From: an uncultured bacterium
GTDB lineage: Bacteria; Electryoneota; RPQS01; CBDVBD01
DNA length: 64,000 bases
Direction: 5' to 3'
Assembly (NCBI GenBank): GCA_965372135.1
Contig: CBDVBD010000001.1
Coordinates: 3,964-67,963, forward strand
Part shown: in pieces, positions 1 through 64,000 of the stretch
How positions within the stretch are numbered: the stretch's first letter is position 1
Layout of the letters: every line of letters begins with the position of its first letter
The notes under the pieces: generated by a model
What the model was told of the DNA's origin: nothing
Databases searched by the model: none
Seen by the model: the letters and a program-made list of their open reading frames with translations, nothing else
Made by a program: the position numbers and the translations under genes

Positions 1-393
1 TCTGCTCTTAGGACGATTTTTAACTACCGAGGCATCTCCTGTATAATTGCGTTAGACGGTGGAAAAACCCAACGATTTTCCGTTACCAATCTGGGAATAA
101 TAAAGAATCCGCATTTTGCCGGATCTTTGTGCTACGATAACCCGGTGAAGTCGGATGACGGAAACCTCGGTGTCAATCTATGCGACGATATGTCACTAAT
201 TGAAACAATTAAAGTGCTTTTCGCTTTATCAAAACGTCGCTTCCAAAACCGCCCAAAAACAAAAACCTGGTTAGCTTCCCAAGTTTCAGTCGAAAGCGAT
301 CAGCAGTTTGATTTAGAAATGGACGGGGAAGTTATAAAAACCATGAAAGCGGATTTTACTGTCATCCCGCAAGCTGTGAGGTGCTGTCGATGA
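1..393 (+). CDS. Lipid kinase, DAGK catalytic-domain family (YegS/BmrU-like), C-terminal fragment; 5' end lies outside the window
   Basis: Frame 1 is open from nt 1 to the stop at 393. The C-terminal segment ...FDLEMDGEVIKTMKADFTVIPQAV... resembles the conserved C-terminus of the DAG-kinase-like lipid kinase family. No start codon lies in the window. Confidence 0.4.
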   Translation, partial: SALRTIFNYRGISCIIALDGGKTQRFSVTNLGIIKNPHFAGSLCYDNPVKSDDGNLGVNLCDDMSLIETIKVLFALSKRRFQNRPKTKTWLASQVSVESDQQFDLEMDGEVIKTMKADFTVIPQAVRCCR

Positions 394-1448
394 TTAATAT
401 GGATAAAATTCTGGAAAATGTCATTATTGGTACCTGGGCGGAGCATTTTCAACGTTCCAAGAATCAGGTAAACATACCGCACGAAACTGACGCGGAATTA
501 ATCGAGATTCCCGGCGACCTTGAGCGATATCTTGCGGTCACAATCGATACCGTCGCCGAAGAAATCAGTAGTGGATTATATCGCGATCCCTATACCATGG
601 GATGGGTTACCGTGATGGCGTCGATGAGTGATTTAGCGGCTGTCGGGGCTGATCCTTTGGGTTTAGTGGTATCGGTATCTATCGAGTCACACCGGGAGCA
701 GGTGTTTACCAATGCCATTGCACAAGGTATGGAGGACGCCTGTCGGAATCTTGGTGTGTTTATCCTTGGTGGAGATACCAATGAGACCACGGAAATTTCT
801 TTAACTGCTTGTGCCTTGGGGTTTGTATCCCGGAGTAATATGATATCGAGACGAGGCTGCAAACCGGGAGATGCGGTATTTGTTACTGATGGCATAGGGA
901 TGGGAAATGCCTTAGGGCTGGTTAGGTTGGGAGGATATCCGGATGATTATTTCCCCGAAAGGCTCTACAGACCCATTGCCAATCTCAAACAAGGACAGGT
1001 ATTGAGAGAGTATGCAAGCTGTTGTATGGATACCAGTGATGGACTATTGACCACCTTGGATCAGTTGACGAGAATTAACGGTGTAGGATTTGAAATCCAC
1101 TGTGACTGGATAAAGATACTTGCTCCCGAAGTCTTGGAATTCTGCGAGCATACACAAAGCCCACACTGGTTAATGGCTGCCGGACCTCATGGAGAATTTA
1201 AGCTGGTTTTTACGGTTCCTGAAAACTCTGTAGATTCTTTACTTGCAGTGGCTGACTCGAAAGGATTGAACTTGATTCGCATTGGAAAGGTCCAGATTAC
1301 ACCAGTGGTATCTCTAAAACTAACATCGGGGAAAAGGGTTGAAATTGATATGGCTCCACTGAGAAACTTGCTATATACAGCAGGTGGTGATATGCAGCGC
1401 TACATTGACGAGTTCAGAGCCTTTGGAAAAAAGTGGGGAATTGAATAA
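381..1448 (+). CDS. AIR-synthase-related (PurM-like) ATP-binding protein; ThiL/HypE/SelD-like fold, exact function unclear
   Basis: 355-aa ORF with PurM-family N-domain signature (DTVAEEI..., ...MSDLAAVGADPLG...) and a GGDTNET motif. Overlaps the upstream gene by 13 nt. Confidence 0.6.
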   Translation: MLSMINMDKILENVIIGTWAEHFQRSKNQVNIPHETDAELIEIPGDLERYLAVTIDTVAEEISSGLYRDPYTMGWVTVMASMSDLAAVGADPLGLVVSVSIESHREQVFTNAIAQGMEDACRNLGVFILGGDTNETTEISLTACALGFVSRSNMISRRGCKPGDAVFVTDGIGMGNALGLVRLGGYPDDYFPERLYRPIANLKQGQVLREYASCCMDTSDGLLTTLDQLTRINGVGFEIHCDWIKILAPEVLEFCEHTQSPHWLMAAGPHGEFKLVFTVPENSVDSLLAVADSKGLNLIRIGKVQITPVVSLKLTSGKRVEIDMAPLRNLLYTAGGDMQRYIDEFRAFGKKWGIE

Positions 1449-1476
1449 TAATCGTTAAGATAAGCGGATTAGAACA

Positions 1477-2325
1477 ATGAAACTAATGAAAAGATGGAAA
1501 AATAGGATGGGAATTGAGGGAAGAAGAATACTAGTTACAGGAGCCTCCTCTGGAATCGGATTAGCCTTGGCAAATGCCCTCGCTCGAAAAGGCGCAAATC
1601 TGGTGCTGGCATCTCGGAGAATAGACATTTTACATCAGGTGACCGAAAGAATCAAATCAGAGTATCCTGACAATCCTGCTCCATTAGCACTAAAGTGCGA
1701 TGTTTCAAACAGAGATAGTGTAAGCAACCTTATCAGGCACTGTTTGGATCATCTTGGCAATATTGATATCTTGATTAACAACGCCGGTATTAGTGTCTAT
1801 GGAACTGCTGAAAAAACACCTGTGGACGACTTCCATTCCATAATGGAGGTGAATTATTTTGGTGCGCTTTACTGTATGCTACATGCTATTCCTATCATGA
1901 AAAAGTCGGGCGAAGGCTTGATTGTTAACGTCGTTTCTGTGGGAGCGAAACACGGGATTCCTTACTTGGGTGCCTACTGTGCCAGCAAAGCTGCTCTGGT
2001 GGCATTTGGGCAGAGTCTTCGTGCCGAGTTATCAAACACTGGCATTTCAATAATGAATGTCTTTCCAGGTTATACACAGACAAGTATGTTCGAAAATGAG
2101 AAAAAGGTAGGCGGTGCCCACCGACCTCGAATTCCCTATGCCCCCGCATCGAAAGTAGCCGAGGTAATCGTTAGGGCAATCGAACGCGGGAATCGTGACT
2201 TAGTTCTTTCTAAGGAAGGTAAAACTCTGTTAATTATTCAGAGATTACTACCTTCATTAGTTGATAAAGCTATGGAAAAAATAGCGTTTCAATTGAGAGA
2301 TCCTCAGGAGGTGTGCAATGAGTAA
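1477..2325 (+). CDS. Short-chain dehydrogenase/reductase (SDR) family oxidoreductase
   Basis: Rossmann motif TGASSGIGLA, NNAG motif, catalytic Y-x3-K (YCASK). 282 aa. Confidence 0.85.
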   Translation: MKLMKRWKNRMGIEGRRILVTGASSGIGLALANALARKGANLVLASRRIDILHQVTERIKSEYPDNPAPLALKCDVSNRDSVSNLIRHCLDHLGNIDILINNAGISVYGTAEKTPVDDFHSIMEVNYFGALYCMLHAIPIMKKSGEGLIVNVVSVGAKHGIPYLGAYCASKAALVAFGQSLRAELSNTGISIMNVFPGYTQTSMFENEKKVGGAHRPRIPYAPASKVAEVIVRAIERGNRDLVLSKEGKTLLIIQRLLPSLVDKAMEKIAFQLRDPQEVCNE

Positions 2326-3736
2326 GCCAAAACTGCAGATTATCGTGTTGTTCCAAAATCTTGGTGAAAACCAAACATATTATGCCCGTTCTCCGGCGCC
2401 GCCATTAACGGGTGCCTTAGTGGCTGGATTGACTCCACCGATAGTGGAAGTGGAACTCCTCCATGAGATGGTGCGTCCCATTGATTATGATATGGATGCC
2501 GACTTCATCGCTCTGAGCTTCATGGACTTTTGTGCACCTCACGCCTTTGAGGTAGCACAAAAATTTAGAAAGCTCGGGAAGACTGTGGTAGCCGGTGGAA
2601 GATACCCTTCCACTTTCCCCGAAGAGGTGATACCGCACATGGATGCTGTTGTGGTAGGGGAGGCGGAACGTGTGTGGCATCAAGTAGTTGTGGATATGGT
2701 GGAAGGAAATTTAAAGAAGGTATATCAGGCGCCCATTGGACCTCCTTTAGATGACATACCACCTCCCCGCTACGATCTCATAGAGTCGAATTTTGCGGTT
2801 CCGGTGGTAACGGAAGCCACCAGGGGATGTCCCTACAAATGCAGTTTTTGCCAGCTCAACATCAAACCTGCCCCGTATCGATGCCGTCCGATAAAAGATG
2901 TGATTCGCGATTTAACCGCCACCTCAGAACTACCTCTGCATAAACGCAAAATGGCGATGATCTTGGACAACAATATTGGAGGAAATATAGAATATGCCAA
3001 AGAACTTTTGAAAGAGATCGCAAAACTGAAATTATGGGGTTTAGGAATCCAGTTCAGCTTCGACTGCCTCCACGATAACGAGTTTATAGAATTGTTAGCC
3101 AGAGCGAACTGTACCATGGCTTTCACCGGATTGGAATCGTTGAATGAACCAAGCCTGCAATCCGTCCACAAAAAGCAGAATAGGGTGGAGGAATACCAGG
3201 AGTTGTTTGAAAAACTGAAAAGACATGGGATACTGACTTTTACCGGCATGATGCTGGCTCTGGATGAAGATACTCCGTCCTATTATGAAAACCTGCCAGA
3301 GAAACTCGAGGAGATCGATCCCAGTGCCATCCTTCTTTCCATCTCCATCCCAATTCCCGGGACCCCTTTCCATAAAATCGTGGAGTCGGAGGGACGCATA
3401 TTTGACAAGGACCTTTCCCATTACGAAGGTGACCATCTTGTCTTTTCTCCCAAAGGAGTTACTCCCGATGAAGTCTTCGATGCCTTTCAAACCATAAACC
3501 GGACATTCTACTCCTGGAAAAATATTTTCAAAAGGTGGCTAAGGTTCATCTCGGGATACACAAGGGAAAAGAATATATTCAAACGGATATTCCGGTCGCT
3601 TCTCTTGTCCTACATCTTCTTGAAACTGTCCATTTTTCAAAGAGATCATGCTCAACAGAAAGTGTATCCCCTCTCTGAATCAAACGTACATTTCCGTCCT
3701 GGCGAGATGCAAGAATTTCTTGCTTCCAAAGGCTAA
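2318..3736 (+). CDS. Cobalamin (B12)-binding-domain radical SAM protein (class B)
   Basis: CxxxCxxC cluster motif TRGCPYKCSFCQ. The N-terminal ~150 aa resemble a B12-binding domain. Overlaps the SDR gene by 8 nt. Confidence 0.75.
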   Translation: MSKPKLQIIVLFQNLGENQTYYARSPAPPLTGALVAGLTPPIVEVELLHEMVRPIDYDMDADFIALSFMDFCAPHAFEVAQKFRKLGKTVVAGGRYPSTFPEEVIPHMDAVVVGEAERVWHQVVVDMVEGNLKKVYQAPIGPPLDDIPPPRYDLIESNFAVPVVTEATRGCPYKCSFCQLNIKPAPYRCRPIKDVIRDLTATSELPLHKRKMAMILDNNIGGNIEYAKELLKEIAKLKLWGLGIQFSFDCLHDNEFIELLARANCTMAFTGLESLNEPSLQSVHKKQNRVEEYQELFEKLKRHGILTFTGMMLALDEDTPSYYENLPEKLEEIDPSAILLSISIPIPGTPFHKIVESEGRIFDKDLSHYEGDHLVFSPKGVTPDEVFDAFQTINRTFYSWKNIFKRWLRFISGYTREKNIFKRIFRSLLLSYIFLKLSIFQRDHAQQKVYPLSESNVHFRPGEMQEFLASKG

Positions 3737-3812
3737 ATTCAACAGACTAAGTCCAATACTCATAGAACAGTACAAAGCCTTAGCCTTTGAGTGAAATAGG
3801 ATGTAGATCATA

Positions 3813-5588
3813 ATGACAAAAACAATTTACAAGACTTTTTTAGACGCCGCTCACAGGTTTACCAACAATACAGCGCTGATGTACAAGAAGCAGGGTCGCT
3901 ATTCGGAGATTAAGTACTGCGAGCTTGTAGAATCGGTAGAAACTGTCGCTGCGAATCTCGTTGGGTTAGGTGTAAAAAAAGGCGACACGGTTGGTATCTT
4001 TTCCAACAATCGCCCGGAATGGGCGATTGCAGACTTGGCTTGCATGAAACTTGGTGCTGTGGTGGTTCCTATTTATCAGACTTTGCCGCCTGCTTGTGTA
4101 GAGTATGTAGTCAATGATTCCCATACCAGCCTAATCTTTGTAGAAAACAATGAACTTTTCACGGTAGTTGATGGAATTAGAAGCGAAGTTCCCGATCTTA
4201 AAACGGTGGTTATCTTTGATTCATCTGGGATTGATAGCCGAAAAGATTTCTTGAAATTTCGTGATTTGAATCGTGTAGATTCTCGTGAGAGCGTTCCGGA
4301 TGTTGCAGCATCAGGCGATGACGTGGCGACAATAGTCTATACTTCAGGGACTACCGGTGACCCAAAAGGTGTTGTCCTTACCAATAGGAACATCGTAACC
4401 AATGCATTTGCCACCATCAATCGTTTTAGGGTGATACATAAAGATATCATTCTATCCTATCTTCCCCTTTCGCATATGTTCGAGCGAACCTGCGGTTATT
4501 ACGTATTTCTCTTCGCCGGGGGATGCATTGCCTATGCCGAAAACCTATCGACCGTCGCCGATGATGTCAAAGAAATCCGACCTACCATTATTCTTGCCGT
4601 TCCAAGAGTTGTCGAGAAGGCTTATGAGAAAGTTGTAACAGAATTGAGACGAAGTCCTTATCTTAAACAAGCTCTTGTGACCTACGCGATAAAGTGTCTT
4701 AATACTTATGCCAATCTTAGTCATAAAAAAATGAAAATTTCAATTGGATTAAGAGTGAAATGCGCAATTTTTAATGCATTCGTATCACCTAAATTCAGAA
4801 AACTGGGTGGTGGCAGGCTCAGAATTATAGCCACTGGAGGCGCACCTCTTAACAGAAAAATTGCCAAAGCTTTCTATATTTTTGGACTGAATATCGTCGA
4901 AGGATATGGTCTTACCGAAACCGCCCCAATTGTATGCTGCAATTCCGTAAAAGACAATAGGCTCGGAACCGTGGGGAAACCCCTTGAAGAGATTGAAGTC
5001 AAGATCGGTGATGGCGATGAAATCCTCATCAGAGGTCCGAATGTAATGAAGGAATATTTTAGCAAACCCGAGGATACTAAAAAGGTTATTGAAAGTAATG
5101 GCTGGTTCCACACCGGTGATCGGGGAAGGTTTGATGAATCCGGACATCTAATTATCACTGGCAGAATCAAAGAGATTCTTGTTTCCTCATATGGGAAAAA
5201 GATCCCATCAGCTCCTATTGAAGCCCAAATAGCAGGCAGTGAATATATTTCCCAGGTTGTTCTCTGTGGCGATAATAGGAAATGCGTTGGAGCATTGGTT
5301 GTACCGAATAGAGAGCAGATACAAAAACATGCAAAGGAGGGAAGTATTCATTCTAATAGTTATTCCGATCTGCTTGAAACTGACGGAATAAAAGCACTGA
5401 TAAAAGGTGTGATTGAAAAGTCAACAGAAGATCTTCCATCCTATGAGCAAATCAAGGTTTTCACCGTTATTCCTGAGGAATTCACAGTGACTAATGGTAT
5501 GTTAACCCCAACAATAAAACTAAGAAGAAACAAGATATTAGAGAAATATCGTAAAGAGATAGATGCGATGTATGCACCATCAGAATGA
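3813..5588 (+). CDS. AMP-dependent synthetase/ligase (long-chain fatty acyl-CoA ligase-like)
   Basis: AMP-binding signature YTSGTTGDPKGV, GYGLTET motif and a C-terminal small domain. 591 aa. Confidence 0.85.
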   Translation: MTKTIYKTFLDAAHRFTNNTALMYKKQGRYSEIKYCELVESVETVAANLVGLGVKKGDTVGIFSNNRPEWAIADLACMKLGAVVVPIYQTLPPACVEYVVNDSHTSLIFVENNELFTVVDGIRSEVPDLKTVVIFDSSGIDSRKDFLKFRDLNRVDSRESVPDVAASGDDVATIVYTSGTTGDPKGVVLTNRNIVTNAFATINRFRVIHKDIILSYLPLSHMFERTCGYYVFLFAGGCIAYAENLSTVADDVKEIRPTIILAVPRVVEKAYEKVVTELRRSPYLKQALVTYAIKCLNTYANLSHKKMKISIGLRVKCAIFNAFVSPKFRKLGGGRLRIIATGGAPLNRKIAKAFYIFGLNIVEGYGLTETAPIVCCNSVKDNRLGTVGKPLEEIEVKIGDGDEILIRGPNVMKEYFSKPEDTKKVIESNGWFHTGDRGRFDESGHLIITGRIKEILVSSYGKKIPSAPIEAQIAGSEYISQVVLCGDNRKCVGALVVPNREQIQKHAKEGSIHSNSYSDLLETDGIKALIKGVIEKSTEDLPSYEQIKVFTVIPEEFTVTNGMLTPTIKLRRNKILEKYRKEIDAMYAPSE

Positions 5589-6147
5589 ATCGCTTGATAA
5601 TGCATTCAGAATGACTTCGTGCTCGATGATCGGGAGAAAAATTGAATAATTACAGGTCAATATAAATATCATTCCGCATTAGCGCTGATCCCTTGTCCCA
5701 TTCGACAATTCCCCCCCCCGAAATTCCCAAAGTCACCCAATCTAATTAAAGATTTGAGAATCCATGCCAAAGAAATTTGTTCTTGGGAAAGAAATCACTT
5801 GATTTATATTTAGATAATAATTATATTTCATATATTTGTAAAAAAATGACTGTGAATGAACGTCATAAAACCACATGTAACTGTGAAAATCATGCCCTGA
5901 TTCGACAACGAACAACTAATCTATTCCGGGCAACCACTTGTATACAGCATATCCTCGTCATCATCTCTTTGAAATAAACGGTTGTTCCCATGCATCCAGA
6001 TCATTAAATATGGAAACAACCGAAATAATATTTGTTATCTACCATCACTTTTTTCATACACACTTAAAAGACAGCAGTGATTAATCATAATGGGTCATTA
6101 GTGTTAGAAATGATTGGATGAATAATTAAAAACTTGAGGAGAAGATC

Positions 6148-7713
6148 ATGAGAACAAGTGTATTCGCAACCACATTTACGATCATATTACTGGTCGTAAC
6201 CGGCGCATTGGCGGAGGTACCACACCAAATCAACTACCAGGGGATGTTGACCGATACCAGCGGCAATCCCATTAATGAGGTCATCACTCGGATGACATTT
6301 TCCCTGTATGCGGATTCCGTTGGAGGGGGTAGCTTATGGAGTGAAATCCATTCCGGCGTCCCGGTGACCGATGGCTTATTTCGGGTTACGCTGGGAGCGG
6401 ATTGGCCGGTTCCGGCATCCCTGTTCGATGGCAGTACGCTATGGTTAGGAGTCATGGTAACTCCGGATGGACAAGACATGACTCCTCGCCAACCTCTGGT
6501 ATCGGTGCCTTATGGATTCAAATCCCAAAACGCTGATCACGCGGTCACTGCTGATACAGCAAGGTGGGCTGAAGACTTCCAGGTACCTCTCCATGTCACA
6601 GGCGACACCGTGGGAACCGCTATCATCTGGGGTACAAACAATACCGAAACCGGAATGGGCATAAAAGGTGAAAACGCCGCCGGCAATTATGGCTACCTTG
6701 GCAGTGGCAGCTATGGCGTCTATGGGGAACACGTATCCAGCGGCAACTTTGGCTATTTTGGCAGCAGCCAATACGGCGCCTATGGGAAGCACGAGTCCTA
6801 CAACAAATACGGTCTCCTCGGCGCCACTTGGGCTGGAGCATTTGGCAAAGATTTGGATACCCAAAATCTTGGCGGACTCGGCCACAGCCTACGTGGAGCA
6901 TACGGTCAGAACAGTAACGGCAATCGTGGCTACCTGGGCGAGGAAGAATGCGGCGTCTACGGTCAATACGGGTGGAGCGGTCCCAATGGCTACATCGGTA
7001 GCACCAACTATGGGGCATATGGAGAATACACCAACGGAAACTACGGCTACTCCGGTAGCACCAGCTACGGCGCATATGGATACCACAACAACGGCAATAG
7101 CGGTGCCCTCGGTACCAGCAGCAATGGGGTGTATGGCTTAACGGGTAGCACTAATGGCTATGGCGGCTACTTCTTGGCTTACGCCACCGGAGCATCTGGT
7201 ATCTTCGCCTGGGGAAGCGCCAGTGGTTATGCCGCGGAATTTAGAGGGAATGTTATCATCAAACACGTGAGCACCGGTGCAACCGTGATGGAACTGGGGG
7301 AAGGTTTGGACTACGCCGAGGGCTTCCACGTATCGGACGAGACCGGCATCGCGCCCGGAACTGTCCTGATCATCGATCCTGATCACTCCGGTAAATTGAC
7401 GATATCAGACAAATCCTATGACTCAAAAGTCGCTGGAATCGTCGCCGGCGGAAAGGGGTTGGGATCGGGTGTTCGCTTGGGATCCGATGAATTTGATTAT
7501 GATGTGGCGTTGGCGGGCAGGGTGTACTGCAACGTGGATGCGACCGAGACCGGTGTGGAAGCTGGCGACCTGCTAACCACCTCCACCACACCGGGCTATG
7601 CAATGAAAGCGTCGGATTATTCGCGCGCCCCTGGCGCTATTTTGGGAAAAGCAATGGAGAAATTAGAGCGCGGGGAAAAGGGTCAGATATTAGTTCTTGT
7701 AACTTTGCAATAA
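6148..7713 (+). CDS. Secreted Gly/Tyr-rich repeat surface protein, tail-fibre-like (N-terminal conserved beta domain, GxYGY repeat core, C-terminal globular domain)
   Basis: N-terminal signal peptide (MRTSVFATTFTIILLVVTGALA). Conserved N-domain INYQGMLTD...LWSE...VPYGF. About 30 imperfect repeats of G-(N/S)-(Y/F)-G-Y-x-G-S-x-x-Y-G-x-Y-G. Upstream RBS GAGGAG. Confidence 0.6.
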   Translation: MRTSVFATTFTIILLVVTGALAEVPHQINYQGMLTDTSGNPINEVITRMTFSLYADSVGGGSLWSEIHSGVPVTDGLFRVTLGADWPVPASLFDGSTLWLGVMVTPDGQDMTPRQPLVSVPYGFKSQNADHAVTADTARWAEDFQVPLHVTGDTVGTAIIWGTNNTETGMGIKGENAAGNYGYLGSGSYGVYGEHVSSGNFGYFGSSQYGAYGKHESYNKYGLLGATWAGAFGKDLDTQNLGGLGHSLRGAYGQNSNGNRGYLGEEECGVYGQYGWSGPNGYIGSTNYGAYGEYTNGNYGYSGSTSYGAYGYHNNGNSGALGTSSNGVYGLTGSTNGYGGYFLAYATGASGIFAWGSASGYAAEFRGNVIIKHVSTGATVMELGEGLDYAEGFHVSDETGIAPGTVLIIDPDHSGKLTISDKSYDSKVAGIVAGGKGLGSGVRLGSDEFDYDVALAGRVYCNVDATETGVEAGDLLTTSTTPGYAMKASDYSRAPGAILGKAMEKLERGEKGQILVLVTLQ

Positions 7714-7722
7714 CAGGAGGTT

Positions 7723-9168
7723 GTGATCATGAGAAATGTAATTATCATCATTCTGGTCGCCTCCTTTGCAATCATGCTGCCGGTATCGACGGTTTCGGCT
7801 GAGATAGTGAGTAAAGACCAGGCTCTGACGGTGGCAACAAACTGGATTGCATTCATTCTTCAGGCGAAAGGAGATTGGGGCGGCGCCAAGACGGCGGAGG
7901 TAATAGAAATACAGGAATTCAAGCGTGGGGATCGGCTGCTGGGTTATTTTTGCCATGTGAATCCCAGAGGTCATATCGTGATTTCCCTGCGCAGGGAGCT
8001 GGCGCCGGTGAAAGCGTATTCAGCTACCTGTAATCTGGATCCTGGGATGGAGGAAGGGTTGGTTGACCTTATCAAAGACGGCATGGAACGAATCCTGGAT
8101 GGGATTATACAGCAGATAGGTCCCGTGGAAACGGTCCGAACCGAAGACATGGAAAGCATCCTTGAAATCGACTACCGTCAAACATGGTTAGCAATTGAAA
8201 ACGGAGTCGATATGAACTACCAGATGAGCGACACACTGCTTAATTCATCCTGGCATCAGGGTGACCCTTATAATCAACAGTGTCCAGCGCCACCGGGGGG
8301 TGATGACTGCACCGCTCCTCGCTGCTTGGTGGGGTGTGTCGCCACGGCTGGTGCCCAAATAATGCGGTACTGGAACTGGCCCCCCTATGATAATCATAAT
8401 CCACCCAATATTTATGATTGGCGGAACATGCCCGATCAACTTACAGGGTCGTCACCCCAGATAGAAATTGATGTTGTCGCCGATTTATGCCATAATATTG
8501 GGGTTGATGTCGGTATGAGTTACTGCGCTGGTGATGGTTGTCAATCAAGTGCACAAACTTACGATATGGAAGGTGTGTACGAAAATCTCTACCGTTATTC
8601 CCCTGATGGTGGAAGATCGAGCAGGAACCAAGTTAGCGCAGTGGAATGGTTTAACATGATAAAGAATCAACTTAATATGAATCGCCCCATCCATTACAGA
8701 GTTGAGGGACATTCAATTGTCTGTGACGGCTGGCAGGAGACCGGACCGGGACCCCTGCGGGAATACCATATGAATTATGGTTGGGGGGATGGCAATAATA
8801 CCTGGTGGACCCTGGGTGCATTGCTCTTCGGCGGTATCGATGAGGAATACATGCTGTACGGTATATTTCCCAACGTATCACTGGGAACTTCATTTTCCGG
8901 TACCTACGCCAGGAACGATATCCTTCCCTACCGTTATTTCGATCGGGATGCTTTGGGGACGACGGCAGTATTTGAAGCTGGTCAGAGGTTGCAGTTTCTC
9001 CCCCGTATCACTGTAACCTGCGCCCCCGGGGGTGGGAATTATGTCCGAATCCTAAGTGGGGCTTTTTCTTGGACCCGTCTATTTACAAGAGGAGATATCT
9101 CAAAAGGCATACGCCTTGCTGGAGGTGAAGTCAAGTTTCATCCTGGCGGCTCATTGAAGTTACATTAG
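7723..9168 (+). CDS. Peptidase C10 (streptopain/SpeB-like) family cysteine protease, secreted
   Basis: Signal peptide. Motif SWHQGDPYNQQCP...GCVATAGAQIMRYWNWP matches the C10 catalytic Cys region. Lies 10 nt after the upstream gene. Confidence 0.7.
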   Translation: MIMRNVIIIILVASFAIMLPVSTVSAEIVSKDQALTVATNWIAFILQAKGDWGGAKTAEVIEIQEFKRGDRLLGYFCHVNPRGHIVISLRRELAPVKAYSATCNLDPGMEEGLVDLIKDGMERILDGIIQQIGPVETVRTEDMESILEIDYRQTWLAIENGVDMNYQMSDTLLNSSWHQGDPYNQQCPAPPGGDDCTAPRCLVGCVATAGAQIMRYWNWPPYDNHNPPNIYDWRNMPDQLTGSSPQIEIDVVADLCHNIGVDVGMSYCAGDGCQSSAQTYDMEGVYENLYRYSPDGGRSSRNQVSAVEWFNMIKNQLNMNRPIHYRVEGHSIVCDGWQETGPGPLREYHMNYGWGDGNNTWWTLGALLFGGIDEEYMLYGIFPNVSLGTSFSGTYARNDILPYRYFDRDALGTTAVFEAGQRLQFLPRITVTCAPGGGNYVRILSGAFSWTRLFTRGDISKGIRLAGGEVKFHPGGSLKLH

Positions 9169-9232
9169 CCGAGCGGTGGAAGTCTGGTTTTGTTGTGGAT
9201 TACCTAACCATCTATTGAAATGTCGGATTCTG

Positions 9233-9265
9233 CGGGACAGGCGGTGACAACGCTGTCCGTTTTAT
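9233..9265 (+). terminator. Candidate intrinsic terminator after the C10 peptidase gene
   Basis: 6-bp stem GGACAG/CTGTCC with a 12-nt loop, followed by TTTTAT. Confidence 0.3.
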
Positions 9266-9444
9266 GGGTTCATCCCTTCGTAACACAAGAATGTACACGC
9301 GTGGGGATGTATCCAAAGGAGCGAGACTATTCGAAGGAGGTATTAAGCTTTACGCCAACGGTTGCATCAGTTTTCACTGATGTCTGATAACAGATTACAT
9401 GACTAAACTAAAATAATCCTTTTAACGTGGCAAAGGAGTGAGAC

Positions 9445-9927
9445 ATGAATCCAAACGCGAACAAACTAATCTTGGGCTCAATCGTCCTAATGCTGGTAGT
9501 TTGTATTACAACACTATTGACCGCCCAACCGTCCAGCGACAATTACATCCTGAAAAAATGGGCGATTTCCAGCGGGGGTGGGAGTATGAGTTCCGATAAT
9601 TACCAAGCTGTCGCCGTCATCGGGCAGAGCAGCCCTCCCGGGACCTCCTCCAGCACCAACTACACCTTATTCAGCGGCTATTTACAGCCACTATTTGGAG
9701 CACCGGGAGCTGCGTTGGTTTGGGTTTGGACGGACAGCGCCAACGTTTATCTGGACTGGGACGATGTCCCCAACGCTACTTCCTACAACATCTATCGGGC
9801 TAACGACCCCGGTGTCACGGTTGTACCAGGTAATCTGATCGGTACCAGTGCCACCTCGAACTACACCGACACCAATGCGGTGGCGGACAGCGTCAAATTC
9901 TTTTACCTGGTCACCTGCAGCAATTAA
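9445..9927 (+). CDS. Small secreted/membrane-anchored protein with Fn3-like C-terminal domain
   Basis: N-terminal hydrophobic signal/anchor, a Ser/Gly-rich linker, then a beta-rich segment (VYLDWDDVPNATSYNIYRA...). RBS AAAGGAG upstream. Confidence 0.5.
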   Translation: MNPNANKLILGSIVLMLVVCITTLLTAQPSSDNYILKKWAISSGGGSMSSDNYQAVAVIGQSSPPGTSSSTNYTLFSGYLQPLFGAPGAALVWVWTDSANVYLDWDDVPNATSYNIYRANDPGVTVVPGNLIGTSATSNYTDTNAVADSVKFFYLVTCSN

Positions 9928-10160
9928 TTATTTACTAATAGTGCTGTCAGGTGCCCTCACCTGATAGTCATTGCTGGTGAACCGAAACATTCTCACGCCG
10001 GGGCGATTTATCCTTTCCCTAAGCGGGCATTGAGGGATTTCATCCATAGGGCAGCCCGGCAATCGCCGGATCATCGCTCCATGGAATTAAACTCAAATAG
10101 ATGCAGTGTGTCCCGCCGTAGCTGGATACGCTACCAAAACATAAACTTGAGGAGAGAATA

Positions 10161-10256
10161 ATGAAACCCCACACTTTGCCAATTACCATAACGATCATTT
10201 TACTGATCGTAAGCGGGGTATTCGTGTCATCGGTTGGTGAAATTATAGAAGTTTGA
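10161..10256 (+). CDS. Candidate 31-aa hydrophobic peptide (single TM)
   Basis: Strong RBS GGAGAG 7 nt upstream of the ATG. Sequence MKPHTLPITITIILLIVSGVFVSSVGEIIEV. Not verifiable from sequence alone. Confidence 0.25.
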   Translation: MKPHTLPITITIILLIVSGVFVSSVGEIIEV

Positions 10257-10482
10257 AAATCGCAGCAAAATTGAGTCCCAGTAGGTTTTCCTCCCAGCTG
10301 CAGACGGTTTGCGGAATGTTTCCGGTTCGGAATGAATATTCAGTCGATTGCCGGACGAAAAACCCGACAGGAACTTGGTTCTATATTTTTTGGTGAAATT
10401 ACTTCTTATCACCAATGTAATCAGAAACTAAAATCTCAAAAACTAGAATAATCTACTATTATGTAAAAAATCGAAAAACTTC

Positions 10483-10511
10483 TTGACAATTGATTTTCCT
10501 ATGATTATGTT
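10483..10511 (+). promoter_or_regulatory. Sigma-70-like promoter candidate (TTGACA-17-TATGTT)
   Basis: TTGACA at 10483-10488, a 17-nt spacer, then TATGTT at 10506-10511. Confidence 0.3.
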
Positions 10512-10650
10512 TTGTCATGTGATAAGAGATTCGTTTGAAACATTGGAGGAAATACACTTCGTGGAGTAATAGCTGGTTATTATATGTACCTGGGTCGAAG
10601 ATAAGCCCCCAAATCATGCAGATAGCTGAATTCACCGATTAGAGATACCC

Positions 10651-10684
10651 CCGACCTTCGACCGGTCGGTTTATTTTTTTTATT
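10651..10684 (+). terminator. Intrinsic terminator 2 nt upstream of the response-regulator start codon
   Basis: Perfect 6-bp GC stem CCGACC/GGTCGG with a 7-nt loop, then a 15-nt T-rich run TTTATTTTTTTTTATTT. Confidence 0.5.
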
Positions 10685-10685
10685 T

Positions 10686-12050
10686 ATGGGAATGATTATG
10701 AAGAAACCAAAAATTCTGTTAATTGATGATGACCCTCTGTTTCTGAAAACCACCCAGCAACAATTGGCGGAATTAGGCTATGACACTAATACTGCTCCGG
10801 ATGGAATCTCAGGTAACCGTGAGATTTCCGCTGATAATTATGCCTTAATTTTGCTGGACTTGCGCCTTCCCGACACCGATGGATTGACTTTATTAAAGAC
10901 GTGGCAAGACAAAATGATTCCCTCACCGGTTATCATGATTTCCGGCGAAGGAACCATCCCCGAAGCGGTCAAAGCCATGAAACATGGTGCGCTGGATTTC
11001 TTGGTGAAACCGGTAGATATCGATCTGTTAGAGGTGGTAGTGAAGCGTACGTTGTCTTCTCAAAAATTGGTGAAAGAGAACCTTAGGTTAAAGCAGTTGG
11101 TTCGTCCGGACAAAGCTGTTTTCCTGGGTGATAGTGATGTGGTGAAAGAGTTACTCGATATCGCTGACAAAGTGGCAGATAGCGATCATCCCATATTGCT
11201 TGAAGGCGAAACCGGAACCGGGAAACAGGTTCTGGCGCACTATATTTTACAACATTCCAACCGAATCAATGAACCGTTCGTGCAAGTGAATTGTGCAGCC
11301 ATTACCCCAACCCTGTTCGAATCAGAGCTGTTTGGACATGAAAAAGGCGCATTCACCAGCGCTCATGTCCGAAAAATCGGCAAATTGGAGCTGGTGGGTA
11401 AAGGGACTCTTTTTTTGGACGAAATTGGTGAGCTGCCGCCCGAATGTCAGGCGAAATTGTTAACTGCAGTTGAAAACAGAACCTTCGAACGGGTAGGGGG
11501 GACGTCTGTCCTCTATTTTGAAGGCAGGATCATCGCCGCCACCAATCGGAACCTGGAAGATGAAGTAACCAACGGAAATTTCAGGAAAGACCTGTTCTAC
11601 CGGCTGAACACCTTTCGGCTAAATTTACCTCCTTTGAGGGAACATATCGAGGATATACCCATATATATCAACCACACTTTAGACCAATGCGGGCGGAAAT
11701 ACGGTAGTACTTTCGATTCACCGGAACCGGACGTGCTGGAGCAGCTAAAGAAATATCATTGGCACGGTAATGTCCGTGAAGTCATCCATCATGTTGAGCG
11801 TATCGCGCTGTTTTCCGACAGCAAAAAAATTCCCAAACGCCTCTGGCTGACTTTACCTTCGCTGGTGCAAGACCCATCCACTGATGAATATGAAACCAAC
11901 CTGCAAACCGCCATAGATTCCTTCAAAGAGCAGCACATATTGAAAATACTGGCAAATTGCGGTGAGAATCAGACCGAAGCGGCAAAACGCTTAGGCATTG
12001 GTCGCACTTACCTAAATCGATTATTATCATCATATAAAGATCATAAGTGA
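10686..12050 (+). CDS. Sigma-54-dependent response regulator (NtrC family: REC + AAA+ + HTH)
   Basis: REC domain (LLIDDD..., D54-like LLDLRLPD). Sigma-54 interaction domain with Walker A GETGTGKQ and motif ESELFGHEKGAFT. C-terminal HTH. The true start may be the Met at 10692 or 10698. Confidence 0.9.
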   Translation: MGMIMKKPKILLIDDDPLFLKTTQQQLAELGYDTNTAPDGISGNREISADNYALILLDLRLPDTDGLTLLKTWQDKMIPSPVIMISGEGTIPEAVKAMKHGALDFLVKPVDIDLLEVVVKRTLSSQKLVKENLRLKQLVRPDKAVFLGDSDVVKELLDIADKVADSDHPILLEGETGTGKQVLAHYILQHSNRINEPFVQVNCAAITPTLFESELFGHEKGAFTSAHVRKIGKLELVGKGTLFLDEIGELPPECQAKLLTAVENRTFERVGGTSVLYFEGRIIAATNRNLEDEVTNGNFRKDLFYRLNTFRLNLPPLREHIEDIPIYINHTLDQCGRKYGSTFDSPEPDVLEQLKKYHWHGNVREVIHHVERIALFSDSKKIPKRLWLTLPSLVQDPSTDEYETNLQTAIDSFKEQHILKILANCGENQTEAAKRLGIGRTYLNRLLSSYKDHK

Positions 12051-14506
12051 GCGCTATTCCCATCAAATATCAACGTTCCATTGCGGTCATCTGCTTTATC
12101 TGTATTGGATTGATTGGCACCGTCAACGTATCCCGTCGGATGCATTTTGGAATCAATGTCGACCAGATCGACGGACACACATTCATTAGTTCAATCGAAC
12201 CGGGAAGTCACCCTGAAATTGCTGGGTTACAGGTTGGTGATGAGCTATTGGCAGTGGACGGTAAAATCGTTCAGAACAAAGCGGTTGCCAGATGGATTCT
12301 AATAGGTGTAGAATCCAGGTCACCGTCTGTTTTTCTTGTCCAGCGAGGTGACGAACGATTCAACATCACACTCCCGCCGGAATCACAATTCGATATCGGA
12401 TTTCTGATTCTAAATGCGCTGTTGGGTATCACTTTTATCATCGTCGGCACCGTAGTGTGGTGGAACGGTTTTTCGGATGCAACAGTCCGATCTTTCTTTC
12501 GGTTGAACTGTTTTGCCGGAGCCGCTATCCTTCTATTCTCACATGAAAACACTCTGCATCCATTATTGCTGCACCATGCATATTCCTTCGCCTGGTTATT
12601 TACCTATTGCATGATACCATCGGCACTGTTGGAATTCATAATCAGATTTTCAAATTATTTTGAACAACCACGCCGTCACTCGACCACCGTCATCATCCCA
12701 TATTTACCTCCCATCGCGACATTCTTAACCCTAAGTGTTTTCTATCACTACGCTTACAATTCTTTTAGTCCGCACTGGATTACCCGCTATGAAACATTAT
12801 TTAATATAGGTTTCGGCGGGATTCTGTTAATCTACTTCACCGGCAGTATCTTATTATTGCTGCGAAACTATCTCAAACCGTCGAATCAGGTGGAAAAAGA
12901 CCGCATTCGCTGGCTGCTCATTTGCACATTCCTCGGGCTGGCGCCATTTTTCTTACTCTATAAAGTACCCGCGCTTTTCGGCTTAAATCCCTTTATTCCC
13001 CTTTGGACGGCATTTACACTGATGTTAATCGTCCCCATCGGTTGGGGGATGGCGGTGGCATCGTTCCGGATGTTGAAATTGGAATGGGTGCTGTCCCGGA
13101 CCATCGTCTATGCAATTTCCGCCGCCCTGGTTCTATATTTAATGTTAACGGCAGCGTCAAGCAGCATCGGATATGTTCAATACAAAGATACCACCTCCTT
13201 GATCGTTTTGTCGGTGCTCGGAATTGTGACGATATCCTTAGCAGTCTCAGGATTAATCGGATATGTTCGCAAGTTTATCGACCGGATTTACTACCACGAC
13301 TGGTACCGGTACGAAAAAGCGCTTCACGATCTTGGGGTGGAGCTATCCGGCTCCATCACCGAAAAAGCTATCGTTGAAATCCTTACCGAACGTTTTCCTT
13401 CAATATTGAAAATCACAAAAGCGACACTTCTAATCAAAAGCGATGACGGCAGCTTTCTGCTGCCCCATCAAACCACAGAACCAGGTAAAGGGAGGTTGGA
13501 GACAATTCAAAAATTACAAAAAGACTTTGCGGATATTACTAATTTCCCAAAAGATAGTCGTCTCGAACTGTCATCCTCCGATATAGGCGAACTTGGATAC
13601 CAGTATGTGTTGTACCTGGTGCATACCAGCGACATCATTGGCATCTTATTGCTGAGCAAAAAACTCTCAGGTGCACCCTTCAGCATTCGCGATCATCAAT
13701 TACTGGAGACTATGTCGAGTTATGCCGGCACCGCTATTGCCAATTTGGGTCTCACCCGCAAGTTGCTTGATACCGAGAAACGCGGATTGGCCGTGGACAT
13801 GGCGGGCGGGATAGCTCATGAAATCAACAATGCCCTGTCGCCCTTAATGGGACAAGCCCAACTAATTGAACGTTCTCTGTCACGAAGCCCTGAATCCGAA
13901 GGACAACGGGAAATGACTCAAAGAACTAATATAATCGTCGATATGTGTAATCGTATTAAGCGAATCGCTCTGAACTTAGGAAAAATTTCAGAACCCCTCC
14001 ACCTTGAGAAAACCTCGCTGTCTTTGAATGATGTCGTGGAAGAAATCCTGCAGATAATGTCCGAAACTGCCGGTCGCATTAAGCGTTACAAACTAAATGA
14101 TCCCCACGCCAAATTCCAGCTTTTCAAAAATTTGGATAAAAATCTGCCCTCAATAACAGCCGACCATCAGCAGTTAAACCAAGTATTTATGAATCTCATC
14201 CTAAATGCTTCAGATGCCATGGAGCCGCAAGGGCAGGGTACCCTAACAGTTAGAACCCAATTTGCGCAGGAACAGAATTCCGTGGTGGGATTTGTCGAGG
14301 ACACCGGTCCCGGAATTCCACACCATTTGAAGGACAAAATTCTCCAACCCTATTTTACCACCAAAGAAGAGGGCAAAGGAACCGGACTGGGATTATCCAT
14401 CGTCCGCTCCATAATCGAAGCCCACGGCGGTCAATTAAAAATCCACTCCACCGAAGGTCACGGCACCCGCATAGAATTCACCCTCCCCATCAGCAAGTCT
14501 GACTAA
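12047..14506 (+). CDS. Sensor histidine kinase with N-terminal PDZ-like domain and multi-TM sensor region
   Basis: PDZ-like GLQVGDELLAVDG. At least 8 predicted TM helices. HisKA H-box HEINNALSPL. HATPase_c G-boxes DTGPGI and GTGLGLSIV. Overlaps the RR gene by 4 nt. Confidence 0.85.
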   Translation: MSAIPIKYQRSIAVICFICIGLIGTVNVSRRMHFGINVDQIDGHTFISSIEPGSHPEIAGLQVGDELLAVDGKIVQNKAVARWILIGVESRSPSVFLVQRGDERFNITLPPESQFDIGFLILNALLGITFIIVGTVVWWNGFSDATVRSFFRLNCFAGAAILLFSHENTLHPLLLHHAYSFAWLFTYCMIPSALLEFIIRFSNYFEQPRRHSTTVIIPYLPPIATFLTLSVFYHYAYNSFSPHWITRYETLFNIGFGGILLIYFTGSILLLLRNYLKPSNQVEKDRIRWLLICTFLGLAPFFLLYKVPALFGLNPFIPLWTAFTLMLIVPIGWGMAVASFRMLKLEWVLSRTIVYAISAALVLYLMLTAASSSIGYVQYKDTTSLIVLSVLGIVTISLAVSGLIGYVRKFIDRIYYHDWYRYEKALHDLGVELSGSITEKAIVEILTERFPSILKITKATLLIKSDDGSFLLPHQTTEPGKGRLETIQKLQKDFADITNFPKDSRLELSSSDIGELGYQYVLYLVHTSDIIGILLLSKKLSGAPFSIRDHQLLETMSSYAGTAIANLGLTRKLLDTEKRGLAVDMAGGIAHEINNALSPLMGQAQLIERSLSRSPESEGQREMTQRTNIIVDMCNRIKRIALNLGKISEPLHLEKTSLSLNDVVEEILQIMSETAGRIKRYKLNDPHAKFQLFKNLDKNLPSITADHQQLNQVFMNLILNASDAMEPQGQGTLTVRTQFAQEQNSVVGFVEDTGPGIPHHLKDKILQPYFTTKEEGKGTGLGLSIVRSIIEAHGGQLKIHSTEGHGTRIEFTLPISKSD

Positions 14507-14651
14507 TTATCACTTCCCTTCACTTCCCTTAAACAGAATCCAAGCCTGCATTTCTCATGTATGATTCTCTGAAACAAGTGTATAGTGCAAAGCACAGTCT
14601 GACTTGTTCTCAAATCTGATTAACTTATTAAATAATAACCTATAATGATTG

Positions 14652-14667
14652 TGGCATGGCTATTGTA
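14652..14667 (+). promoter_or_regulatory. Sigma-54-like -24/-12 element TGGCATG-N4-TTGT (GC to GT at -12)
   Basis: GG-N10-G(T) spacing correct. Lies about 50 nt upstream of the ATG at 14716. Shares TGGCATGGCT with the element at 16969. Confidence 0.35.
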
Positions 14668-14715
14668 TTTAGATGGTGCAGAACTTCACTGAACACCTAA
14701 TTGGAGGAAATTAGA

Positions 14716-15198
14716 ATGTACCATCAAAACAAGATTCGCCCCTCAATCTTTAAGGGTTTTTGTTTTCTGAATCATTCCTTGCGGAAAAGCATTTTTTGGA
14801 ATACAATGATCTGTGTTCTCTGCGTTCTAATATTTGCTTCCATTGGACTTACTCAGATGGACTATGCCTCTCTGTCAAGTGATGATATGGTCGGATCGTA
14901 TGGGCAACCAAGTGAAGACGACAACCCACCTGCTGCTCCGTCATCCACCAAGAGATTTCGTATTTCTTTGAGCTGGGCTTTGATACAGGCAGAACCCAGT
15001 GATGGTTTGATTCACACATTCTCATCATCTGAATCTGGTGGATCCAATGGTGGTTTTCTCAGCGCGCTGCTCCATATCAATCAAGGTAAACCGCTTGCAT
15101 CGGCTTTTGGAATCAATTGTTGCATCACCGACGGTCTCGGTTTAGAACTAACGGTGCGCATCGTTGCCAATGATGGGGTGAGTGGCGCAAGCAGCTAA
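14716..15198 (+). CDS. Hypothetical membrane-anchored protein
   Basis: ATG at 14716 preceded by GGAGGA. One N-terminal TM (MICVLCVLIFASIGL). No recognisable domain. Confidence 0.4.
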   Translation: MYHQNKIRPSIFKGFCFLNHSLRKSIFWNTMICVLCVLIFASIGLTQMDYASLSSDDMVGSYGQPSEDDNPPAAPSSTKRFRISLSWALIQAEPSDGLIHTFSSSESGGSNGGFLSALLHINQGKPLASAFGINCCITDGLGLELTVRIVANDGVSGASS

Positions 15199-15261
15199 TC
15201 CCATCCGGGCGGTGATGAGAACAACACACATCAACCACTTTAGCTGGAGAAGGGAGTCATC

Positions 15262-15813
15262 ATGAAAACCCTATCATCTTACCGAGCTGCAATTGTAATT
15301 GGATTGTCGGTGGCAATCCTTCCGGTTGGGCTTTCAGCGCAGCCTCGGTCACCGGAAAATGGAACCACTTATGTTCGATAAAATTGTAGTGGACCCCGAC
15401 TGGGTTTTACCTATGTGCCGGGAGATAACGAAGTCTGGCGGAAATTGGATGACAAAAACATGGGTCGCGTGTTTACTCAGTTTGGTTGGCAATTTGAATA
15501 TGTAGTGGTTCCCAAAGGTAGAGGGCCATCTTACGCCATCGAATTTCTTCCCCTTATCGCGGGTGTTGAATATGGAAGGTTCATTCCAAGTGGAACGCTA
15601 ACGATGGGCATCCGTGCTGCTGGAGGCTTTGAGTTTGCAGTAGGACCAACCGTTTTACCATGGAAAGCCGCGCTGTCAATTCAAACTGGTACCAGTATAC
15701 ATTTCGACGAAACAAACATCCCGGTGCGATTGATTTACACACATAATCCCGATGGCAGCATTATTTCATTATTGGTCGGCTATGCCATCGGTAAAGCGAA
15801 GTCGGAATCGTAG
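15262..15813 (+). pseudogene. Signal-peptide / outer-membrane beta-barrel-like ORF interrupted by one in-frame TAA (15379-15381)
   Basis: ATG at 15262 encodes a signal peptide (MKTLSSYRAAIVIGLSVAILPVGLSAQP). The same frame continues after the TAA into a 145-aa beta-strand-alternating sequence ending ...GYAIGKAKSES. RBS GGAGAAGGGAG upstream. Confidence 0.4.
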
Positions 15814-15905
15814 CATCCTTCAGCCCAATTCCTTTAGTTCAAACCATGCTTTGCATTAATCTGTTACTATTTGGCTGAAACGCGGAATTCGGTTTCATAA
15901 TAATT

Positions 15906-16775
15906 TTGTATTGCAATAAGGTGTTCACGTCTTTGGAGATTTCACCGGTATTATTGGAAAAAGAATCCAGACTTTTGAGGCAAATGATGGACGCTGGAAC
16001 AACATTCGCGGTTAATGAGATGGATCGATATGAAGCACAGCCTAATATTCATAAATGGCTGTTTATTTTCGGACTGTGCTTCGCTGTCTGGCATATCATC
16101 CCGGTGTTCCTGGGTTGGGAAATCAAGGGTAAGTTTACAATCGGCGACCTGGTAGATCTATCCACACCGTTCGTTCTACTCGGACTTGTGCTAAAATTGT
16201 ATTTCATATTACAGCGACAGCGAAGAGAAACAGAGGGATGGGAAAGAGTCTCCATTTTTGGTCAACTTCTACTAATTTTCGGCGCCATTGTCTTCGTCCA
16301 GGGACACGGTATCCATCTCGCCAGCAACGCCATTTATCGATACTTAGTCGGAAACCCAACCTCGCCTCTGTCTTCACTAACCTATTTCTTTGATGAGATC
16401 CAAAGCCATTTCTTCTGGGATTCGGGATTATTGCTGATCGCGTTCGGACTGATTCTGCTTGACTATTGTTCGGATTCCCGATCAGAACCAATATCGGCAC
16501 CATCTAAACGTTGGATTTTCTGCGGTGCCTTATTATATGGATTCACCCATTTCTGCAATGGCGTGGAAGGACAAACCGCTGTTTTGACTTTCCCGGCAGC
16601 AGTTCTTATCCCAGTTCTCCTTGTCCTAATATCCTGGGTAATGCATCTGCGATTGCTGCTTAGTCCTGTTATCCTCTTCTATTTTACCGCATTCCTCACT
16701 GCCGACATCCTCTTCATTTTCTGGGGCATACTGCACAAAGGATTCCCCCAATTCAGTGAATTGGGCTGGTTCTAA
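15906..16775 (+). CDS. Integral membrane protein (about 8 TM), unknown function
   Basis: Multiple hydrophobic helices. No recognisable motif. Confidence 0.5.
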   Translation: MYCNKVFTSLEISPVLLEKESRLLRQMMDAGTTFAVNEMDRYEAQPNIHKWLFIFGLCFAVWHIIPVFLGWEIKGKFTIGDLVDLSTPFVLLGLVLKLYFILQRQRRETEGWERVSIFGQLLLIFGAIVFVQGHGIHLASNAIYRYLVGNPTSPLSSLTYFFDEIQSHFFWDSGLLLIAFGLILLDYCSDSRSEPISAPSKRWIFCGALLYGFTHFCNGVEGQTAVLTFPAAVLIPVLLVLISWVMHLRLLLSPVILFYFTAFLTADILFIFWGILHKGFPQFSELGWF

Positions 16776-16968
16776 GCCCCGACACTGAAAACATTCCCTC
16801 AAAATCCTGTCCAAAGCAACTCAATTTCCCTGATATACCCCTCACTACTTATCTGCCTACCTAAGCGCGTATTCAGTGTACACAAAAGCATTAATCTGTT
16901 CAATTCTCTATACACTTCCCTGGAATTTCCTATAATGTAATACATTATCATTCAGTTACTTAAATCAT

Positions 16969-16984
16969 TGGCATGGCTTTTGAG
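16969..16984 (+). promoter_or_regulatory. Sigma-54-like -24/-12 element TGGCATG-N4-TTGA
   Basis: Same TGGCATGGCT core and spacing as the element at 14652. Lies about 55 nt upstream of the ATG at 17039. Confidence 0.3.
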
Positions 16985-17038
16985 TTATAGCAAAGCGTAA
17001 GTGTAGAAATGTTTTTTTGGGTTAAAGAAGAGGTTGTC

Positions 17039-18379
17039 ATGAAAAATCGTAATAGACTGGTATTGCTAATTGCATTAATGGTCGCAGCTGTGCTTAGTGG
17101 TTGCGATTCACCTATGGGACCTGACGAACCAAAACAACCCAAGAGTACCGGGCATTCTCCTCCGTTACCTGGAAATCTGCTAATTAATGTTGAATCGGAT
17201 GAGAGTGAATTCGATAGCGTCCTGTGCTTTGTACCCTCATATTCATTAGAGTTAATTAAAATGCTGCATGAAGGAGACTGCTATACTGTCAATATACAAC
17301 TGGATTCTGGAAGTTATAACATAATTTCCGAGGGATACCGTGAAGGACATGCAACTTATTCAGGATTTGGTACAGGACAGGTATCATCAAATCAAACAAC
17401 AACCATCGATATTTCATTGTCCCAAAAGGCATATGAGGTTGTAGGTTCCACTGATTTATTTGGGAGAGCAGAGAAAGTTGTTGTTGTAGGTAACTACGCT
17501 TATGTGCAGGTTAACAGTGCGTATCCTACTTATGATCCTGGTCTTCAAATAATTGATATCTCCAATCCTGACAATCCTACTTCTGTTGGATTCTACCGGT
17601 CAACATATTCGTTTCGAGATATTGCAGTTGCTGGAGGCTATGCCTATGCAGTGTGTGGAGGCTTAAGAGTGATCGATGTCTCCAACCCTTCTGGACCCAT
17701 AGAAGTTGGATGTCTTGTATCCACCATAATTGCTTTTGCCGCAAGAAATATCGAAATTAACGGGAATTACGCTTATGTTTCGGGATACATCAATTTTTAT
17801 GGATGTGGCATGTATCTTTGGGTGATCGATATTTCAAATCCCACTAATCCTGTGCAAGTTGGATTTAACTACACGATGGGAACGCTCTGTAGTGTCATTG
17901 AGGTCTCAGATCAATTCGCTTATTTAGCATGTGGGCAAAATGGTTTAATGGTTATGGATGTATCCGATCCAACAAATCCCAATGAAGTAGCTCAATGTGG
18001 ATTTTCCTATGCTGCATGGAAGATATCCGTCTCCGACGACTACATCTATGTCGCTGGAGATTCCCCTAATATAACGATTGCGGATATATCTACACCTTCA
18101 GATCCCGTAGAAGTTGGTTGTTGTTATTATATCTGGTATCCAAATGAAATTGCGGTATCCCAGGATTTCGGTTATGCTGTTACCGATTACAGTTTGATTG
18201 AAGTTAAGGCTACAGATCCTTCCAATCCAATTATTACAGGCTTATGCAGGCTCCCACAAGATACAAAGAGTATTGCCATTTCTGGTGATTACGCTTACGT
18301 AGCCTGTGATTCGAATGGATTGCAGACTGTTTACATTGGTGAGAAGCGACGGAAAAACGAAAATGTGGAGGAAGAGTAA
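17039..18379 (+). CDS. LVIVD-repeat beta-propeller lipoprotein
   Basis: Lipobox LSGCDSP. Six repeats of the (L/V)x(V/I)(I/M)D(I/V)S(N/D/T)P..P..VG pattern, e.g. LQIIDISNPDNP and LRVIDVSNPSGP. Real start likely ATG 17039 (RBS AAGAGG). The ORF track started at 17009. Confidence 0.75.
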   Translation: MKNRNRLVLLIALMVAAVLSGCDSPMGPDEPKQPKSTGHSPPLPGNLLINVESDESEFDSVLCFVPSYSLELIKMLHEGDCYTVNIQLDSGSYNIISEGYREGHATYSGFGTGQVSSNQTTTIDISLSQKAYEVVGSTDLFGRAEKVVVVGNYAYVQVNSAYPTYDPGLQIIDISNPDNPTSVGFYRSTYSFRDIAVAGGYAYAVCGGLRVIDVSNPSGPIEVGCLVSTIIAFAARNIEINGNYAYVSGYINFYGCGMYLWVIDISNPTNPVQVGFNYTMGTLCSVIEVSDQFAYLACGQNGLMVMDVSDPTNPNEVAQCGFSYAAWKISVSDDYIYVAGDSPNITIADISTPSDPVEVGCCYYIWYPNEIAVSQDFGYAVTDYSLIEVKATDPSNPIITGLCRLPQDTKSIAISGDYAYVACDSNGLQTVYIGEKRRKNENVEEE

Positions 18380-18999
18380 TGAAAAAGCAAATGCATAATC
18401 AAAATGGAACGTTGGACCGATTCCTTGCCACCTTCAATCAATTTATCGGAAGTGGTGTCCTGATCGCCGTTGTCATTCTATCTGGTGCCACTGTTGTTTC
18501 AGCCGCACAGAAATCACAAATCAAAAAGATTCCTTGTGTAACCGTCGTCAGCAAAAACGGTGACCAGCACCCCGGTAGAGTGTTTGATGTTTCTGACACA
18601 TCACTAACACTGTGGTGCAGCGAAGAGCTGTATAGTGATCAGAATCGCAGCCAACATTCCAGGAATGTACACTACTCGGAAATCAGTCACATTATCATCG
18701 AGGAGAAAGGCAATACTGTATCTGGGGTGGTTATTGGAACGTTGCTTGGCGCAACTCTTGGATTGTTCAGTTCGCAGCTTGTACCGGTTACATGGACCAA
18801 TGTGAACTGGTCGCCGTTCGAAATGGCGGAAACCATGTTGGAAACCCCGATGGTTTTGATCTGTGCAGTCCTTGGTGGAGTCGCCGGTGCGTTGAATGGG
18901 ATCGACACAAAAGTTCAGATAAACGGCGATATCGAATCATTTCATAATATCGTACCAATTCTTCAAGAGATCAAAGTTAAAGAAGGAGAATCACCATGA
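18379..18999 (+). CDS. Secreted small protein: N-terminal KDG-type beta domain plus C-terminal glycine-zipper TM segments
   Basis: Start ATGA overlaps the upstream stop. Signal/anchor sequence. Motif VVSKNGDQHPGRVFDVSDTSLTLW. Gly-zipper segments GVVIGTLLGATLGLF and AVLGGVAGALNG. Confidence 0.5.
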   Translation: MKKQMHNQNGTLDRFLATFNQFIGSGVLIAVVILSGATVVSAAQKSQIKKIPCVTVVSKNGDQHPGRVFDVSDTSLTLWCSEELYSDQNRSQHSRNVHYSEISHIIIEEKGNTVSGVVIGTLLGATLGLFSSQLVPVTWTNVNWSPFEMAETMLETPMVLICAVLGGVAGALNGIDTKVQINGDIESFHNIVPILQEIKVKEGESP

Positions 19000-19868
19000 A
19001 GTCAACACAATATTTTTTGATTCTGATTTTACTCGTTTTATCCATCGCCTCCAATTTCGCTGTTGCACAGCAGGGCACAACCTCCCAAGATAAAGTATAC
19101 CAAATTGTGTTGAAAGACGGATCGAGGCTAATTGGGATGATTGAGGATGAGGATAACGATACCATCAGCCTAACAACCTTAATCGGCATTGAGATCAACA
19201 TCGAAAAGAATCAAATTGAGAAAATGAAGCTTCTTTCGGGTGTAGTAGTGGGTGGAAAATATCGGCGGTCTGACCCGAATTATACCAGGCTGTTCTTCGC
19301 CCCCACTGCGCGACCCCTGAAATCAGGGCAAGGGTACTTTTCCATCTATGAATTATTCCTTCCTTTTGTAGCCGTTGGCATTGGTGACGTACTCACATTA
19401 GCTGGAGGAATCTCCATATTTCCCGGAGCCCCACAACAAGTGTTTTATTTGGCGCCCAAGGTTACGCCAATCCATCTGAAGGGTATTGATATGGCAGCGG
19501 GTATTATGCACATTGGCTCAACTGGGGGAAATAGCGAAGGTATGGGCATAATCTATGGATTAGGTACATTTGGTTCAACTGCCAGTGCCTTTACGCTTGG
19601 CCTTGGGTGGGGATATGCTGGGAAAGAAACCGCCGACAAACCAATTGTCATGGTTGGGGGGGAACTGCAGGTATCCAATAGTTTTAAGTTGATCACCGAG
19701 AATTGGTTCCCGCCTGATTCGGAAGTTTCCCTCATCTCTTTTGGATTCAGGATGTTCGGTGATAACCTTGCTGCAGACCTGGGTCTCTGTAATCTGGCAG
19801 GCGCAGGAATGCGGGGATTTCCGTTTTTCCCCTGGGTTGGCTTTGTCTATAATTTCAATACAACATAA
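18996..19868 (+). CDS. Secreted protein: KDG-type N-domain plus beta-rich (barrel-like) C-terminal region
   Basis: 4-nt overlap with the upstream gene. Signal peptide. Motif IVLKDGSRLIGMIEDEDNDTISLTT. Ends ...VYNFNTT. Confidence 0.5.
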   Translation: MKSTQYFLILILLVLSIASNFAVAQQGTTSQDKVYQIVLKDGSRLIGMIEDEDNDTISLTTLIGIEINIEKNQIEKMKLLSGVVVGGKYRRSDPNYTRLFFAPTARPLKSGQGYFSIYELFLPFVAVGIGDVLTLAGGISIFPGAPQQVFYLAPKVTPIHLKGIDMAAGIMHIGSTGGNSEGMGIIYGLGTFGSTASAFTLGLGWGYAGKETADKPIVMVGGELQVSNSFKLITENWFPPDSEVSLISFGFRMFGDNLAADLGLCNLAGAGMRGFPFFPWVGFVYNFNTT

Positions 19869-19956
19869 TCATCAATTAGTGCTTGTAAGTAATTTCCTAT
19901 TTACACTAACACAAATCTTCAAGTACTATCGAACAAAAACACGTGAGGAGGAAAAA

Positions 19957-21222
19957 ATGAAGAAACGGAGTAATTTTTATTCAACCATGATCGCTTTGGT
20001 GCTGCTGTCAACTACCTGTTACTTTTCGGGTAGCGCCCAAGCCGGTCAATCACCGGAAGCACTGACCAGTGCAGCGCTCAAACCAGCCACCGTCGAAGTC
20101 GGAATGTCCAGAATATTCCACCTCCGAGATGGAAATGTCGTTGCCGGGACCATCACCGCAATCGAACACGATTCCATCGCGGTGATCGAAGCCCCGGATG
20201 GCACGCTACGCATTCCCACTTGGGAGATCCTCGAGGAGATGGTGGATCTGACAAAAAACGACAACACCCGCTTCGTGGGTCCGGTCCTTTCCGAGGACGA
20301 CTACTCGATTTCCATCAAGACCCCCTATGGCGTGGTTGTGGTACTGAAGCGCGACATCCAATCCATGGATCGCTATTACGGTGACAAAAAAGTGAGCTGG
20401 GAGGAAGAGAAGCAGCGGTTCTATCCCGCTGAAGAGCTTATCGACATCTTCCTGGATCCCACTGCCTTTCCACTGCAACCGCATACCATCTATCTGAGCG
20501 GTCTATCTCTGGGCTATGGGTTTACCGAAAATTTTATGCTGCGAACCCAGTTCGGGAACAACTTTGTGTACGACCTGAACCTGCACCCCATGTTCCGCAT
20601 CTTCCGCCGTACCACTGGAACCTCGGAGATCAGCTTAGCCGTCGGTGCCAGGCTATTCAGCCATCATAAAGTTAAACAGCAAGCCGAAAAGTACAGCCAA
20701 TGGATTATCGACACAGGTCTCGATAGTTCCTTGCACGAAAAAGGCGCTGTGCTCGTGGATAGTGTGCTGGAAGATCCCGATAAAAAGGAGTTCTACTGGG
20801 AATCTTATCTGGTCCTGAGCCGCCGCCAAAATCTTCCCAGCGGTCGCGGGAAATGGGGTTGGCATTTGGGTGTGCAAACCAACTCCATGGTGCACACCAG
20901 ACCGGAATTAAATCCCGAGTATGAATGGGACGATGAGTTTGAATTCCCCTACCGGATCTGGGCAGCCATGGACTATGACCTCACCAAAAAGCTGAAATTC
21001 CTCATCGAGGTCTTTGCCGATAACGGACACAAGTTTATCACTCTCGAGGAAACCGCCCGCAGCTATTTCGATTTCGATAACACACCGTTCTCCGTGGAAA
21101 CCCAAACCGGTGACTACCAACCGGTGGACCTCGATTTCGGGTTCATCTACACCATCACGGAAGCGTTTCGGCTCGGGTTACACTTCCAGTCTCCCTACTT
21201 GGAAATCTATTGGAAATGGTAG
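19957..21222 (+). CDS. Secreted protein: two KDG-type N-domains plus beta-barrel-like C-terminal region
   Basis: ATG at 19957 preceded by GAGGAGGAAAAA (the ORF track extended it to 19741). Signal peptide. Motifs FHLRDGNVVAGTITAIEHDSIAVIEAPDGTLRIP and ISIKTPYGVVVVLKRDIQSMDRY. Ends ...YWKW. Confidence 0.5.
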   Translation: MKKRSNFYSTMIALVLLSTTCYFSGSAQAGQSPEALTSAALKPATVEVGMSRIFHLRDGNVVAGTITAIEHDSIAVIEAPDGTLRIPTWEILEEMVDLTKNDNTRFVGPVLSEDDYSISIKTPYGVVVVLKRDIQSMDRYYGDKKVSWEEEKQRFYPAEELIDIFLDPTAFPLQPHTIYLSGLSLGYGFTENFMLRTQFGNNFVYDLNLHPMFRIFRRTTGTSEISLAVGARLFSHHKVKQQAEKYSQWIIDTGLDSSLHEKGAVLVDSVLEDPDKKEFYWESYLVLSRRQNLPSGRGKWGWHLGVQTNSMVHTRPELNPEYEWDDEFEFPYRIWAAMDYDLTKKLKFLIEVFADNGHKFITLEETARSYFDFDNTPFSVETQTGDYQPVDLDFGFIYTITEAFRLGLHFQSPYLEIYWKW

Positions 21223-21243
21223 AAAACATAAGGAGACACCATC

Positions 21244-21726
21244 ATGAAGAAAATCTCGATATTACTTACGTTTTGCATGCTGCTCCATCCCCTAATTGGT
21301 TTCACGCAGCAAACAAACGGAATCGACGACGGCGATGACCTATTCCAAGCCCGTTCCATTAAGATAAACCGAATGTCGGTGGAATGGAAACACGAACCCA
21401 TGGACCTGATTTTGCAAAATGGGATAAGTTATTCCGGCAAATTCATCGCACTGCAGAATAACATCTTTCGATTACAAAGTAATGGTCAGGTTAGAGAAGT
21501 CCCGTTGAAGGATGTGAAAACCATCGTCCTGAAACGAAAGCCCCAGGACCTGCTTTTGGTTGGGTTGTCTGCCGTAGGTTTAGCCGCGTTATTTGCTGGT
21601 GGAGCGTCATTGGGCTTTGACGCATCCGATCAAACAGTTGCCGGTGCTGCTGGGGTTGGTGCAGTGGTAGGTGTTGCAATCGGTTGGCGAGCATTCTACC
21701 AAAACATCGAAATCCCAACCAAGTGA
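21244..21726 (+). CDS. Secreted small protein: KDG-type domain plus C-terminal glycine-zipper
   Basis: RBS AAGGAGA. Signal peptide. Motif LILQNGISYSGKFIALQNNIFRLQSNGQVREVPLKDVKTIVL. Gly-zipper GAAGVGAVVGVAIGW. Confidence 0.5.
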   Translation: MKKISILLTFCMLLHPLIGFTQQTNGIDDGDDLFQARSIKINRMSVEWKHEPMDLILQNGISYSGKFIALQNNIFRLQSNGQVREVPLKDVKTIVLKRKPQDLLLVGLSAVGLAALFAGGASLGFDASDQTVAGAAGVGAVVGVAIGWRAFYQNIEIPTK

Positions 21727-21895
21727 GCGAGACTATTGCAATTAGAACAATATAGGGGGCAACAGGAAAAAGAGTGAATCCTATATTCATTAGAAGTGTT
21801 TACTTTGATCACTCTAAAGGTAATATTCGATACATGCCTGCCTCTGTTGCCCCTTATTATTTGTTTCAAAAGCCCATTTGACGTCAGACTTTGGA

Positions 21896-24800
21896 TCACA
21901 CTAACTTAAATGTCTTGATTTCAAAAGGATTCAACATCAACTCTATCGGGTTTGCACATGATAACTTATCACCGTCTTCCCATTCCATCAAATTAGTATC
22001 CACTAAAAAGGCATCGGGATTCCCCACTATCAACTGCCCAGTAGACAAACGCCCTTTGGTCTCCACAATTCGCAGAATCAGACAATCTTCCTTTTCTGCC
22101 TTTTTCATCACTTCCAATGACAAACCATCTCCCTCCAGTTTCCACGGCACTACAAATTCTCCCGCATCGTACCCATTAAAAGTCGTAATGCCCCCATTCA
22201 GATGTGCCGCTTGAGCAATCACATTGGAATGGATTAACTCCCCATTATGTGGGAGAAAACTATATGTGAATTGATGTATTCCTTGATCTGCATCGGGATC
22301 GGGATTGGTCGGTGCGCGCAGCAAATTCAAATCCAACACATTGCCCAGAACTTTATGACCGTATTTACAGTCGTTCAACAGTGCCACCCCATAATCTTGC
22401 TCTGAGATGTCGGCATACTTATGAGCCGCCACCTCGAATTTCGCCGCATCCCACGATGTATTGCGATGCGTAGCACGTTGGATATACCCGTATTGAATAT
22501 CAAACGTCGCCTGATCGGTATAAACCTCCACCGGGAACGCCACCCGGAGCATCTTGTGCTTTTCCCGCCACTCAACGGTCGTATCGAAATCCAATTTCTT
22601 GCTGTGATTTGCCAACGTCACCTTCTGCTCGATGTCGGATTTTCCGACACCTAATCTGAACCGGAATCCTTGTCTGACTGGACCCCGGGGAAGGAAATCC
22701 ATACCGCTGGCTGTAGCGGTATCAATTACTGCATCTTCGTAGAAAATCTCGATTTCCCATGCGTCGAAATCATTGGGGTGATCCTCGTAGAGCGTCAACA
22801 CATTCCCCATTTTCCCTTCCGGTATAATGTTGCGCTTGACCTCCTTATCCCATGCTTGCAATAACCGTCCGTCATTATCAAATTGATACCGCACCAGGTC
22901 GTTTTCCAACACCAAACTGCTGGTGTCCACCGGAACCGGAACATCTCCTGAGGCTTTCTTGATAGTTACAAAGGAATATGGCGGAATATTAATCTGGACT
23001 ATTACCTGCTCACCTTCCCATTGCGCAGGAAGTGTATTCCCGTGCTGGTCTTCCACGCCACACTGTTGCCAGCCCTCTGGAAGCACCACCGGACCATGGT
23101 AAGGATAATGCGTACTGTTAAACGCTACCAGCGCATCGTGGCTGGGATTAAACAGCTTCTCTGCGGCTCTTTGCATCAAATCATCCAGGCTATCTAAAGC
23201 TTGCCGGTATTCCGTATGCGTCACCTGGTACACTTTGGTAATGCTGGACCCGGGCAAGATGTCGTGAAATTGATTAATCAGCACCGTTTTCCAAATCCGA
23301 TCCAATTCTTCAGAAGGGTAGAATTCCAATGGCAGACACGACCATAAAAATTCCGTCACCTTTAACTGTTGTTCCAATAATCGGTTCTGTTTCTTGACCA
23401 ACCCGTGAGTAGTCAACGTCCCTCTATGTGCTTCCAGGTACAATTCCCCCGCCCAAGTGGAGATATTATCTCGGTGTGTATCCAACCGATGGAAAAAATC
23501 CCTGGCGGTGCCGAAACGGACACGTGGCGCGCCCTCCAAATCCTCCATCCGCTTCCCCAATTCGATATTTTCCTCTTTTGGACCGCCACCGCCGTTCCCG
23601 GTGCCGAACAAGCTAATAAACTCCGGCAGGAATCCCTTTTCCTTAAACTTGTCCTGCGCCGGAACCAAAAAATCGGTGGACAGATAACTGTTATACGTGT
23701 CTTCCGGAGGGAAATGTGTAAGGACTTCGCTGCTGTCGATCCCACGCCAGATAAACGTATGATGGGGAAACTCGTTAATCTGATTCCATGACAACTTCTG
23801 AGTTATGAAATAGTCGATACCGCTTTTCTTCATAATTTGCGGCATCGATCCCGAATACCCAAACACATCCGGAAGCCAAAGGTTATCAACATCGATCCCG
23901 AATTCATCCATGAAAAAATTCTTGCCGTGCAGGATTTGCCTGACCATCGATTCCCCGCTAATTAGGTTACAGTCCGCCTCCACCCACATCCCCCCTTGCA
24001 GTTCCCACCGTCCTTCTGCTACACGTTGCTTGATCTTTCCATACAATGCCGGGTAATGTTCTTTAACGAACGCATATAACTGCGGCTGCGACGCCCCGAA
24101 CACATATTCCGGGTACTGATCCATCAGCGCGATTTGACTGGAAAATGTTCGGGCGCACTTCCGAATCGTTTCTTGCACCGTCCATAGCCATGCTGTATCG
24201 ATATGAGCATGTCCTACGGCGGTTGCCGCCAAATCCGACTCACACGTTGGTTTATCCAATTCCTGTTTTAAACGTGCTCGACACTTACCTGCATTGTCCC
24301 GATGATCGGTGAATGCATCGATCGCTGAATTGACCGTATCGATGATGCATGCCCGGCGTACACTGTCCTTGGGCAGGTGCTTGATCAATCCTATCAACGT
24401 CCGCAAGTCCAGGTGCAGCTCCCAAATTTCCTCGTCGAACACACACAACCGCATCGCAACCACTTTGGCATCGTAATACCCATATCGCTTTGGCGAATCC
24501 AACGCCGGATCCGGTTCGGTAATCACCCCGAACAGTCCGTTGGCAGCCGCTTCTACCCATAACTCGATTTCCTCACCACCGGCACAACTATCAATCAAAC
24601 GTACTACATCCCGGCTGAACTCCTCCCGGAATACCGACCCGTTGGAGATCCCCTGGAGCATTTCCCCGTCACCCGAATACACCAATCCTTCCCCGGAGAA
24701 ATCCAACCATGCCGCCACTTTCTTCCCCTTCCAACTCGTCGGAACCTGCACTTTCAGATGAAACCAGGCACTGTCCCACGTTTCCCCCCAAGAATCTCCT

Positions 24801-25012
24801 TCTCGAATCGGTGTATACTCTCCATTGAGACGATCCTGGAAAATCACTGGTTCCTTCGACCGGAATAATTCCCCATCCAAAGGTACAAAATCACTCAGAA
24901 TTTGATCACCTACACGTTCGTAGAATCGTTCGATCCGGGTCACCCGAATTTCTTCAATTTTTTCATTCATATTTCGCCAATTTTTCCGTTCTTTCGTCAA
25001 TATATCCATCAT
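21896..25012 (-). CDS. Glycoside hydrolase family 38 alpha-mannosidase
   Basis: GH38 N-terminal catalytic signature GHAHIDTAWLW...ETIRKCARTFSSQIALMDQYPEYVFGASQPQLY. 1038 aa, with a long C-terminal beta-sandwich region. Confidence 0.85.
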   Translation of the reverse strand: MMDILTKERKNWRNMNEKIEEIRVTRIERFYERVGDQILSDFVPLDGELFRSKEPVIFQDRLNGEYTPIREGDSWGETWDSAWFHLKVQVPTSWKGKKVAAWLDFSGEGLVYSGDGEMLQGISNGSVFREEFSRDVVRLIDSCAGGEEIELWVEAAANGLFGVITEPDPALDSPKRYGYYDAKVVAMRLCVFDEEIWELHLDLRTLIGLIKHLPKDSVRRACIIDTVNSAIDAFTDHRDNAGKCRARLKQELDKPTCESDLAATAVGHAHIDTAWLWTVQETIRKCARTFSSQIALMDQYPEYVFGASQPQLYAFVKEHYPALYGKIKQRVAEGRWELQGGMWVEADCNLISGESMVRQILHGKNFFMDEFGIDVDNLWLPDVFGYSGSMPQIMKKSGIDYFITQKLSWNQINEFPHHTFIWRGIDSSEVLTHFPPEDTYNSYLSTDFLVPAQDKFKEKGFLPEFISLFGTGNGGGGPKEENIELGKRMEDLEGAPRVRFGTARDFFHRLDTHRDNISTWAGELYLEAHRGTLTTHGLVKKQNRLLEQQLKVTEFLWSCLPLEFYPSEELDRIWKTVLINQFHDILPGSSITKVYQVTHTEYRQALDSLDDLMQRAAEKLFNPSHDALVAFNSTHYPYHGPVVLPEGWQQCGVEDQHGNTLPAQWEGEQVIVQINIPPYSFVTIKKASGDVPVPVDTSSLVLENDLVRYQFDNDGRLLQAWDKEVKRNIIPEGKMGNVLTLYEDHPNDFDAWEIEIFYEDAVIDTATASGMDFLPRGPVRQGFRFRLGVGKSDIEQKVTLANHSKKLDFDTTVEWREKHKMLRVAFPVEVYTDQATFDIQYGYIQRATHRNTSWDAAKFEVAAHKYADISEQDYGVALLNDCKYGHKVLGNVLDLNLLRAPTNPDPDADQGIHQFTYSFLPHNGELIHSNVIAQAAHLNGGITTFNGYDAGEFVVPWKLEGDGLSLEVMKKAEKEDCLILRIVETKGRLSTGQLIVGNPDAFLVDTNLMEWEDGDKLSCANPIELMLNPFEIKTFKLV

Positions 25013-25216
25013 CGTTATAGTCGCCCTACATGGTCAGCACCCGATAAACCATCATTATAGGAGATTTAATCGTCTGACATGTATGGTGAAACCTGTCAAT
25101 CAAATATACTGGTAACCATCTTTTTTATCAAGGGAAATTTCGGAAATGTGGGGAGCTGATTTTTAAGGAGTAACGATAATTTAGGAATGGGGTGGAAAAG
25201 AGAAAAATCTGTTGAC

Positions 25217-26560
25217 TCAGAAACGTATCGTAAATACTGTGTTTACACCAAGTACTGAACTGACGTTCATGGTGGCGCCGTGCAATCGCATGATTTGTTT
25301 TGACAAGCTTAACCCGATACCGGAACCCTCGGTTTTAGTGGTGAAGAATGGGATAAAGATTTTGTCCAGGACTTCCGCTTTTATGCCGTGTCCGTTATCT
25401 TCCACCTGGATCACCGGACACCCCCGTCCGTCGGTCCTGGCAATCATTTTGATGGTCGGATTGGGAGCGTTTTCCAGGGCTTCTACGGAATTTTTACAGA
25501 GGTTGATCAATACCTGTTCGATCATGTTGGGATCAGCGGTCAGTTCCAATGTTTCCGGGTCCACCGATACCTGGAGATCTATGGATTTTTGCCGGATTTG
25601 ATCCCCCATCAGGTTTCTTATTCGATTGAATAATTCTTCAATCAGGAATACTTCGTATTTCGGTTTGGGAATCCGGGTTAGTTTTCGGTAATCCTCCACG
25701 AAATGCAAAAGTCCATTACTGCGTTTTTCGATGGTTTTTACTGCGTTAACGATGTCATTGACAGCTTCATCCTCAGGATTGAATTTATCGGTATCAGCTG
25801 ATAACATTAATTTTGTTGTGGAGGCTAAGGAAGAGATGGGTGCGATGGAATTCATGATTTCGTGCGTTAAGGTACGGATAAGTGTCTGCCAGGCTTCCAT
25901 TTCCTTTTCTTCCAACTCCCGCTGGATGTTGGTCAACGACACCAAGGTAAAGGATTGCTGATGAGAGACGAATCCAGTGGCGTAAATCGACAATTGCAGC
26001 GATCGCTCTTCGTCCTGCAAGTTGATTTGTTCTTTCTCGCCGGGTTGGATATTTATAAGGGTGTCTGCCAGTTCCCGGCTGATGGGGGATAGCAGTTTGA
26101 TATTACGAAGGTTAGGGATTTTTAGCAGGCGTTTGGCGGCATTGTTGATCAACGTAACTTCCCCGTTCACGTCGTATGATATCAGACCCACGCCGACATG
26201 TTGGATAATGGTTTGAATGAAGCGATGATGCTCTTCCTTTTCCATCCGGATTCGCTTGAAGTTGTTCAAGACTTCGCCGAATGCATTGTGCAGGTCTTTG
26301 AATGTGGAACCTTTGGAAGTGCTGGCAAAGGGTTGCGAAAAGTCGGAATATTTTATTGATAACAGGAATCGTGTGACGTCGCGGTTGGTTTTTTCCACGT
26401 AGTGGAATAGTGCAAACACCTGATAAATAATGAGTACACCGACAATGAATACCGTGGCATACAGTTGTGTTTGGAATAGAAGATAGAGAAACAGGAATAT
26501 GGTGGCACCCAACAAAATCAGCCGCAAGGTGCAGTTTAGGCGGAACCGTTTAAAGATCAT
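25217..26560 (-). CDS. Sensor histidine kinase (2 TM, HisKA + HATPase_c)
   Basis: Two N-terminal TM helices. H-box LTHEIMNSIAPI. G-boxes EDNGHGI and GSGIGLSLSKQI. Overlaps the RR gene by 11 nt. Confidence 0.85.
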   Translation of the reverse strand: MIFKRFRLNCTLRLILLGATIFLFLYLLFQTQLYATVFIVGVLIIYQVFALFHYVEKTNRDVTRFLLSIKYSDFSQPFASTSKGSTFKDLHNAFGEVLNNFKRIRMEKEEHHRFIQTIIQHVGVGLISYDVNGEVTLINNAAKRLLKIPNLRNIKLLSPISRELADTLINIQPGEKEQINLQDEERSLQLSIYATGFVSHQQSFTLVSLTNIQRELEEKEMEAWQTLIRTLTHEIMNSIAPISSLASTTKLMLSADTDKFNPEDEAVNDIVNAVKTIEKRSNGLLHFVEDYRKLTRIPKPKYEVFLIEELFNRIRNLMGDQIRQKSIDLQVSVDPETLELTADPNMIEQVLINLCKNSVEALENAPNPTIKMIARTDGRGCPVIQVEDNGHGIKAEVLDKIFIPFFTTKTEGSGIGLSLSKQIMRLHGATMNVSSVLGVNTVFTIRF

Positions 26561-27926
26561 GCTTCTCCATCCTTCGGTACAATGAGGCTCGAGTGATGCC
26601 TAATTCCTTTGCGGCATAAGTCACGTTCCCTTCGTACTTGGTCAAGGCTTTTCTGATGATGGTTTTCTCCACGAAATCCAAGTCGAAATTATCGAATATC
26701 AAACCTTCCAGGTTTGCCACGGCAGACGGAAACAGAAAATCCGACGGTTGCAGCGTTTCGGTCTCCGCCAGGATAACGGCTCGTTCGATGGCATGCCGGA
26801 GTTCACGGATATTTCCGGGCCAATGATAACGCTGAAGCTTTTTCATGGTGGCGGAATTGATACTGTCTATGGGCTTTTTATATTTCTTGGAAAAAATCGA
26901 TACGAAGTGATCCACTAACAGCGGGATATCGTCCACACGTTTACGGAGTGGAGGTATTTGGATTTCCACGGTGTTGATGCGATAGAGCAGGTCCTGGCGA
27001 AATTCATTGCCCTGCACCATGTCATGGATATGCAAGTTGGTGGCGCATATCAAGCGAATATCGATGTCGATGGGTGCATTCGATCCCAGCCGGATTACCT
27101 GGCGGTTTTCCAATACCCGCAGCAGCTTCGCCTGCAGGGCTATCGGTACGTTTGCGATTTCGTCCAAGAAGATGGTGCCGCCGGAAGCTACTTCGAATCG
27201 ACCCGGTCGGTTTTCCTTGGCATCGGTGAAGGCACCTTTCATGTAACCAAAGAGTTCACTTTCGAACAACGTATCGGAAATCGCACCCACATCCACACTG
27301 ATAAAAACTTCATCCGCGCGTTCCGAGCCGCGGTGCAGAGCGCGTGCCACCAATTCTTTTCCCGTGCCGTTTTCCCCCAAAATCAACACATCGGCATCGG
27401 TATCCGCCACCTTTCGAATTGCGTTGAACACCTCTTGTATTGCGGAACTGACTCCGATCATTTCGTGGAAACGCTGATCGATATCGGCACTTAATTGCTT
27501 TTGGCGCGATCGGAATTTATCCACCTCACGCTGCGACTGACGCAGGTTCATTGCGGAGGATAGTGTAGCTAACAGCTTTTCGTTCTGCCAGGGTTTCAGC
27601 ACAAAGTCGGTGGCACCTTGTTTGATGGCTTTAACCGCCATTTCCACATCACCGAAAGCGGTAATCATAATCACCACCGCCGAGGGGTCGATTTCCTGAA
27701 TCTTTTCCAACCAGTGAAACCCTTCCAATCCGCTGGTTACATCCTCGGTAAAATTCATGTCCAGCAGGATAACATCGTAGGTCTCATTCTGTAGCAACGA
27801 TGGGATATGGTCGGGATTTTTTTCCGTGTGTACCACTGAGATATGCTGCTTGAGGAACATCTGTGCAGCAAGGAGGATATCCTCATTATCATCGACGATC
27901 AGGATTCTCCCGGAAACCTTAGCCAT
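26550..27926 (-). CDS. Sigma-54-dependent response regulator (NtrC family)
   Basis: REC (RILIVDDNEDI...LLDMNF), AAA+ sigma-54 domain (GENGTGKE, ESELFGYMKGAFT) and HTH. The ORF track starts at 27950 (MIDKKVDLMAK...). The Met at 27926 is preferred because it has AAAAAGG upstream and is the typical REC start. Confidence 0.9.
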   Translation of the reverse strand: MAKVSGRILIVDDNEDILLAAQMFLKQHISVVHTEKNPDHIPSLLQNETYDVILLDMNFTEDVTSGLEGFHWLEKIQEIDPSAVVIMITAFGDVEMAVKAIKQGATDFVLKPWQNEKLLATLSSAMNLRQSQREVDKFRSRQKQLSADIDQRFHEMIGVSSAIQEVFNAIRKVADTDADVLILGENGTGKELVARALHRGSERADEVFISVDVGAISDTLFESELFGYMKGAFTDAKENRPGRFEVASGGTIFLDEIANVPIALQAKLLRVLENRQVIRLGSNAPIDIDIRLICATNLHIHDMVQGNEFRQDLLYRINTVEIQIPPLRKRVDDIPLLVDHFVSIFSKKYKKPIDSINSATMKKLQRYHWPGNIRELRHAIERAVILAETETLQPSDFLFPSAVANLEGLIFDNFDLDFVEKTIIRKALTKYEGNVTYAAKELGITRASLYRRMEKHDL

Positions 27927-27962
27927 GAGATCAACCTTTTTATCAATCATCTGTTGTCTCGT

Positions 27963-27991
27963 AATATATGGATTTACAGCGATATTGTCAA
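27963..27991 (-). promoter_or_regulatory. Sigma-70-like promoter for the RR-HK(-GH38) unit (minus strand TTGACA-17-TATATT)
   Basis: Minus-strand reading: TTGACA (27986-27991), 17-nt spacer, TATATT (27963-27968). Confidence 0.35.
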
Positions 27992-27997
27992 GTATTG

Positions 27998-28015
27998 GTG
28001 AATGAAAATATTCAC
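27998..28015. promoter_or_regulatory. Perfect palindrome GTGAAT-N6-ATTCAC (candidate operator/activator site)
   Basis: GTGAATgaaaatATTCAC, immediately adjacent to the minus-strand -35 element. Confidence 0.3.
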
Positions 28016-28134
28016 TTGTGATTTCGGATTACTTCTGTATGGCAAATATCATTCCACATGCGCAAATTTATATACTGAGAAACCAGCGGCTAAGGCTCAG
28101 CAGCGGTTAAGCATGATAAGTAGTTAGCCTTTAG

Positions 28135-28150
28135 TGTCCGATATCGGACA
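28135..28150. promoter_or_regulatory. Perfect 16-bp palindrome TGTCCGATATCGGACA (candidate enhancer/UAS for the NtrC-type activator)
   Basis: Lies about 210 bp upstream of the sigma-54 -24/-12 element, with AT-rich (IHF-like) DNA in between. Confidence 0.35.
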
Positions 28151-28360
28151 TTAGTTGACCGGAACCGAACACTGGACGCCGATTGTCAGGTAATATCAGG
28201 ATTAGTCTGGAGTGGGTGAACTGGGGGAATGGTCAAAGGAATCGCATGTGGATATGAAATTGTATTATGATAATTATAATATAGATACAACATGAATAGG
28301 ATTTCCGATTTTGTCATTGTTGGAATTTAAGTACGTATGATATATTATATATACCCGCAT

Positions 28361-28375
28361 TGGCACCAATCTTGC
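28361..28375 (+). promoter_or_regulatory. Sigma-54 (RpoN) promoter TGGCAC-N5-TTGC
   Basis: Exact GG-N10-GC consensus (TTGGCACCAATCTTGCC). Predicted TSS near 28387. The first gene's ATG is at 28423. Confidence 0.6.
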
Positions 28376-28422
28376 CTAATATAATGAACATAGAATTGCT
28401 ATTTTCTGAGGAATGGAAGATC

Positions 28423-29676
28423 ATGGACCGTCAAATCAAGAAAAAGAAGTGGACACCAAAACGGATTGCTACGATGTCCTTAGCTGCCGTTTTTTTGGTA
28501 TTTGCATTGAAAGTCATTTTATTCGATACCAGGGACACCAAGCTGAATGTCAATGCCGAAAGGCTGTCTATTTCCACCGTTACAAAAGGACCATTTCAGG
28601 AATTTATCGCGGTGACCGGAACCTTGATTCCCATCAAGACCATCTATTTGGACGCCATCGAGGGGGGTAGGGTGGATTCGATATACCTGGAAGCTGGGAC
28701 CTATGTCAATAGAGGCGACAGTATTTTGAAATTGGTGAATACCAACCTGATGATGGATATTATGTACCGGGAAGCGGAGCTGTTCCAACAGAGCAATAAT
28801 CTGAGAAACACACGGCTTTTGATGGAGCAAAACCGTCTGAGAATCCAAGGTGAGATTCTGGAATTGGATTACCAGATTACCCAGCAGCGGCGTGTAGTGG
28901 AAAATAATGAGGAATTGAAAAAGAGGAATTTGATTGCCGATCAGGACTATGAGGAAGCATTGGATCAGTACCAGTATTTGATGAATACACGGGATCTGAC
29001 ATTGGTATCCCACCGGCAGGATTCGGTATTTCGGGAGGTGCAGGTTGAACAATTGGAGGCAGGGCTGGACCGGATGGAAGAAAACCTCGAATTTGTGAGA
29101 CAAAATGTGGAAAACTTGATTCTGAAGGCTCCCTTTTCCGGCCATCTGACGTCGTTGAATGCGGAGATCGGGGAATCAAAAGTCCGGGGAGAACGGTTGG
29201 GGCAGATCGATGTGTTGGACGGTTTCAAAGTGCGCGTGGCGGTGGATGAGCACTATATCACCCGGGTGAATATCGGGCTCAGAGGGGAATTTACCTTGGC
29301 GGATTCGATCTATCAATTGATAATCAAGAAAGTGTATCCGGAGGTGATTAACGGCAGGTTTGAAGTGAACATGGAATTTGTGGATCAGGAACCGGAGGAA
29401 GTCCGGCGCGGGCAATCGCTGCATATCCGGTTGGAATTAGGAGATTTGTCGGAAGCACTGCTTCTGGATCGCGGCGGATTTTACCAGAGCACCGGCGGGC
29501 AGTGGGTATATGTGTTGGACGAATCAGAACAGTTTGCGATAAAGCGCAAGATCAGGATCGGGCGGCAGAATCCGGAAGTGTTTGAGGTGTTGGAAGGGTT
29601 GGAACCGGGTGAGAAGGTGATAACCTCGTCTTATAGTAACTACGGAGATGTGGATAGATTAATGCTAAAACAGTAG
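28423..29676 (+). CDS. HlyD-family periplasmic adaptor (membrane fusion protein) of the ABC efflux system
   Basis: N-terminal TM anchor. Barrel-sandwich/biotinyl-like motif and long coiled-coil hairpin. Beta-barrel C-terminal region. Start ATG 28423 with GAGGAATGGAAG upstream. Confidence 0.8.
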   Translation: MDRQIKKKKWTPKRIATMSLAAVFLVFALKVILFDTRDTKLNVNAERLSISTVTKGPFQEFIAVTGTLIPIKTIYLDAIEGGRVDSIYLEAGTYVNRGDSILKLVNTNLMMDIMYREAELFQQSNNLRNTRLLMEQNRLRIQGEILELDYQITQQRRVVENNEELKKRNLIADQDYEEALDQYQYLMNTRDLTLVSHRQDSVFREVQVEQLEAGLDRMEENLEFVRQNVENLILKAPFSGHLTSLNAEIGESKVRGERLGQIDVLDGFKVRVAVDEHYITRVNIGLRGEFTLADSIYQLIIKKVYPEVINGRFEVNMEFVDQEPEEVRRGQSLHIRLELGDLSEALLLDRGGFYQSTGGQWVYVLDESEQFAIKRKIRIGRQNPEVFEVLEGLEPGEKVITSSYSNYGDVDRLMLKQ

Positions 29677-29695
29677 TAACAGAAAATCTTTTACA

Positions 29696-29734
29696 TGCTT
29701 TCGTGGTGCAGGGTGTCAACGAATCTTGATTCCT
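29696..29734 (+). other. Perfect 10-bp-stem hairpin (GTGCAGGGTG / CACCCTGCAC, 19-nt loop) in the adaptor-ATPase intergenic region
   Basis: Begins 20 nt after the adaptor stop. Followed by an A-run rather than a T-run, so it is not a canonical terminator. Confidence 0.4.
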
Positions 29735-29798
29735 CACCCTGCACAAAAACCGAATTCGAAACATAAAAAAATGTACAACATACAACATGGAGTCGAGA

Positions 29799-30488
29799 AT
29801 GATTAGGACCAAGAACCTCAAGAAAGGTTACACTACGGAAGAGGTGGAAACCACAGCGCTGGACAAGGTGAATGTGGAGATCAAAGAGGGTGAATTTGTT
29901 GCCATCATGGGTCCGTCGGGGTGTGGAAAATCCACCCTGCTGAACGTGATGGGGATGCTGGATAATCCTACGGAAGGGGAATATTATTTCCTGGGTAATG
30001 AGGTGTCCAAGTCCACGGAACGGCAGCGGGCGCAACTTAGGAAACGGAACATCGGGTTTGTGTTTCAGAGCTTTAACCTGATCGACGAATTGACCGTATT
30101 CGAAAATATCGAACTGCCGCTCTTGTATTTGGGGGTCTCATCCTCCGATCGCAAAACGCGGGTAGGTGAAGTGATGGAGCAGATGCAGATCACACCTCGG
30201 AAAAACCATTTTCCCCAGCAGCTATCCGGTGGTCAGCAGCAGCGTGTGGCGGTTGCGCGAGCGGTGATTGCCAAACCCAAGCTGATTCTGGCGGATGAGC
30301 CCACCGGGAACCTGGATTCCAGCCACGGCGATGAGGTAATGAAAAATCTAACCGCGTTGAACGAAACCGGCACCACCATCATCATGGTGACGCACTCACC
30401 AACCTATGCCGACTACGCACACCGCACCATTCATCTGTTTGACGGTCATGTGGTTACCGAAAATATCAGCGGGACGGTCAGTGTTTAA
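29799..30488 (+). CDS. ABC transporter ATP-binding protein (MacB/LolD-type stand-alone ATPase), copy 1
   Basis: Walker A GPSGCGKST, signature LSGGQQQRVAVARA, Walker B ILADEPTGNLD. ATG 29799 is preferred (GGAG 6 nt upstream). The ORF track starts at 29787. Confidence 0.85.
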   Translation: MIRTKNLKKGYTTEEVETTALDKVNVEIKEGEFVAIMGPSGCGKSTLLNVMGMLDNPTEGEYYFLGNEVSKSTERQRAQLRKRNIGFVFQSFNLIDELTVFENIELPLLYLGVSSSDRKTRVGEVMEQMQITPRKNHFPQQLSGGQQQRVAVARAVIAKPKLILADEPTGNLDSSHGDEVMKNLTALNETGTTIIMVTHSPTYADYAHRTIHLFDGHVVTENISGTVSV

Positions 30489-30567
30489 TGATCTCCTCAA
30501 CAACTGGTATTCAGAGAATCCGGCTGACGCATTAAAATATGAATGATCTAACATTAATGAGTTACCC

Positions 30568-33018
30568 ATGTTTGAAAATTACCTGAAAGTGGCATTTCGC
30601 AATCTAATTCGGAACAAACTGTATTCTGTCATCAGCGTAATAGGTTTGTCGGTGGGAATTGCCTGTTGTACCTTGATTTTCCTGTATGTGCAGCAGGAAT
30701 TATCCTTCGACCGATTCCATGTGAATGCGGATAATCTCTATCGCATGGTTCGATACGAAGTAGGAACCGATGAGCTTGCCAATGGAACTGCCTCCATGTC
30801 GGCACTTCTTAATGCAGAATTGAAGGAAACCTTTCCGGAAGTTGTGGGCGCAACACGGGTTTCCGGCTCACAACAATTGGTGCAGCATGGTGACCAGTCG
30901 TTTTCCGAAGCAGTGGTGTTTGTGGATCCCGATTTCTTTCAGATGTTCTCCTTTCCTCTGATTCAGGGTGACATTGGCAGTGTGCTCGATGATCTGAATT
31001 CTACTGTGCTTACCCCTGAGATGGCACGGAAGTATTTCGGCGATGAAGATCCCATCGGCGCTACTATTACTATGCAGTTAGGGGAAACTACCCTCGATTT
31101 TTCCGTATCGGGAATTATCGAGGAAGCTCCGGACAATTCCAGTATTCAGTACAGTTTTTTGGTCTCTAACGACCATTTGAAATATATTTTCCCCGAAAGG
31201 TTATTGGAAACTTGGGGTATTATTCTTTTTCCCACCTATGTGCAATTAAAACCTGAAACAGATATTCAGGCTTTCGAGCAAAAGGTGACCGGTCATATCG
31301 ATCGGTTGTCTAAAGAGGAGGGAATCGAAAGTACTCTATTATTTATGGCAGAGCCGCTGACCGAAATCCATCTGAATCCCAACCTGGATGGAGCGATGAT
31401 ACCCAGCAGCGATCCGCTGTATTCATATATTTTAGCTGCTATCGCCTTTGCCATGTTATTGATTGCCTGCATCAATTTCATGACGTTGGCAGTGGGACGA
31501 TCCAGCAGCAGGGCGCGGGAAGTGGGTTTAAGGAAGGTATTGGGCGCTCAGCGAGAACAAATCATGAAGCAGTTTTGGGGAGAAGCACTGTTTCTAAGCG
31601 TTACAGCATTAATTATTGGTGTTGCACTGGCTGAAGTTTTCTTGCCCACATTTAATGAATTGGCTCAGAAGGAGCTGTCGCTGAATTTATTTTCTGATTG
31701 GACTATGCTGCCGGCGCTGATTGTAATAACATTGATAACTTCATTCTTGGCTGGGATTTATCCGGCAATGCTTTTGTCCAAGCTCTACCCCGTGGATACC
31801 TTCCGCGGGGCGATCAAATTGGGAGGCAAAAGCGGTCTAATCAATGGATTGGTTGTGCTGCAATTTGCCATTTCGGTGTTTCTGATAGTGTGCACGTTTA
31901 TCATATCATCGCAGATGAAGTATATCAATACCGAGGATCTTGGATATAATAAGGAAATGGCTGTAACATTTCCCACTGGTGTCACTGGCGAAGAGGCGGC
32001 GAACCTTCTAACTCGGTTCCGCAATGAAGTTACCGGTCAGGCATCGGTGGTAGATGTGACTGGGTATTCCTACGGATTGGGGCAGTCGTGGCTTTACATC
32101 AACTACGGTGATGAGGAAGGATTTACGGTTTTGATAGGCGAAGACATCACCGGTCCGGGGTATGCCGATGCCTCGGAACATGCAAAAGATTATTTCTATA
32201 TCAATTGGGTTGATCCCTATTACATCCCAACCATGGGGATTAATGTAGTTGAAGGACGCAATTTCCTACCCGACCATCCCGCGGACGTGAATGGCGCAAT
32301 TATCCTCAATCAAACCGCGGTGGAAAATTTTGGCTGGGAGGATGCCATCGGCAAGCAGCTTCCCAAGGGATTTAGTGATGCCATGGTGGTAGGAGTGATG
32401 GAAGATTTCCATTACTATCCCATGCACAGAGACATCGAACCGCTGGTTCTACATATGCCCCGACACGATCACCTGAGCAGCATCAACGGAATCGCAGTGC
32501 GGATTCTATCTGAGGACCTTCAGGGAACATTGGCATATCTTGAGGATGCATGGACGAATGTCAGTAACGGGAATCCGTTTAGTTATTCCTTTTTGGATGA
32601 GGATATCGCCAACCAATATTTCAACGAGCTACGGTGGCGTAACATCGTCAAGTATTCGTCGGTTTTCTCGTTTCTGGTGGCGTGTTTGGGATTGTTTGGA
32701 TTGACGTCGTTGGCGGTGGCAAAGCGCACCAGGGAAGTGGGAATTCGAAAGGTGTTGGGCGCCTCGGTATCACGGATTGTCGGGATGTTTACCTGGGATT
32801 TCGCGATTTTAGTGATTATTGCGAACGTTATCGCCTGGCCGGTAGGGTATTTTGTGATGAAACGGTGGCTGGAAGAGTTTGCTTTCCGCACCAATATCAG
32901 CATGGTGACCTTTATTCTGACCGGCGCGATTGCCCTTGCGATTGCGTTATTGACGGTGAGTTTTCAGGCGGTGAAAGTCGCTTTAGCGAATCCGGTGGAT
33001 GCTTTAAGATATGAATAA
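30568..33018 (+). CDS. MacB/FtsX-type ABC permease, double FtsX domain (paralog 1 of 10)
   Basis: 816 aa. N-terminus MFENYLKVAFRNLIRNK with TM1. Two periplasmic-core/FtsX modules with motifs ...IACINFMTLAVGRSSSRAREVGLRKVLGA... C-terminus ANPVDALRYE. Confidence 0.8.
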   Translation: MFENYLKVAFRNLIRNKLYSVISVIGLSVGIACCTLIFLYVQQELSFDRFHVNADNLYRMVRYEVGTDELANGTASMSALLNAELKETFPEVVGATRVSGSQQLVQHGDQSFSEAVVFVDPDFFQMFSFPLIQGDIGSVLDDLNSTVLTPEMARKYFGDEDPIGATITMQLGETTLDFSVSGIIEEAPDNSSIQYSFLVSNDHLKYIFPERLLETWGIILFPTYVQLKPETDIQAFEQKVTGHIDRLSKEEGIESTLLFMAEPLTEIHLNPNLDGAMIPSSDPLYSYILAAIAFAMLLIACINFMTLAVGRSSSRAREVGLRKVLGAQREQIMKQFWGEALFLSVTALIIGVALAEVFLPTFNELAQKELSLNLFSDWTMLPALIVITLITSFLAGIYPAMLLSKLYPVDTFRGAIKLGGKSGLINGLVVLQFAISVFLIVCTFIISSQMKYINTEDLGYNKEMAVTFPTGVTGEEAANLLTRFRNEVTGQASVVDVTGYSYGLGQSWLYINYGDEEGFTVLIGEDITGPGYADASEHAKDYFYINWVDPYYIPTMGINVVEGRNFLPDHPADVNGAIILNQTAVENFGWEDAIGKQLPKGFSDAMVVGVMEDFHYYPMHRDIEPLVLHMPRHDHLSSINGIAVRILSEDLQGTLAYLEDAWTNVSNGNPFSYSFLDEDIANQYFNELRWRNIVKYSSVFSFLVACLGLFGLTSLAVAKRTREVGIRKVLGASVSRIVGMFTWDFAILVIIANVIAWPVGYFVMKRWLEEFAFRTNISMVTFILTGAIALAIALLTVSFQAVKVALANPVDALRYE

Positions 33019-33036
33019 CAAGGATTAGGAGTAACT

Positions 33037-35433
33037 ATGATTAAGAATTATCTGAAGATTGCCTTGCGAAACCTGATCAAACACAAAGCGTATTCCGTCA
33101 TCAATGTGGCGGGATTGGCGATCGGGATCACGTGTTGTTTTCTGATAATTTCTTATGTGGTCAATGAATTGCAGTTCGAACGATTTCATGAGAATAGGGA
33201 TCGGATTTACCGGGTGACCACGGAAGTGAACTTCGGTGGGCGGACAGACTTTTTGGCGATGGGGACGGTTCCATTGCTGCCGATTATGGATGATGAAATC
33301 CCGGAAGTGGAACATTCAGTTAGGTTTAGTCCGGAACGGAATGTGTTGATCAGTTATGAGAATAACCGCTTTCAGGAACCAAATTTCTACTTTGCCGATT
33401 CCACGTTGTTTGAGGTGTTTACCTTCCCCTTGAAGCAGGGCGATCCAAACTCCGTATTGAGTAAACCTTTTACGATGGTAATTACCGAGGAAATGGCGCA
33501 AAAATATTTTAGTGATGATGACCCGATTGGGAAGGTGTTAAAGTACGAAAACGAGCATGATTTTGAGGTGACCGGTATCCTGCAGAATATACCTCCCCAT
33601 ACACAGCTTCGTGGTGATTTCTTTGCCTCGTTTTCAAGCAAGATCGCATTCGAAACCCCGGATTTCCAAAGCTGGGGACGTCTGGGTGAAACGTACAATT
33701 ATATCTTATTGATAAAAGGAGCTAATCCGTCGGTAGTGGAGGAAAAGATTCCCGGGTTACTGGAGAAGCATGTTGATCCGGGGATGGCGTCGATTTTCAC
33801 GTTTCATTTACAGCCCTTGAAGCGTGTTTATCTTCATTCGGATTTGATGGGAGAACTTCGACCAAAGGGTAATATAGGGTATGTGTATCTGTTCTCCGCG
33901 ATCGCGATTTTGATTCTGTTGATTGCCTGTATCAATTTTATGAATTTGTCCACTGCGCGGTCGATGCACCGAGCCCGGGAAGTCAGCCTCCGGAAGACAT
34001 TTGGTGCAAACCGACAACAAATAATTAACCAGTTCTTAGGTGAATCGATTGCGATTACATCTGTTTCGCTTCTGCTTTCGGTTGCATTGTTCGAGCTTCT
34101 CCTGCCGGTATTTAACCGATTTGTGGAAAAAGAGCTTTCCACGGATTATTTACACCAGATTTGGATGATACCGGGGCTGGTGGTAATTACCATGGTGGTG
34201 GGATTGATTGCCGGAAGTTATCCTGCGTTTTTCCTGTCGAGATTTCAACCGGTGAAAATACTGAAAAGCAGCACATCCACCTCATCAACAAAATCCCTTC
34301 TTCGAAGGACATTGGTGGTGTTTCAATTTGCGATTTCCATTACGTTGATTGTGGCGACTTCGGTGGTGTTCAGTCAACTGCATTTTGTGAAGAACACGGA
34401 TTTGGGGTTTGAAATGGACCATGTGGTGATTCTGCAAATGGACACTCCGATTGTGCAGCAGCAGTATGAGCCCATGAAACGGGAATTACTGCAGGATCCG
34501 AACATTATAGATGTCGCAGGGGCATTTTCACTGCCCGCCAACGGTCGGTTGATGAAGACAGGTGTAACTGCTGAAGGATTGTATCCGGAAAAGATTCCAC
34601 CGATGCAGGCAGTTAGTGTGGATTACGATTATGTGGATGTGTTGGGTCTTGAGATGGTGCAGGGGCGGAATTTTTCTAAAGAGTTCAGCACCGATGAAAG
34701 ACAAGCGGTTATCTTGAACCAGACGGCAGTGAATACGTTAGGTTGGCAGGATCCGATTGGAAAACAATTTTCGGTGCCTGGTGAATGTACGATTGAACAT
34801 GGGGATGCGTATGTGATTGGAGTGGTGAAGGATTTTCATCTTCGATCGATGCGTGAAACCATCGAACCCATGTTTATGTTTATCAAACCATCCCTGTACC
34901 AATTATTGGCGGTTCGAGTAAAGCCACAGGATATTTCCGGGGCGTTGGCATCGATAGAGCGGATTTGGGGGACCTATGCAGGATCGACTCCTTTCAATTA
35001 TTCCTTTATCGAAGAGGATTTCGATGAGATGTACCGTTCCGAAGCCAAACTCAGCCAGATTTTTACCGCCTTTTCACTGTTGGCAGTGTTTATCGGGTGT
35101 TTGGGGTTGTTCGGATTGACGGCATTTGCCGCGGAACAGCGCACCAAGGAGATCGGAATCCGGAAGGTGCTGGGAGCATCCGTTACGAATATCGTTGGCT
35201 TGTTGTCCAAGGAATTCGTGATATTGGTGATAGCTGCGAATGTGATTGCTTGGCCCATTGCGTATTACAGCATGAATAAGTGGCTCGAAAATTTCGTCTA
35301 TCATATTGAAATGTCAGTATTTACTTTCGTGATGGCAGCATTAATTGCTTTGGTGATTGCGGTTGGCACTATGAGTTTTCAGGCAATTCGGGCAGCACTC
35401 TCGAATCCGGTGGATGCGTTACGCTATGAGTAA
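33037..35433 (+). CDS. MacB/FtsX-type ABC permease (paralog 2)
   Basis: 798 aa. N-terminus MIKNYLKIALRNLIKHK. FtsX motifs LIACINFMNLSTARSMHRAREVSLRK and EQRTKEIGIRKVLGA. Ends NPVDALRYE. RBS AGGAG. Confidence 0.8.
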   Translation: MIKNYLKIALRNLIKHKAYSVINVAGLAIGITCCFLIISYVVNELQFERFHENRDRIYRVTTEVNFGGRTDFLAMGTVPLLPIMDDEIPEVEHSVRFSPERNVLISYENNRFQEPNFYFADSTLFEVFTFPLKQGDPNSVLSKPFTMVITEEMAQKYFSDDDPIGKVLKYENEHDFEVTGILQNIPPHTQLRGDFFASFSSKIAFETPDFQSWGRLGETYNYILLIKGANPSVVEEKIPGLLEKHVDPGMASIFTFHLQPLKRVYLHSDLMGELRPKGNIGYVYLFSAIAILILLIACINFMNLSTARSMHRAREVSLRKTFGANRQQIINQFLGESIAITSVSLLLSVALFELLLPVFNRFVEKELSTDYLHQIWMIPGLVVITMVVGLIAGSYPAFFLSRFQPVKILKSSTSTSSTKSLLRRTLVVFQFAISITLIVATSVVFSQLHFVKNTDLGFEMDHVVILQMDTPIVQQQYEPMKRELLQDPNIIDVAGAFSLPANGRLMKTGVTAEGLYPEKIPPMQAVSVDYDYVDVLGLEMVQGRNFSKEFSTDERQAVILNQTAVNTLGWQDPIGKQFSVPGECTIEHGDAYVIGVVKDFHLRSMRETIEPMFMFIKPSLYQLLAVRVKPQDISGALASIERIWGTYAGSTPFNYSFIEEDFDEMYRSEAKLSQIFTAFSLLAVFIGCLGLFGLTAFAAEQRTKEIGIRKVLGASVTNIVGLLSKEFVILVIAANVIAWPIAYYSMNKWLENFVYHIEMSVFTFVMAALIALVIAVGTMSFQAIRAALSNPVDALRYE

Positions 35434-35539
35434 ACATCGATCAGATACATCTAAGATAAACAAGGACATCGTCAGCACAAGTCCTGCTTCCGAGGTTGAA
35501 GAGCCGCTGGCGACTGTGGATCGTACCATTCCTAATGTG

Positions 35540-36320
35540 ACGTCCAATGATTACTCTCTTCAACCGGTTGTAATATATCTCCATTCCCACTTCTCCTTCG
35601 AAGGATCGGGTGGCAGTTTCGCATTCATTAACATCCTCTCAATGATTGCAGTTCTCATTTTGTTGATAGCCTGCTTCAACTTCATGAATCTTAAAACTGC
35701 CAGATCTGCCACCCGGTCCATAGAAGTGGGGCTTTATGAAAGTAATGGAGGTTTCTAAGGGCGCCTGAAGGGTCAACATCATCATTTTGTGAGGTTTTGT
35801 TATGTTTGGCACATTTTGGGAAATCGTTCGGCGGGATGTCGCGGATATCAGTGCGAATCTCGTGAGTAATCTTGCCGGCTTCATTGTCAGTATGGTGTGT
35901 TGTGTGTTGGTGTTTCTCTGTATTCAGAATAACCTGAATACGACTAACACCCATAGTGAATTGAATCCGAAACAACCCATGAACATAGAATACGACCGTG
36001 GAATGAAAGGCGTTTCTATTCACGGTACTTCGTCAATGGTGATACCGTCCATTGACGAAGGGTTTTGCTTGTGTGACATGTTTTCCTTTCCGTTGGTGAT
36101 GAATGTGCGGAATAATTCAATTTTTCAAGAACAGAGGGGCTTAATCACCCATCCGATGATTCAGCGACAACTGGACGGACAAAACCAACCGACACAACCT
36201 GAACACACAGACCAAATAAACTGTCCAACTAAACCATGGCGGGATGTTTCAAGGATCGATTATGGTCGAATGAACCATCATGTAAGATATAAACTACTGT
36301 CTAAGTTTCAAAGTAGTTAA
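35540..36320 (+). pseudogene. Decayed MacB/FtsX permease remnants: an internal TM2-region fragment followed by an N-terminal TM1-region fragment
   Basis: Fragment 1 (...SFAFINILSMIAVLILLIACFNFMNLKTARSATRSIEVGL..) matches the conserved FtsX block. Fragment 2 (...AGFIVSMVCCVLVFLCIQNNL... ...CDMFSFPLVMN..) resembles the permease N-terminus and FxFPLxxG block. Both carry stops and frame breaks. Confidence 0.5.
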
Positions 36321-36378
36321 TTGTCTGTCGAATATAAAGATCGACTGTGTTGTTTCTCTCAACAAAAAGGAGTTGCTC

Positions 36379-37047
36379 GTGATACGCTTAAAAGATGTAA
36401 CCAAATTCTACTCTGCTGGAACCATGAATACCTATGTCTTGCGTCACATAGATTTGGAAATCGAGGAAGGTGAATTTGTGACTATAATGGGACCATCCGG
36501 TGCCGGTAAAACTACTCTAATGAACATCATTGGTATGCTGGATTCCATGTCGGAAGGGGAATATTATTTCCTTGATCAGGAAGTGCACCGCCTCAACGAG
36601 AAAAAACGGGCTGCACTGTACAAGGAAAACATGGGATTCGTGTTTCAGAGCTACCATCTAATCGATGAACTCACGGTGTACGAAAACCTGGAAACCCCGC
36701 TTCTGTACAAGAAAATCAAGGGTGGTGAGCGCAAAAGCATGGTGTGTGATATTTTGGACCGGTTTCAGGTTGTGGGAAAGAAAAACCTATTTCCGAATCA
36801 GTTATCCGGCGGACAGCAGCAGCAAATCGGCGTAGCTCGGGCGATCATTACCAATCCAAATCTACTGTTAGCGGATGAGCCCACCGGGAACCTCCATTCT
36901 TCACAGGGGGAGGAAATCATGGATATGTTCACCCAGTTGAACAAGGACGGCACCACCATCATTCAGGTCACACACTCGGAAAAGAATGCCGCCTACGGCA
37001 ACCGGATTATTTACCTGAAAGACGGTTGGATTGTGGACAGTCTCTAA
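36379..37047 (+). CDS. ABC transporter ATP-binding protein (MacB/LolD-type), copy 2
   Basis: Walker A GPSGAGKTT, signature LSGGQQQQIGVARA, Walker B LLADEPTGNL. GTG start 36379 lies 6 nt after AAGGAG (the ORF track gave TTG 36373). Confidence 0.8.
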   Translation: MIRLKDVTKFYSAGTMNTYVLRHIDLEIEEGEFVTIMGPSGAGKTTLMNIIGMLDSMSEGEYYFLDQEVHRLNEKKRAALYKENMGFVFQSYHLIDELTVYENLETPLLYKKIKGGERKSMVCDILDRFQVVGKKNLFPNQLSGGQQQQIGVARAIITNPNLLLADEPTGNLHSSQGEEIMDMFTQLNKDGTTIIQVTHSEKNAAYGNRIIYLKDGWIVDSL

Positions 37048-37202
37048 TGAACTCATAATTATCCAACTATGGGAAGCCGCCCGGCTGCTGAAAACAGCAC
37101 CGATCAGTGACGCATTGATCTTGAACCAAATCGCCGAACAACAACTGGAACTACCACGTTCGTATTAATAATGTTAACAAAGACTTAACCTTGAGGGACA
37201 AT

Positions 37203-38441
37203 ATGAAGAGGATTACCGCAGCAAATATTTTAATTCTGTGCTTGGTTGCAATTAGCACCAGCGTATGGGCAGTGATCGACAACCAAGGCGTTATCGCAAA
37301 ATACAACACGGTTGCCCTTGGAAGCCAATATAAAACATCCGATTCCGAAGCCGATGCGGTTGCACTCGAACGCATCATAACTGTTGGCAGAACTGACAAC
37401 CGGATTATGGAGTATTTGGATTATTTGTGCAACGAAATCGGTGGGCGTCCCGCTGGGTCTGACAATGTACATACCGCAAGTGAATGGGCACGTGACAAGT
37501 TTATCAGCTTTGGCTTATCCAATGTACATATTGAGGAAAGCTCGCATACAGGTGGGGGTGGTTGTGGATCGTGTTCTGGGGATTCAAATATTGTTCGGAA
37601 GATCTTCTGGGCGATAAAGTCTCGGTTTACAAAGAACAAAACGATTCCAATTTATAATGTTGTAGCGGACATTCCAGGCACACAGTACCCGGATGAGTAT
37701 GTGATAGTCGGTGCGCACATCGATTCCGATGATGCCGGAACCGGAGCATCCGACAACGGCACCGGAGTTGCCGCCACATTGGAAGCGGCGCGGCTGTTGA
37801 TGGAATCAGGCGCTAAACCACGTCGCACCATAAGATTCATCCTATTTGATGGGGAGGAGATTGGAAAAATTGGGTCCCAAGCTTACGTATCTAATCATCC
37901 GGAACTAACGTCGAAAATCACTGCAATGCTGAATATGGATCAGGGTAGTGATCATATCTCGGGAATCCATGCCACCGAAGCTATGATGGGTGATTTCCGG
38001 AATGTATTTGCACCGATCGAATCACTAAATCAGGAAATGCCTTTCAAGATTGAGAAAGTCGATCACTTGTCGGATATTATCAAGGAATGCTGTGGAAGTG
38101 CTGGCACCAGCGATCACGGATCGTTTTTTGAAGCCGGTGTGCCGGCGTTTTCTTGGCTGCAGCAGGGAAAGAATCCGGTTCGATACCAGCCGCATACGAA
38201 ACATGATACTTACGACAAAGTAAATCCCGACCATCAGGAACATTCGACAATGGTAGTTGCGATTGGCGCTTTGGGAATTGCTAATCTAGACCATATGTTG
38301 TACCGGTCACACTCAACATCGTTGGTCGATCAGGATTCACCAAACCAACCCAAAATCATCAATTGGTGCTACAAATTGTTAATGAGTTATAAGCATATAG
38401 TGAAGCAAGTTCGGCAGGACAGCACACCTGCTATTGAGTGA
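37203..38441 (+). CDS. M28-family zinc peptidase (aminopeptidase-like), secreted
   Basis: Signal peptide. Metal-ligand blocks VIVGAHIDSDDAGTGASDNGTGVAATLEAARLL and ILFDGEEIG. ATG 37203 is preferred over TTG 37191. Confidence 0.75.
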   Translation: MKRITAANILILCLVAISTSVWAVIDNQGVIAKYNTVALGSQYKTSDSEADAVALERIITVGRTDNRIMEYLDYLCNEIGGRPAGSDNVHTASEWARDKFISFGLSNVHIEESSHTGGGGCGSCSGDSNIVRKIFWAIKSRFTKNKTIPIYNVVADIPGTQYPDEYVIVGAHIDSDDAGTGASDNGTGVAATLEAARLLMESGAKPRRTIRFILFDGEEIGKIGSQAYVSNHPELTSKITAMLNMDQGSDHISGIHATEAMMGDFRNVFAPIESLNQEMPFKIEKVDHLSDIIKECCGSAGTSDHGSFFEAGVPAFSWLQQGKNPVRYQPHTKHDTYDKVNPDHQEHSTMVVAIGALGIANLDHMLYRSHSTSLVDQDSPNQPKIINWCYKLLMSYKHIVKQVRQDSTPAIE

Positions 38442-38500
38442 TAAAGGATAGCTATGGTTAAACTGACATCAAATCGTAACCTGATAGATGAATAGTATTC

Positions 38501-38534
38501 GCTGTCATATTAGCCTCATTATGACAGCATTTTG
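38501..38534 (+). terminator. Candidate terminator/attenuator after the M28 gene
   Basis: 9-bp stem GCTGTCATA/TATGACAGC with a 10-nt loop, then ATTTTG. Confidence 0.3.
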
Positions 38535-38640
38535 ATAAATAGTGAAAGAACATACACAGCACACTTAATGATAACAAAATAATGAGCTTCCGACATGTCA
38601 TCATTAGACTATATTTCAATCTAATTGCTGGGAGGGTATC

Positions 38641-41034
38641 CTGTTTCATAACTACTTAAAAGTGGCTATTCGTAATCTCCTGCGACACAAAGGATACTCC
38701 CTTATCAACATCATAGGTTTGGCGGTGGGGATGGCATGCTGTATTCTGATAATGCTGTGGGTGATGGATGAGTTGAATTATGACCGATACCATGAAAATG
38801 CAAATAATATCTACCGGGTTATCGGAGAACGGCATTACAGTGATCGAAAGGCTGAATTTGCCACCATACCTCCACAGGCATGTGATCTGTTGTTGAATGA
38901 GTTCCCAGAAGTGGTGAAAGCCACCCGGTATTTTGAAACCCGAGGCAGTCATGGAACCTGGCTGATACGACACGGTGATTTAGCTTATTTAGAAAAAACC
39001 AGTGGCGCGGCTGACCCGGCGTTCTTCGAGATATTCGATTTTCCATTCATTTCTGGAGATCCGGCAACCTGTTTAGATGATCCTTTTAACATAGTTATGA
39101 CTGAAACCACCGCAAAAAAGTATTTCAGTGAGGATGAAGCGGTGGGGCAAACTTTGCGGTTGGATGATACTTGGGATTTTATAATTACTGCTGTGATCGA
39201 AGATATACCGCGTAATTCTCATTTTCAATTCGATTTTCTGATGCCGAACACCATTTTCAATGAAATCGGTGGTGACCTGGAAAATTGGAATTTCTGGACA
39301 TTTCATACCTATGTGCTTTTGGATGAACAGGCAAATTATCGTGATGTCAGTGCGAAAATCGGTGATTTGATTGTCCGTCATAACGAGCAGTTACCCAGCA
39401 GGTTGTTTTTGCAGCCGTTAACGGATATCCACCTCAAATCGAAATTCGAAAGAGATGTGGTCGGTCTTAGTGACATTACTTATGTCTATTTATTGTCAGC
39501 TATTGCGGTATTCATTTTACTGATAGCTTGCATCAATTTCATGAACTTAACCACCGCCATTGCCGGCAAGCGAGCCAAGGAAGTCGGTTTACGAAAAGTA
39601 GTGGGCGCAGTTAGGGGCAATTTGATCCGGCAATTTTTAGGGGAGTCTATTCTCCTATCATTTATTGCTCTGGTTGTCGCATTAGCCATAGTGGAAGCCT
39701 TGCTTCCCGTGTTTAACGATCTATTAGCAAAAGAATTAACACTTCATTTATTAGATTCAGGAAAGGTTTTCTTATGGTTACTGGCGATAGCGATACTTAC
39801 AGGAATCGTGTCGGGTAGTTATCCGGCTTTCTTCCTGGCATCTTTTCAACCGGCTACTGTATTGAAAGGCTCCCAGAAAAGCAAGAGTGGTAAAACCTGG
39901 TTCCGAAGAATAACGGTTATTTTTCAGTTCACACTGTCAGTGGCTTTGATAATCTCCACCCTGGTGGTGTACAATCAACTGAAATATATTAGCAACAAAA
40001 AATTGGGATTTGATAAGGACCATCTTGTATATATCAATTGTGCCGGGCAGATGGGCGTTCCACCAAAATTTGATTCAGTGAAACAAGAGTTCCTGAAGAT
40101 TCCAGGTGCCAAGGGTGTAACAAGTATTCTCCAGTTACCGCCGGATATTTATTATGTAGCGAATAACTTTGGATGGCAAGGAAAAGATCCTGAAAACACA
40201 GAATATATACGTTTTGCTAGTACCAGTGATGATTTTACAGATGTATTTCAAATTCCAGTAACCCGGGGCAGATCGTTTTCCCGGGATTTTCTTGGTGATT
40301 CCGCATCGGTGTTGATTAACGAAACGGCTGCAAAAGTGATGGGATATGATAATCCCTTGGGAAAACAAATAACCGCACCCAATATTCAAACTCAGAAAAT
40401 AAATACGTTTACCATTGTCGGTGTTCTGGAGGATTTCCATTTCCGATCATTGCATGAACAAGTTGCACCCCTGGTGGTATTCCGGAACACAAATTTCTTC
40501 AATTACATAGTAGTTCGAATCATCACGGAAGATATAACCGGAACCATGGCGCAACTTCGGAAAACCACCAAGGAAGTTCTGCCAGAATTTCCTCTGGATT
40601 TCCGCTTTTTGGATGAGGACTATGACATATTGTACCGAACCGAATACAGGCTGGGCAGCCTGGCACAATATTCCACCCTGTTGGCGATTTTGATATCCTG
40701 TCTGGGTTTGTTCGGTTTGGCATCCTACACCGTTGAACAACGCACCAAAGAAATCGGGGTCCGCAAAGTATTGGGTGCATCAGTGTCCAATATCGTGCTG
40801 CACCTATCGAAGGAATTTGCATTTTGGGTAATTATCGCCAACATTATCGCTTGGCCGGTTGCCTATTACGCGATGAATCGGTGGCTGGAAAATTTCGCCT
40901 ACCGGATCAATGTAGAGTGGTGGACCTTTGTCACTGCAGGTGTGCTTGCCTTTGTGATTGCGTTCATCACTGTGAGTTTTCAGGCTATCAAAGCAGCGAC
41001 CACTAATCCCGTGGATGCTTTGAGATACGAGTAG
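38641..41034 (+). CDS. MacB/FtsX-type ABC permease (paralog 3); start codon uncertain
   Basis: The ORF track starts at GTG 38662 (MAIRNLLRHK). The conserved N-terminal block NYLKVAIRNL is encoded upstream in the same frame (LFHNYLKV), so the true start is probably a non-ATG codon (CTG 38641, 4 nt after GGAGGG), or the gene has lost its start. Ends NPVDALRYE. Confidence 0.65.
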   Translation: MFHNYLKVAIRNLLRHKGYSLINIIGLAVGMACCILIMLWVMDELNYDRYHENANNIYRVIGERHYSDRKAEFATIPPQACDLLLNEFPEVVKATRYFETRGSHGTWLIRHGDLAYLEKTSGAADPAFFEIFDFPFISGDPATCLDDPFNIVMTETTAKKYFSEDEAVGQTLRLDDTWDFIITAVIEDIPRNSHFQFDFLMPNTIFNEIGGDLENWNFWTFHTYVLLDEQANYRDVSAKIGDLIVRHNEQLPSRLFLQPLTDIHLKSKFERDVVGLSDITYVYLLSAIAVFILLIACINFMNLTTAIAGKRAKEVGLRKVVGAVRGNLIRQFLGESILLSFIALVVALAIVEALLPVFNDLLAKELTLHLLDSGKVFLWLLAIAILTGIVSGSYPAFFLASFQPATVLKGSQKSKSGKTWFRRITVIFQFTLSVALIISTLVVYNQLKYISNKKLGFDKDHLVYINCAGQMGVPPKFDSVKQEFLKIPGAKGVTSILQLPPDIYYVANNFGWQGKDPENTEYIRFASTSDDFTDVFQIPVTRGRSFSRDFLGDSASVLINETAAKVMGYDNPLGKQITAPNIQTQKINTFTIVGVLEDFHFRSLHEQVAPLVVFRNTNFFNYIVVRIITEDITGTMAQLRKTTKEVLPEFPLDFRFLDEDYDILYRTEYRLGSLAQYSTLLAILISCLGLFGLASYTVEQRTKEIGVRKVLGASVSNIVLHLSKEFAFWVIIANIIAWPVAYYAMNRWLENFAYRINVEWWTFVTAGVLAFVIAFITVSFQAIKAATTNPVDALRYE

Positions 41035-41046
41035 AAAAGGACTAAC

Positions 41047-43464
41047 ATGTTCAAAAACTACATTAAAATCGCGGTAAGAAGCCTGCTCCGGCAGAAAGGC
41101 TATTCCTTTATCAATATCGTTGGTCTTGCCATCGGGATGGCAGCCTGCATGCTAATCCTGCTGTTCATCCAGCGTGAGTTATCCTTTGAGAATATGCACA
41201 AAAATGCCGACCGGATTTACCGGGTAATGATCATAGATGCGGCACTGGGAACTCACGGGCAGCGCGCCGGAATAACGTTTCCTGCAGTTGCACCAGACAT
41301 CAAGGGAAAATTCCCGGAAGTGGAAGATGCACTGCGCCTGTCAGGCGGACCGCAGGTGCTGCTTACTTACGGCGACAATTCAGGTATCTTTGCGGACCAG
41401 GTGCGCATGAGCGATCCGAATTTCTTCGAATTTTTCGACTTTCCGTTGTTACAGGGTGATCCTGCTACGGCACTGTTGGAACCCTACACAATTGTATTAA
41501 CCGAGACACTTGCCGATCAGGTATTCGGTGATGAAGACCCCATGGGGAAGACCCTGAGGACAGGTAGAGCGTATGATGTGACTGTTACGGGTGTCCTTCA
41601 GGATCTCCCGGATAACACACATCTGGACTTCGATGCCCTTGGATCCATGTCCACATTGGAATCCAGAGCCCGGGACGACCAGCCCGAAGGATCCACTGAT
41701 CCGATATGGTTGGAAAGCTACAATATTGTCAACATGCCCACATATATGCGCTTGAAAGAAGGCGCTTCGTCGGAAGGGCTCGATGATAAATTCACCCAAA
41801 TGTTACGAGACAACGAAGTGTCGGAGAATTTTTCGATTACGGTACAGCCTCTCCTGGATGTCCATCTGAAATCAACAGATATCATTTTCGATTCCATAGC
41901 CAACAAGGGCGACATCAAAAACATTTATATCTTTTCCATCATCGCATTATTAATCCTGTTGATTGCATCGGTCAATTATATGAACCTTTCCACCGCGCGA
42001 AGCGCCGAACGCGCCAAAGAAGTGGGGCTGCGTAAAGTAGTAGGCTCCATGCGGTCGCAGCTTGTGATGCAATTCTTGGGAGAATCGTTAATTACCACAT
42101 TCATATCATTAGTCATCGCCATCCATATCGCAATTATTGTCCTTCCTTTTCTGAACAATCTTACCGGCGCTTCCATGTCTTTGAATCTAACCGGTAACAT
42201 TGTATTGGATATATTCATCTTGGGAATGCTGCTAATTGTTGGTGCACTGGCGGGATTATATCCAGCATTTGTGCTGGCGAATTTTAAACCGGTAACTGTA
42301 CTGAAGGGAACATTCCATTCCGGGCGGAAGGGTACTTTTCTGCGTAAGGCGCTGGTGGTGTTTCAATTTACCCTCTCCATCGCTTTGATCTGCATGACGG
42401 TGGTGGTGCAGAAGCAAATGCACTATATCCAGAATAAGGATATCGGGTATGATCGCCATCAGGTGGTGGTGTTTGAAACGTACAGTGGGACAATGAGGGA
42501 GAATTTGGGTACGTTTCGTGACGAAATAGTCAAACACAGTGCTTTTGTTTCCGCAGCAACTTCTACCAATATTCCCGGCAGAACCTTTGGGCGTACAGGG
42601 GTGATACCTGAAGGTGCTTCTGAGGAGGAGATCTGGATACTCAGTCAAATGACCATCAGTCCGGAAACAATCGAAGCATTGGGAATGGAAATTGTCGAAG
42701 GGCGGAATTTCAGCCGGGAACGCTCCACTGACACCAGCGGCGTGGTGTTGGTAAACGAAGCAGCGGTTCGGCATATCGGATGGGATAAACCACTGGGGAA
42801 AAAGTTCTACTTCGACGATGATGATTCCATTGGGGCAGAGATAATAGGAGTAGTTAAGGATTACCACTTTATCGAAATGCGCCAGAATATAGAACCGGTT
42901 ATCATGTTTCCGTTAGCCGGTTCCCCGGGGAATCTTCTTGCGGCACGGATTCAGTCGGGACGGATTCCTGAAGCGATGGCGTACGCCGAAGAGAAATGGC
43001 ACGAATCGTTCCCCGAATATCCGTTTTCCTATACCTTCATGGACGAGGAGTTCGACAACCTTTATCGGCGTGATATAAACACCAGTAAAATCGTCAACAT
43101 CTTTTCCGGATTGGCGATTTTCATCGCCTGTCTGGGATTGTTCGGTCTCGCCAGCCATTCCACCACCCAACGTATTAAAGAAATCGGCGTGCGAAAAGTC
43201 TTGGGAGCTTCCATACCCGTCATTATCCGGTTGCTGGTTTTGGATTTTATCAAATGCGTGGCATTGTCGAATCTGTTTGCCTTACCCCTTGCCTGGTATG
43301 TTTCGTCCAAATGGTTGCAAGGATTCGCCTACCGGGTGGAGTTGAATCCTGCTCCCTTTGTGGTGGCAAGTCTGGCAGCTCTGGCAATTGCTGTATTGAC
43401 CGTCTTGAGCCAATCATGGCACGCTGCGCTATTAAATCCAGCCAAAGCTCTAAGATACGAATAG
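41047..43464 (+). CDS. MacB/FtsX-type ABC permease (paralog 4)
   Basis: 805 aa. N-terminus MFKNYIKIAVRSLLRQK. FtsX blocks present. Ends NPAKALRYE. Confidence 0.8.
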   Translation: MFKNYIKIAVRSLLRQKGYSFINIVGLAIGMAACMLILLFIQRELSFENMHKNADRIYRVMIIDAALGTHGQRAGITFPAVAPDIKGKFPEVEDALRLSGGPQVLLTYGDNSGIFADQVRMSDPNFFEFFDFPLLQGDPATALLEPYTIVLTETLADQVFGDEDPMGKTLRTGRAYDVTVTGVLQDLPDNTHLDFDALGSMSTLESRARDDQPEGSTDPIWLESYNIVNMPTYMRLKEGASSEGLDDKFTQMLRDNEVSENFSITVQPLLDVHLKSTDIIFDSIANKGDIKNIYIFSIIALLILLIASVNYMNLSTARSAERAKEVGLRKVVGSMRSQLVMQFLGESLITTFISLVIAIHIAIIVLPFLNNLTGASMSLNLTGNIVLDIFILGMLLIVGALAGLYPAFVLANFKPVTVLKGTFHSGRKGTFLRKALVVFQFTLSIALICMTVVVQKQMHYIQNKDIGYDRHQVVVFETYSGTMRENLGTFRDEIVKHSAFVSAATSTNIPGRTFGRTGVIPEGASEEEIWILSQMTISPETIEALGMEIVEGRNFSRERSTDTSGVVLVNEAAVRHIGWDKPLGKKFYFDDDDSIGAEIIGVVKDYHFIEMRQNIEPVIMFPLAGSPGNLLAARIQSGRIPEAMAYAEEKWHESFPEYPFSYTFMDEEFDNLYRRDINTSKIVNIFSGLAIFIACLGLFGLASHSTTQRIKEIGVRKVLGASIPVIIRLLVLDFIKCVALSNLFALPLAWYVSSKWLQGFAYRVELNPAPFVVASLAALAIAVLTVLSQSWHAALLNPAKALRYE

Positions 43465-43474
43465 GAGAGGAAAT

Positions 43475-45826
43475 ATGTTTCGCAATTATTTCAAAATAGC
43501 AGCCCGAAACCTGGTTCGGAACAAAGGATATTCCTTCATCAATATCTTCGGTCTTGCCATCGGCATGGCGTGCACCATTTTAATTCTTTTATGGGTGCAG
43601 CATGAACTGAGTTACGACCGATTTCATGAAAATGCCGACCGGATTTATCGTATTAACAAGCAATATCAAATGGGCAACGAAGTCGATGCCAACTCTTCGA
43701 CCCCCTATCCGTTGGCGAATACTGCGAAGGAGTCCTTTGCGGAAATTACTGAAGCAACAAAATTTACTTACCGAAGTGCCCTGGTAAAGTATCAAGACAA
43801 GGTCTTCAAAGAAAACCACGTATGTTTTGCCGATTCCGCATTTTTTCGAGTGTTTCGATTTCAGGCGATAGAAGGGGATCCGAATATCGCCCTCACTGAT
43901 CCCAACTCTCTGGTAATCACGCAGAATCTCGCAGAAAAATATTTTGGCACTGAACCAGCACTGGGGAAAACTGTTACCGTGGATAATTTACAGGATTTTA
44001 CCGTATCCGCCATAATCCAAGACATTCCCGAGAATTCCGAGCTTCAGCATAACCTGTTTATCCCCGTCTCATTTGTAGTAGAAAGAGAATCCGAGGGTGA
44101 AACTGATTGGGGTTCCCATTGGTTCATAACCTACATTTTACTGCATCAGAATGCCAATCCCTCCGAATTGGAAGCGAAACTTTCTGCGATGATAAAGGAA
44201 AAACTCGAAACGGAACAAACGTCGTTAAGACTGCAGCCGTTGACAGGGGTCCATCTCTACACACCCATGGGGGAAAGTGTTGGTCTGAAATATGTGTATT
44301 TCTTCTCCATTATTGCAATTGTCATCCTGGGGATTGCTTGTATCAATTACATGAATCTCGCCACCGCCAGGTCAGCGAAACGTGCCAAAGAAGTAGGCTT
44401 GAGGAAGGTTGTGGGCGCAAAAAGAACCCAAATCATCTATCAGTTTTTCGGGGAATCGCTCCTGTTTTCGGTGATAGCGTTGATAGTAGCAGTGTTTTTA
44501 GTCGAATTGGCTCTTCCCGCTTTTAGCAACCTAACCGGAAAAGAACTTCATTTTAACTACATGGATTACAGATTTGGATTGCTTGCTGTTGTTATCGTTG
44601 GAATTACCGGAATAATATCCGGGATATATCCCGCGGTATTTCTATCCTCCCTATCACCCGTCACCACATTGAAGGGAACATTGCAGCGTAATCTATTGGG
44701 ATTACTGCTTAGAAAAGGGTTGGTAATAATCCAGTTTTCCCTTGCCATTATCTTAATGATTGGCACCGGAATCATCTTTTCACAACTGAGATACATCCAG
44801 AATAAAGATTTGGGGTTCGATAAAGACCATTTGATGTACTTACCTTTACCACGAGAATTACGAAACAGTTTCGATGCCGCGAAAGCCGAACTTCTTGAAA
44901 TTCCCGATATTCTTGGAATTACCAGGTCAATGGGCTTCCCCAATGATGTTGGAGCGATTATCCGGGGGATCGTCTGGGAAGGAAAGGAGACTGATGAAGG
45001 GGCTGCGTTTGCCTTCGAAACCATTGACCAGGATTATATTGAGACCGTAGGTCTGGAAATCGTCCAGGGCAGAAATTTCTCCCACGATTTTCCCGATGAC
45101 ACCCTGAACTACATACTGAATGAAAAAGCTATTGGGGTGATGGGGATGGAAAACCCAATTGGAAAACCATTCAATATAGATGACGAAGCGGAAGTGAATG
45201 GGGTTATTGTCGGTGTGGTGAAGAATTTTCATTCTAAGCCGCTTAACTACGAGATTGAACCGTTGATGTTTATGATGTACCCGGATTATTATCGTCGGAT
45301 ACTGATCAGGACTAATCCCAAAAACATCAAAAACACAATTAAACATATCGAAAGCGTGTGGAAAAAATTCGTACCGGATTATCCGTTTGAATACCGCTTC
45401 CTGAATGAAGATTTTGACAGTGCCTATCGTGCTGAACAACGTGCCGGAACTCTTTTTGGATATTTTGTAGTCCTTGCCATCTTACTGTCCTGTTTGGGGT
45501 TGTTCGGTTTGACGTCGTTCAGTACCGAACAACGCACCAAGGAAATCGGGGTTCGAAAAGTGTTGGGAGCGACGGTGCCCGCTATTGTGGTTATGCTGTC
45601 TAAGGAATTTACCAAATGGGTGCTGTTGGCAAACATCATCGCCTGGCCCATCGGTTATTTCATCATGAAGAAGTGGTTGGAGAATTTCGCGTACCGGGTG
45701 GACATTGGAATTGAGATATTCATTGGTTCTGCGGTGCTTGCATTGGCGATTGCCACGTTGACCATCAGCTACCAGTCGATAAAAGCAGCTATTGCAAATC
45801 CAATAAAAGCACTGAGATACGAATAA
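43475..45826 (+). CDS. MacB/FtsX-type ABC permease (paralog 5)
   Basis: 783 aa. N-terminus MFRNYFKIAARNLVRNK. Ends NPIKALRYE. RBS GGAGAGG. Confidence 0.8.
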   Translation: MFRNYFKIAARNLVRNKGYSFINIFGLAIGMACTILILLWVQHELSYDRFHENADRIYRINKQYQMGNEVDANSSTPYPLANTAKESFAEITEATKFTYRSALVKYQDKVFKENHVCFADSAFFRVFRFQAIEGDPNIALTDPNSLVITQNLAEKYFGTEPALGKTVTVDNLQDFTVSAIIQDIPENSELQHNLFIPVSFVVERESEGETDWGSHWFITYILLHQNANPSELEAKLSAMIKEKLETEQTSLRLQPLTGVHLYTPMGESVGLKYVYFFSIIAIVILGIACINYMNLATARSAKRAKEVGLRKVVGAKRTQIIYQFFGESLLFSVIALIVAVFLVELALPAFSNLTGKELHFNYMDYRFGLLAVVIVGITGIISGIYPAVFLSSLSPVTTLKGTLQRNLLGLLLRKGLVIIQFSLAIILMIGTGIIFSQLRYIQNKDLGFDKDHLMYLPLPRELRNSFDAAKAELLEIPDILGITRSMGFPNDVGAIIRGIVWEGKETDEGAAFAFETIDQDYIETVGLEIVQGRNFSHDFPDDTLNYILNEKAIGVMGMENPIGKPFNIDDEAEVNGVIVGVVKNFHSKPLNYEIEPLMFMMYPDYYRRILIRTNPKNIKNTIKHIESVWKKFVPDYPFEYRFLNEDFDSAYRAEQRAGTLFGYFVVLAILLSCLGLFGLTSFSTEQRTKEIGVRKVLGATVPAIVVMLSKEFTKWVLLANIIAWPIGYFIMKKWLENFAYRVDIGIEIFIGSAVLALAIATLTISYQSIKAAIANPIKALRYE

Positions 45827-45887
45827 ATAAAATCAAATACATAAAATACCACCTTGATAAATGCACTGAGGAGATTGGAATACTTAA

Positions 45888-48161
45888 GTGACCTTTTGGA
45901 ACAAATTCGGATTCTCTTTATTATTAGCACTTTGCTCCTGCCATTTAGCCTTGGCGGATAATCCCATCCGTGGATTTGTAGTGGATGCCACCAGCGCTGA
46001 ACCACTACCGGTAGCAAATGTAGTAATCGAGGGAACCCAACGGGGAGCATTCACCAACCTGGACGGCTATTTCGTGATCGATCACCTGGAACCCGGTGAG
46101 TATACCCTTCACTTGTCACATCTTGGATACCAAACCACCGTGGTGAAGATCGTGGTGTCTGAAACGCTGATGGAACCGATAACCTTCGAATTAACCCCCA
46201 CAGCCATCGAACTGGAAGCAGCAGAAGTGACTGTGAAAAGAAGGGACGTGCGCAGAGCCCCCACTGTTTCCAGTGTGCCGTTAACCGGAAGTACTCTTCG
46301 AAGATTACCGTTGCTGGCGGTGGAATCTGATGTACTCCGAGCCGTGCAAGCCATTCCCGGCGTCAAAACCTCATCAGAGCTGTCCAGTAGTATCTACGTA
46401 CGGGGTGGAAGTCCTGACCAGACCTTGATACTCTTGGACCACAATGTGATCTACAATCCCAATCACCTGTTCGGAATCTTCAGCACCTTCAATGCCGATG
46501 TCACCAAACGTGTCAATTTGATGAAAGGCGGTTTCCCCGCTGAATATGGAGGGCGATCCGGGAGCGTCTTGGAGATAGTCACCAACGAAGGAAATCGTAA
46601 AGAATTCACAGGTCAAGCGTCGGTGGGTATTGTGTCCGCTCGGTTGGCACTGGAAGGTCCTCTGCCCGGGAACAAAGGATCCTACGCCATTTCCGGGCGA
46701 CGGAGCTACGTGGATCCTCTGGTGAAGTTCCTGCTTGCGGAAGGCATCGATTTGGACATTCCGGACTATTTCTTCTATGACACCAATGGCAAATTAAACA
46801 TTGACTTATCCAAAAAAAGCACCCTAAACTTATCCGGATATTGGGGCAAGGATGACCTCTATGTAAATTATGGTCCGGAGAGCAATCAGACTGATGTAAA
46901 TATGCAATGGGGTAACGGCTTATTCACCAGTCGTTTCCGTCATGTCCTGGGTCGGAATTTGTTCCTTTCTGCCAATGCTGCCGTCAGTCGTTATCGTTCG
47001 GAATCCAGCGAAGAAAATCATGGTGTGTTCGTATCGGAAACCGATGACACACTTCTGGACTATCTGTTAAAAGTCGATTTGGAATTTTTGGGCAACGACG
47101 ACCACCGCATAAAGACCGGTGTGGCGGTGAACCGCTACGATTTCACCTTGAATGCAAGAGAACTCGGTGTGACGGAAGCACAGGTCGATGAAATCAGCCA
47201 TTTGTATTCGGCATACATTCAAGATGGCTGGCGAATCAGTGCACATTTCGAAATGAAGCCCGGGTTGCGGGTATATTATTATGATAAAGGGAATTACATC
47301 GAATTCGACCCCCGCTTAGCTTGTGTCTATCATTACACTACCGACATGCGCTTCAAAATCGGAGGAGGACGCTACACCCAGTTTATAAATCTCCTCAATT
47401 TCGGTGAGGGGATGAGCAACTACGACATCTGGGTGCCGGTGGATGAATCCCTGGGACCGTCCCGTTCCGATCAATTGGTGGTAGGATTTGAGTGGGAACC
47501 TTCGAACAAGTATGAATTCACCGCGGAAGCCTACTACACCGACATGAATAATATCGTCGAATATAACCGGGTTCGCACCAAAGAAGTCGAAACTGCCAGT
47601 GATGTGTTCCTCCCAGGTGGTGACGGTTATGCCTATGGTATGGAATGGATGTTCCAACGCACTGCTGGTCGTCTGACCGGATGGTTGGGTTATTCACTCG
47701 CTTGGACTAAACGACGGTTCGAAGGAACATACCTGAACAATGGTAACTGGTACTACCCCATCTGGGACCGTCGACACGATTTCATTGCGGTGGCAAATTA
47801 TATCCTGAATCAACGCTGGGAGTTTTCCGGAAGTTGGAGGTTTCACACTGGGCAAGGATATACTCAAGAACTGGGAATATATCCCAGCCGATATACCAGC
47901 TATGGATATGACCGCCAAATTTTATACGGTGACCTGAACAATTACCGGTTTCCGACGGATCATCGGTTGGACATCGCCGCGGCATTCCATCACGAATTCT
48001 GGACCGGACATCCCGCGACAGTGCGGTTTGGATTATACAATGTCTATAGCCGCCGGAGTTACTGGCGACGTTCGGTAAGCACCAAAAAGAATCCTGTGGA
48101 AATTGAGGATGTCAGACTGCTGCCGATTCTTCCTATGTTCAATTATGAAGTGAGGTTCTAA
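45888..48161 (+). CDS. TonB-dependent-receptor-like outer-membrane protein (CarboxypepD_reg domain + plug + barrel)
   Basis: Signal peptide. CarboxypepD_reg-like block IRGFVVDATSAEPLPVANVVIEGTQRGAFTNLDGYFVI. Plug motifs (SSIYVRGGSPDQTLILLDHNVIYNPNHLFG). C-terminal aromatic residue (..YEVRF). Confidence 0.7.
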   Translation: MTFWNKFGFSLLLALCSCHLALADNPIRGFVVDATSAEPLPVANVVIEGTQRGAFTNLDGYFVIDHLEPGEYTLHLSHLGYQTTVVKIVVSETLMEPITFELTPTAIELEAAEVTVKRRDVRRAPTVSSVPLTGSTLRRLPLLAVESDVLRAVQAIPGVKTSSELSSSIYVRGGSPDQTLILLDHNVIYNPNHLFGIFSTFNADVTKRVNLMKGGFPAEYGGRSGSVLEIVTNEGNRKEFTGQASVGIVSARLALEGPLPGNKGSYAISGRRSYVDPLVKFLLAEGIDLDIPDYFFYDTNGKLNIDLSKKSTLNLSGYWGKDDLYVNYGPESNQTDVNMQWGNGLFTSRFRHVLGRNLFLSANAAVSRYRSESSEENHGVFVSETDDTLLDYLLKVDLEFLGNDDHRIKTGVAVNRYDFTLNARELGVTEAQVDEISHLYSAYIQDGWRISAHFEMKPGLRVYYYDKGNYIEFDPRLACVYHYTTDMRFKIGGGRYTQFINLLNFGEGMSNYDIWVPVDESLGPSRSDQLVVGFEWEPSNKYEFTAEAYYTDMNNIVEYNRVRTKEVETASDVFLPGGDGYAYGMEWMFQRTAGRLTGWLGYSLAWTKRRFEGTYLNNGNWYYPIWDRRHDFIAVANYILNQRWEFSGSWRFHTGQGYTQELGIYPSRYTSYGYDRQILYGDLNNYRFPTDHRLDIAAAFHHEFWTGHPATVRFGLYNVYSRRSYWRRSVSTKKNPVEIEDVRLLPILPMFNYEVRF

Positions 48162-49076
48162 ATGAGCGATTTCTTGACTTTCGCAGAACCTGCACGTTCA
48201 TATAGAACCCTGTGGTTGCTGATTCCGGGCTTAATCTTAATTCTGTTAGTATCCAGTTGCGAAAAAAATCCCACCGAAGTGGAAGAATACATTCGCGAAC
48301 CGGTTCTGTCCGCGTTTATCCATAACGGGAAAAGGGTGGATTACATCTTTCTTGACCGGGTGGCGTCGTTGGATGCGGTCTATCATCCGGATGATTGGTT
48401 CATTTTCGGTGCAGACGTAAAGATGTTTCCGGTTGATAATCCAGCAGCCGGAGATACTATTCATTTCCGGGAATATTATCGGTTTGTCGAGGGATGGGTG
48501 TACACTCCGGACCCGGGGAACCATTTGTACCCCCAGGCGTTCGTGCGCTATCGGATCGAAGCACGAAAACCCGACGAGAACATTTACCTGTGGGCGGAAA
48601 CGATGATGCCCGATACCTTTTCTATCACTGTGACAAACCATGAAGTTATCAACGACACTATCTGGATTCCGCTGGATTGGAACGATCCTCCCTTAGAACT
48701 GATTTGGACAAAAGCAGATTCCGCCGGAGGGTACGTTCTCCGAACCATGTGCCAAAATATTGACCCCTTGACACAAAATGTCTTGCCGTGTATTCCACTT
48801 GATCCAAATTACGAAATTGGGGAAGAACCTGACCTTCAATATCTCGAGGTGGTTGGAAGAAGTGCACGTAGCGTGACAGTACCTTGGTTGGCAGTCAATT
48901 ATACAGATCATAACTTGATCGAAATCCAAGCCACCAGCTTGGATTACATCGAATATTTGGAGTCGCTGTTTAATTTTCAGGAATCCAATCCTATATCCAA
49001 CGTCCATGGCGGGCGTGGTGTGTTTGCCGGATTCTCAACCGACCATATCATACTAACAATGCAATCGGTCAAGTAG
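48162..49076 (+). CDS. Lipoprotein partner of the TonB-dependent-like barrel (DUF4249-like context)
   Basis: ATG directly after the upstream stop. Lipobox LLVSSC. Adjacency to a CarboxypepD_reg barrel is typical of DUF4249 lipoproteins. The domain call itself is low-confidence. Confidence 0.4.
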   Translation: MSDFLTFAEPARSYRTLWLLIPGLILILLVSSCEKNPTEVEEYIREPVLSAFIHNGKRVDYIFLDRVASLDAVYHPDDWFIFGADVKMFPVDNPAAGDTIHFREYYRFVEGWVYTPDPGNHLYPQAFVRYRIEARKPDENIYLWAETMMPDTFSITVTNHEVINDTIWIPLDWNDPPLELIWTKADSAGGYVLRTMCQNIDPLTQNVLPCIPLDPNYEIGEEPDLQYLEVVGRSARSVTVPWLAVNYTDHNLIEIQATSLDYIEYLESLFNFQESNPISNVHGGRGVFAGFSTDHIILTMQSVK

Positions 49077-49107
49077 AGACCAATTGCCACAAAGAAAGAG
49101 GGATGAT

Positions 49108-51510
49108 ATGCTGAGAAACTATCTGAAAATTGCTTTTCGCAATATCTTAAGGCACAAAACCTATTCCTTTATTAATGTTGCAGGTTTAGCCATCGGAATG
49201 GCGTGTTGCATCCTGATCCTGCTCTGGGTGAACCACGAACTGAGCTACGACAAGTTCCACGAAAATGCAAACCGAATTTACCGCCTTTGCCTGGATACCA
49301 ATATCGGCGGCAGCGAGCTGCAGGCACCCGTGAGCTGCGCACCGGCACCCCTCGTGATGGTGCAAGAATTCCCGGAAGTCGAAGATGCGGTACGAGTGCA
49401 ACCCTTAGGAAAAGTCCTGGTAGAGACCGGATCCAAAAAGTTCTATGAGGAATATATCTTCTACTCTGATAATTCAGTGTTCAACGTGTTTAGCTTCCCG
49501 TTATTGCAGGGCGATCCCCAGTCAGCGCTGGTCACAGCTTACTCAATCGTGCTGACTGAAACCATGGCGGCGAAGTATTTCGGAGATGAAAATCCTATCG
49601 GTAAGACCTTAACAATCAACAACGAAAATGAGTTCACCATCACTGGAATAATGCAAGATGTTCCATACAATTCGCACTTGAATTTCAATATGTTATGTTC
49701 TTTTGAGACATTATATGCCGAGAACAGAGAGTATCTGGAAATATGGCTTGAGTTCTCCTATTGGAGTTATCTGTTGCTGGCAGAAAACACTAATATCTTA
49801 GCGCTGGAGCAGAAATTTCCCGAATTAATAGACCAGAATATGGGTGACGAACTGGGAAAAATCGGAGGAACTTTAGATTTTTTTCTACAACCTCTCACTG
49901 ATATCTATTTATATTCAAAAATGGATTACGAAATTTCTACTCTGGGAGATATTACAAATGTTTACCTCTTCGCCGGTATCGCTCTGTTTGTCCTGCTAAT
50001 CGCTTGTTTCAATTTCATAAATCTATCCACTGCCCGATCGGCAATTCGTGCACGGGAAGTCGGAATACGAAAAACCTTTGGCGCAGTTCGTGGCAAACTA
50101 ATCGCACAGTTCCTGGGCGAATCTATTATCTATAGCTTGCTGTCCTTGATAATAGCCGTCATCCTGTTGGAAATGTTCGTACCGGTATTCAACTCCATGA
50201 CCGAAGGAAAGCTGGATGTCAATCTATTCCAAACACCATGGCTGATCCCGGGATTGTTGGGGCTGGCAGTTTTGGTGGGATTGATCGCCGGTAGTTACCC
50301 TGCGTTCTTTTTGTCTTCCTTCAAGCCGGTTAAGGTGTTCAAAGGAAATCTGAAATTGGGTGCTGCAAATTCCCGGTTCCGAAGCATTTTAGTGGTATCT
50401 CAATTCGTGATTTCCATCGTTCTGATCATCGGCACAATAACCATATATCAACAATTACGGTACATGAAAACTAAGAAACTGGGCTTCAATAAAGAACAGG
50501 TTCTTGTAATCCCCACTGTCAGTGATGTAGAGGATCAGTCCAAATCCGCCCTAAAACACGAATTGGCGAGCGTGAATGGAGTAGTGAACGTTGCTCTGAC
50601 CAGCTTCATCCCTGGTGAATTCACCAGTAAAAGCGTATTTATTCCGGAGGATTTTTCCGAAGATCAAACTCAGATGATCGCCCATTTCTATGCCGATGAA
50701 AATTTTCTACCAGTATTGGGTGTGGAAATGCATGCTGGACGGAATTTCTCTCTCGAATTCGCCACTGATACCGCGGAAGCGATAATCATTAACCAAACCG
50801 CTGTCCGGAAATTTGGCTGGGACGATCCGGTAGGGAAGACTATAAAAACTCCGGATATTGAAAATGGGGAAATTATTTGGAAACCCAATACCGTCATCGG
50901 TGTGGTGAAGGATTTTCATCTCACATCCTTGCACAAAGAAATCGAACCCCTAATCATCCGCAATATCTGTGATGCCAGCATGATGTGCCTGCGTGTTTCC
51001 ACCGACCAAATCCAACACACATTGGATCTCCTGCAAGGTAAGTGGAACGACATTTTCCCGCAGCAACCCTTTGATTACTATTTCCTCGATGAATCTTATG
51101 ACAACCTGTACCGTGCCGAGCAGAGGTTGGGCGATATAGCGTTATCCTTTTGTCTGCTGGCAATTTTCGTAGGCTGCCTTGGATTATTCGGGTTGTCTGC
51201 GTTTACCGCCGAACAGCGCACCAAGGAAATTGGTATTCGGAAAGTGTTGGGCGCTTCTGTGTCAGGCATGGTCTTAATGTTATCGAAGGAATTCACTAAA
51301 TGGGTGGTGATAGCCAATGTTATTGCCTTTCCCATAGCCTATTTCGTGATGCGCCACTGGTTAGAGAATTTCGCATATCGCATCGATGTAGGTTGGACTA
51401 CGTTCGCGTTGGCTGCGATTCTGGCACTGATTATTGCCGTGATTACTGTCAGCTTCCAAGCTGTCAAAGCCGCGGTTGCTAATCCAATTAACTCCTTGCG
51501 ATATGAGTAA
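49108..51510 (+). CDS. MacB/FtsX-type ABC permease (paralog 6)
   Basis: ATG 49108 (MLRNYLKIAFRNILRHK) with AGAGGGATGA upstream. The ORF track started at 49084. Ends NPINSLRYE. Confidence 0.8.
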   Translation: MLRNYLKIAFRNILRHKTYSFINVAGLAIGMACCILILLWVNHELSYDKFHENANRIYRLCLDTNIGGSELQAPVSCAPAPLVMVQEFPEVEDAVRVQPLGKVLVETGSKKFYEEYIFYSDNSVFNVFSFPLLQGDPQSALVTAYSIVLTETMAAKYFGDENPIGKTLTINNENEFTITGIMQDVPYNSHLNFNMLCSFETLYAENREYLEIWLEFSYWSYLLLAENTNILALEQKFPELIDQNMGDELGKIGGTLDFFLQPLTDIYLYSKMDYEISTLGDITNVYLFAGIALFVLLIACFNFINLSTARSAIRAREVGIRKTFGAVRGKLIAQFLGESIIYSLLSLIIAVILLEMFVPVFNSMTEGKLDVNLFQTPWLIPGLLGLAVLVGLIAGSYPAFFLSSFKPVKVFKGNLKLGAANSRFRSILVVSQFVISIVLIIGTITIYQQLRYMKTKKLGFNKEQVLVIPTVSDVEDQSKSALKHELASVNGVVNVALTSFIPGEFTSKSVFIPEDFSEDQTQMIAHFYADENFLPVLGVEMHAGRNFSLEFATDTAEAIIINQTAVRKFGWDDPVGKTIKTPDIENGEIIWKPNTVIGVVKDFHLTSLHKEIEPLIIRNICDASMMCLRVSTDQIQHTLDLLQGKWNDIFPQQPFDYYFLDESYDNLYRAEQRLGDIALSFCLLAIFVGCLGLFGLSAFTAEQRTKEIGIRKVLGASVSGMVLMLSKEFTKWVVIANVIAFPIAYFVMRHWLENFAYRIDVGWTTFALAAILALIIAVITVSFQAVKAAVANPINSLRYE

Positions 51511-51521
51511 TAGGGAGAAAA

Positions 51522-53858
51522 ATGTTTAAAAACTACCTAAAAATCGCGATTCGAAACATTGTCAAAAGCAAATTCTATTCCGTGATTAACGTGGTAGGGC
51601 TCGCCATTGGAATGGCGTGCTGTATCCTGATTTTGTTGTGGATACAAGATGAAGTGAGCTATGACAAATTCCACGAAAACAGCAATCGTATCTACAGAAT
51701 TGTCTTAAATGATTATATCGGTTCACCGCCACCGTTGGCACCTTTAATCGAGCGGGAGATACCGGAAATCACCAAGACCGCCAGAATCGATGTCTATACC
51801 AAAGCCTCCAGTTTTGTTTTCAGCTATGGGGATAAATACTTCAACGAAGATAGATTTTTTCTGGTGGATCCGGCGTTTTTCGAGATGTTTTCCTTTGATT
51901 TCATTACCCAGCAATCAGATGATGTGCTTAAGGACGCCAGTTCAATTGTGATCTCTGAATCCACTGCGAAGAAATATTTTCTGGAAGAAAATCCCATCGG
52001 AAAAGTATTAAATCTTGAAGGCAAGCGGGATTTTGTGGTGACCGGTGTATTTAGGGATATACCGAACAATTCTCACATGCAGTTTGACTTGGCGGGATCC
52101 TATCATCTACTCATCGAAAAAGATGGATCAAAATTGGAAGAACATTGGGGCGCATATAATTATCTGACCTATTTCATGACCGAACATCCGGTGGCTCCTC
52201 GGGTGTTACGGGATAAAATCGGTGAAGCTTTCACGCGTCATACTGAGAATACCAATAATCCTTTTTTCGTGCAAAGGTTAACCGACATCCACCTGAAATC
52301 TCATGTCACAGGTGAAATCAGCCCAAACGGCAGCATCATAGATGTTTACATATTTGCTGCTATCGCGTTAATTGTACTGCTGATCGCATGTATAAACTAC
52401 ATGAATCTCGCCACGGCACGGTTTACAAAACGGACGAAAGAAATTGGGGTGCGCAAAGTGATAGGAGCCAGCCGGAATCAGTTGATTTGGCAATTCTTTG
52501 GTGAATCGGTTATCATGTCAATTATTGCTGTTTTATTGTCTGTCGCATTGGTAGAACTGGTTTTACCGATATTTAATCCCTTAGTGGATAAGCAGTTACA
52601 TTTGAATTCGCTGCGAGTAGAAATGGCTGTGGGATTAATTTTATTGGCGTTGTTGACTGGTCTGGTTGCTGGGAGTTACCCGGCATTTTTTCTATCCTCG
52701 CTGAAACCATCGAACATAATTAAAGGGAAAATCGATACCGGTCGACGTGGTTCCCAGTTTCGAAAATCGATGGTTGTACTGCAATTTGCCTTGTCAATAT
52801 TCTTCTTTTTGTTTGCGATTGTTATCAGTCAGCAGATGACATTTTTGAAGACGGTGGATTTAGGATTCAACAGAGACCACATTGTTAATATCCCAATTGG
52901 AAAGGGAGTGAATGAACGACTTATCGCCTTGAAAAGTGAATTGATGAACATACCTGAAGTTCAAAATGTCTCCTATTCCAACTTTTCCAGTGGTTACAAT
53001 CATTATCGTCAGAGCACCTGGTGGGAAGGACGACCGGAGGATGACTGGGATATGATGAGGTGGACCCCCGTGGATCAAGATTTTATCAAGACTTTTGATT
53101 TGGAAGTGATTAAGGGAAGTGACTTTTCTCAAGGAGAACAACATCTAAATCAGTATGTGTTAAACGAATCTGCTGTAAAATATATTGGCTGGGATGATCC
53201 GATTGGCAAACAATTTCAGATCATCAGGAAAGGCGAAGTGGTTGGTGTGGTGAAGGATTTTAACTTCAAGTCGTTGCATGAACCGATTCAACCTGTTGCG
53301 TTGGTGGTTTTTCCGAAGCTTTTAACCCATATTTCAATTCGGATCATTCCGCAAAACGTATCAGGAGCATTAGGAAAAATTGAAACAGTTTGGAAAGAAT
53401 TGGTTCCTGATCGCCCTTTCGATTATTTCTTCTACGATGAATCCTATGACGCCATGTACCATGCAGAGCAGAAGACCGGGAAAATTTTCCGCTATGCCGC
53501 CCTAACTGCGGTGATAATTTCCTGCCTTGGGTTATTCGGAATAGCATCCTATGCCTCGGCGCAGCGCACCAAGGAAATTGGTGTTCGGAAAGTCTTAGGC
53601 GCCACGGTGGCAAGCATTATCGGACTGATTTCCCGGGAGTTCGTAATTTTAGTGGTTATTGCCAATCTAATCACTTTCCCAATTGCCTATTACGCCATTG
53701 GTAAATGGCTTGAGAATTTCGCCTATCATATCGATGTCGGCGCAGGTGTATTCTTGCTGGTGGGGATTCTTGTTCTGGTTATCGCATTGCTTACCGTGGG
53801 GTTCCAGGCTGTCAGAGCAGCCGTCGCTAATCCAATAGATTCACTGAGATACGAATAA
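51522..53858 (+). CDS. MacB/FtsX-type ABC permease (paralog 7)
   Basis: N-terminus MFKNYLKIAIRNIVKSK. Ends NPIDSLRYE. Confidence 0.8.
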   Translation: MFKNYLKIAIRNIVKSKFYSVINVVGLAIGMACCILILLWIQDEVSYDKFHENSNRIYRIVLNDYIGSPPPLAPLIEREIPEITKTARIDVYTKASSFVFSYGDKYFNEDRFFLVDPAFFEMFSFDFITQQSDDVLKDASSIVISESTAKKYFLEENPIGKVLNLEGKRDFVVTGVFRDIPNNSHMQFDLAGSYHLLIEKDGSKLEEHWGAYNYLTYFMTEHPVAPRVLRDKIGEAFTRHTENTNNPFFVQRLTDIHLKSHVTGEISPNGSIIDVYIFAAIALIVLLIACINYMNLATARFTKRTKEIGVRKVIGASRNQLIWQFFGESVIMSIIAVLLSVALVELVLPIFNPLVDKQLHLNSLRVEMAVGLILLALLTGLVAGSYPAFFLSSLKPSNIIKGKIDTGRRGSQFRKSMVVLQFALSIFFFLFAIVISQQMTFLKTVDLGFNRDHIVNIPIGKGVNERLIALKSELMNIPEVQNVSYSNFSSGYNHYRQSTWWEGRPEDDWDMMRWTPVDQDFIKTFDLEVIKGSDFSQGEQHLNQYVLNESAVKYIGWDDPIGKQFQIIRKGEVVGVVKDFNFKSLHEPIQPVALVVFPKLLTHISIRIIPQNVSGALGKIETVWKELVPDRPFDYFFYDESYDAMYHAEQKTGKIFRYAALTAVIISCLGLFGIASYASAQRTKEIGVRKVLGATVASIIGLISREFVILVVIANLITFPIAYYAIGKWLENFAYHIDVGAGVFLLVGILVLVIALLTVGFQAVRAAVANPIDSLRYE

Positions 53859-53882
53859 CTTTAACATGTTTTTGAGGATATC

Positions 53883-56267
53883 GTGATTAAAAACTATTTG
53901 AAAGTTACGGTTCGGAACCTGTTCAAGAACAAAGTGTATTCTATCATCAACATCGTTGGCTTAGCCATTGGAATGTCGGGAAGTTTATTGATCTCCATGT
54001 ATGTCGCGAATGAGATGAGCTACGAGAATTTTCATCAAAACCGCCATCGTATTTATCGGATCTCTCTCGGATTTGGAAACAGTGACGGGAAAATGAAAAT
54101 GGCAGGAGTAATGCCTGCCTTGGGTCCCGCATTGCTCGAAACCATCCCCGAGGTGGAAAATGTTGTTAGATTCTATTCTGATCGTGGTGCAAGTATATCA
54201 TACAATGAAATTACCAGTACCGAAAACCGGTGTATGTTTGCAGATCCCGCCATATTCGATATTTTTTCTTTCACCCTAAAAAGCGGCGACAAAAATTCTG
54301 TGTTGACGGAACCCTTAACGATGGTGTTAACGGAAAGGATGGCGCGAAAATATTTTGGGACCAGCGATCCTGTGGGACAAATTATGATGTACGATGATGA
54401 ATACCCGATGCAGATCACTGGAGTTATGGAAGATGTCCCCGCAAATACTCACATAAAATTCGATGGGTTGATTTCCTATGCCTCCCTGGAAACAATGCAA
54501 CGAAGCGTGCAATCACCCTGGAACAATTTCGGGAATTGCTTTACATACATCCTGATGCATGAAAATACCACACCGGTAGGATTGATGGAGCATATCAAGC
54601 AGCTTCTGAGTACAAATACATCCCAGCAGTTTGCTGATATGTTCGATTTCTATGTGCTGCCGCTTAGTGAAATACATTTGTCATCCGGTTTCATGGGTGA
54701 TTTGGAAGCCGCGGGAAATCGGTCATTTATCATCCTTTTTTCCGTGGTGTCGGTTCTGGTGTTGGTGATTGCTTGTTTCAACTTCATGAATTTATCCACC
54801 GCACGTTCCCTGAAACGGATGAAGGAAATTGGGGTAAGAAAAGTGCTTGGTGCCAATCGTCTGCAACTGATGAAGCAGTTCTTAACCGAATCGATGTTAA
54901 TCGCCATCGCATCGATCTTACTTGGTTTAGTATTATTTGAATTGTTCTATCCTACTCTGAATTCATTCATAGGAAGTACCTTGGATGTTGAACACCAGAA
55001 CTATGGATATTTATTCTTGTTCATCCCAGTGATACTGATTGTAGTTGGATTGATTGCCGGCAGTTATCCAGCCCTGCATTATTCTCGTAATTCATCCATC
55101 GATTGTCTAAGAACCGATACGATGATACATTCCGGAAAATCGTTTTCACGGCGGTTTCTGGTGGTGGCGCAATTTGTGATTTCCATCGTTCTAATCGCCG
55201 TGACTGTCACCGTGTTTCAGCAACTTCGATACATGATCGATGCGGATCTCGGTTTCGATAAAGACAATGTGGTGTTGATATATATCCCCTGGGACCAGAA
55301 AGAAGGCAATCAAAAATATTCCGTCATCAAGGAGGAGCTCTTACAATATCCCAATATTAACAGTGTTTCCGGATTGTACGTCGTGCCGGGCATTAACAGC
55401 CGGGAGCGAAGAGGAGTACGTTTGGAAGGTACTGAAGAAGATCAATTTATCATGCTGCAAGCTGCATCGGTTGATCGTGGATTTATTGATGTGTTAGGAT
55501 TAGAGTTACTGTCAGGCAGGGATTTTTCCGATGGCGAAACTTTCAGTATAATCTTGAACGAAGCAGCAGTGACTAATTTGAACATCCAAAATCCCATCGG
55601 GAAAACTCTGGGTGTGTCAAGGGAAGATGGCATGGAAGACGCCACCATTATCGGAGTAGTCAAGGACTTTCACCTGTATTCCAAACAGGAGGATATCGAA
55701 CCTCTGATGATGTATATTAATCCGGAATATTACAATATGATTGGGGTTCGAATCGAGCCTAACGATGCTGCATCTACACTCGCCTACATGGAGGACAAAT
55801 GGAAGCAAATCGATCCCGAATCTTCCTTTCAATACTCATTTTTGGATGAAACGTACCAAAAACTATATCGTTCCGAAGAGAGAATCGGACAGCTATTCAC
55901 TGTGTTTTCCTTGTTGGCAATCCTGATTGCTTCTCTGGGCTTGTTTGGTCTGGCTTCCTTCATGACGGAACGTCGCACCAAGGAAATCGGTATTCGAAAA
56001 GTCCTGGGTGCTACCATATCCAATATCATTGCCATGATATCACGGGAATTTGTGGTTTTGGTGGTCATTTCCGGCATCATTGCGATTCCCATTGCTTATT
56101 ATTTTATGAATAAGTGGCTGGATAATTTCGCATATCATATCACAATTAGTGTTGGCGTGTTCCTGCTGGCGACGATTTTGGCACTGTGTATCGCATTATT
56201 GACTGTTAGTTTTCAGGCAATGAAAGCCGCATTGGCAAATCCGGTGAAATCATTGAGGTACGAGTAA
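53883..56267 (+). CDS. MacB/FtsX-type ABC permease (paralog 8)
   Basis: GTG start. N-terminus MIKNYLKVTVRNLFKNK. Ends NPVKSLRYE. Confidence 0.8.
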   Translation: MIKNYLKVTVRNLFKNKVYSIINIVGLAIGMSGSLLISMYVANEMSYENFHQNRHRIYRISLGFGNSDGKMKMAGVMPALGPALLETIPEVENVVRFYSDRGASISYNEITSTENRCMFADPAIFDIFSFTLKSGDKNSVLTEPLTMVLTERMARKYFGTSDPVGQIMMYDDEYPMQITGVMEDVPANTHIKFDGLISYASLETMQRSVQSPWNNFGNCFTYILMHENTTPVGLMEHIKQLLSTNTSQQFADMFDFYVLPLSEIHLSSGFMGDLEAAGNRSFIILFSVVSVLVLVIACFNFMNLSTARSLKRMKEIGVRKVLGANRLQLMKQFLTESMLIAIASILLGLVLFELFYPTLNSFIGSTLDVEHQNYGYLFLFIPVILIVVGLIAGSYPALHYSRNSSIDCLRTDTMIHSGKSFSRRFLVVAQFVISIVLIAVTVTVFQQLRYMIDADLGFDKDNVVLIYIPWDQKEGNQKYSVIKEELLQYPNINSVSGLYVVPGINSRERRGVRLEGTEEDQFIMLQAASVDRGFIDVLGLELLSGRDFSDGETFSIILNEAAVTNLNIQNPIGKTLGVSREDGMEDATIIGVVKDFHLYSKQEDIEPLMMYINPEYYNMIGVRIEPNDAASTLAYMEDKWKQIDPESSFQYSFLDETYQKLYRSEERIGQLFTVFSLLAILIASLGLFGLASFMTERRTKEIGIRKVLGATISNIIAMISREFVVLVVISGIIAIPIAYYFMNKWLDNFAYHITISVGVFLLATILALCIALLTVSFQAMKAALANPVKSLRYE

Positions 56268-56285
56268 AGGTATAAGGAGTCGAGC

Positions 56286-58661
56286 GTGTTTAAGAATTAT
56301 TTGATTATTGCCTATCGTAATTTGGTTCGTAACAAGCTGTATTCCATTATCAGTATTGCTGGATTGGCGATTGGATTGGCAGGCTGTCTGCTGATTATCG
56401 GTTTTGTCAATCACGAACTTAACTTTGAGAACTTCCACCAGAACAAAGATCGCATCTTCCGTGTCGCTGGGATCTTCTCAGTCGGAAATGCCAGCATACC
56501 GATGGCGAATATCCAGTCTTCACTCGGTCCAGCTTTGCAAGAGGAATTTCCGGAAGTGGAACAAATGGTCAGATTCCGGGCAAAACCCATTACCCGCATC
56601 ACAATTGAAAACCGGGATATTGTCCTGGATGACAACATGGTTGCTGCTGAACCAGCGCTGTTGAATATTTTTACTCTGCCCTTAAAAGAAGGAAATCCCC
56701 AAACCGCCTTAAACGCACCGTTTACCATCATTATTTCTGAAGAAATCAGTAATAAGTATTTCGGCAGCCAAAGCCCCATCGGGCAAACCTTGACCATCCA
56801 GGATGAAATGGAATTTGAAATCACCGGCGTGATGAAAAAACTTCCCACTAACACACAAATGCACAGTAACTTCATCTGTTCCTATTCCACCTTAGAAAAA
56901 ATTGGGGAAGAAGTGAAATCTTGGTACAATATCTTAACCGATTACACCTATGTATTGCTGCACGAAAACGTTGATCCGGCAACTGTTGAAGAGAAAATAC
57001 CCGCCTTATTGGAAAAACACGCCGCTGATGAAGCGCCGAATTTCCAAGTCTTTCTGCAGCCGTTGGAACGAATATATCTCCACTCGAAGTTAAGTCATGA
57101 ACTATCTCCCCGTGGAAACCTGAATATCATCTATCTCTTTTCCGGCATAGCGGCGGTAATCTTAATTATCGCCTGCATCAATTTCATCAACCTCGCCACC
57201 GCCAGAACCTCCCATCGAATGAAGGAAGTCGGAGTACGCAAAGTCCTGGGCGCCTATCGCCACCAATTAATCAAACAGTTCCTCAGCGAATCCGTGCTTA
57301 TCACCATTATTTCCATGCTGTTGGGAATAATCTTATTCGAACTCGCCTTACCGCATCTGACGACATTTTTAGGGCGTGATCTCACCATTAACATCTACCA
57401 AGACCCGGTAATTCTAACAGCAATTGCGGCAATGATTATCGTAGTCGGTGTTCTTTCCGGTAGCTATCCGGCGTTGATAATCTCCAAATTCAACCCGTAT
57501 GTGGTCTTGCGAGGCGGCATCACCAAACGAACCTCAAAATCAACCTTAAGACGGATTTTAGTGGTGGTACAGTTCACCATGGCAATCGTTCTGATCTGCT
57601 GTACATTGACCATCTTTAAACAAATTAACTATGCTTTAACAACAGATTTGGGTTTCGATAAAGAGGACATCCTGCTGCTAAATCTCGATGAAGAATTGAC
57701 CGCGGAAAAGAGCCAGCTAATCAAAAGTGAAATCCTGCAGAAAACTAATGCTATCAATGCGTCTATTGTTGCCAACGCACCCGCGGGATTTGGAATTACA
57801 CTCACCACCGTGATTCCGGAAAATAAACCGGACGAGGAAACTAAATTCATACACCTAAATAATGTTGATCAGGATTTCCTAAACACCTTTGGTATCGAAC
57901 TGGTTAGCGGTCGGTTCTTTTCGGAGGAATACCCGTCGGAACTTACTAATGCGATCGTGATTAATGAAACCGCGGTCAAAGAATTCGAAATTGAAAACCC
58001 AATTGGATTCAAATTTATGCGAAGCGAGGATGAATATACGGTGATTGGCGTGATAAAAGATTACCACACCCAGACCCTGCATGATCGTATCCCCTCCTAT
58101 GCACTATTCTATGCACCCCAATATCACCGCTTGCTGACCGTGAAACTGCCTCCGGAGAATCAAGCGGAAATCATAGCCGATATCGAACAGGTGTGGAGTA
58201 CCATCCTTCCCGAACATCCCTTTGAATACCAATTTCTGGAGGGCATGATTCGTGAATCCTATAAAGAAGATCAGAGAATCGGCACACTTTTCATCATGTT
58301 CTCCCTGCTGGCGATCTTCGTAGCATGCCTGGGATTGTTCGGTCTGGCAGCCTTTGCTGGTGAGCAGCGCACCAAGGAAATCGGTATTCGCAAAGTCCTG
58401 GGTGCTACCGTGTCGAACATCATTGGATTGCTGTCCAAAGAATTTCTGTTTTTAGTTGCGATTGCGAATGTTATCGCAATCCCGATTGCTTTTTATGTCA
58501 TGAGTAAATGGCTGGAAAATTTTGCATATCGTACGGAAATTAGCTGGGTGATCTTTTTCTTAGCAGCATTCTTGGCGTTGATGATTGCCTTGATAGCCAT
58601 AAGCTTCCAAGCTGTCAAAGCAGCTGTTACTAATCCAATTGAATCTTTGAGATATGAATAG
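56286..58661 (+). CDS. MacB/FtsX-type ABC permease (paralog 9)
   Basis: GTG start after AAGGAG. N-terminus MFKNYLIIAYRNLVRNK. Ends NPIESLRYE. Confidence 0.8.
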   Translation: MFKNYLIIAYRNLVRNKLYSIISIAGLAIGLAGCLLIIGFVNHELNFENFHQNKDRIFRVAGIFSVGNASIPMANIQSSLGPALQEEFPEVEQMVRFRAKPITRITIENRDIVLDDNMVAAEPALLNIFTLPLKEGNPQTALNAPFTIIISEEISNKYFGSQSPIGQTLTIQDEMEFEITGVMKKLPTNTQMHSNFICSYSTLEKIGEEVKSWYNILTDYTYVLLHENVDPATVEEKIPALLEKHAADEAPNFQVFLQPLERIYLHSKLSHELSPRGNLNIIYLFSGIAAVILIIACINFINLATARTSHRMKEVGVRKVLGAYRHQLIKQFLSESVLITIISMLLGIILFELALPHLTTFLGRDLTINIYQDPVILTAIAAMIIVVGVLSGSYPALIISKFNPYVVLRGGITKRTSKSTLRRILVVVQFTMAIVLICCTLTIFKQINYALTTDLGFDKEDILLLNLDEELTAEKSQLIKSEILQKTNAINASIVANAPAGFGITLTTVIPENKPDEETKFIHLNNVDQDFLNTFGIELVSGRFFSEEYPSELTNAIVINETAVKEFEIENPIGFKFMRSEDEYTVIGVIKDYHTQTLHDRIPSYALFYAPQYHRLLTVKLPPENQAEIIADIEQVWSTILPEHPFEYQFLEGMIRESYKEDQRIGTLFIMFSLLAIFVACLGLFGLAAFAGEQRTKEIGIRKVLGATVSNIIGLLSKEFLFLVAIANVIAIPIAFYVMSKWLENFAYRTEISWVIFFLAAFLALMIALIAISFQAVKAAVTNPIESLRYE

Positions 58662-58697
58662 TCTCGAACATTGGGGATAAAATTCTAAGGTTTAACC

Positions 58698-61112
58698 ATG
58701 ATTCAAAATTATTTAAAAGTCATAGTTCGCAATATCCTCAGATATAAAGGATATTCCTTCATTAATATTTTCGGCTTGACCATAGGCATAGTCTGTTTTG
58801 TCTTGATTGCACTGTTTGTACAGGACGAATTGAGCTATGACCGTTACCACCAGAAAGCAGACCGGATTTACAAAGTCGGCATTTCAGCGTTAGTGAATGA
58901 CAGCGAAATTCATGGCAACCTGGCAAGTGCACCATTCGCCTTTACACTTCTCGAGGAATTTCCGGAAGTCGAAGCGGTCACCCGTATTCGAAACTTCGGA
59001 TTTCCCGTGATACGATATGACAATAAAGCCTTCAGTGAAGAGCGATGGTTTTATGCCGACTCGACATTTTTCGATGTGTTCACTGTGCCATTCCTACAGG
59101 GAGATCCAAACACTGCACTTACACAACCACTTTCAGTAGTATTATCCCGCTCCATGGCGGAGAAATATTTCGGTGATGAAGATCCCATGGGAAAAATCCT
59201 GAATTCGGACAATCGGACGGATTTTTTAGTGACCGGTGTTTTTGAGGATGTTCCTCACAATTCCCACGTTCATTATGATTTCCTGGCATCTATGTGCTCA
59301 GTGGAGGACAGCCGAAATCAAAGGTGGCTCAGTAACAATTATCACACCTACTTTGTATTGAATGGGGCAGCGTCGACAGAGGAATTTGAAGTAAAAATAC
59401 AAACATTAGCCGATAAATATGTTTTTCCAATAGCTACACAAATCTTTGGAACTTCAGTTGATCAGTTGTTTGCAGAGGGAGGATATTTTAGGTACCTAAT
59501 GCAACCGGTTACCGATATCCATCTCTATTCACACCTGGAATATGAACTCGAACCGAACAGCGATATCCGCTATGTGTATATATTTTCAATTATCGCCATT
59601 GCAATTCTACTCATCGCTTGCGTCAACTTCGTGAATTTAGCAACCGCTAGATCAGCTAGGAGGGCTAAAGAAATTGGGATACGGAAGACCGTGGGATCGA
59701 GCCGTTTTCAATTGATCCGGCAATTCCTGGCGGAAACCATTGCTATGAGTTTCGTAGCAGTTTTATTGGCACTACCAATAATTGAAATATTACTGCCCCA
59801 ATTTAACTCTTTAACTGGGAAACACCTTAGTCTTTCGTACCTGCAAAATCTCCAAACCATTCCAATTCTCCTTGGGATCACCCTGCTGGTGGGAATCATT
59901 GCCGGCACCTATCCTGCGCTATATATGGCATCGTTCGATCCTGTGCGAGTCATGAAGGGTGAATCAATTGGAAACCAGAGAAAATCCAGACTGCGGAGCG
60001 TGCTGGTGGTTTTCCAATTTGCAGTTTCCATAGCCCTTATAATCGGGACTATTTCGGTGTACCGGCAATTAGAATTCATTCAAAATGTGAAGTTAGGTTT
60101 TCAGCGGGAGCAGGTAGTTATAATTAAAAAAACTGATGATCTTGGAGCACAGATTGATCCTTTTATGCAAGAATTGCTAAGTGTTCCAGGAGTGGTTAGT
60201 GTGTCCAAGAGTGGGAACCTAATGGGGACCTACTTTGGCGATAATCTTTATCGATCGAGTGTTGCCCCAAAGGAGGATAATCAGATTACACGGAGAGTAT
60301 GGACCGATAGAAATTTCGCTGATACCTATCGGATGAAAATGGTACAGGGGAGTTATTTTTCCGAAGAATTTACCGGGCATCAGGATAAGATAGTAATTAA
60401 TCAGTCAGCGGTTTCAGCTTTCGGATTGACCGATCCGATTGGGCAAAAGCTTGTCGATACGGACACGGATCAAAACGAATTCACAATTATAGGGGTAGTG
60501 GAAGATTTTCACTTCGAGTCCCTGCAATTCCAGATAAAACCACTTTTGATCCATCCATTGGCGTCCGATGACATTGCGAAATTCACTTCGGTGCTCATTG
60601 AGCCCGGAAAAATTAGGACTATGTTATCTTCTTTCCAGGATATCTGGCATAAATACGCCCTGAATCAGGCGTTCGAATACGAGTTTTTCGACGAACGTTT
60701 CGCGAAATTATATCTTACGGAAGAAAAAACTGGACAAATTCTAATGGTGTTTACAATCATCGCTATTTTTATAGCCAGTTTGGGCTTATTCGGTTTAGCC
60801 GCATTCATTACACAGCAACGCACCAAGGAAATCGGCATTCGGAAAATACTTGGTGCCAGCGTGTCAAATATCATTGGATTGCTGTCCAAAGAATTTCTGA
60901 TTTTAGTTGCGATTGCGAATGTCATCGCAATCCCGATTGCCTATTACGTTATGAGTAAATGGCTGGAAAATTTCGCATATCGTATGGAAATTAGCTGGGT
61001 GATCTTTTTCATGGCAGCGGTTCTTGCATTAATAATTGCCATGATATCGGTTAGCATCCAAGCCATCAAAGCCGCTGTCGCAAATCCGGTAGATTCACTG
61101 AGATATGAATAA
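58698..61112 (+). CDS. MacB/FtsX-type ABC permease (paralog 10)
   Basis: N-terminus MIQNYLKVIVRNILRYK. Ends NPVDSLRYE. Confidence 0.8.
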   Translation: MIQNYLKVIVRNILRYKGYSFINIFGLTIGIVCFVLIALFVQDELSYDRYHQKADRIYKVGISALVNDSEIHGNLASAPFAFTLLEEFPEVEAVTRIRNFGFPVIRYDNKAFSEERWFYADSTFFDVFTVPFLQGDPNTALTQPLSVVLSRSMAEKYFGDEDPMGKILNSDNRTDFLVTGVFEDVPHNSHVHYDFLASMCSVEDSRNQRWLSNNYHTYFVLNGAASTEEFEVKIQTLADKYVFPIATQIFGTSVDQLFAEGGYFRYLMQPVTDIHLYSHLEYELEPNSDIRYVYIFSIIAIAILLIACVNFVNLATARSARRAKEIGIRKTVGSSRFQLIRQFLAETIAMSFVAVLLALPIIEILLPQFNSLTGKHLSLSYLQNLQTIPILLGITLLVGIIAGTYPALYMASFDPVRVMKGESIGNQRKSRLRSVLVVFQFAVSIALIIGTISVYRQLEFIQNVKLGFQREQVVIIKKTDDLGAQIDPFMQELLSVPGVVSVSKSGNLMGTYFGDNLYRSSVAPKEDNQITRRVWTDRNFADTYRMKMVQGSYFSEEFTGHQDKIVINQSAVSAFGLTDPIGQKLVDTDTDQNEFTIIGVVEDFHFESLQFQIKPLLIHPLASDDIAKFTSVLIEPGKIRTMLSSFQDIWHKYALNQAFEYEFFDERFAKLYLTEEKTGQILMVFTIIAIFIASLGLFGLAAFITQQRTKEIGIRKILGASVSNIIGLLSKEFLILVAIANVIAIPIAYYVMSKWLENFAYRMEISWVIFFMAAVLALIIAMISVSIQAIKAAVANPVDSLRYE

Positions 61113-61133
61113 ACTTAATTAAAGGTGAACATC

Positions 61134-61412
61134 ATGAGAGAAGTCGTCATTCAAATTCCTACAATCGAAGCGGAACAGAATATTGAAATCGATGTCAAAA
61201 TCAACGGCAGAAAACGCACCATCAAGTACCGGGTAGAAATAATAGACTGGGAAGGCGATGAGCCTACCACTGAAACCAGACTGGAAACTATCCGTAGCGT
61301 AATCCGGGAACGTGACCGCGACTGGGAACTGATCCAAATCGGTGCACCAATTAAGGACAGTGTCCCGATTATGTTCCGGAAACGAATGAAAAACAACCAT
61401 CACAATAATTAA
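61134..61412 (+). CDS. Small hypothetical protein (92 aa, charged, no TM)
   Basis: ATG 61134 preceded by AAAGGTG. No recognisable motif. Confidence 0.35.
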   Translation: MREVVIQIPTIEAEQNIEIDVKINGRKRTIKYRVEIIDWEGDEPTTETRLETIRSVIRERDRDWELIQIGAPIKDSVPIMFRKRMKNNHHNN

Positions 61413-61424
61413 TTGGCATTATGT

Positions 61425-61466
61425 GCCACCGTAACCGATTCCGTGGATTCCCTAAGATACGAATAA
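61425..61466 (+). pseudogene. Fossil 3' end of an eleventh FtsX permease (13 codons ...ATVTDSVDSLRYE* with stop)
   Basis: VDSLRYE-stop is identical to the paralog C-termini. Nucleotide similarity to CCGGTGGATTCACTGAGATATGAATAA. No upstream permease body. Confidence 0.5.
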
Positions 61467-61511
61467 AATATGAATAATAACGAAATAGCCTGATCTGTAA
61501 GGTCGCAGAAA

Positions 61512-61548
61512 AATCCCGTGCCGGATGTTCGGCAGGGGATTTTAATTT
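61512..61548 (+). terminator. Intrinsic terminator at the end of the permease array
   Basis: A-run, then an 11/12-bp stem AATCCCGTGCCG/CGGCAGGGGATT with a 6-nt loop, then TTTAATTT. Confidence 0.45.
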
Positions 61549-61631
61549 CCGCCCCTTTTTACTTGATTTTCTCGTCTGATACCTTATATTATTGTTACCA
61601 TGACTTCTTAATCCAAATTCGAGGTGTGACA

Positions 61632-64000
61632 ATGAGGAAATCATTACCATCCGGAACAGTAAGTCTATGTTTTCTATTGATGTTTCTCACCTTCCCCGGT
61701 ATAGACCTCCAAGCCGATCCTCAACCACTACCCGCCGATCCGAATATTCTCAGTCTGGTGAACCAGTTAAGCGCTGATTCATTATTGGAAAATGTCACTA
61801 CGCTTGTCAATTTCCACACTCGGCACACCTATTCGGACACCGTATCCTCAAACCGCGGCATTGGTGCCGCCCGCACCTGGACCCGGGCGAAATTCGATTT
61901 ATGGGGCACCTCCACTGAATTTTTCCCCTGGACCTCCTATTTTGGCGGACACCTATTTAATTGTTACAACGTACACGCCACCGTGAACGGAAATGCCGGA
62001 GATATTCCCGGCATAATCCTCGGTGGACACCTGGATTCGCGTGGGGCTTCAGGCTCCGATACCTCCGTCTTCGCACCCGGCGCAGATGACGACGGCAGTT
62101 CGGTGGCAGCCATGCTTGAAATGAATCGCGTCCTGGCAGGTACCAACTTGGATAACATCATTACATTATCCGCCTTCGCCGGTGAGGAACAAGGACTGCT
62201 GGGCGCTCATGCCTATGCCCAATCATTACAAAATTCCGGTGCCGATCTCACCGCCATGCTTAACATGGATATGATCGGACACATCGTTCACCCAAGCGGC
62301 TTAACGGATTCCACCACCCTGCGTTGCTTTTCCGGACCACCCCAGGGATCATCCTCCCGCCAGTTAGCCCGGTACGTGAAATGGGTCGGGGAAGCCTATT
62401 CCGATGGATTGACCGTCACCCTGATCAATGCCTTGGATCGTCCTGGTCGCAGCGGTGACCACGTCGCATTCTACAACCGCGGCTTCCCGTCGGTACGTAT
62501 CATGGAAACCGCCGAAGACGTCGCATTTCAACACGGTCCCAACGACATCCCCGAAAATATGTCATTCTCCTATGCCCGGAAAATCTGCCGGCTTGTCCTT
62601 GGTGTAACCACAGTTTTGGCATTAACTGAATCACAGCCGCCGGCGCCGGAAGTGATCAATGGTGGTGATGGCGAAACCTTGATAGTATCCTGGTCGGATT
62701 CCTTGACCCCACCTCCCGGAGGAGTTATTCGCATCGCGTATCGAATAACGGATGAGTTGAACTGGGAGGATATCCTGACCACTTCCGATCCTCCCCCTTA
62801 CGTAATTTCCGGATTGACCGAATATCAAGAATACGGCATCAGCATTTCCGTATCGAATCAGGACGGACTGCCATCACCATTCAGCGGTGAAACCAACGGC
62901 ACACCAATTGGAGCTGTGCCCCCGGATAACTTCGAAACCACATCCACGCCCAACAATGTACACCTGCAATGGACACCCCGACCCGAACAAAATACTCAGG
63001 ATTACCTCATCGAACGCACCATTCCCGGCGGGCAATTCGCCCAAATAACCACCATAACTCATCCTGATTCGGAATGGTTCGACACCGACCTGGAAATCGG
63101 ACAGTTGTATCTGTACCGTGTAAGAACCCGTACCACAGAACAAATTGTTGGAGAACCGACCCCCATTCAGGAAGGTCGCTTGGCATCACATCACCTGGGA
63201 ATCCTGGTGATAGATGCCACTCCCGATGGTGCAGGTGCCCCCAGTTTTCCCGGTGATGAGGAGGTTGACCAGTTCTACGATTCCCTGCTGGCAGCTTTCG
63301 AAGTTTCGGATAACTGGGATCGACGAGACAGCATCAATGCCAATGTGACCATTTCCGATGCCGACTTGGCACCCTATTCCCACGTCTTCGTACACATCGA
63401 CGCTATGAATACAACCATTGCTGAAGATACCACTGCGTTTCGTAAGTTCCTGGCGAATTGGGGGAGAATTATGATCTCGGGTTGGAGGTTGTCGAATGTG
63501 TTAGCAGGAAGAACCGGCTACAATCACGGGTTCCATCCCGGCGACTTTATGTATGATATATACGGAATCGATTCCATCCGAGTCACTCCACTGCCTGAGA
63601 TGGAATTTGTCGGAACCTCGGGATCGAGCGGTTATCCCAACCTGGATTTCGATTCGGCACGATTCCCGGTATGGCAGGGGGGACTTCTCCTGATAGATGC
63701 GATATGGACAGAAACCTTCCCCGGCGACGTGGATGTGATTGCCACGTTCTTGGCAAATTCAGGTGCTTCCTATCCTCATCATGGACGAAACATCGGACTT
63801 CGTGGAGGAAGCGCCAACCCTTCCTGGATCCTCATGGATGTCCCGGTATTTTACATGACAACTGCTTCGGCGTATAATTTCCTGAACCATGCTTTAAGTG
63901 ACCTTGATGCGCCAATGGTTTATGTGGACGATCCGGGAGTGGAGGTTACACCCCTTAGATTCCAATTAGCCAATCCATACCCCAATCCATTCAACGCCAT
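61632..64000 (+). CDS. Secreted M28-family peptidase with Fn3-like repeats and T9SS-type C-terminal sorting domain onset; 3' end lies outside the window
   Basis: ATG 61632 with GAGGTG upstream. Continuous frame to the window end. The automated ORF track missed it because there is no stop in the window. Signal peptide. M28 blocks GGHLDSRG...APGADDDGSSVAAMLE...FAGEEQGLLGAHAY...MLNMDMIGH. Two Fn3-like segments. The last residues ..LANPYPNPFNA match the start of a T9SS/Por C-terminal domain. Confidence 0.7.
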   Translation, partial: MRKSLPSGTVSLCFLLMFLTFPGIDLQADPQPLPADPNILSLVNQLSADSLLENVTTLVNFHTRHTYSDTVSSNRGIGAARTWTRAKFDLWGTSTEFFPWTSYFGGHLFNCYNVHATVNGNAGDIPGIILGGHLDSRGASGSDTSVFAPGADDDGSSVAAMLEMNRVLAGTNLDNIITLSAFAGEEQGLLGAHAYAQSLQNSGADLTAMLNMDMIGHIVHPSGLTDSTTLRCFSGPPQGSSSRQLARYVKWVGEAYSDGLTVTLINALDRPGRSGDHVAFYNRGFPSVRIMETAEDVAFQHGPNDIPENMSFSYARKICRLVLGVTTVLALTESQPPAPEVINGGDGETLIVSWSDSLTPPPGGVIRIAYRITDELNWEDILTTSDPPPYVISGLTEYQEYGISISVSNQDGLPSPFSGETNGTPIGAVPPDNFETTSTPNNVHLQWTPRPEQNTQDYLIERTIPGGQFAQITTITHPDSEWFDTDLEIGQLYLYRVRTRTTEQIVGEPTPIQEGRLASHHLGILVIDATPDGAGAPSFPGDEEVDQFYDSLLAAFEVSDNWDRRDSINANVTISDADLAPYSHVFVHIDAMNTTIAEDTTAFRKFLANWGRIMISGWRLSNVLAGRTGYNHGFHPGDFMYDIYGIDSIRVTPLPEMEFVGTSGSSGYPNLDFDSARFPVWQGGLLLIDAIWTETFPGDVDVIATFLANSGASYPHHGRNIGLRGGSANPSWILMDVPVFYMTTASAYNFLNHALSDLDAPMVYVDDPGVEVTPLRFQLANPYPNPFNA

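Follow-up and report, generated by a model that had tools for sequence, protein, structure and literature searches.

A probable sigma-54 promoter pair with upstream palindromes beside a PDZ sensor kinase and an NtrC-type regulator in an uncultured bacterial lineage

The present study analyzes two promoter-like motifs in a 64,000-nucleotide stretch of DNA (the window) from an uncultured lineage related to Calditrichota. With a probability that we put at roughly 0.8, the two motifs are genuine sigma-54 promoters, each with its own enhancer, and the adjacent sensor pair would be their switch. Read in this way, the pair is of an ordinary, enhancer-dependent kind, its one small oddity lying in the -12 element. 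The result is a testable regulatory map for this lineage, comprising a PDZ sensor kinase, a sigma-54 activator, its likely DNA site TGT-N12-ACA, a promoter class, and a core regulon, widespread in related phyla, whose predicted outer-membrane proteins are uncharacterised. The system agrees with published work that sees sigma-54 chiefly as a regulator of the cell exterior, and its strict enhancer-promoter spacing together with the regulon-wide missing C at -12 offers a natural data set on core-promoter weakness and activator specificity.

The two motifs and their scores

14652-14666, + strand: predicted sigma-54 promoter 1, TGGCAT (-24) GGCTA TTGT (-12)
16969-16983, + strand: predicted sigma-54 promoter 2, TGGCAT (-24) GGCTT TTGA (-12)

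On its + strand, which is the coding strand of the gene downstream in both cases, the window carries TGGCATGGCTATTGT at 14652-14666 and TGGCATGGCTTTTGA at 16969-16983, lying within the longer + strand strings GTGGCATGGCTATTGTA (14651-14667) and TTGGCATGGCTTTTGAG (16968-16984). The sequence-only reading had given both strings and their coordinates correctly, and its description of exact GG-N10 spacing with a non-consensus -12 dinucleotide also holds: the GG-N10-G spacing is exact at both sites, with GT at the 14652 site and GA at the 16969 site, in a standard sigma-54 -24/-12 frame (GG at -24/-25, G at -13, exact spacing). Both sites are intergenic, co-oriented with a gene and a short distance upstream of it. 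The distance from the end of the first motif to the ATG at 14716 is 49 nt, and a GGAGG ribosome-binding site stands in front of this ATG; for the second motif the distance is 55 nt, to the ATG at 17039, with which a lipoprotein-type signal peptide (MKNRNRLVLLIALMVAAVLSGC) opens. With the customary spacing from the -12 element, transcription would start near 14677-14679 at promoter 1 and near 16994-16996 at promoter 2.

Consensus matching alone is not above chance, as TGGCACN5TTGC with up to two mismatches occurs 64 times in the window against 51 expected; TGGCA-N6-TTG occurs 8 times against 3.0 expected. The exact core TGGCATGGCT is found at these two window positions only and is therefore no dispersed repeat, the outcome that the sequence-only reading had named as counting against itself. 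Most of the 10 nt that the two sites have in common is accounted for by the known extended -24 consensus TGGCAYGR, so the identity carries little extra meaning. When the sites were scored with RpoN matrices, as had been proposed with that reading, they took the top two places in the window. With a matrix derived from 16 validated Salmonella sigma-54 promoters (table in PMC3844500), 14652 scored 19.0 bits and 16969 scored 15.8 bits, ranks 1 and 2 of ~128,000 window positions and both within the range of the training promoters (15.8-23.3 bits); a canonical sigma-54 promoter at 28361 came third. A lineage matrix built from 17 non-window sites in related loci ranked 16969 first (23.0 bits) and 14652 second (17.5 bits), with the canonical promoter again in third place; the training sites had been found with a pattern from the window sites, which makes this test partly circular, a circularity from which the Salmonella matrix and the enhancer geometry are free.

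Palindromes, regulator and kinase

10483-10511, + strand: sigma-70-like candidate promoter of the regulator/kinase operon, TTGACA 10483-10488, 17-nt spacer, TATGTT 10506-10511
10686-12050, + strand: NtrC-family response regulator / enhancer-binding protein, with REC, sigma-54 interaction AAA+ domain and HTH_8
12047-14506, + strand: sensor histidine kinase, with N-terminal TM helix, PDZ, multi-TM block, GAF, HisKA and HATPase (Pfam)
14558-14576, no strand: possible distal imperfect enhancer, TGT-N13-ACA, 94 nt upstream of promoter 1
14579-14596, no strand: predicted enhancer (UAS) 1, TGTATAGTGCAAAGCACA (TGT-N12-ACA), 73 nt upstream of the T of TGGCAT
16897-16914, no strand: predicted enhancer (UAS) 2, TGTTCAATTCTCTATACA (TGT-N12-ACA), 72 nt upstream of the T of TGGCAT

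A TGT-N12-ACA palindrome starts 71-73 and/or 92-94 nt upstream in 19 of 19 promoters, the window included, for which the chance is ~0.002 per promoter, and a candidate upstream activator site at the expected ~70-150 bp from the promoter is present in the window and in all relatives. The N12 spacing occurs in all 24 enhancer sites (22 from relatives and 2 from the window). With a matrix of 22 enhancer sites, all from other loci, enhancers 1 and 2 were the best and second-best window positions at 17.3 and 15.5 bits, the next best reaching 11.5. Such palindromes are not in themselves enriched, with 13 in the window against 19 expected from shuffles, two of them being enhancers 1 and 2. The imperfect palindrome at 14558-14576 may, tentatively, correspond to the distal site of orthologs (d=92-94), its spacing being one base longer.

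One alternative explanation is that housekeeping-sigma promoters mainly drive the genes from CCTATAAT boxes (14639-14646, 16929-16936) and that the sigma-54-like strings are incidental. This would accommodate a TATACA-16-TATAAT match (10/12) at 16909-16936, overlapping enhancer 2, as well as weaker sigma-70-like matches near 14607-14636, the CCTATAATG common to both promoter regions and the frequency of two-mismatch sigma-54 consensus matches in the window, but sigma-70-like matches in the region number 13 against 15.1 in shuffles, and the position of TATAAT is not kept among orthologs, where the spacer is simply AT-rich while TGGCA, TTG and the palindrome are kept. An AT-rich spacer is also what a short activator-promoter loop would lead one to expect, and we consider housekeeping promoters very unlikely as the explanation.

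The upstream neighbors are as the sequence-only reading had described them, a sigma-54-dependent regulator and a PDZ-containing multi-TM kinase, according to Pfam. The regulator matches Sigma54_activat (1.8e-62), Response_reg (2.7e-23) and HTH_8 (3.7e-4) and has the NtrC-family architecture of REC, AAA+ and Fis-type HTH (PF00072, PF00158, PF25601, PF02954). Its orthologs are 53-68% identical and adjoin the kinase in 15 loci, and the same TTGACAAT...TATGTT / TAAGTT layout lies 5' of the orthologous regulator genes in L081, L087 and L103, which suggests a promoter function for 10483-10511. Hydropathy of the kinase indicates a helix at residues 10-28, before the PDZ domain, and further helices from 119 to ~405, and the PDZ domain is predicted to face the periplasm; there are 22 kinase orthologs with E<=1e-90. 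An RpoN-box peptide is encoded neither in the window nor in 114 related loci (1.7 Mb); that the host carries rpoN is presumed from the sigma-54 interaction domains.

In the window regulator the motif is GAFTSA (nt 11346-11363), where 15 of 15 orthologs have GAFTGA. The GAFTGA loop contacts sigma-54 and changes in it can abolish activation, and this genome may therefore carry an impaired switch; GAFTSA might still function, might inactivate the protein or might stem from an assembly error.

Target genes and conservation in related loci

14716-15198, + strand: first gene of predicted operon 1, 160-aa protein with an N-terminal hydrophobic segment
15262-15813, + strand: second gene of predicted operon 1, signal-peptide protein of ~184 aa
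15987-16775, + strand: polytopic membrane protein, 262 aa, possibly the last gene of operon 1
17039-21726, + strand: predicted operon 2, five tightly packed genes (ORFs, Pfam), as follows
17039-18379, + strand: LVIVD lipoprotein with LVIVD repeats (Pfam)
18379-18999, + strand: 206-aa protein
18996-19868, + strand: 290-aa protein
19954-21222, + strand: 422-aa predicted outer-membrane beta-barrel protein
21244-21726, + strand: 160-aa partner of the 422-aa protein

The related metagenomic and MAG loci compared here share the PDZ histidine kinase and the NtrC-type regulator, their kinases being 40-62% identical. In these loci TGGCA[CT]-N5-TTG[AT] recurs in the intergenic region 3' of the kinase gene and on the 5' side of other target genes, standing 50-300 nt before genes. 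At least 12 related loci carry the promoter class 3' of their kinase ortholog. The pattern occurs 100-240 nt past the kinase stop in L001, L081, L086, L087, L090, L096, L097, L098 and L103, and L094 and L102 have -24 variants with one mismatch. The intergenic sequence around the promoters is otherwise not alignable among related loci. In the 17 related sites information peaks at TGGCA and TTG, the 5-nt spacer is free and there is no dyad symmetry; the spacer, including 'GGCT', varies freely even among orthologous promoters, which are statistically non-independent.

These patterns bear on what the shared core is, which the sequence-only reading had left as a promoter or an activator-binding site. 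Two conserved blocks, a variable spacer and the lack of a dyad speak for the promoter, and the activator site would be the separate palindrome TGT-N12-ACA, ~72 nt upstream. That TGGCATGGCT(A/T)TTG should instead be a transcription-factor binding site, for the adjacent regulator or another, with no promoter core, is suggested by the identical 10 nt at both window sites but is extremely unlikely given that only TGGCA and TTG are conserved across the 17 related sites with 'GGCT' free, and that both sites reach the scores of validated sigma-54 promoters. Palindromes are the targets of NtrC-family HTH_8 regulators, and here the motif has no dyad symmetry while a separate palindrome at fixed distance fills the role of the regulator site.

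The most conserved targets are the 422-aa and 160-aa pair (55-71% identical). In L087 and L103 this pair immediately follows a same-class promoter; in L086, L090, L094 and L098 it lies downstream of one. All top Foldseek matches of the 422-aa model (pLDDT 79.7) are outer-membrane barrels, at low TM-scores. The LVIVD gene that had been proposed at 17039 is confirmed by Pfam LVIVD repeats. In operon 1, the 14716-15198 protein has no family match and no homolog in related loci at E<1e-5, and 15262-15813 is interrupted by an in-frame TAA at 15379-15381, its full-length homolog lying at 5117-5671 of L001, downstream of a same-class promoter (L001 4512). Homologs of 15987-16775 (53-66% identical) are the first gene past the kinase-proximal promoter in L086 and L081; in the window the 170-nt gap upstream of it yielded neither a promoter nor an enhancer of this class, and it may therefore be co-transcribed with operon 1. 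The conserved targets are predicted outer-membrane and membrane proteins. Radical SAM enzymes were also seen among targets in relatives.

Comparison of related loci also supports the proposal, made in the sequence-only reading, of a sigma-54 regulon under the adjacent sensor pair. It is possible that the sigma-54 promoters are real and that their activator is another enhancer-binding protein encoded elsewhere in the genome, since the link to the adjacent regulator comes from co-occurrence, L001 has two promoters of this class ~4-8 kb from the regulator gene, and the window regulator has the altered GAFTSA loop. Against this stand the promoter and enhancer directly 3' of the kinase gene in at least 12 loci, with kinase identities of only 40-62%, and the situation in the distant phyla Latescibacterota, Fidelibacterota, Marinimicrobia and Electryonea, which keep the target pair but have no kinase/regulator pair, no enhancer and no promoter of this class. 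The window encodes just one more enhancer-binding protein, which has a distinct palindrome and promoter type conserved with it, and we regard a distant activator as unlikely.

With the adjacent pair as the switch, sigma-54 RNA polymerase would rest on TGGCAT-N5-TTG[T/A] as a closed complex that cannot open alone. An envelope signal would lead the kinase (12047-14506) to phosphorylate the NtrC-type regulator (10686-12050), which would bind TGT-N12-ACA, centred ~64 bp upstream of the -24 element, with a second palindrome two helical turns further up in many relatives. The regulator would then reach the polymerase over the short AT-rich spacer and open the promoter with ATP, switching on two operons, 14716 to ~16775 and 17039 to 21726, whose products are predicted outer-membrane barrels, a lipoprotein and membrane proteins. 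In this scheme the sequence elements are observed directly, as are the fixed distances between them and the way they are conserved together with the kinase and regulator, and the sigma-54 dependence, the palindrome-binding protein, the signal and the operon extents are our interpretation.

The missing C at -12 (T at 14666, A at 16983), a hallmark base of the family whose lack weighs against the sigma-54 reading, extends to the whole class, in which 19 of 19 promoters (17 related and 2 from the window) have A or T and never C. C at -12 is usual but not obligatory for sigma-54 promoters: validated Salmonella promoters lacking it include pspA (TTGT), STM0649.S (TTGA) and hydN (GTGT) (PMC3844500), and in vitro work with P. 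putida sigma-54 recovered TTGAAT among its -12 motifs (PMC11997794). Because validated pspA and STM0649.S show the same variants, the departure is no disqualification. Of ten other sigma-54-like promoters from the same or closely related genomes, nine do have C, eight of these nine TTGC promoters reading TTGCC; they serve an HlyD/MacB operon, its divergent regulator operon and an NHL-protein gene, and the second window regulator has its own palindrome TGTCCGATATCGGACA (N10 spacing) and TTGCC promoters, conserved with that regulator. Perhaps, though we hold it to be doubtful, the -12/-11 positions are a regulon-specific code in this lineage, reflecting either two RpoN paralogues or selection for sub-consensus promoters. 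If so, paralogues with different -12 preferences would each be paired with their own activators, or promoters would stay empty unless a cis-bound activator recruits or stabilises polymerase, which would insulate these promoters from cross-activation.

Comparison with known systems

The PrsK/PrsR pair of the XrtA/PEP-CTERM system resembles the window pair in controlling exported or envelope proteins. Kinase residues 210-814 align with TIGR02916 (PrsK) positions 87-679 (multi-TM, GAF and kinase) at 97.9 bits, below the NCBIfam cut-off of 300, and the regulator aligns full-length with TIGR02915 (PrsR) at 320.8 bits against a cut-off of 502.6. Identity with the PEP-CTERM pair was rejected, both scores being far under the cut-offs. 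Unlike PrsK, the window kinase has an extra N-terminal TM and PDZ module, and no PEP-CTERM tail was seen in the target proteins examined. In Cereibacter (Rhodobacter) sphaeroides, as summarised in PMC11999139, RpoN1 and RpoN2 promoter classes differ at -12/-11 and are tied to particular activators. The likeness is that of -12/-11 classes within one genome tied to particular activators; the split in C. sphaeroides is caused by multiple rpoN paralogues, whereas that of the window lineage is read from promoters.

The enterobacterial pspA/PspF system likewise has T for C at -12 (Salmonella TGGCACGCAAATTGTATT; PMC3844500). It also resembles the window system as an envelope-related stress response with upstream activator sites. 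PspF lacks a receiver domain and takes its control from PspA in place of a histidine kinase, whereas the window regulator is a REC-AAA+-HTH protein with a PDZ-bearing kinase, and the window targets are unrelated to those of pspA (predicted outer-membrane barrels and an LVIVD lipoprotein, with radical SAM enzymes in relatives). NtrB/NtrC-glnAp2 shares the combination of a kinase with a REC-AAA+-HTH_8 regulator and palindromic enhancers ~90-110 bp upstream of the start, often two on the same helical face. The window regulator scores 327 bits against TIGR01818, below the NtrC family cut-off of 558.6; its predicted enhancer TGT-N12-ACA is not the NtrC site, the promoters read TTG[AT] at -12, the cognate kinase, in contrast to NtrB, is a polytopic membrane protein that carries a PDZ domain, and the enhancer-promoter distance is fixed within +/-1 bp. 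NifA/nifH has a TGT...ACA palindrome as enhancer, but of the N10 type, where the window enhancers are N12, and NifA is GAF-controlled while the window regulator is a phosphorylated response regulator. In K. pneumoniae the sub-consensus, low-occupancy core promoter of nifH imposes a strict need for the cis-bound cognate activator. The weakness of nifH lies in the -17 to -15 T-tract and not in the -12 C; by analogy, a nifH-like activator dependence is a plausible reading of the TTG[AT] class.

Probable promoter motifs behind the kinase gene

Four features of the window make up the core of the proposed system.

10686-12050, response regulator with REC, sigma-54-interaction and HTH_8 domains
12047-14506, histidine kinase of 819 aa with PDZ, multi-TM block, GAF, HisKA and HATPase
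14651-14667, + strand, probable promoter 1 (GTGGCATGGCTATTGTA), intergenic, 49 nt before the ATG at 14716
16968-16984, + strand, probable promoter 2 (TTGGCATGGCTTTTGAG), intergenic, 55 nt before the ATG at 17039

Domain content agrees with the sequence-only reading of 10686-14506 as an NtrC-type regulator and a PDZ-containing multi-TM kinase, and both motif strings were located exactly, in intergenic sequence on the + strand, as that reading had placed them. Hydropathy of the kinase places one helix N-terminal to the PDZ (residues 10-28) and others between residue 119 and ~405, so that the PDZ domain is predicted to be periplasmic. A GGAGG ribosome-binding site precedes the ATG at 14716, and the ATG at 17039 begins a lipoprotein signal peptide.

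Resemblance to the textbook consensus TGGCACN5TTGC is by itself not enough to mark either motif as above chance, with 64 matches at up to 2 mismatches in the window vs 51 expected. Scoring with an RpoN matrix of 16 Salmonella sigma-54 promoters (PMC3844500), the check that had been proposed for these motifs, ranked 14652 first (19.0 bits) and 16969 second (15.8 bits) among ~128,000 window positions, both inside the range of the training promoters (15.8-23.3 bits). A lineage matrix from the 17 related sites outside the window again gave the window's two sites ranks 1 and 2, here with 16969 on top (23.0 bits) and 14652 next (17.5 bits), a test that is partly circular because its search pattern was derived from the window. 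The 10-mer TGGCATGGCT common to both motifs coincides for the most part with the known extended -24 consensus TGGCAYGR, just two more bases being shared, and the possibility that it is a dispersed repeat fails on its distribution, as the exact string occurs in the window only at promoters 1 and 2. A search of the window, including the region ahead of the membrane-protein gene at 15987, gave no third promoter of this kind.

Conservation of the predicted promoters and enhancer

The kinase orthologs form a compact family (39-91% identical), the closest relatives, by the names on homologs, being Calditrichaeota (including the contig of locus L090). Alignment of the full-length kinase against genome contigs picked up catalytic-domain patterns and returned 79 unrelated kinases with one true ortholog (locus L001); alignment of the membrane domain against metagenome contigs succeeded in retrieving ortholog loci. 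Among close family members with enough downstream sequence, TGGCA[CT]-N5-TTG[AT] occurs in the intergenic sequence 3' of the kinase stop codon in L001, L081, L086, L087, L090, L096, L097, L098 and L103 (L083 is identical to L087 at the promoter sites), with one-mismatch -24 variants after the kinase in L094 (TGGCGC) and L102 (AGGCAC). Extra copies stand before other genes in L001 (4512 and 17998), L081 (13225), L087 (15847), L103 (16429) and L086 (3540). These kinase-downstream regions are unalignable apart from TGGCA and TTG, and the 5-nt spacer is free; information so confined marks a sigma-54 core promoter rather than a regulator palindrome. In L086 an unusually long 5' leader of ~240 nt (2400-2640) follows the promoter and precedes the membrane-protein gene, and contains a C9/G7 hairpin (CCCCCCCCCTACTATTTGTAGGGGGGG).

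Aligning upstream regions on the promoter revealed a palindrome, TGT-N12-ACA, with the extended consensus C-TGT-ayr-n-T-nn-A-n-yrt-ACA-G. In 19/19 promoters of the class (the 17 in related loci and the two in the window) it starts, counted upstream from the T of TGGCA, at 71-73 nt, at 92-94 nt or at both. Where both copies are present, as in several promoters, they are offset by 21 bp, two helical turns. The window's copies are as follows.

14558-14576, possible distal site, one base longer, 94 nt upstream of promoter 1
14579-14596, predicted enhancer 1 (TGTATAGTGCAAAGCACA), 73 nt upstream of promoter 1
16897-16914, predicted enhancer 2 (TGTTCAATTCTCTATACA), 72 nt upstream of promoter 2

The pattern itself is not enriched in the window, given 13 occurrences vs 19 +/- 5 in shuffles; two of the 13 fall at the prescribed distance, with a chance of ~0.002 per promoter. 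With a matrix from 22 enhancer sites of other loci, enhancers 1 and 2 are the window's best two (17.3 and 15.5 bits), the next scoring 11.5. The palindrome was absent at the three canonical promoters first seen (window 28361, L087 -5546 and L103 -6352). Enhancer-promoter spacers are AT-rich in most cases (0.62-0.75 vs 0.45-0.56 locally), and an IHF site within them is not general, only 3/19 matching even a relaxed consensus. Together the alignments support TGT-N12-ACA as a newly defined, predicted enhancer separate from the core promoter.

Two other repeats lie in these control regions. CACTTCCCT has 5 copies in the window vs 0.37 expected, three of them in the two control regions (14511-14529 and 16913-16921), two in tandem right behind the kinase stop codon; it was set aside as activator site because its distance is not conserved. 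Most orthologous loci have a CT-rich tract behind the kinase stop codon. An identical 13-mer, GCATTAATCTGTT, occurs in successive intergenic regions at 15853-15865 and 16888-16900, the latter copy overlapping the left half of enhancer 2 and the former standing without a matching right half or a promoter of the class nearby.

Even where the kinases share just 40-62% identity, promoter and enhancer are found behind the kinase gene, and the regulator orthologs (53-68% identical) adjoin the kinase in every case. From this co-occurrence we infer that the adjacent regulator acts on this class of promoter and enhancer. The proposal that the cluster may be a sigma-54 regulon of the neighbouring pair is supported by the conservation of promoters and enhancers with that pair, and the regulatory link would follow from their shared occurrence.

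Predicted target genes and neighbouring control regions

Two predicted operons lie behind the promoters.

14716-15198, + strand, operon 1 gene 1, unknown 160-aa protein
15262-15813, + strand, operon 1 gene 2, signal-peptide protein with an in-frame TAA
15987-16775, + strand, polytopic membrane protein, probably of operon 1; in L081 and L086 its homologs come first behind the promoter
17039-21726, + strand, operon 2: LVIVD lipoprotein, two small proteins, 422-aa and 160-aa proteins

The TAA (15379-15381) is codon 40 of the signal-peptide gene, of which L001 has a full-length 184-aa homolog (5117-5671) behind its promoter at 4512; the gene at 15262-15813 is either a pseudogene or the product of an assembly or sequencing error. 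The regulator's loop reads GAFTSA in the window (11346-11363) vs GAFTGA in 15/15 orthologs. Assembly errors may account for both this loop and the in-frame stop; alternatively, they could mark the decay of the circuit in the organism.

Among the targets, the 422-aa protein (19954-21222) and its 160-aa partner (21244-21726) show the strongest conservation. By inspection of their sequences, several operon proteins share a short beta-rich module at the N terminus. The 422-aa protein ends in ...YLEIYWKW, and the best PDB matches of its AlphaFold model (pLDDT 79.7) are solely outer-membrane barrels (OmpT, FadL, FapF and KdgM among them), with low TM-scores (0.2-0.5) that support only this general class. 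In relatives the regulon adds radical SAM and UbiA-type enzymes. The 422-aa and 160-aa pair also occurs in several FCB-group phyla (Latescibacterota, Fidelibacterota, Marinimicrobia, Candidatus Electryonea), where the kinase/regulator pair, palindrome and promoter are all absent; the promoter class does not extend to these distant phyla, judging by their loci L107-L110. TetR-family genes adjoin the target pair in L107 and L109, and L107 has a stand-alone 248-aa sigma-54 AAA+ protein near it.

The regulator gene itself is preceded by a predicted sigma-70-like promoter (TTGACA / TATGTT, + strand, in the 10483-10685 region), conserved in L081, L087 and L103. A leader of ~170 nt before this gene is seen in the window only, and finishes with a hairpin resembling a terminator (CCGACC 10651-10656 / GGTCGG 10664-10669) and a T-run immediately 5' of the start codon. 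When folded, the leader was not more stable than shuffles (z = 0.91), and an Rfam search of the whole window, leader included, gave no match.

A second sigma-54 regulon lies beside the window's other NtrC-type pair.

28056-28041, - strand, divergent promoter TGGAATGATATTTGCC, towards the regulator/kinase operon
28137-28152, perfect palindrome TGTCCGATATCGGACA, between the two divergent promoters (control region 27951-28425)
28360-28376, + strand, canonical promoter TTGGCACCAATCTTGCC (core TGGCACCAATCTTGC, 28361-28375), before the HlyD-family gene of an HlyD/MacB-type operon

The promoter at 28361 was rank 3 in the Salmonella-matrix scan, and its textbook form indicates that the organism also uses the canonical type. 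The second enhancer-binding protein (26550-27950) comes with a conserved palindrome of its own, TGTCCGATATCGGACA, and with promoters of its own; L111 and L113 keep both promoters and the palindrome, and L112 keeps just the palindrome and the + strand promoter. The divergent promoter suggests autoregulation. The loop of this second regulator reads GAFTDA (27219-27236, - strand). Downstream of the HlyD-family gene the + strand carries some twelve tandem ORFs, each 757-816 aa long (30568-61112); genes in the equivalent position in L111-L114 encode MacB_PCD/FtsX permeases.

The -12 base and comparison with known systems

In 19/19 promoters of the class the -12 base is T or A, never C. Ten other sigma-54-like promoters from the same or closely related loci served for comparison, namely those of HlyD/MacB (window, L111, L112, L113, L114), divergent regulator (window, L111, L113) and NHL genes (L087, L103), and 9/10 have C at -12, mostly as TTGCC, the exception being L114 on a Zixibacteria contig. 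Fisher's test gave p = 1e-6 uncorrected and ~0.01 once related sites had been roughly collapsed, with shared ancestry inadequately handled in both. Salmonella promoters without the -12 C include pspA (TTGT), STM0649.S (TTGA) and hydN (GTGT) (PMC3844500), and a P. putida in-vitro library recovered TTGAAT beside TTGCAT, the strongest templates all being TTGCAT (PMC11997794). Since such variants work elsewhere, the missing C is no argument against function. Co-variation of the -12 base with the activator's GAFTGA loop was rejected, as TTG[AT] promoters also accompany orthologs in which the loop is canonical GAFTGA. Two readings of the missing C are possible. One, by analogy with nifH-type promoters, is that the core promoter could be deliberately weak and dependent on a cis-bound activator. 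The other is that a second RpoN paralogue could be at work, for which discrimination at -11 by RpoN1 and RpoN2 of C. sphaeroides is a precedent (PMC11999139); no rpoN gene was found in the window or the related loci searched.

Whether the shared motif is a promoter or an activator site had been left undecided; its two blocks and free spacer decide for a promoter, and the activator site would be the separate palindrome. The comparisons support the predicted arrangement, an ordinary enhancer-dependent promoter under a two-component activator, in which only the -12 pattern might come as a surprise to a specialist. Its nearest counterparts are NtrBC/glnAp2 for the logic, pspA for the promoter variant and NifA sites for the enhancer shape, although the palindrome here has N12 and that of NifA N10. 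In kinase architecture PrsK is closest, but the kinase here has an added TM and PDZ module, and the PrsK and PrsR matches are far below family cut-offs.

Follow-up and report, generated by a model that had tools for sequence, protein, structure and literature searches.

A small beta-barrel domain shared by predicted outer-membrane barrels and glycine-zipper proteins in a sigma-54-linked envelope gene cluster

Beyond the Proteobacteria, little of envelope biology has been mapped. In a 64,000-nucleotide stretch of DNA from an uncultured bacterium (the window), five tightly packed genes running in the same direction (G1–G5, all on the + strand, 17039–21726) raise the question of whether they form one envelope system, and what a short motif repeated in four of their products might do. 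A preliminary description had read them as a modular envelope system of five genes, in which the KDG domain could be a shared module for binding or assembly and a propeller lipoprotein the scaffold.

Gene order and the adjacent regulatory genes

The cluster and the regulatory features upstream of it comprise:

10686–12050 (+): NtrC-type response regulator with receiver, sigma-54 AAA+ activator and Fis-type HTH (Pfam Sigma54_activat 1.8e-62, Response_reg 2.7e-23)
12047–14506 (+): histidine kinase with TM1, PDZ (aa 33–108), a multi-TM block, GAF, HisKA and HATPase (Pfam PDZ 2.4e-6, HisKA, HATPase_c 2.5e-25)
14652–14666 (+): first sigma-54-type -24/-12 element, TGGCATGGCTATTGT, upstream of three small envelope ORFs (14701–16775)
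16969–16983 (+): second sigma-54-type -24/-12 element, TGGCATGGCTTTTGA, 56 nt ahead of the G1 start
17039–18379 (+): G1, lipoprotein with lipobox LSGC, N-terminal beta domain and six-repeat LVIVD beta-propeller, without the KDG motif
18379–18999 (+): G2, signal sequence, divergent small beta-barrel (nt 18535–18708), two glycine-zipper helices (nt 18709–18894), short C-terminal tail
18996–19868 (+): G3, signal peptide, small beta-barrel (nt 19086–19244), conserved linker R.DPN.TRLFFAPTAR.L, 12-strand-type predicted outer-membrane barrel (nt 19293–19865)
19957–21222 (+): G4, signal peptide, tandem small beta-barrels (nt 20101–20235 and 20236–20385), predicted outer-membrane barrel (nt 20449–21219), C-terminus ...YWKW
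21244–21726 (+): G5, signal peptide, conserved N-terminal segment, small beta-barrel (nt 21388–21543), KRKP, two Gly-rich hydrophobic helices (nt 21544–21699)

At the G1/G2 junction (18379), where the preliminary description had placed an ATGA, the sequence is TAATG, a 1-nt overlap; the 4-nt overlap that it gave at 18996 (G2/G3, reading ATGA) and the 21-nt gap between G4 and G5 are both present. G3 and G4 are separated by an 88-nt spacer, absent from that description. G4 starts at ATG 19957, downstream of a GGAGGA ribosome-binding site, in an ORF open from 19741. The overlaps and short gaps indicate co-transcription and, with no terminator-like site seen inside the cluster on the + strand, suggest that G1–G5 are a single transcription unit. 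It would be read from the sigma-54-type element ahead of G1, and it encodes envelope proteins only; domain profile searches found no enzyme domain in any of the five, in agreement with the earlier reading. Sigma-70 and terminator scans both stayed at chance level.

Both sigma-54-type elements fit in their -24 part (TGGCAC) and spacing, with TTGA or TTGT in place of the canonical TTGC at -12. The first has a counterpart just after the kinase gene in a related locus (L011, position 2019). The second has counterparts in two more (L009, TGGCACGACATTTGA; L005, TGGCACAAATATTGA), which, together with the sigma-54 activator gene upstream, support the sigma-54-like element previously noted ahead of the cluster. 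In L005, L009, L022 and L023 a regulator orthologue sits upstream of a G4 or G3 homologue; kinase orthologues are found in these four and in L011, where the kinase alone is visible because the contig stops short of where the regulator would lie. The two together precede G4–G5 in L009, L022 and L023, and a G3 homologue in L005. Of the 9 regulator-linked G4 loci, 8 carry the sigma-54 pattern, against 6 of 73 without a regulator (5.3 expected by chance). Comparison of these loci links the promoter motif with the regulator, and the regulator and kinase with genes of the G3–G5 type; the adjacent NtrC-type regulator and histidine kinase, whose PDZ domain is predicted to be periplasmic, probably control G1–G5. 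About 70 of the 80 G4 loci lack a neighbouring regulator, which makes the regulatory link lineage-specific. A literature search on PDZ-kinase/sigma-54 envelope systems found nothing bearing on the G1–G5 families.

A small domain in four secreted proteins

The claim that four of the proteins share the KDG motif is supported by a pattern count, by profile comparisons and, for G3–G5, by leave-one-out HMMs. The motif domain covers about 45–50 aa, with one copy each in G2, G3 and G5 and two in G4; its core pattern, [KRQ][DN]G..h.G.h, occurs four times among the 525 six-frame ORFs of the window, exactly in G2, G3, G4 and G5 (shuffled control: mean 0.43, maximum 3). Pairwise BLAST among the G1–G5 proteins is weak. 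Family-profile comparison (hhalign) gives 92% for G2–G5 (E 6.7e-7), 90% for G3–G4 copy 2 (E 1.6e-6) and 77% for G2–G3 (E 2e-5), then 35% for G3–G4 copy 1, 34% for G3–G5, 32% for G4–G5 and about 3% for G2–G4. Leave-one-family-out pooled HMMs returned G5 (E 6.8e-4), G4 (E 2.6e-3) and G3 (E 0.031) as the top non-training match in the window, and missed G2. With profile E-values reaching about 1e-6, the similarity goes beyond chance and the small domains of G2–G5 are paralogous by sequence comparison. G2, as the one not recovered, is by the same measure the weakest member, with weak ties to the other three families and an inserted stretch of about 10 aa.

AF2 models of G3 and G4 build the small domain from five strands, the fifth preceded by a short helix. 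DSSP places the G3 strands at 34–39, 44–52, 56–61 and 66–70, the helix at 71–73 and the final strand at 74–80, and finds this pattern twice in G4. The models thus have the form of an SH3/Sm-like domain (about 50–60 aa in five strands, with a short 3-10 helix leading into the final one), and we assign the KDG motif, on sequence and modelled structure, to the SH3/Sm-like small beta-barrels, as a domain of five strands and about 50 aa. Its weak profile matches are all SH3/Sm-like (Rpp29, myosin SH3, SmD1, designed SH3 proteins, DUF903, RimP SH3 and Hfq), and a pooled motif profile against the PDB gave SH3/Sm-type matches only, all sub-threshold. Among Pfam SH3/Sm families (DUF903, LSM, Hfq_1, DUF150_C, BPL_C) no score reached the gathering threshold, the best being DUF903 at 18 bits against a 27-bit cut-off. 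NF047433 (Lepto_7_Nterm, the LA_0442/LA_0875 N-terminal domain) was matched by 21 of 38 motif copies at E ≤ 0.1 (best E 2.8e-6), with G5 at 16.7 bits and G3 at 17.2 bits below its 43-bit cut-off; the C-terminal half of TIGR02603 was matched by 15 of 38. With no curated family at threshold, the motif does not match a well-known domain; no characterised family appears to match G2–G5, and the curated families miss the small-barrel module.

G3 and G4 are, in their AF2 models, outer-membrane beta-barrels with one or two small barrels N-terminal to them. The models (pLDDT 90.7 for G3 and 88.2 for G4) contain, after the signal peptide, a closed antiparallel transmembrane barrel of about 12 long strands at pLDDT >90, and all significant Foldseek matches are outer-membrane barrels: KdgM, NanC and GalP for G3 (target TM-score 0.58–0.74, E 4.5e-5 to 3.5e-4) and FapF, FadL, OprB and KdgM for G4, with OmpM1 at rank 44 among the weak structural matches of G4. 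Structure prediction, which the preliminary description had recommended, has in this way turned its 'barrel-like C-terminal regions' into predicted outer-membrane barrels. The most conserved segment of G3 is the linker leading into the first barrel strand (D93, N95, R98, T104 and R106 invariant), which is common to G3 and G4. At least 379 G3 homologues (90% clustering), belonging to no Pfam family, and at least 186 G4 homologues, plus 80 species-level genome loci, were found; an exact look-up of the G3 sequence returned nothing on record, and G4 had no match among PDB sequences. A zinc ribbon in G4 homologues was considered as cytoplasmic and ruled out, as it lies after the signal peptide.

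G2 and G5 (the latter's architecture taken from its family alignment) carry the small barrel before a two-helix hairpin. G2 contains GxxxGxxxGxxxG (GVVIGTLLGATLG) and G5 GVGAVVGVAIG. G2 itself reaches 16 bits against the glycine-zipper Pfam families (PF13441, PF13488, PF05433; cut-offs 25–29); 12 of 30 G2-family members match Gly-zipper_YMGG (PF13441, best E 3.6e-6) and 6 of 30 the glycine zipper 2TM family, and these matches and the GxxxG repeats of both proteins support the glycine-zipper segments noted earlier. G2 has 65 relatives, all distant; a metagenome scan found no close one, and its longer homologues have no additional domains by Pfam. Searching the PDB with G2-family and G5-family profiles returned nothing meaningful, and no SlyB. 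The signal peptides already recorded are visible in the sequence, and in G2, G5 and their families they are of type I (AQ-type cleavage sites), with no conserved lipobox. The hydrophobicity of the hairpin helices (Kyte-Doolittle 1.5–2.1) would suffice for a stop in the inner membrane, yet the charges flanking them are the reverse of what the positive-inside rule predicts. G2 and G5 are small secreted proteins whose zipper hairpin is a putative anchor in a membrane.

A conserved gene pair and its possible roles

The earlier proposal is supported in part. Secreted envelope proteins that share a small beta domain, fused to zipper helices or barrels, remain, and binding or assembly stays a candidate role for that domain; comparison across genomes supports neither the five-gene system nor the propeller scaffold. 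Among the loci compared, the five-gene arrangement is found on the present contig only. What recurs across phyla instead is the G4–G5 pair, a conserved module in Calditrichota, Marinimicrobia, Latescibacterota, Fidelibacterota and Ignavibacteria-type MAGs: in 49 of 76 loci the G4 homologue is immediately followed by G5, and in many of the remaining G4 loci the next gene still encodes a signal peptide, a KDG motif and a Gly-rich TM segment. G2–G3 as a conserved pair of this kind was ruled out, because G3 homologues elsewhere are stand-alone genes with no motif-bearing neighbour. G1 is an LVIVD-repeat lipoprotein as described (PF08309, 9.2e-50, 166 bits against a 20.2 cut-off, six stretches; LSGC lipobox). 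A metagenome scan with it gave 12 LVIVD loci, none adjoining motif-bearing genes, and among its LVIVD relatives such linkage was seen in one locus only (L012); G1-type lipoproteins being otherwise unlinked to motif genes, the scaffold role has almost no comparative backing. A GH38 mannosidase gene next to the cluster is transcribed convergently and is not kept in related loci.

We favour, tentatively and with a little less than even confidence, a sigma-54 envelope unit with G4–G5 as its core and the small barrel as a contact module; our best guess at its role is a regulated outer-membrane barrel with a zipper partner. The G4–G5 pair would be the functional core and ancestral unit, and the N-terminal small barrels of G3 (one) and G4 (two) would project into the periplasm. 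Small beta-barrels often oligomerise via edge strands (bioRxiv 10.1101/140376), and by analogy the shared domain may be a periplasmic protein–protein contact module of that kind, docking the zipper protein onto its barrel partner. G2–G3 would be a second such pair assembled in the present genome, G1 a propeller recruited in the present lineage, and the kinase would tune the level of the outer-membrane module upon an envelope signal. The G3 homologues that have no motif-bearing neighbour imply that such a barrel needs no zipper partner, which counts against docking.

Unlikely, though the strongest of the alternatives, is that G3 and G4 are regulated small porins or substrate channels, 12-stranded like KdgM and NanC and gated by the small barrel or linker, with G2 and G5 as accessory subunits and a kinase that senses substrate. 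The best structural matches of G3 and the highly conserved linker shared with G4 suit it. However, those matches come with 7–10% identity and no Pfam KdgM match, and any 12-strand barrel would give such similarity; moreover, G3 and G4 loci show no consistent linkage to genes for catabolism or transport, the GH38 gene included. SH3b domains bind peptidoglycan, and it is rather improbable, but conceivable, that G3 and G4 tether the outer membrane to the cell wall through their SH3-like domains, the job of OmpA or the SLH-porin OmpM, with G2 and G5 doing likewise from their own membrane. The modelled order of periplasmic small domain and porin-like barrel, the SH3-fold hints and the weak OmpM1 match point that way, whereas no significant similarity to SH3b, SLH, OmpA_C or LysM families was found, dedicated two-component regulation is unusual for a structural tether, and the conserved zipper partner gene is left unexplained.

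We give little credence to a trans-envelope sensor in which G4 (outer membrane) and G5 (inner membrane) relay a signal to the PDZ kinase via small-barrel contacts, like FecA–FecR or RcsF–IgaA, the operon being both sensor and target. Two-component genes adjoin G4–G5 or G3 in several lineages, a sub-threshold match to NF047528, a Leptospira anti-sigma factor family, puts a KDG-type domain at the periplasmic end, and the G5 helices would suit the inner membrane; against this, most G4 loci lack the regulator, G5 has almost no cytoplasmic portion, and the flanking charges argue against normal inner-membrane topology. A bolder form of the favoured reading is equally a long shot: G4–G5 as an undescribed FCB-type outer-membrane stress module, in which matching periplasmic SH3-like domains would lock a SlyB-like zipper partner to its barrel, and which the kinase would switch on when its periplasmic PDZ domain reads exposed C-termini of unassembled outer-membrane proteins, DegS-like, with sigma-54 in place of sigma-E. 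That the genes are chance neighbours, unrelated envelope genes whose shared motif is a frequent beta-hairpin pattern and no sign of descent from one ancestor, would fit the weak BLAST, the unrecovered G2 and the arrangement unique to this contig, but is already disfavoured and very improbable given the confinement of the motif to G2–G5 within the window, the hhalign E-values, the first-rank recovery of G3, G4 and G5, the conserved G4–G5 pairing and the gene overlaps.

The results define a small-barrel module captured by no curated family, two abundant protein families (G3 and G4) without Pfam model or annotation, and a conserved barrel-plus-zipper gene pair with, in some lineages, a dedicated PDZ-kinase/sigma-54 switch. 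Should G4 and G5 form a complex, an outer-membrane barrel would be coupled in a new manner with a helical membrane partner, and the pair would be a tractable target in Caldithrix abyssi (L022), with its regulator-kinase-G4-G5 arrangement.

Comparison with known systems

The nearest families to the small domain are the Leptospira LA_0442/LA_0875 N-terminal-domain paralogues (NF047433, NF047503, NF047432, NF047624 and NF047528), which have the pattern of about 45 aa in common with it and are likewise secreted, uncharacterised envelope proteins, of about 280 aa. They differ in that all scores lie below the curated cut-offs, the similarity goes no further than the small domain and the phyla are not the same; no function has been described for any of them. 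DUF903 (YgdI/YgdR) resembles it in its five short strands in about 50 aa, with a weak match spanning model positions 2–48 of 49 and PDB chain 2k57 among the weak profile matches, but DUF903 proteins are stand-alone lipoproteins, whereas the KDG domain is fused to barrels or zippers; the literature searched on DUF903, YgdI and YgdR held nothing bearing on the G2–G5 families.

The G3 barrel superposes on the 12-stranded porins KdgM, NanC and GalP and is of similar size (about 190 aa). Sequence identity is 7–10%, and 7–8% in the structural alignment to the KdgM porin family (PF06178), with no Pfam match to that family at E ≤ 1; unlike G3, these porins have no periplasmic N-terminal domain, and sugar-acid catabolism genes are absent near G3. 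The order of periplasmic N-terminal domain and outer-membrane barrel is that of OmpM (SLH-porin) and the inverse autotransporters (LysM-barrel), and intimin/invasin barrels and OmpM1 are among the structural matches of G3 and G4; these two differ in having another kind of N-terminal domain, no passenger domain and no detected peptidoglycan-binding family.

For G2 and G5 the closest parallel is the SlyB/PCP/YfgH group (PF05433, PF13488, PF13441), to whose Pfam families G2-family members give sub-threshold to moderate matches, while G2 and G5 from the window score below the cut-offs. Unlike SlyB/PCP-type lipoproteins, G2 and G5 have no lipobox cysteine, their domain order is reversed, with the beta domain ahead of the hairpin, and SlyB has no counterpart to a partner barrel bearing the same small domain. 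The SlyB group are, like G2 and G5, small secreted proteins with a two-helix zipper hairpin and a small periplasmic beta domain, and share with the module proposed here induction by a two-component system and action beside outer-membrane barrels.

The cluster and its shared small barrel

The four proteins that follow the lipoprotein share a small β-barrel, fused to an outer-membrane barrel in G3 and G4 and to a glycine-zipper hairpin in G2 and G5. ORF listing and translation confirm five co-directional genes, as set out in the preliminary description:

17039–18379 (+), G1, lipoprotein
18379–18999 (+), G2, small barrel and zipper hairpin
18996–19868 (+), G3, small barrel and outer-membrane barrel
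19957–21222 (+), G4, small barrels and outer-membrane barrel
21244–21726 (+), G5, small barrel and zipper hairpin

The G4 frame is open from 19741, with a GGAGGA ribosome-binding site preceding the ATG at 19957. The G1/G2 junction, previously read as ATGA, is TAATG with a 1-nt overlap; the overlap of G2 with G3 (junction ATGA) and the 21-nt G4–G5 gap are as first described, and the G3–G4 spacer is 88 nt. A scan of the + strand found no terminator-like sites inside the cluster, and a convergent GH38 alpha-mannosidase gene lies downstream. The G1 lipobox (LSGC) is perfect, and LVIVD repeats occur six times in the protein (9e-50). G2–G5 have N-terminal signal sequences, and domain searches found no enzyme domains in them, in agreement with the earlier reading.

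Because pairwise BLAST among the cluster proteins is weak, we built family profiles for G3 (at least 379 homologues), G4 (at least 186), G5 (11) and G2 (65 distant homologues from an exhaustive HMMER search). Aligning the families with hhalign matches G2–G5 (92%, E 6.7e-7), G3–G4 second copy (90%, E 1.6e-6), G2–G3 (77%, E 2e-5), G3–G4 first copy (35%, E 4e-4), G3–G5 (34%, E 4e-4) and G4–G5 (32%, E 5e-4), with G2–G4 at about 3%. The G3–G4 alignment spans 94 columns, continuing beyond the motif through a linker that is conserved and across strand 1 of the barrel ('…DPTAFPL…' vs '…APTARPL…'). With the window's complete set of 525 six-frame ORFs as target, leave-one-family-out HMMs gave G5 (E 6.8e-4), G4 (2.6e-3) and G3 (0.031) as best non-training matches; G2 was not retrieved from this set. 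A core regular expression matches exactly G2, G3, G4 and G5 (shuffles average 0.43 matches), and the copies found in G3, G4 and G5 align nearly gap-free about an invariant glycine, G2 being the most divergent member, with an insertion of ~10 aa. The claim of a motif common to G2–G5 therefore stands.

AlphaFold2 with deep alignments yields confident models of G3 (pLDDT 90.7) and G4 (pLDDT 88.2), in which each motif forms five short strands, the last of them preceded by a short helix, a predicted pattern that is the signature of SH3-like small β-barrels. G4 is modelled with two tandem small barrels connected through one continuous strand, and the C-terminal regions of both proteins as 12-strand-type barrels. 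Foldseek searches of the PDB return outer-membrane barrels as the only matches (for G3, KdgM, NanC and GalP, with target TM-score up to 0.74, plus FapF, intimin/invasin and PorV; for G4, FapF, FadL, OprB and KdgM). Searched against the PDB, the pooled motif profile matches SH3/Sm-type proteins only, all of them below threshold, including Rpp29 (E 0.0016), the myosin N-terminal SH3 domain, SmD1, designed SH3 barrels, the DUF903 chain 2k57 and Hfq, and a Pfam search gives the same picture. The nearest NCBIfam models are uncharacterised Leptospira domains: NF047433, matched by 21 of 38 motif copies (best E 2.8e-6), and NF047503, NF047432, NF047624 and NF047528, with the C-terminal half of TIGR02603 also matching, all below curated cut-offs. 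None of G2–G5 reaches a curated family threshold.

In G2 and G5 the small barrel is followed by two Gly-rich hydrophobic helices, and G2-family members match the glycine-zipper families PF13441 (12/30), PF13488 (10/30) and PF05433 (6/30). Both families have a basic segment ahead of helix 1 (net +2.4 to +2.7) and an acidic inter-helix loop (about −1.9). For an inner-membrane hairpin that comes after an exported domain, the positive-inside rule would call for the reverse distribution of charge; even so, the hydrophobicity of the predicted helices is sufficient for a stop in the inner membrane.

Conservation of the G4–G5 pair

The five genes are not conserved as a unit. Homologues of G3 (52–57% identity) are stand-alone genes among unrelated neighbours, none motif-bearing, in L001–L004 and L007, and no close relatives of G2 were found in the metagenome collection. 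The G4–G5 pairing is conserved. Scanning genomes for G4, we located 80 loci, spread over Calditrichota (Caldithrix abyssi among them), Neomarinimicrobiota, Latescibacterota, Fidelibacterota, Krumholzibacteriia, Ca. Electryonea, Ca. Hatepunaea and Ignavibacteria/Bacteroidota MAGs; a G5 homologue lies directly downstream in 49 of the 76 loci with room for such a gene, and in many of the other loci the gene after G4 likewise codes for a signal peptide, a KDG-type motif and a Gly-rich TM segment. G1-like LVIVD proteins adjoin G4–G5 in one locus (L012) and are otherwise unlinked.

The homologous loci show further variation. Many G4 homologues, though not G4 of the window, carry a CxxC…CxxC motif after the signal peptide, which would be an exported zinc ribbon, an unusual feature; L010 (9441–9971) and L011 (about 3970–4450) encode a separate small Zn-ribbon and TM protein just upstream of G4. 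Marinimicrobia partner proteins downstream of G4 bear N-terminal 'YDP(x)TGE(x)I' repeats ahead of the KDG-type domain (L058, L062, L063, L067, L079, L083, L085 and L087), repeats not seen in G5 of the window. Tandem pairs of G4 paralogues occur in several Ignavibacteria/Bacteroidota and Marinimicrobia loci (L051, L052, L059, L064 and L073), in most of which no adjoining G5 homologue was detected.

Sigma-54-type elements and two-component genes

Two regulatory genes lie upstream of the cluster:

10686–12050, NtrC-type sigma-54 activator
12047–14506, histidine kinase

In the kinase, a PDZ domain sits between TM segments 1 and 2 and is followed by a multi-TM block and then by GAF, HisKA and HATPase domains. 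Both genes have orthologues (E 1e-144 to 1e-283) ahead of G4–G5 in L009, L022 (C. abyssi) and L023, and ahead of the G3 homologue of L005; in L011 the kinase orthologue alone is visible, the contig stopping short of the regulator position. In these five loci and in the window, the stretch from kinase to target contains a −24/−12 element, TGG[CT]A-N6-TTG, with two copies in the window (14652 and 16969). The element is present in 8 of 9 G4 loci with a sigma-54 regulator within 3.5 kb upstream, vs 6 of 73 without one (5.3 expected by chance). The earlier remark on a putative sigma-54 element is therefore well supported by comparison, and the two-component system is linked to the putative sigma-54 promoter and to both barrel families. 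At −12, Calditrichota-type loci have TTGA or TTGT, and Marinimicrobia loci the canonical TTGC.

Behind the first element, with ORFs 14701–15198 and 15906–16775 (the latter with a clear L011 orthologue, E 5e-106), is a small outer-membrane-protein-like gene (15262–15813, +) beginning MKTLSSYRAAIVIGLSVAILPVGLSAQ…, which is broken by an in-frame TAA near 15383 (…TTYVR*NCSGPRLGFTYVPG…) and could be either a pseudogene or an artefact of assembly. Upstream of the two-component genes is a homologue of Peptidase_C10, a streptopain-like cysteine protease (7723–9168, +; 2.7e-35). A second sigma-54 two-component pair, oriented divergently (25220–27950, −), consists of a PAS-HATPase kinase with an NtrC-type regulator; facing it, a canonical TGGCACCAATCTTGC element (28361–28375, +) heads a cluster made up of HlyD, ABC-ATPase and MacB/FtsX genes. 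From 30568 to 61112 (+) runs a long tandem array of >10 paralogous ORFs of ~800 aa, an unusual local expansion; the three tested (30568–33015, 38662–41031 and 58698–61109) are double MacB_PCD/FtsX permeases, and ABC ATPase genes, one M28 peptidase gene and one DUF4249 gene are interspersed.

Possible roles and known relatives

Association through edge strands is common among small β-barrels (bioRxiv 10.1101/140376). We tentatively infer a role for the small barrel in the periplasm, as a contact module through which zipper protein would dock to barrel protein. G4–G5 would be the ancestral pair, G2–G3 a second pair put together in this genome and G1 a lineage-specific addition. Competing with this docking role, the proteins could act as tethers from the outer membrane to peptidoglycan, as 12-strand porins under regulation, or as a trans-envelope sensor that serves the kinase. 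A SlyB-like module that stabilises the outer membrane, controlled by a PDZ kinase that would sense unassembled outer-membrane proteins, seems improbable.

Homologues of G2–G5 are annotated 'hypothetical' throughout, and our literature searches found nothing on these proteins or their homologues. The recurring barrel-plus-zipper pair with a common periplasmic small barrel is, as far as our searches indicate, undescribed, and its function putative; the kinds of component that surround and compose it are already known, namely outer-membrane barrels, glycine zippers, the SH3-like small barrel, the LVIVD propeller and a sigma-54 two-component system.

Follow-up and report, generated by a model that had tools for sequence, protein, structure and literature searches.

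A predicted sigma-54 enhancer-dependent control region between a two-component gene pair and a divergent array of duplicated MacB-type permeases

The 497-bp intergenic region that separates an NtrC-type regulator gene from the gene of a divergent HlyD-type adaptor is best read as a classical enhancer-dependent promoter. We put at about 80% the probability that it is a control region combining two-component phosphorylation, activation by DNA looping and divergent feedback, a reading that rests on sequence comparison. In the proposed mechanism, the membrane-bound histidine kinase would phosphorylate the regulator, dimers of which would occupy two palindromes 21 bp apart that face the same side of the helix (sites A and B in Table 1). 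The regulator would then form an ATPase ring, and looping of the DNA would bring it into contact with sigma-54 RNA polymerase. Its main target would be polymerase at the TGGCAC-N5-TTGC element, with transcription of the adaptor, ABC ATPase and duplicated MacB-type permease genes from near 28387. The same sites probably also activate a weaker divergent promoter, TGGAAT-N5-TTGC, in front of the regulator/kinase operon, which would set up positive feedback, perhaps in addition to basal transcription from a sigma-70-type promoter. The looping of an enhancer-binding protein onto a -24/-12 promoter is a textbook mechanism. About 90 related loci, spread over many phyla, share both the promoter and the palindromes, which points to an ordinary kind of switch placed on a poorly understood transporter family. 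Regulator binding, the transcription starts, sigma-54 dependence in vivo, the signal and the share of the 33-kb array that is controlled are what we infer from these features, all of which lie within one 64-kb stretch of DNA (the window).

Table 1. Features of the predicted control region and its flanking genes (positions in the window).
Feature	Position	Strand	Remarks
Histidine kinase	25217-26560	-	Overlaps the regulator gene by 11 nt
NtrC-type response regulator	26550-27926	-	REC, AAA+ sigma-54 interaction domain and Fis-type HTH (profile matches)
Sigma-70-like promoter candidate	27963-27991	-	TTGACA-17-TATATT; consensus scan only, 11/12 matches; the consensus may not be that of the host
GTGAAT-N6-ATTCAC palindrome (6-6-6)	27998-28015		Real, at chance level, not conserved
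Candidate weak sigma-54 promoter of the regulator/kinase operon	28042-28056	-	TGGAATgatatTTGC; TGGAAT-N5-TTGC; matrix score 11.1
Activator site A (predicted)	28135-28150		TGTCCGATATCGGACA; perfect 16-bp palindrome; fits the family motif TGTNCG-N4-CGNACA
Activator site B (predicted)	28156-28171		TGACCGGAACCGAACA; one mismatch to TGTNCG-N4-CGNACA
AT-rich tract	28247-28286		40 nt, 17% G+C; about midway from the activator sites to the transporter promoter
Sigma-54 (-24/-12) promoter of the transporter operon (predicted)	28361-28375	+	TGGCACcaatcTTGC; GG at 28362-28363, GC at 28374-28375
First transporter genes	28423-35433	+	Divergent arrangement conserved in related loci
HlyD-type adaptor	28423-29676	+	
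ABC ATPase	29787-30488	+	
Two duplicated MacB_PCD/FtsX permeases	30568-33018, 33037-35433	+	
Remaining array (co-regulation inferred)	35802-61112	+	Nine more duplicated permeases, second ABC ATPase, M28 peptidase, TonB-receptor-like protein, DUF4249 protein and one ORF without a family match

The initial annotation had recognized a response regulator with a sigma-54 interaction domain and its kinase on the minus strand, and the profile matches agree with it. The regulator scores above the cut-offs of PF00072, PF00158, PF25601 and PF02954 (REC, Sigma54_activat, AAA lid and HTH_8, respectively), and its start at 27926 is backed by full-length alignments of homologues. It carries both of the motifs pointed out earlier, GENGTGKE (Walker A) and ESELFGYMKGAFT; its receiver aspartate lies in LLDMNF, and its sigma-54 contact loop reads GAFTDA, as in 144 of the 160 family members. 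GAFTDA is among the GAFTGA variants that retain activity (PMC4641369), and the protein possesses the Walker A motif and GAFTGA-type loop of an NtrC-type enhancer-binding protein. It nevertheless falls below every NCBIfam cut-off for the named equivalogs (NtrC, AtoC, ZraR, PrsR, GlrR, NtrX, NifA and others), with best scores of 389.8 for PEP-CTERM PrsR (cut-off 502.6), 358.5 for AtoC (714) and 350.1 for NtrC (558.6). Across the family the recognition helix hardly varies, which accords with a conserved binding site. In the kinase, an outer loop of about 5 residues connects two transmembrane helices, so that a periplasmic sensor domain is lacking. This N-terminal hairpin, which is retained in the homologues looked at (40 of 121 full-length alignments), is followed by a cytoplasmic AtoS-like region, presumably PAS-like, and then by the HATPase domain.

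On the transporter side, the -24/-12 promoter proposed earlier at 28360-28376 (TTGGCACCAATCTTGCC) is present at those coordinates, its core TGGCAC-N5-TTGC matching the consensus exactly. The promoter ends 47 nt before the adaptor ATG (28423), and the 61 nt from the GG to this start codon are typical of the family; transcription of the adaptor operon is predicted to start near 28386-28387. The exact motif occurs once on both strands of the 64 kb, where 0.13 would be expected. We scanned the window with a promoter matrix built from 38 homologous sites, the window being excluded from training, and this element obtained the top score (17.9 bits); since the training sites were picked by regular expression, the matrix is circular for the transporter side of the homologues, but not for the regulator side or the window. 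Within the comparison set of 160 related loci, an equivalent element on the transporter strand was found in 85 of the 93 that have a divergent transporter gene (shuffles give 4.2, the opposite strand 6), and in 39 of the 42 loci of a smaller set; the loci are mutually related, so that these counts, like the counts and periodicity statistics given below, overstate the number of independent events. The element is therefore well supported as a conserved sigma-54 promoter predicted for the adaptor/ABC/permease operon. The window also holds a second enhancer-binding protein gene (two in all) and two further near-consensus -24/-12 sites upstream of ORFs, indirect signs that the organism uses sigma-54; rpoN is absent from these 64 kb.

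Site A, 210 nt upstream of this promoter, had been singled out as the likely upstream activating sequence. A perfect 8+8 palindrome would be expected by chance 0.07 times in the regulator-adaptor intergenic region. TGTCCGATATCGGACA has no second exact copy in the 64-kb window, where its other closest matches have 3 mismatches and lie only within genes. With a matrix of the family sites, site A (25.0) and site B (14.2) are the best and second-best hits of the whole window. Their spacing of 21 bp, or two helical turns, places them on the same face of the helix, and a tandem spacing of 20-22 bp is the family norm (29 of 31 site pairs in homologues). The motif TGTNCG-N4-CGNACA is found in 90 of the 93 loci with a divergent transporter gene, against 0.66 in shuffles, and in 40 of 42 intergenic regions of the smaller set (1.3 by chance), its inner CG dinucleotides being conserved as strongly as the TGT/ACA triplets. 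Such sites have a density of 2.05 per kb in these intergenic regions versus 0.033 per kb elsewhere in the same loci (62-fold). In loci whose transporter operon is separated from the regulator gene (L023, L024, L047, L049, L063, L068 and L155), the palindrome stays with the transporter; about 40 related regulator/kinase loci have neither site nor transporter in the DNA examined. Moreover, site A is the sole DNA similarity between this intergenic region and the other loci. The two sites are thus tandem inverted repeats on one helical face, within the range of about 80-250 nt upstream of a -24/-12 element that is typical of upstream activating sequences. The reading of site A as the upstream activating sequence is supported by the comparison, and its predicted binding by the NtrC-type regulator by their co-occurrence; the comparison would also define TGTNCG-N4-CGNACA as the binding motif of an uncharacterized regulator family. 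Site B had been overlooked by the initial annotation.

We may wonder whether either element could have another origin. An exact -24/-12 match per 64 kb turns up in 13% of shuffles, and shuffles of the whole window reach similar matrix scores, so that a coincidental match, with the operon served by a sigma-70-family promoter, might be imagined. Yet the element adjoins the gene of a sigma-54 activator, lies in the right intergenic region and on the right strand at the family-typical distance from the start codon, and is kept in the same 85 loci, which leaves coincidence hardly credible. As for the palindrome, sites of the TGT-N10-ACA type are common to several families of enhancer-binding proteins (PMC4641369), and it could be bound by another protein, or be a chance or structural element, with the regulator acting elsewhere. 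Against this, 90 of 93 loci, drawn from many phyla, combine the site with this regulator family and MacB-type operons, the tandem spacing of the sites is fixed, their distance to the -24/-12 element is quantized, and no DNA-binding protein other than the regulator is conserved nearby; we consider such an origin very improbable.

The preferred reading, in which the regulator acts from sites A and B, is also consistent with the spacing observed in the family. Site-to-GG distances cluster at about 51, 61, 73, 84.5 and 96, in steps of about 11 bp, which suggests a dependence on the helix face. The centres of sites A and B lie 198 and 219 nt, respectively, from the transporter GG, and the 198 nt are an outlier compared with the family median of 85. 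The AT-rich tract in between may serve as a flexible or bent spacer. Bending of the IHF type, which had been envisaged for this region, finds no counterpart in the sequence: the consensus WATCAR-N4-TTR has no match on either strand of 27927-28423.

Towards the regulator gene, the same centres lie 87 and 108 nt from the GG of the TGGAAT-N5-TTGC site, which corresponds to positions of about -112 and -133 for sites A and B, and the 87 nt fall within the dominant class of the homologues (81-87). This sigma-54-like site on the regulator strand (28056-28042) was overlooked by the initial annotation. Its -24 element has A and T in place of the usual C, and its 11.1 bits lie between the 95th and 99th percentiles of the null, at about the 97th-98th. 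A regulator-strand site above the 95th percentile is found in 55 of 91 homologous loci, where about 4.6 are expected, and the variant GGAA[TC]-N5-TTG is seen on the regulator strand of 16 of 145 regions, compared with 1 for the opposite strand and 1.2 for shuffles. The other candidate for autoregulation, the 6-6-6 palindrome, is indeed present where it had been described; its proposed role as an autoregulatory operator found no support. Inverted repeats of this kind (arms of 6 or more, spacer of 0-12) arise 1.9 times in shuffles of the region, which makes the palindrome unremarkable, and the 145 homologous upstream regions contain 2 matches with at most 2 mismatches against 4 expected. With this palindrome at chance level and not conserved, autoregulation more likely takes place through the second, divergent sigma-54-type promoter, using the same predicted binding sites.

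One could still suppose that the regulator/kinase operon is transcribed from the sigma-70-like promoter with the adjacent 6-6-6 palindrome as its operator. The match is strong, sits about 30 nt upstream of the regulator ATG, and its -35 hexamer is abutted by the palindrome. This arrangement is nonetheless quite improbable, given the chance-level occurrence of the palindrome, its absence from the homologous regions, the lack of an apparent candidate protein to bind it and the fact that the TTGACA/TATAAT consensus would not apply if the organism belonged to the Bacteroidota; the promoter itself may be real as a basal one. A different question is how far the control extends on the transporter side, where the initial annotation saw the two-component pair as a dedicated switch for the whole 33-kb array. 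That a single sigma-54 promoter at 28361 drives all of 28423-61112 (about 33 kb and about 20 genes, with every permease paralogue) is possible rather than probable. The genes are all on the same strand with gaps of mostly 0-60 nt, and the 33-kb array showed neither a sigma-54 promoter or activator site of its own nor a convincing terminator: none of its intergenic gaps contains a further activator site or another sigma-54 site scoring 12 bits or more, and the plus-strand gaps are free of terminator-like hairpins, total counts being near the shuffle expectation. However, gaps of 111, about 370, 144 and 221 nt (29676-29787, 35433-35802, 37047-37191 and 38441-38662, respectively) could house promoters for other sigma factors, a 33-kb transcript would be unusually long, and at least one relative (L047) has separate pairs of activator sites before three separate operons. 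Sigma-70-like matches are plentiful in the array, and uninformative.

Among known systems, one of the closest is NtrB/NtrC acting on glnAp2 in enteric bacteria, where the regulator likewise consists of REC, an AAA+ sigma-54 interaction domain and a Fis-type HTH. At glnAp2, tandem palindromes whole helical turns apart lie about 100-140 nt upstream of the -24/-12 element, and the regulatory genes are under positive feedback. This geometry matches that of the regulator side here, whereas the transporter-side GG is 198-219 nt away. The NtrC site is TGCACC-N5-GGTGCA, unlike TGTNCG-N4-CGNACA, and the contact loop here is GAFTDA and not GAFTGA. NtrB is soluble, in contrast to a membrane-bound kinase without a sensor loop, and NtrC targets nitrogen assimilation rather than an ABC exporter array. 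Several enhancer-binding protein motifs are made of TGT/ACA half-sites (PMC4641369). The NifA upstream activating sequence, TGT-N10-ACA, has outer triplets and spacing identical to those of the sites described here, which differ by inner CG dinucleotides conserved like the triplets. NifA has a GAF domain, whereas the regulator has a receiver domain and scores below the NifA cut-off.

The BceRS-BceAB systems of Firmicutes offer another parallel. They sense peptide antibiotics, their two-component system inducing a neighbouring MacB/FtsX-type ABC transporter that the kinase in turn requires for sensing, and the kinase has two transmembrane helices with essentially no extracellular loop. The kinase topology and the adjacency of two-component genes and a MacB/FtsX-type transporter are similar here. 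The Bce regulator, however, is of the OmpR type and acts at a sigma-70 promoter, whereas here it is a sigma-54 activator, which sets the system outside the Bce class; in addition, the permeases are duplicated 4-TM plus MacB_PCD units with an HlyD adaptor, and the kinase has the extra AtoS-like cytoplasmic region. The lack of a sensor loop in a kinase whose transmembrane helices are strongly conserved nonetheless leads us to a tentative and rather unlikely reading, by analogy with Bce-type flux sensing: the kinase could track how active the MacB/ADOP-type exporter is, or how heavily it is loaded with substrate, and signal to the sigma-54 activator, with positive feedback. If so, the Firmicute Bce modules would have a sigma-54-based counterpart that is widespread across phyla, and the module would give a first handle on the cargo of the enigmatic ADOP permease arrays.

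Large duplicated MacB/ADOP-type permease arrays are common in Acidobacteriota, Bacteroidota and related phyla, and their substrates and inducers are enigmatic. A computational prediction has reported that sigma-54 promoters are enriched upstream of COG0577 and COG1136 genes in Bacteroidia, Opitutia and Gammaproteobacteria, presenting its link between sigma-54 and COG0577 (FtsX-type ABC permease) as first evidence (PLoS One 2025, PMC12316311). The target class is the same as here; the parts of that report available to us name no activator, binding motif, kinase or promoter geometry, and relative to them our comparison defines a predicted regulator family, its 16-bp site, the tandem layout and a candidate divergent autoregulatory promoter. 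The combination of a cognate two-component system, a 16-bp site that is usually tandem (20-22 bp) and a conserved sigma-54 promoter provides a signature by which the regulon can be sought in any genome, and the control region provides a reporter for inducer screens and a concrete target for binding assays. Clusters of acidobacterial duplicated orphan permeases (ADOP), such as the 42-kb cluster of Psychroflexus torquis, can be highly expressed, and their regulation goes unmentioned in that study (PMC3914696). Like the array described here, they are long tandem runs of about 800-residue duplicated MacB_PCD/FtsX permeases with ABC components. Finally, it should be noted that a permease of the window scores 289.3 bits against TIGR03434 (ADOP), below the cut-off of 622.3, with two MacB_PCD plus FtsX units present.

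The initial annotation had placed an exact -24/-12 element upstream of the adaptor gene and a perfect 16-bp palindrome (site A) between that gene and the divergent regulator gene, and we verified both positions (see the table). The core of the -24/-12 element is separated from the ATG at 28423 by 47 nt. The exact pattern occurs once in the window, compared with 0.13 expected occurrences; with one mismatch allowed there are six matches against 3.6 expected, the other five being intragenic. Scanning the regulator protein against species-representative genomes and metagenome contigs gave 160 related loci (L001-L160, 61-74% identity) from Acidobacteriota, KSB1, Latescibacterota, Bacteroidota, Ignavibacteria, Zixibacteria and others, commonly arranged as a regulator gene followed by a kinase gene, with a divergent adaptor/ABC/permease operon; one of these loci, L059, comes from a cultured bacterium, Roseivirga spongicola. 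No identical sequence was retrieved for the regulator, with either possible start, or for the ABC ATPase, and the gene content of the window is suggestive of the FCB group. In 39 of 42 intergenic regions, the transporter strand carries the pattern GG[CT][AG][CT]-N6-TG at 11-115 nt upstream of the start codon, and such a transporter-strand element is found in 85 of 93 loci (4.2 in shuffled sequences and six on the opposite strand). The GG-to-start-codon distance of 61 nt in the window is typical of the family. Many relatives have TTGA or TTGG rather than TTGC as their -12 element, whereas the window carries the full consensus.

Features of the regulator/kinase locus, the divergent intergenic region and the transporter array (window positions)
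Feature	Position	Strand	Remarks
Histidine kinase	25217-26560	-	11-nt overlap with regulator gene
Regulator	26550-27926	-	REC + Sigma54_activat + AAA lid + HTH_8
Sigma-70-like match TTGACA-17-TATATT	27991-27963	-	strong consensus match
6-6-6 palindrome GTGAAT-N6-ATTCAC	27998-28015		
Candidate sigma-54 promoter TGGAATgatatTTGC	28056..28042	-	11.1 bits; 87 nt from site A, dominant distance class
Site A TGTCCGATATCGGACA	28135-28150		perfect 16-bp palindrome; unique in window
Site B TGACCGGAACCGAACA	28156-28171		second motif copy, 21 bp from site A
-24/-12 element TTGGCACCAATCTTGCC	28360-28376	+	exact match; core TGGCAC-N5-TTGC, 28361-28375
HlyD-type adaptor	28423-29676	+	
ABC ATPase	29787-30488	+	
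Eleven duplicated MacB_PCD/FtsX permeases	up to 61112	+	~800 residues each
ORF without family match	35802-36320	+	within array
Second ABC ATPase	36373-37047	+	within array
M28 peptidase	37191-38441	+	within array
TonB-receptor-like protein with CarboxypepD_reg domain	45888-48161	+	within array
DUF4249 protein	48162-49076	+	within array

Only 0.07 perfect 8+8 palindromes are expected in the intergenic region that holds site A. An unbiased palindrome count over the 42 intergenic regions of related loci, headed by GTCCG-N4-CGGAC, TGTCC-N6-GGACA, TGTTC-N6-GAACA and GTTCG-N4-CGAAC, yielded the motif TGTNCG-N4-CGNACA. This motif is present in 40 of these 42 regions (1.3 in shuffles) and in 90 of the 93 loci whose transporter gene is divergent (0.66 in shuffles), at a density of 2.05 per kb in these intergenic regions compared with 0.033 per kb in the rest of these loci. 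When the transporter operon is detached from the regulator gene, the motif is found upstream of the transporter operon (L023, L024, L047, L049, L063, L068 and L155), and at L047 site pairs precede three operons. Tandem pairs are spaced by 20-22 bp in 29 cases out of 31. With a matrix built from 77 homologous sites, sites A and B are the two best matches in the window, and a scan for a third site nearer the transporter promoter gave none above 3 bits. The activator site is also the sole intergenic stretch of the window with clear DNA similarity to other loci. The conservation of this predicted site is a clear phylogenetic footprint, and the doubt raised with the initial annotation, that the palindrome might occur without positional bias, is answered by the strong positional bias of the motif across related loci. 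A test for covariation of the recognition helix with the half-site's variable fourth base is uninformative, because the helix hardly varies and the base can differ even inside one and the same site. Strong comparative evidence supports the core reading, a predicted sigma-54 promoter served by an upstream activator palindrome, and the mechanism is of the textbook kind.

Measured from the site centre to the GG of the -24 element, distances cluster in discrete classes with steps of about 11 bp (near 51, 61, 73, 84.5 and 96), and the class at 84-85 dominates. These classes fit helix-face-dependent activation, although kinship among the loci inflates the nominal p-values for the periodicity. On its transporter side, the window is an outlier, with 198 nt from site B to the GG compared with a median of 85, and the extra spacer DNA contains a 40-nt tract of 17% G+C. 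Assistance by IHF, which the initial annotation mentions as frequent at such promoters, is unsupported here, as the intergenic region has no match to the IHF consensus. No known RNA family matches 27800-28600 at E values up to 1. A mobile or repeated element between the sites and the promoter was also considered and rejected: a short-word blastn search of the intergenic region against the window and the 160 loci returned essentially the activator site alone, along with a few 14-18-nt matches with E of about 2. A perfect 10-nt inverted repeat, TCCACATGCG / CGCATGTGGA (28053-28062 and 28243-28252), is placed symmetrically, about 95 nt on either side of the site pair. Its left arm overlaps the -24 element of the regulator-side candidate promoter; on the plus strand its right arm gives TGGATA-N5-TTGT, which is 87 nt away from site B, scores below 4 bits and may be left over from an ancestral transporter promoter at short distance.

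We also considered how the regulator/kinase operon is itself expressed. Using a matrix trained on transporter-side sites only, regulator-strand sites above the 95th null percentile were found in 17 of the 42 regions and, in a larger set, in 55 of 91 loci compared with about 4.6 expected; 29 of these 55 exceed the 99th percentile. Of 145 homologous regions, 16 carry the unusual form GGAA[TC]-N5-TTG on the regulator strand (one on the opposite strand and 1.2 in shuffles), and the window and L121 have the 14-mer GGAATGATATTTGC in common. Given the excess of regulator-strand sites, the 87-nt distance and the recurrence of this form, we put the chances slightly in favour of a regulator/kinase operon that would itself be sigma-54-dependent and use the same binding sites. 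The sigma-70-like match may supply its basal expression. The 6-6-6 palindrome, which the initial annotation saw as a possible autoregulatory element, is located where it had been placed, but its role as an operator was rejected: it is not conserved in homologues and is unremarkable by itself, because about 1.9 palindromes with 6-nt arms are expected in the intergenic region. Among the nearest relatives of the regulator (L081-L102, 70-74% identity), the usual arrangement is a divergent ABC/permease operon that lacks an adaptor gene, the exceptions being L085-L087, L096, L099 and L100. Most of the L081-L102 loci share a near-invariant site resembling TGTACGAATTCGTACA, and their asymmetry is opposite to that of the window, with the regulator-side promoter candidate about 167 nt from the site.

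The regulator carries the receiver aspartate (LLDMNF), a Walker A motif (GENGTGKE) and a GAFTDA loop, and does not reach the curated cut-off of any named enhancer-binding protein model. In its family, GAFTDA replaces GAFTGA in 144 of 160 members and GENGTGKE is found in 141. For other enhancer-binding proteins, TGT/ACA-type motifs and GAFTDA variants have been documented (PMC4641369). The kinase has two transmembrane helices, after which comes a conserved juxtamembrane segment (EKTNRD..RFL). Across the homologues inspected, which account for 40 of the 121 full-length alignments, the helical hairpin is retained and residues within and next to the membrane show high conservation. Since the outer loop is only about five residues long, the kinase has no periplasmic sensor domain, and its signal must therefore be picked up inside the membrane, by the cytoplasmic region or through the transporter. 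The cytoplasmic region resembles that of AtoS and, by inference, is PAS-like. Sensing through the transporter, in parallel with Bce-type modules, is a speculation by analogy. In some 40 regulator/kinase loci whose recognition helix is the same (for example L001, L004, L009, L010, L017, L031, L035, L104 and L111), the fetched flanks contain no activator site and no transporter gene; presumably their targets lie elsewhere in the genome or these loci form a paralogous subgroup.

Control of the first operon genes by sigma-54 and the regulator, as predicted here, is well supported. Scanning the array revealed no further activator site and no intergenic sigma-54 site scoring 12 bits or more, and its plus-strand intergenic gaps contain no terminator-like hairpin; no internal promoter of this type, activator site or terminator was convincing. 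Control of the whole array is no more than a possibility, because gaps of 111-370 nt remain within it (29676-29787, 35433-35802, 37047-37191 and 38441-38662). The array probably ends at 61112, since a gap of about 500 nt separates the last permease from the next ORF, a long plus-strand frame (61494-64000) that runs past the window end. The array permeases resemble the ADOP family (TIGR03434) yet score under its cut-off.

ADOP arrays are known, their function is not (PMC3914696). In its available passages, a 2025 comparative study describes sigma-54 promoters upstream of COG0577 FtsX-type permeases, claimed as the first such evidence, and names neither activator nor binding site (PMC12316311). 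Our search for sigma-54 together with FtsX, HlyD, MacB, ADOP or intramembrane-sensing kinases returned only this comparative regulon paper and general reviews, with no account of the regulator family, the TGTNCG-N4-CGNACA site or the divergent promoter pair. The value of the present analysis lies in defining a regulon signature for a widespread, uncharacterised exporter system.

Finally, the window contains a second sigma-54 system, in which a response-regulator activator (10686-12050) is accompanied by a histidine kinase with a PDZ domain (12047-14506). On the plus strand, two -24/-12 sites close to the consensus, TGTGGCATGGCTATTGTATT (14650-14669) and ATTGGCATGGCTTTTGAGTT (16967-16986), lie just upstream of an ORF at 14701-15198 and of an LVIVD-repeat ORF at 17009-18379, respectively, and are the second- and third-best promoter-matrix matches in the window. 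The words CACTTCCCT, CTATACACTT and CCTATAATG are common to both upstream regions, and ATACACTTC is also present upstream of the activator gene; the shared words may be binding sites of this activator.
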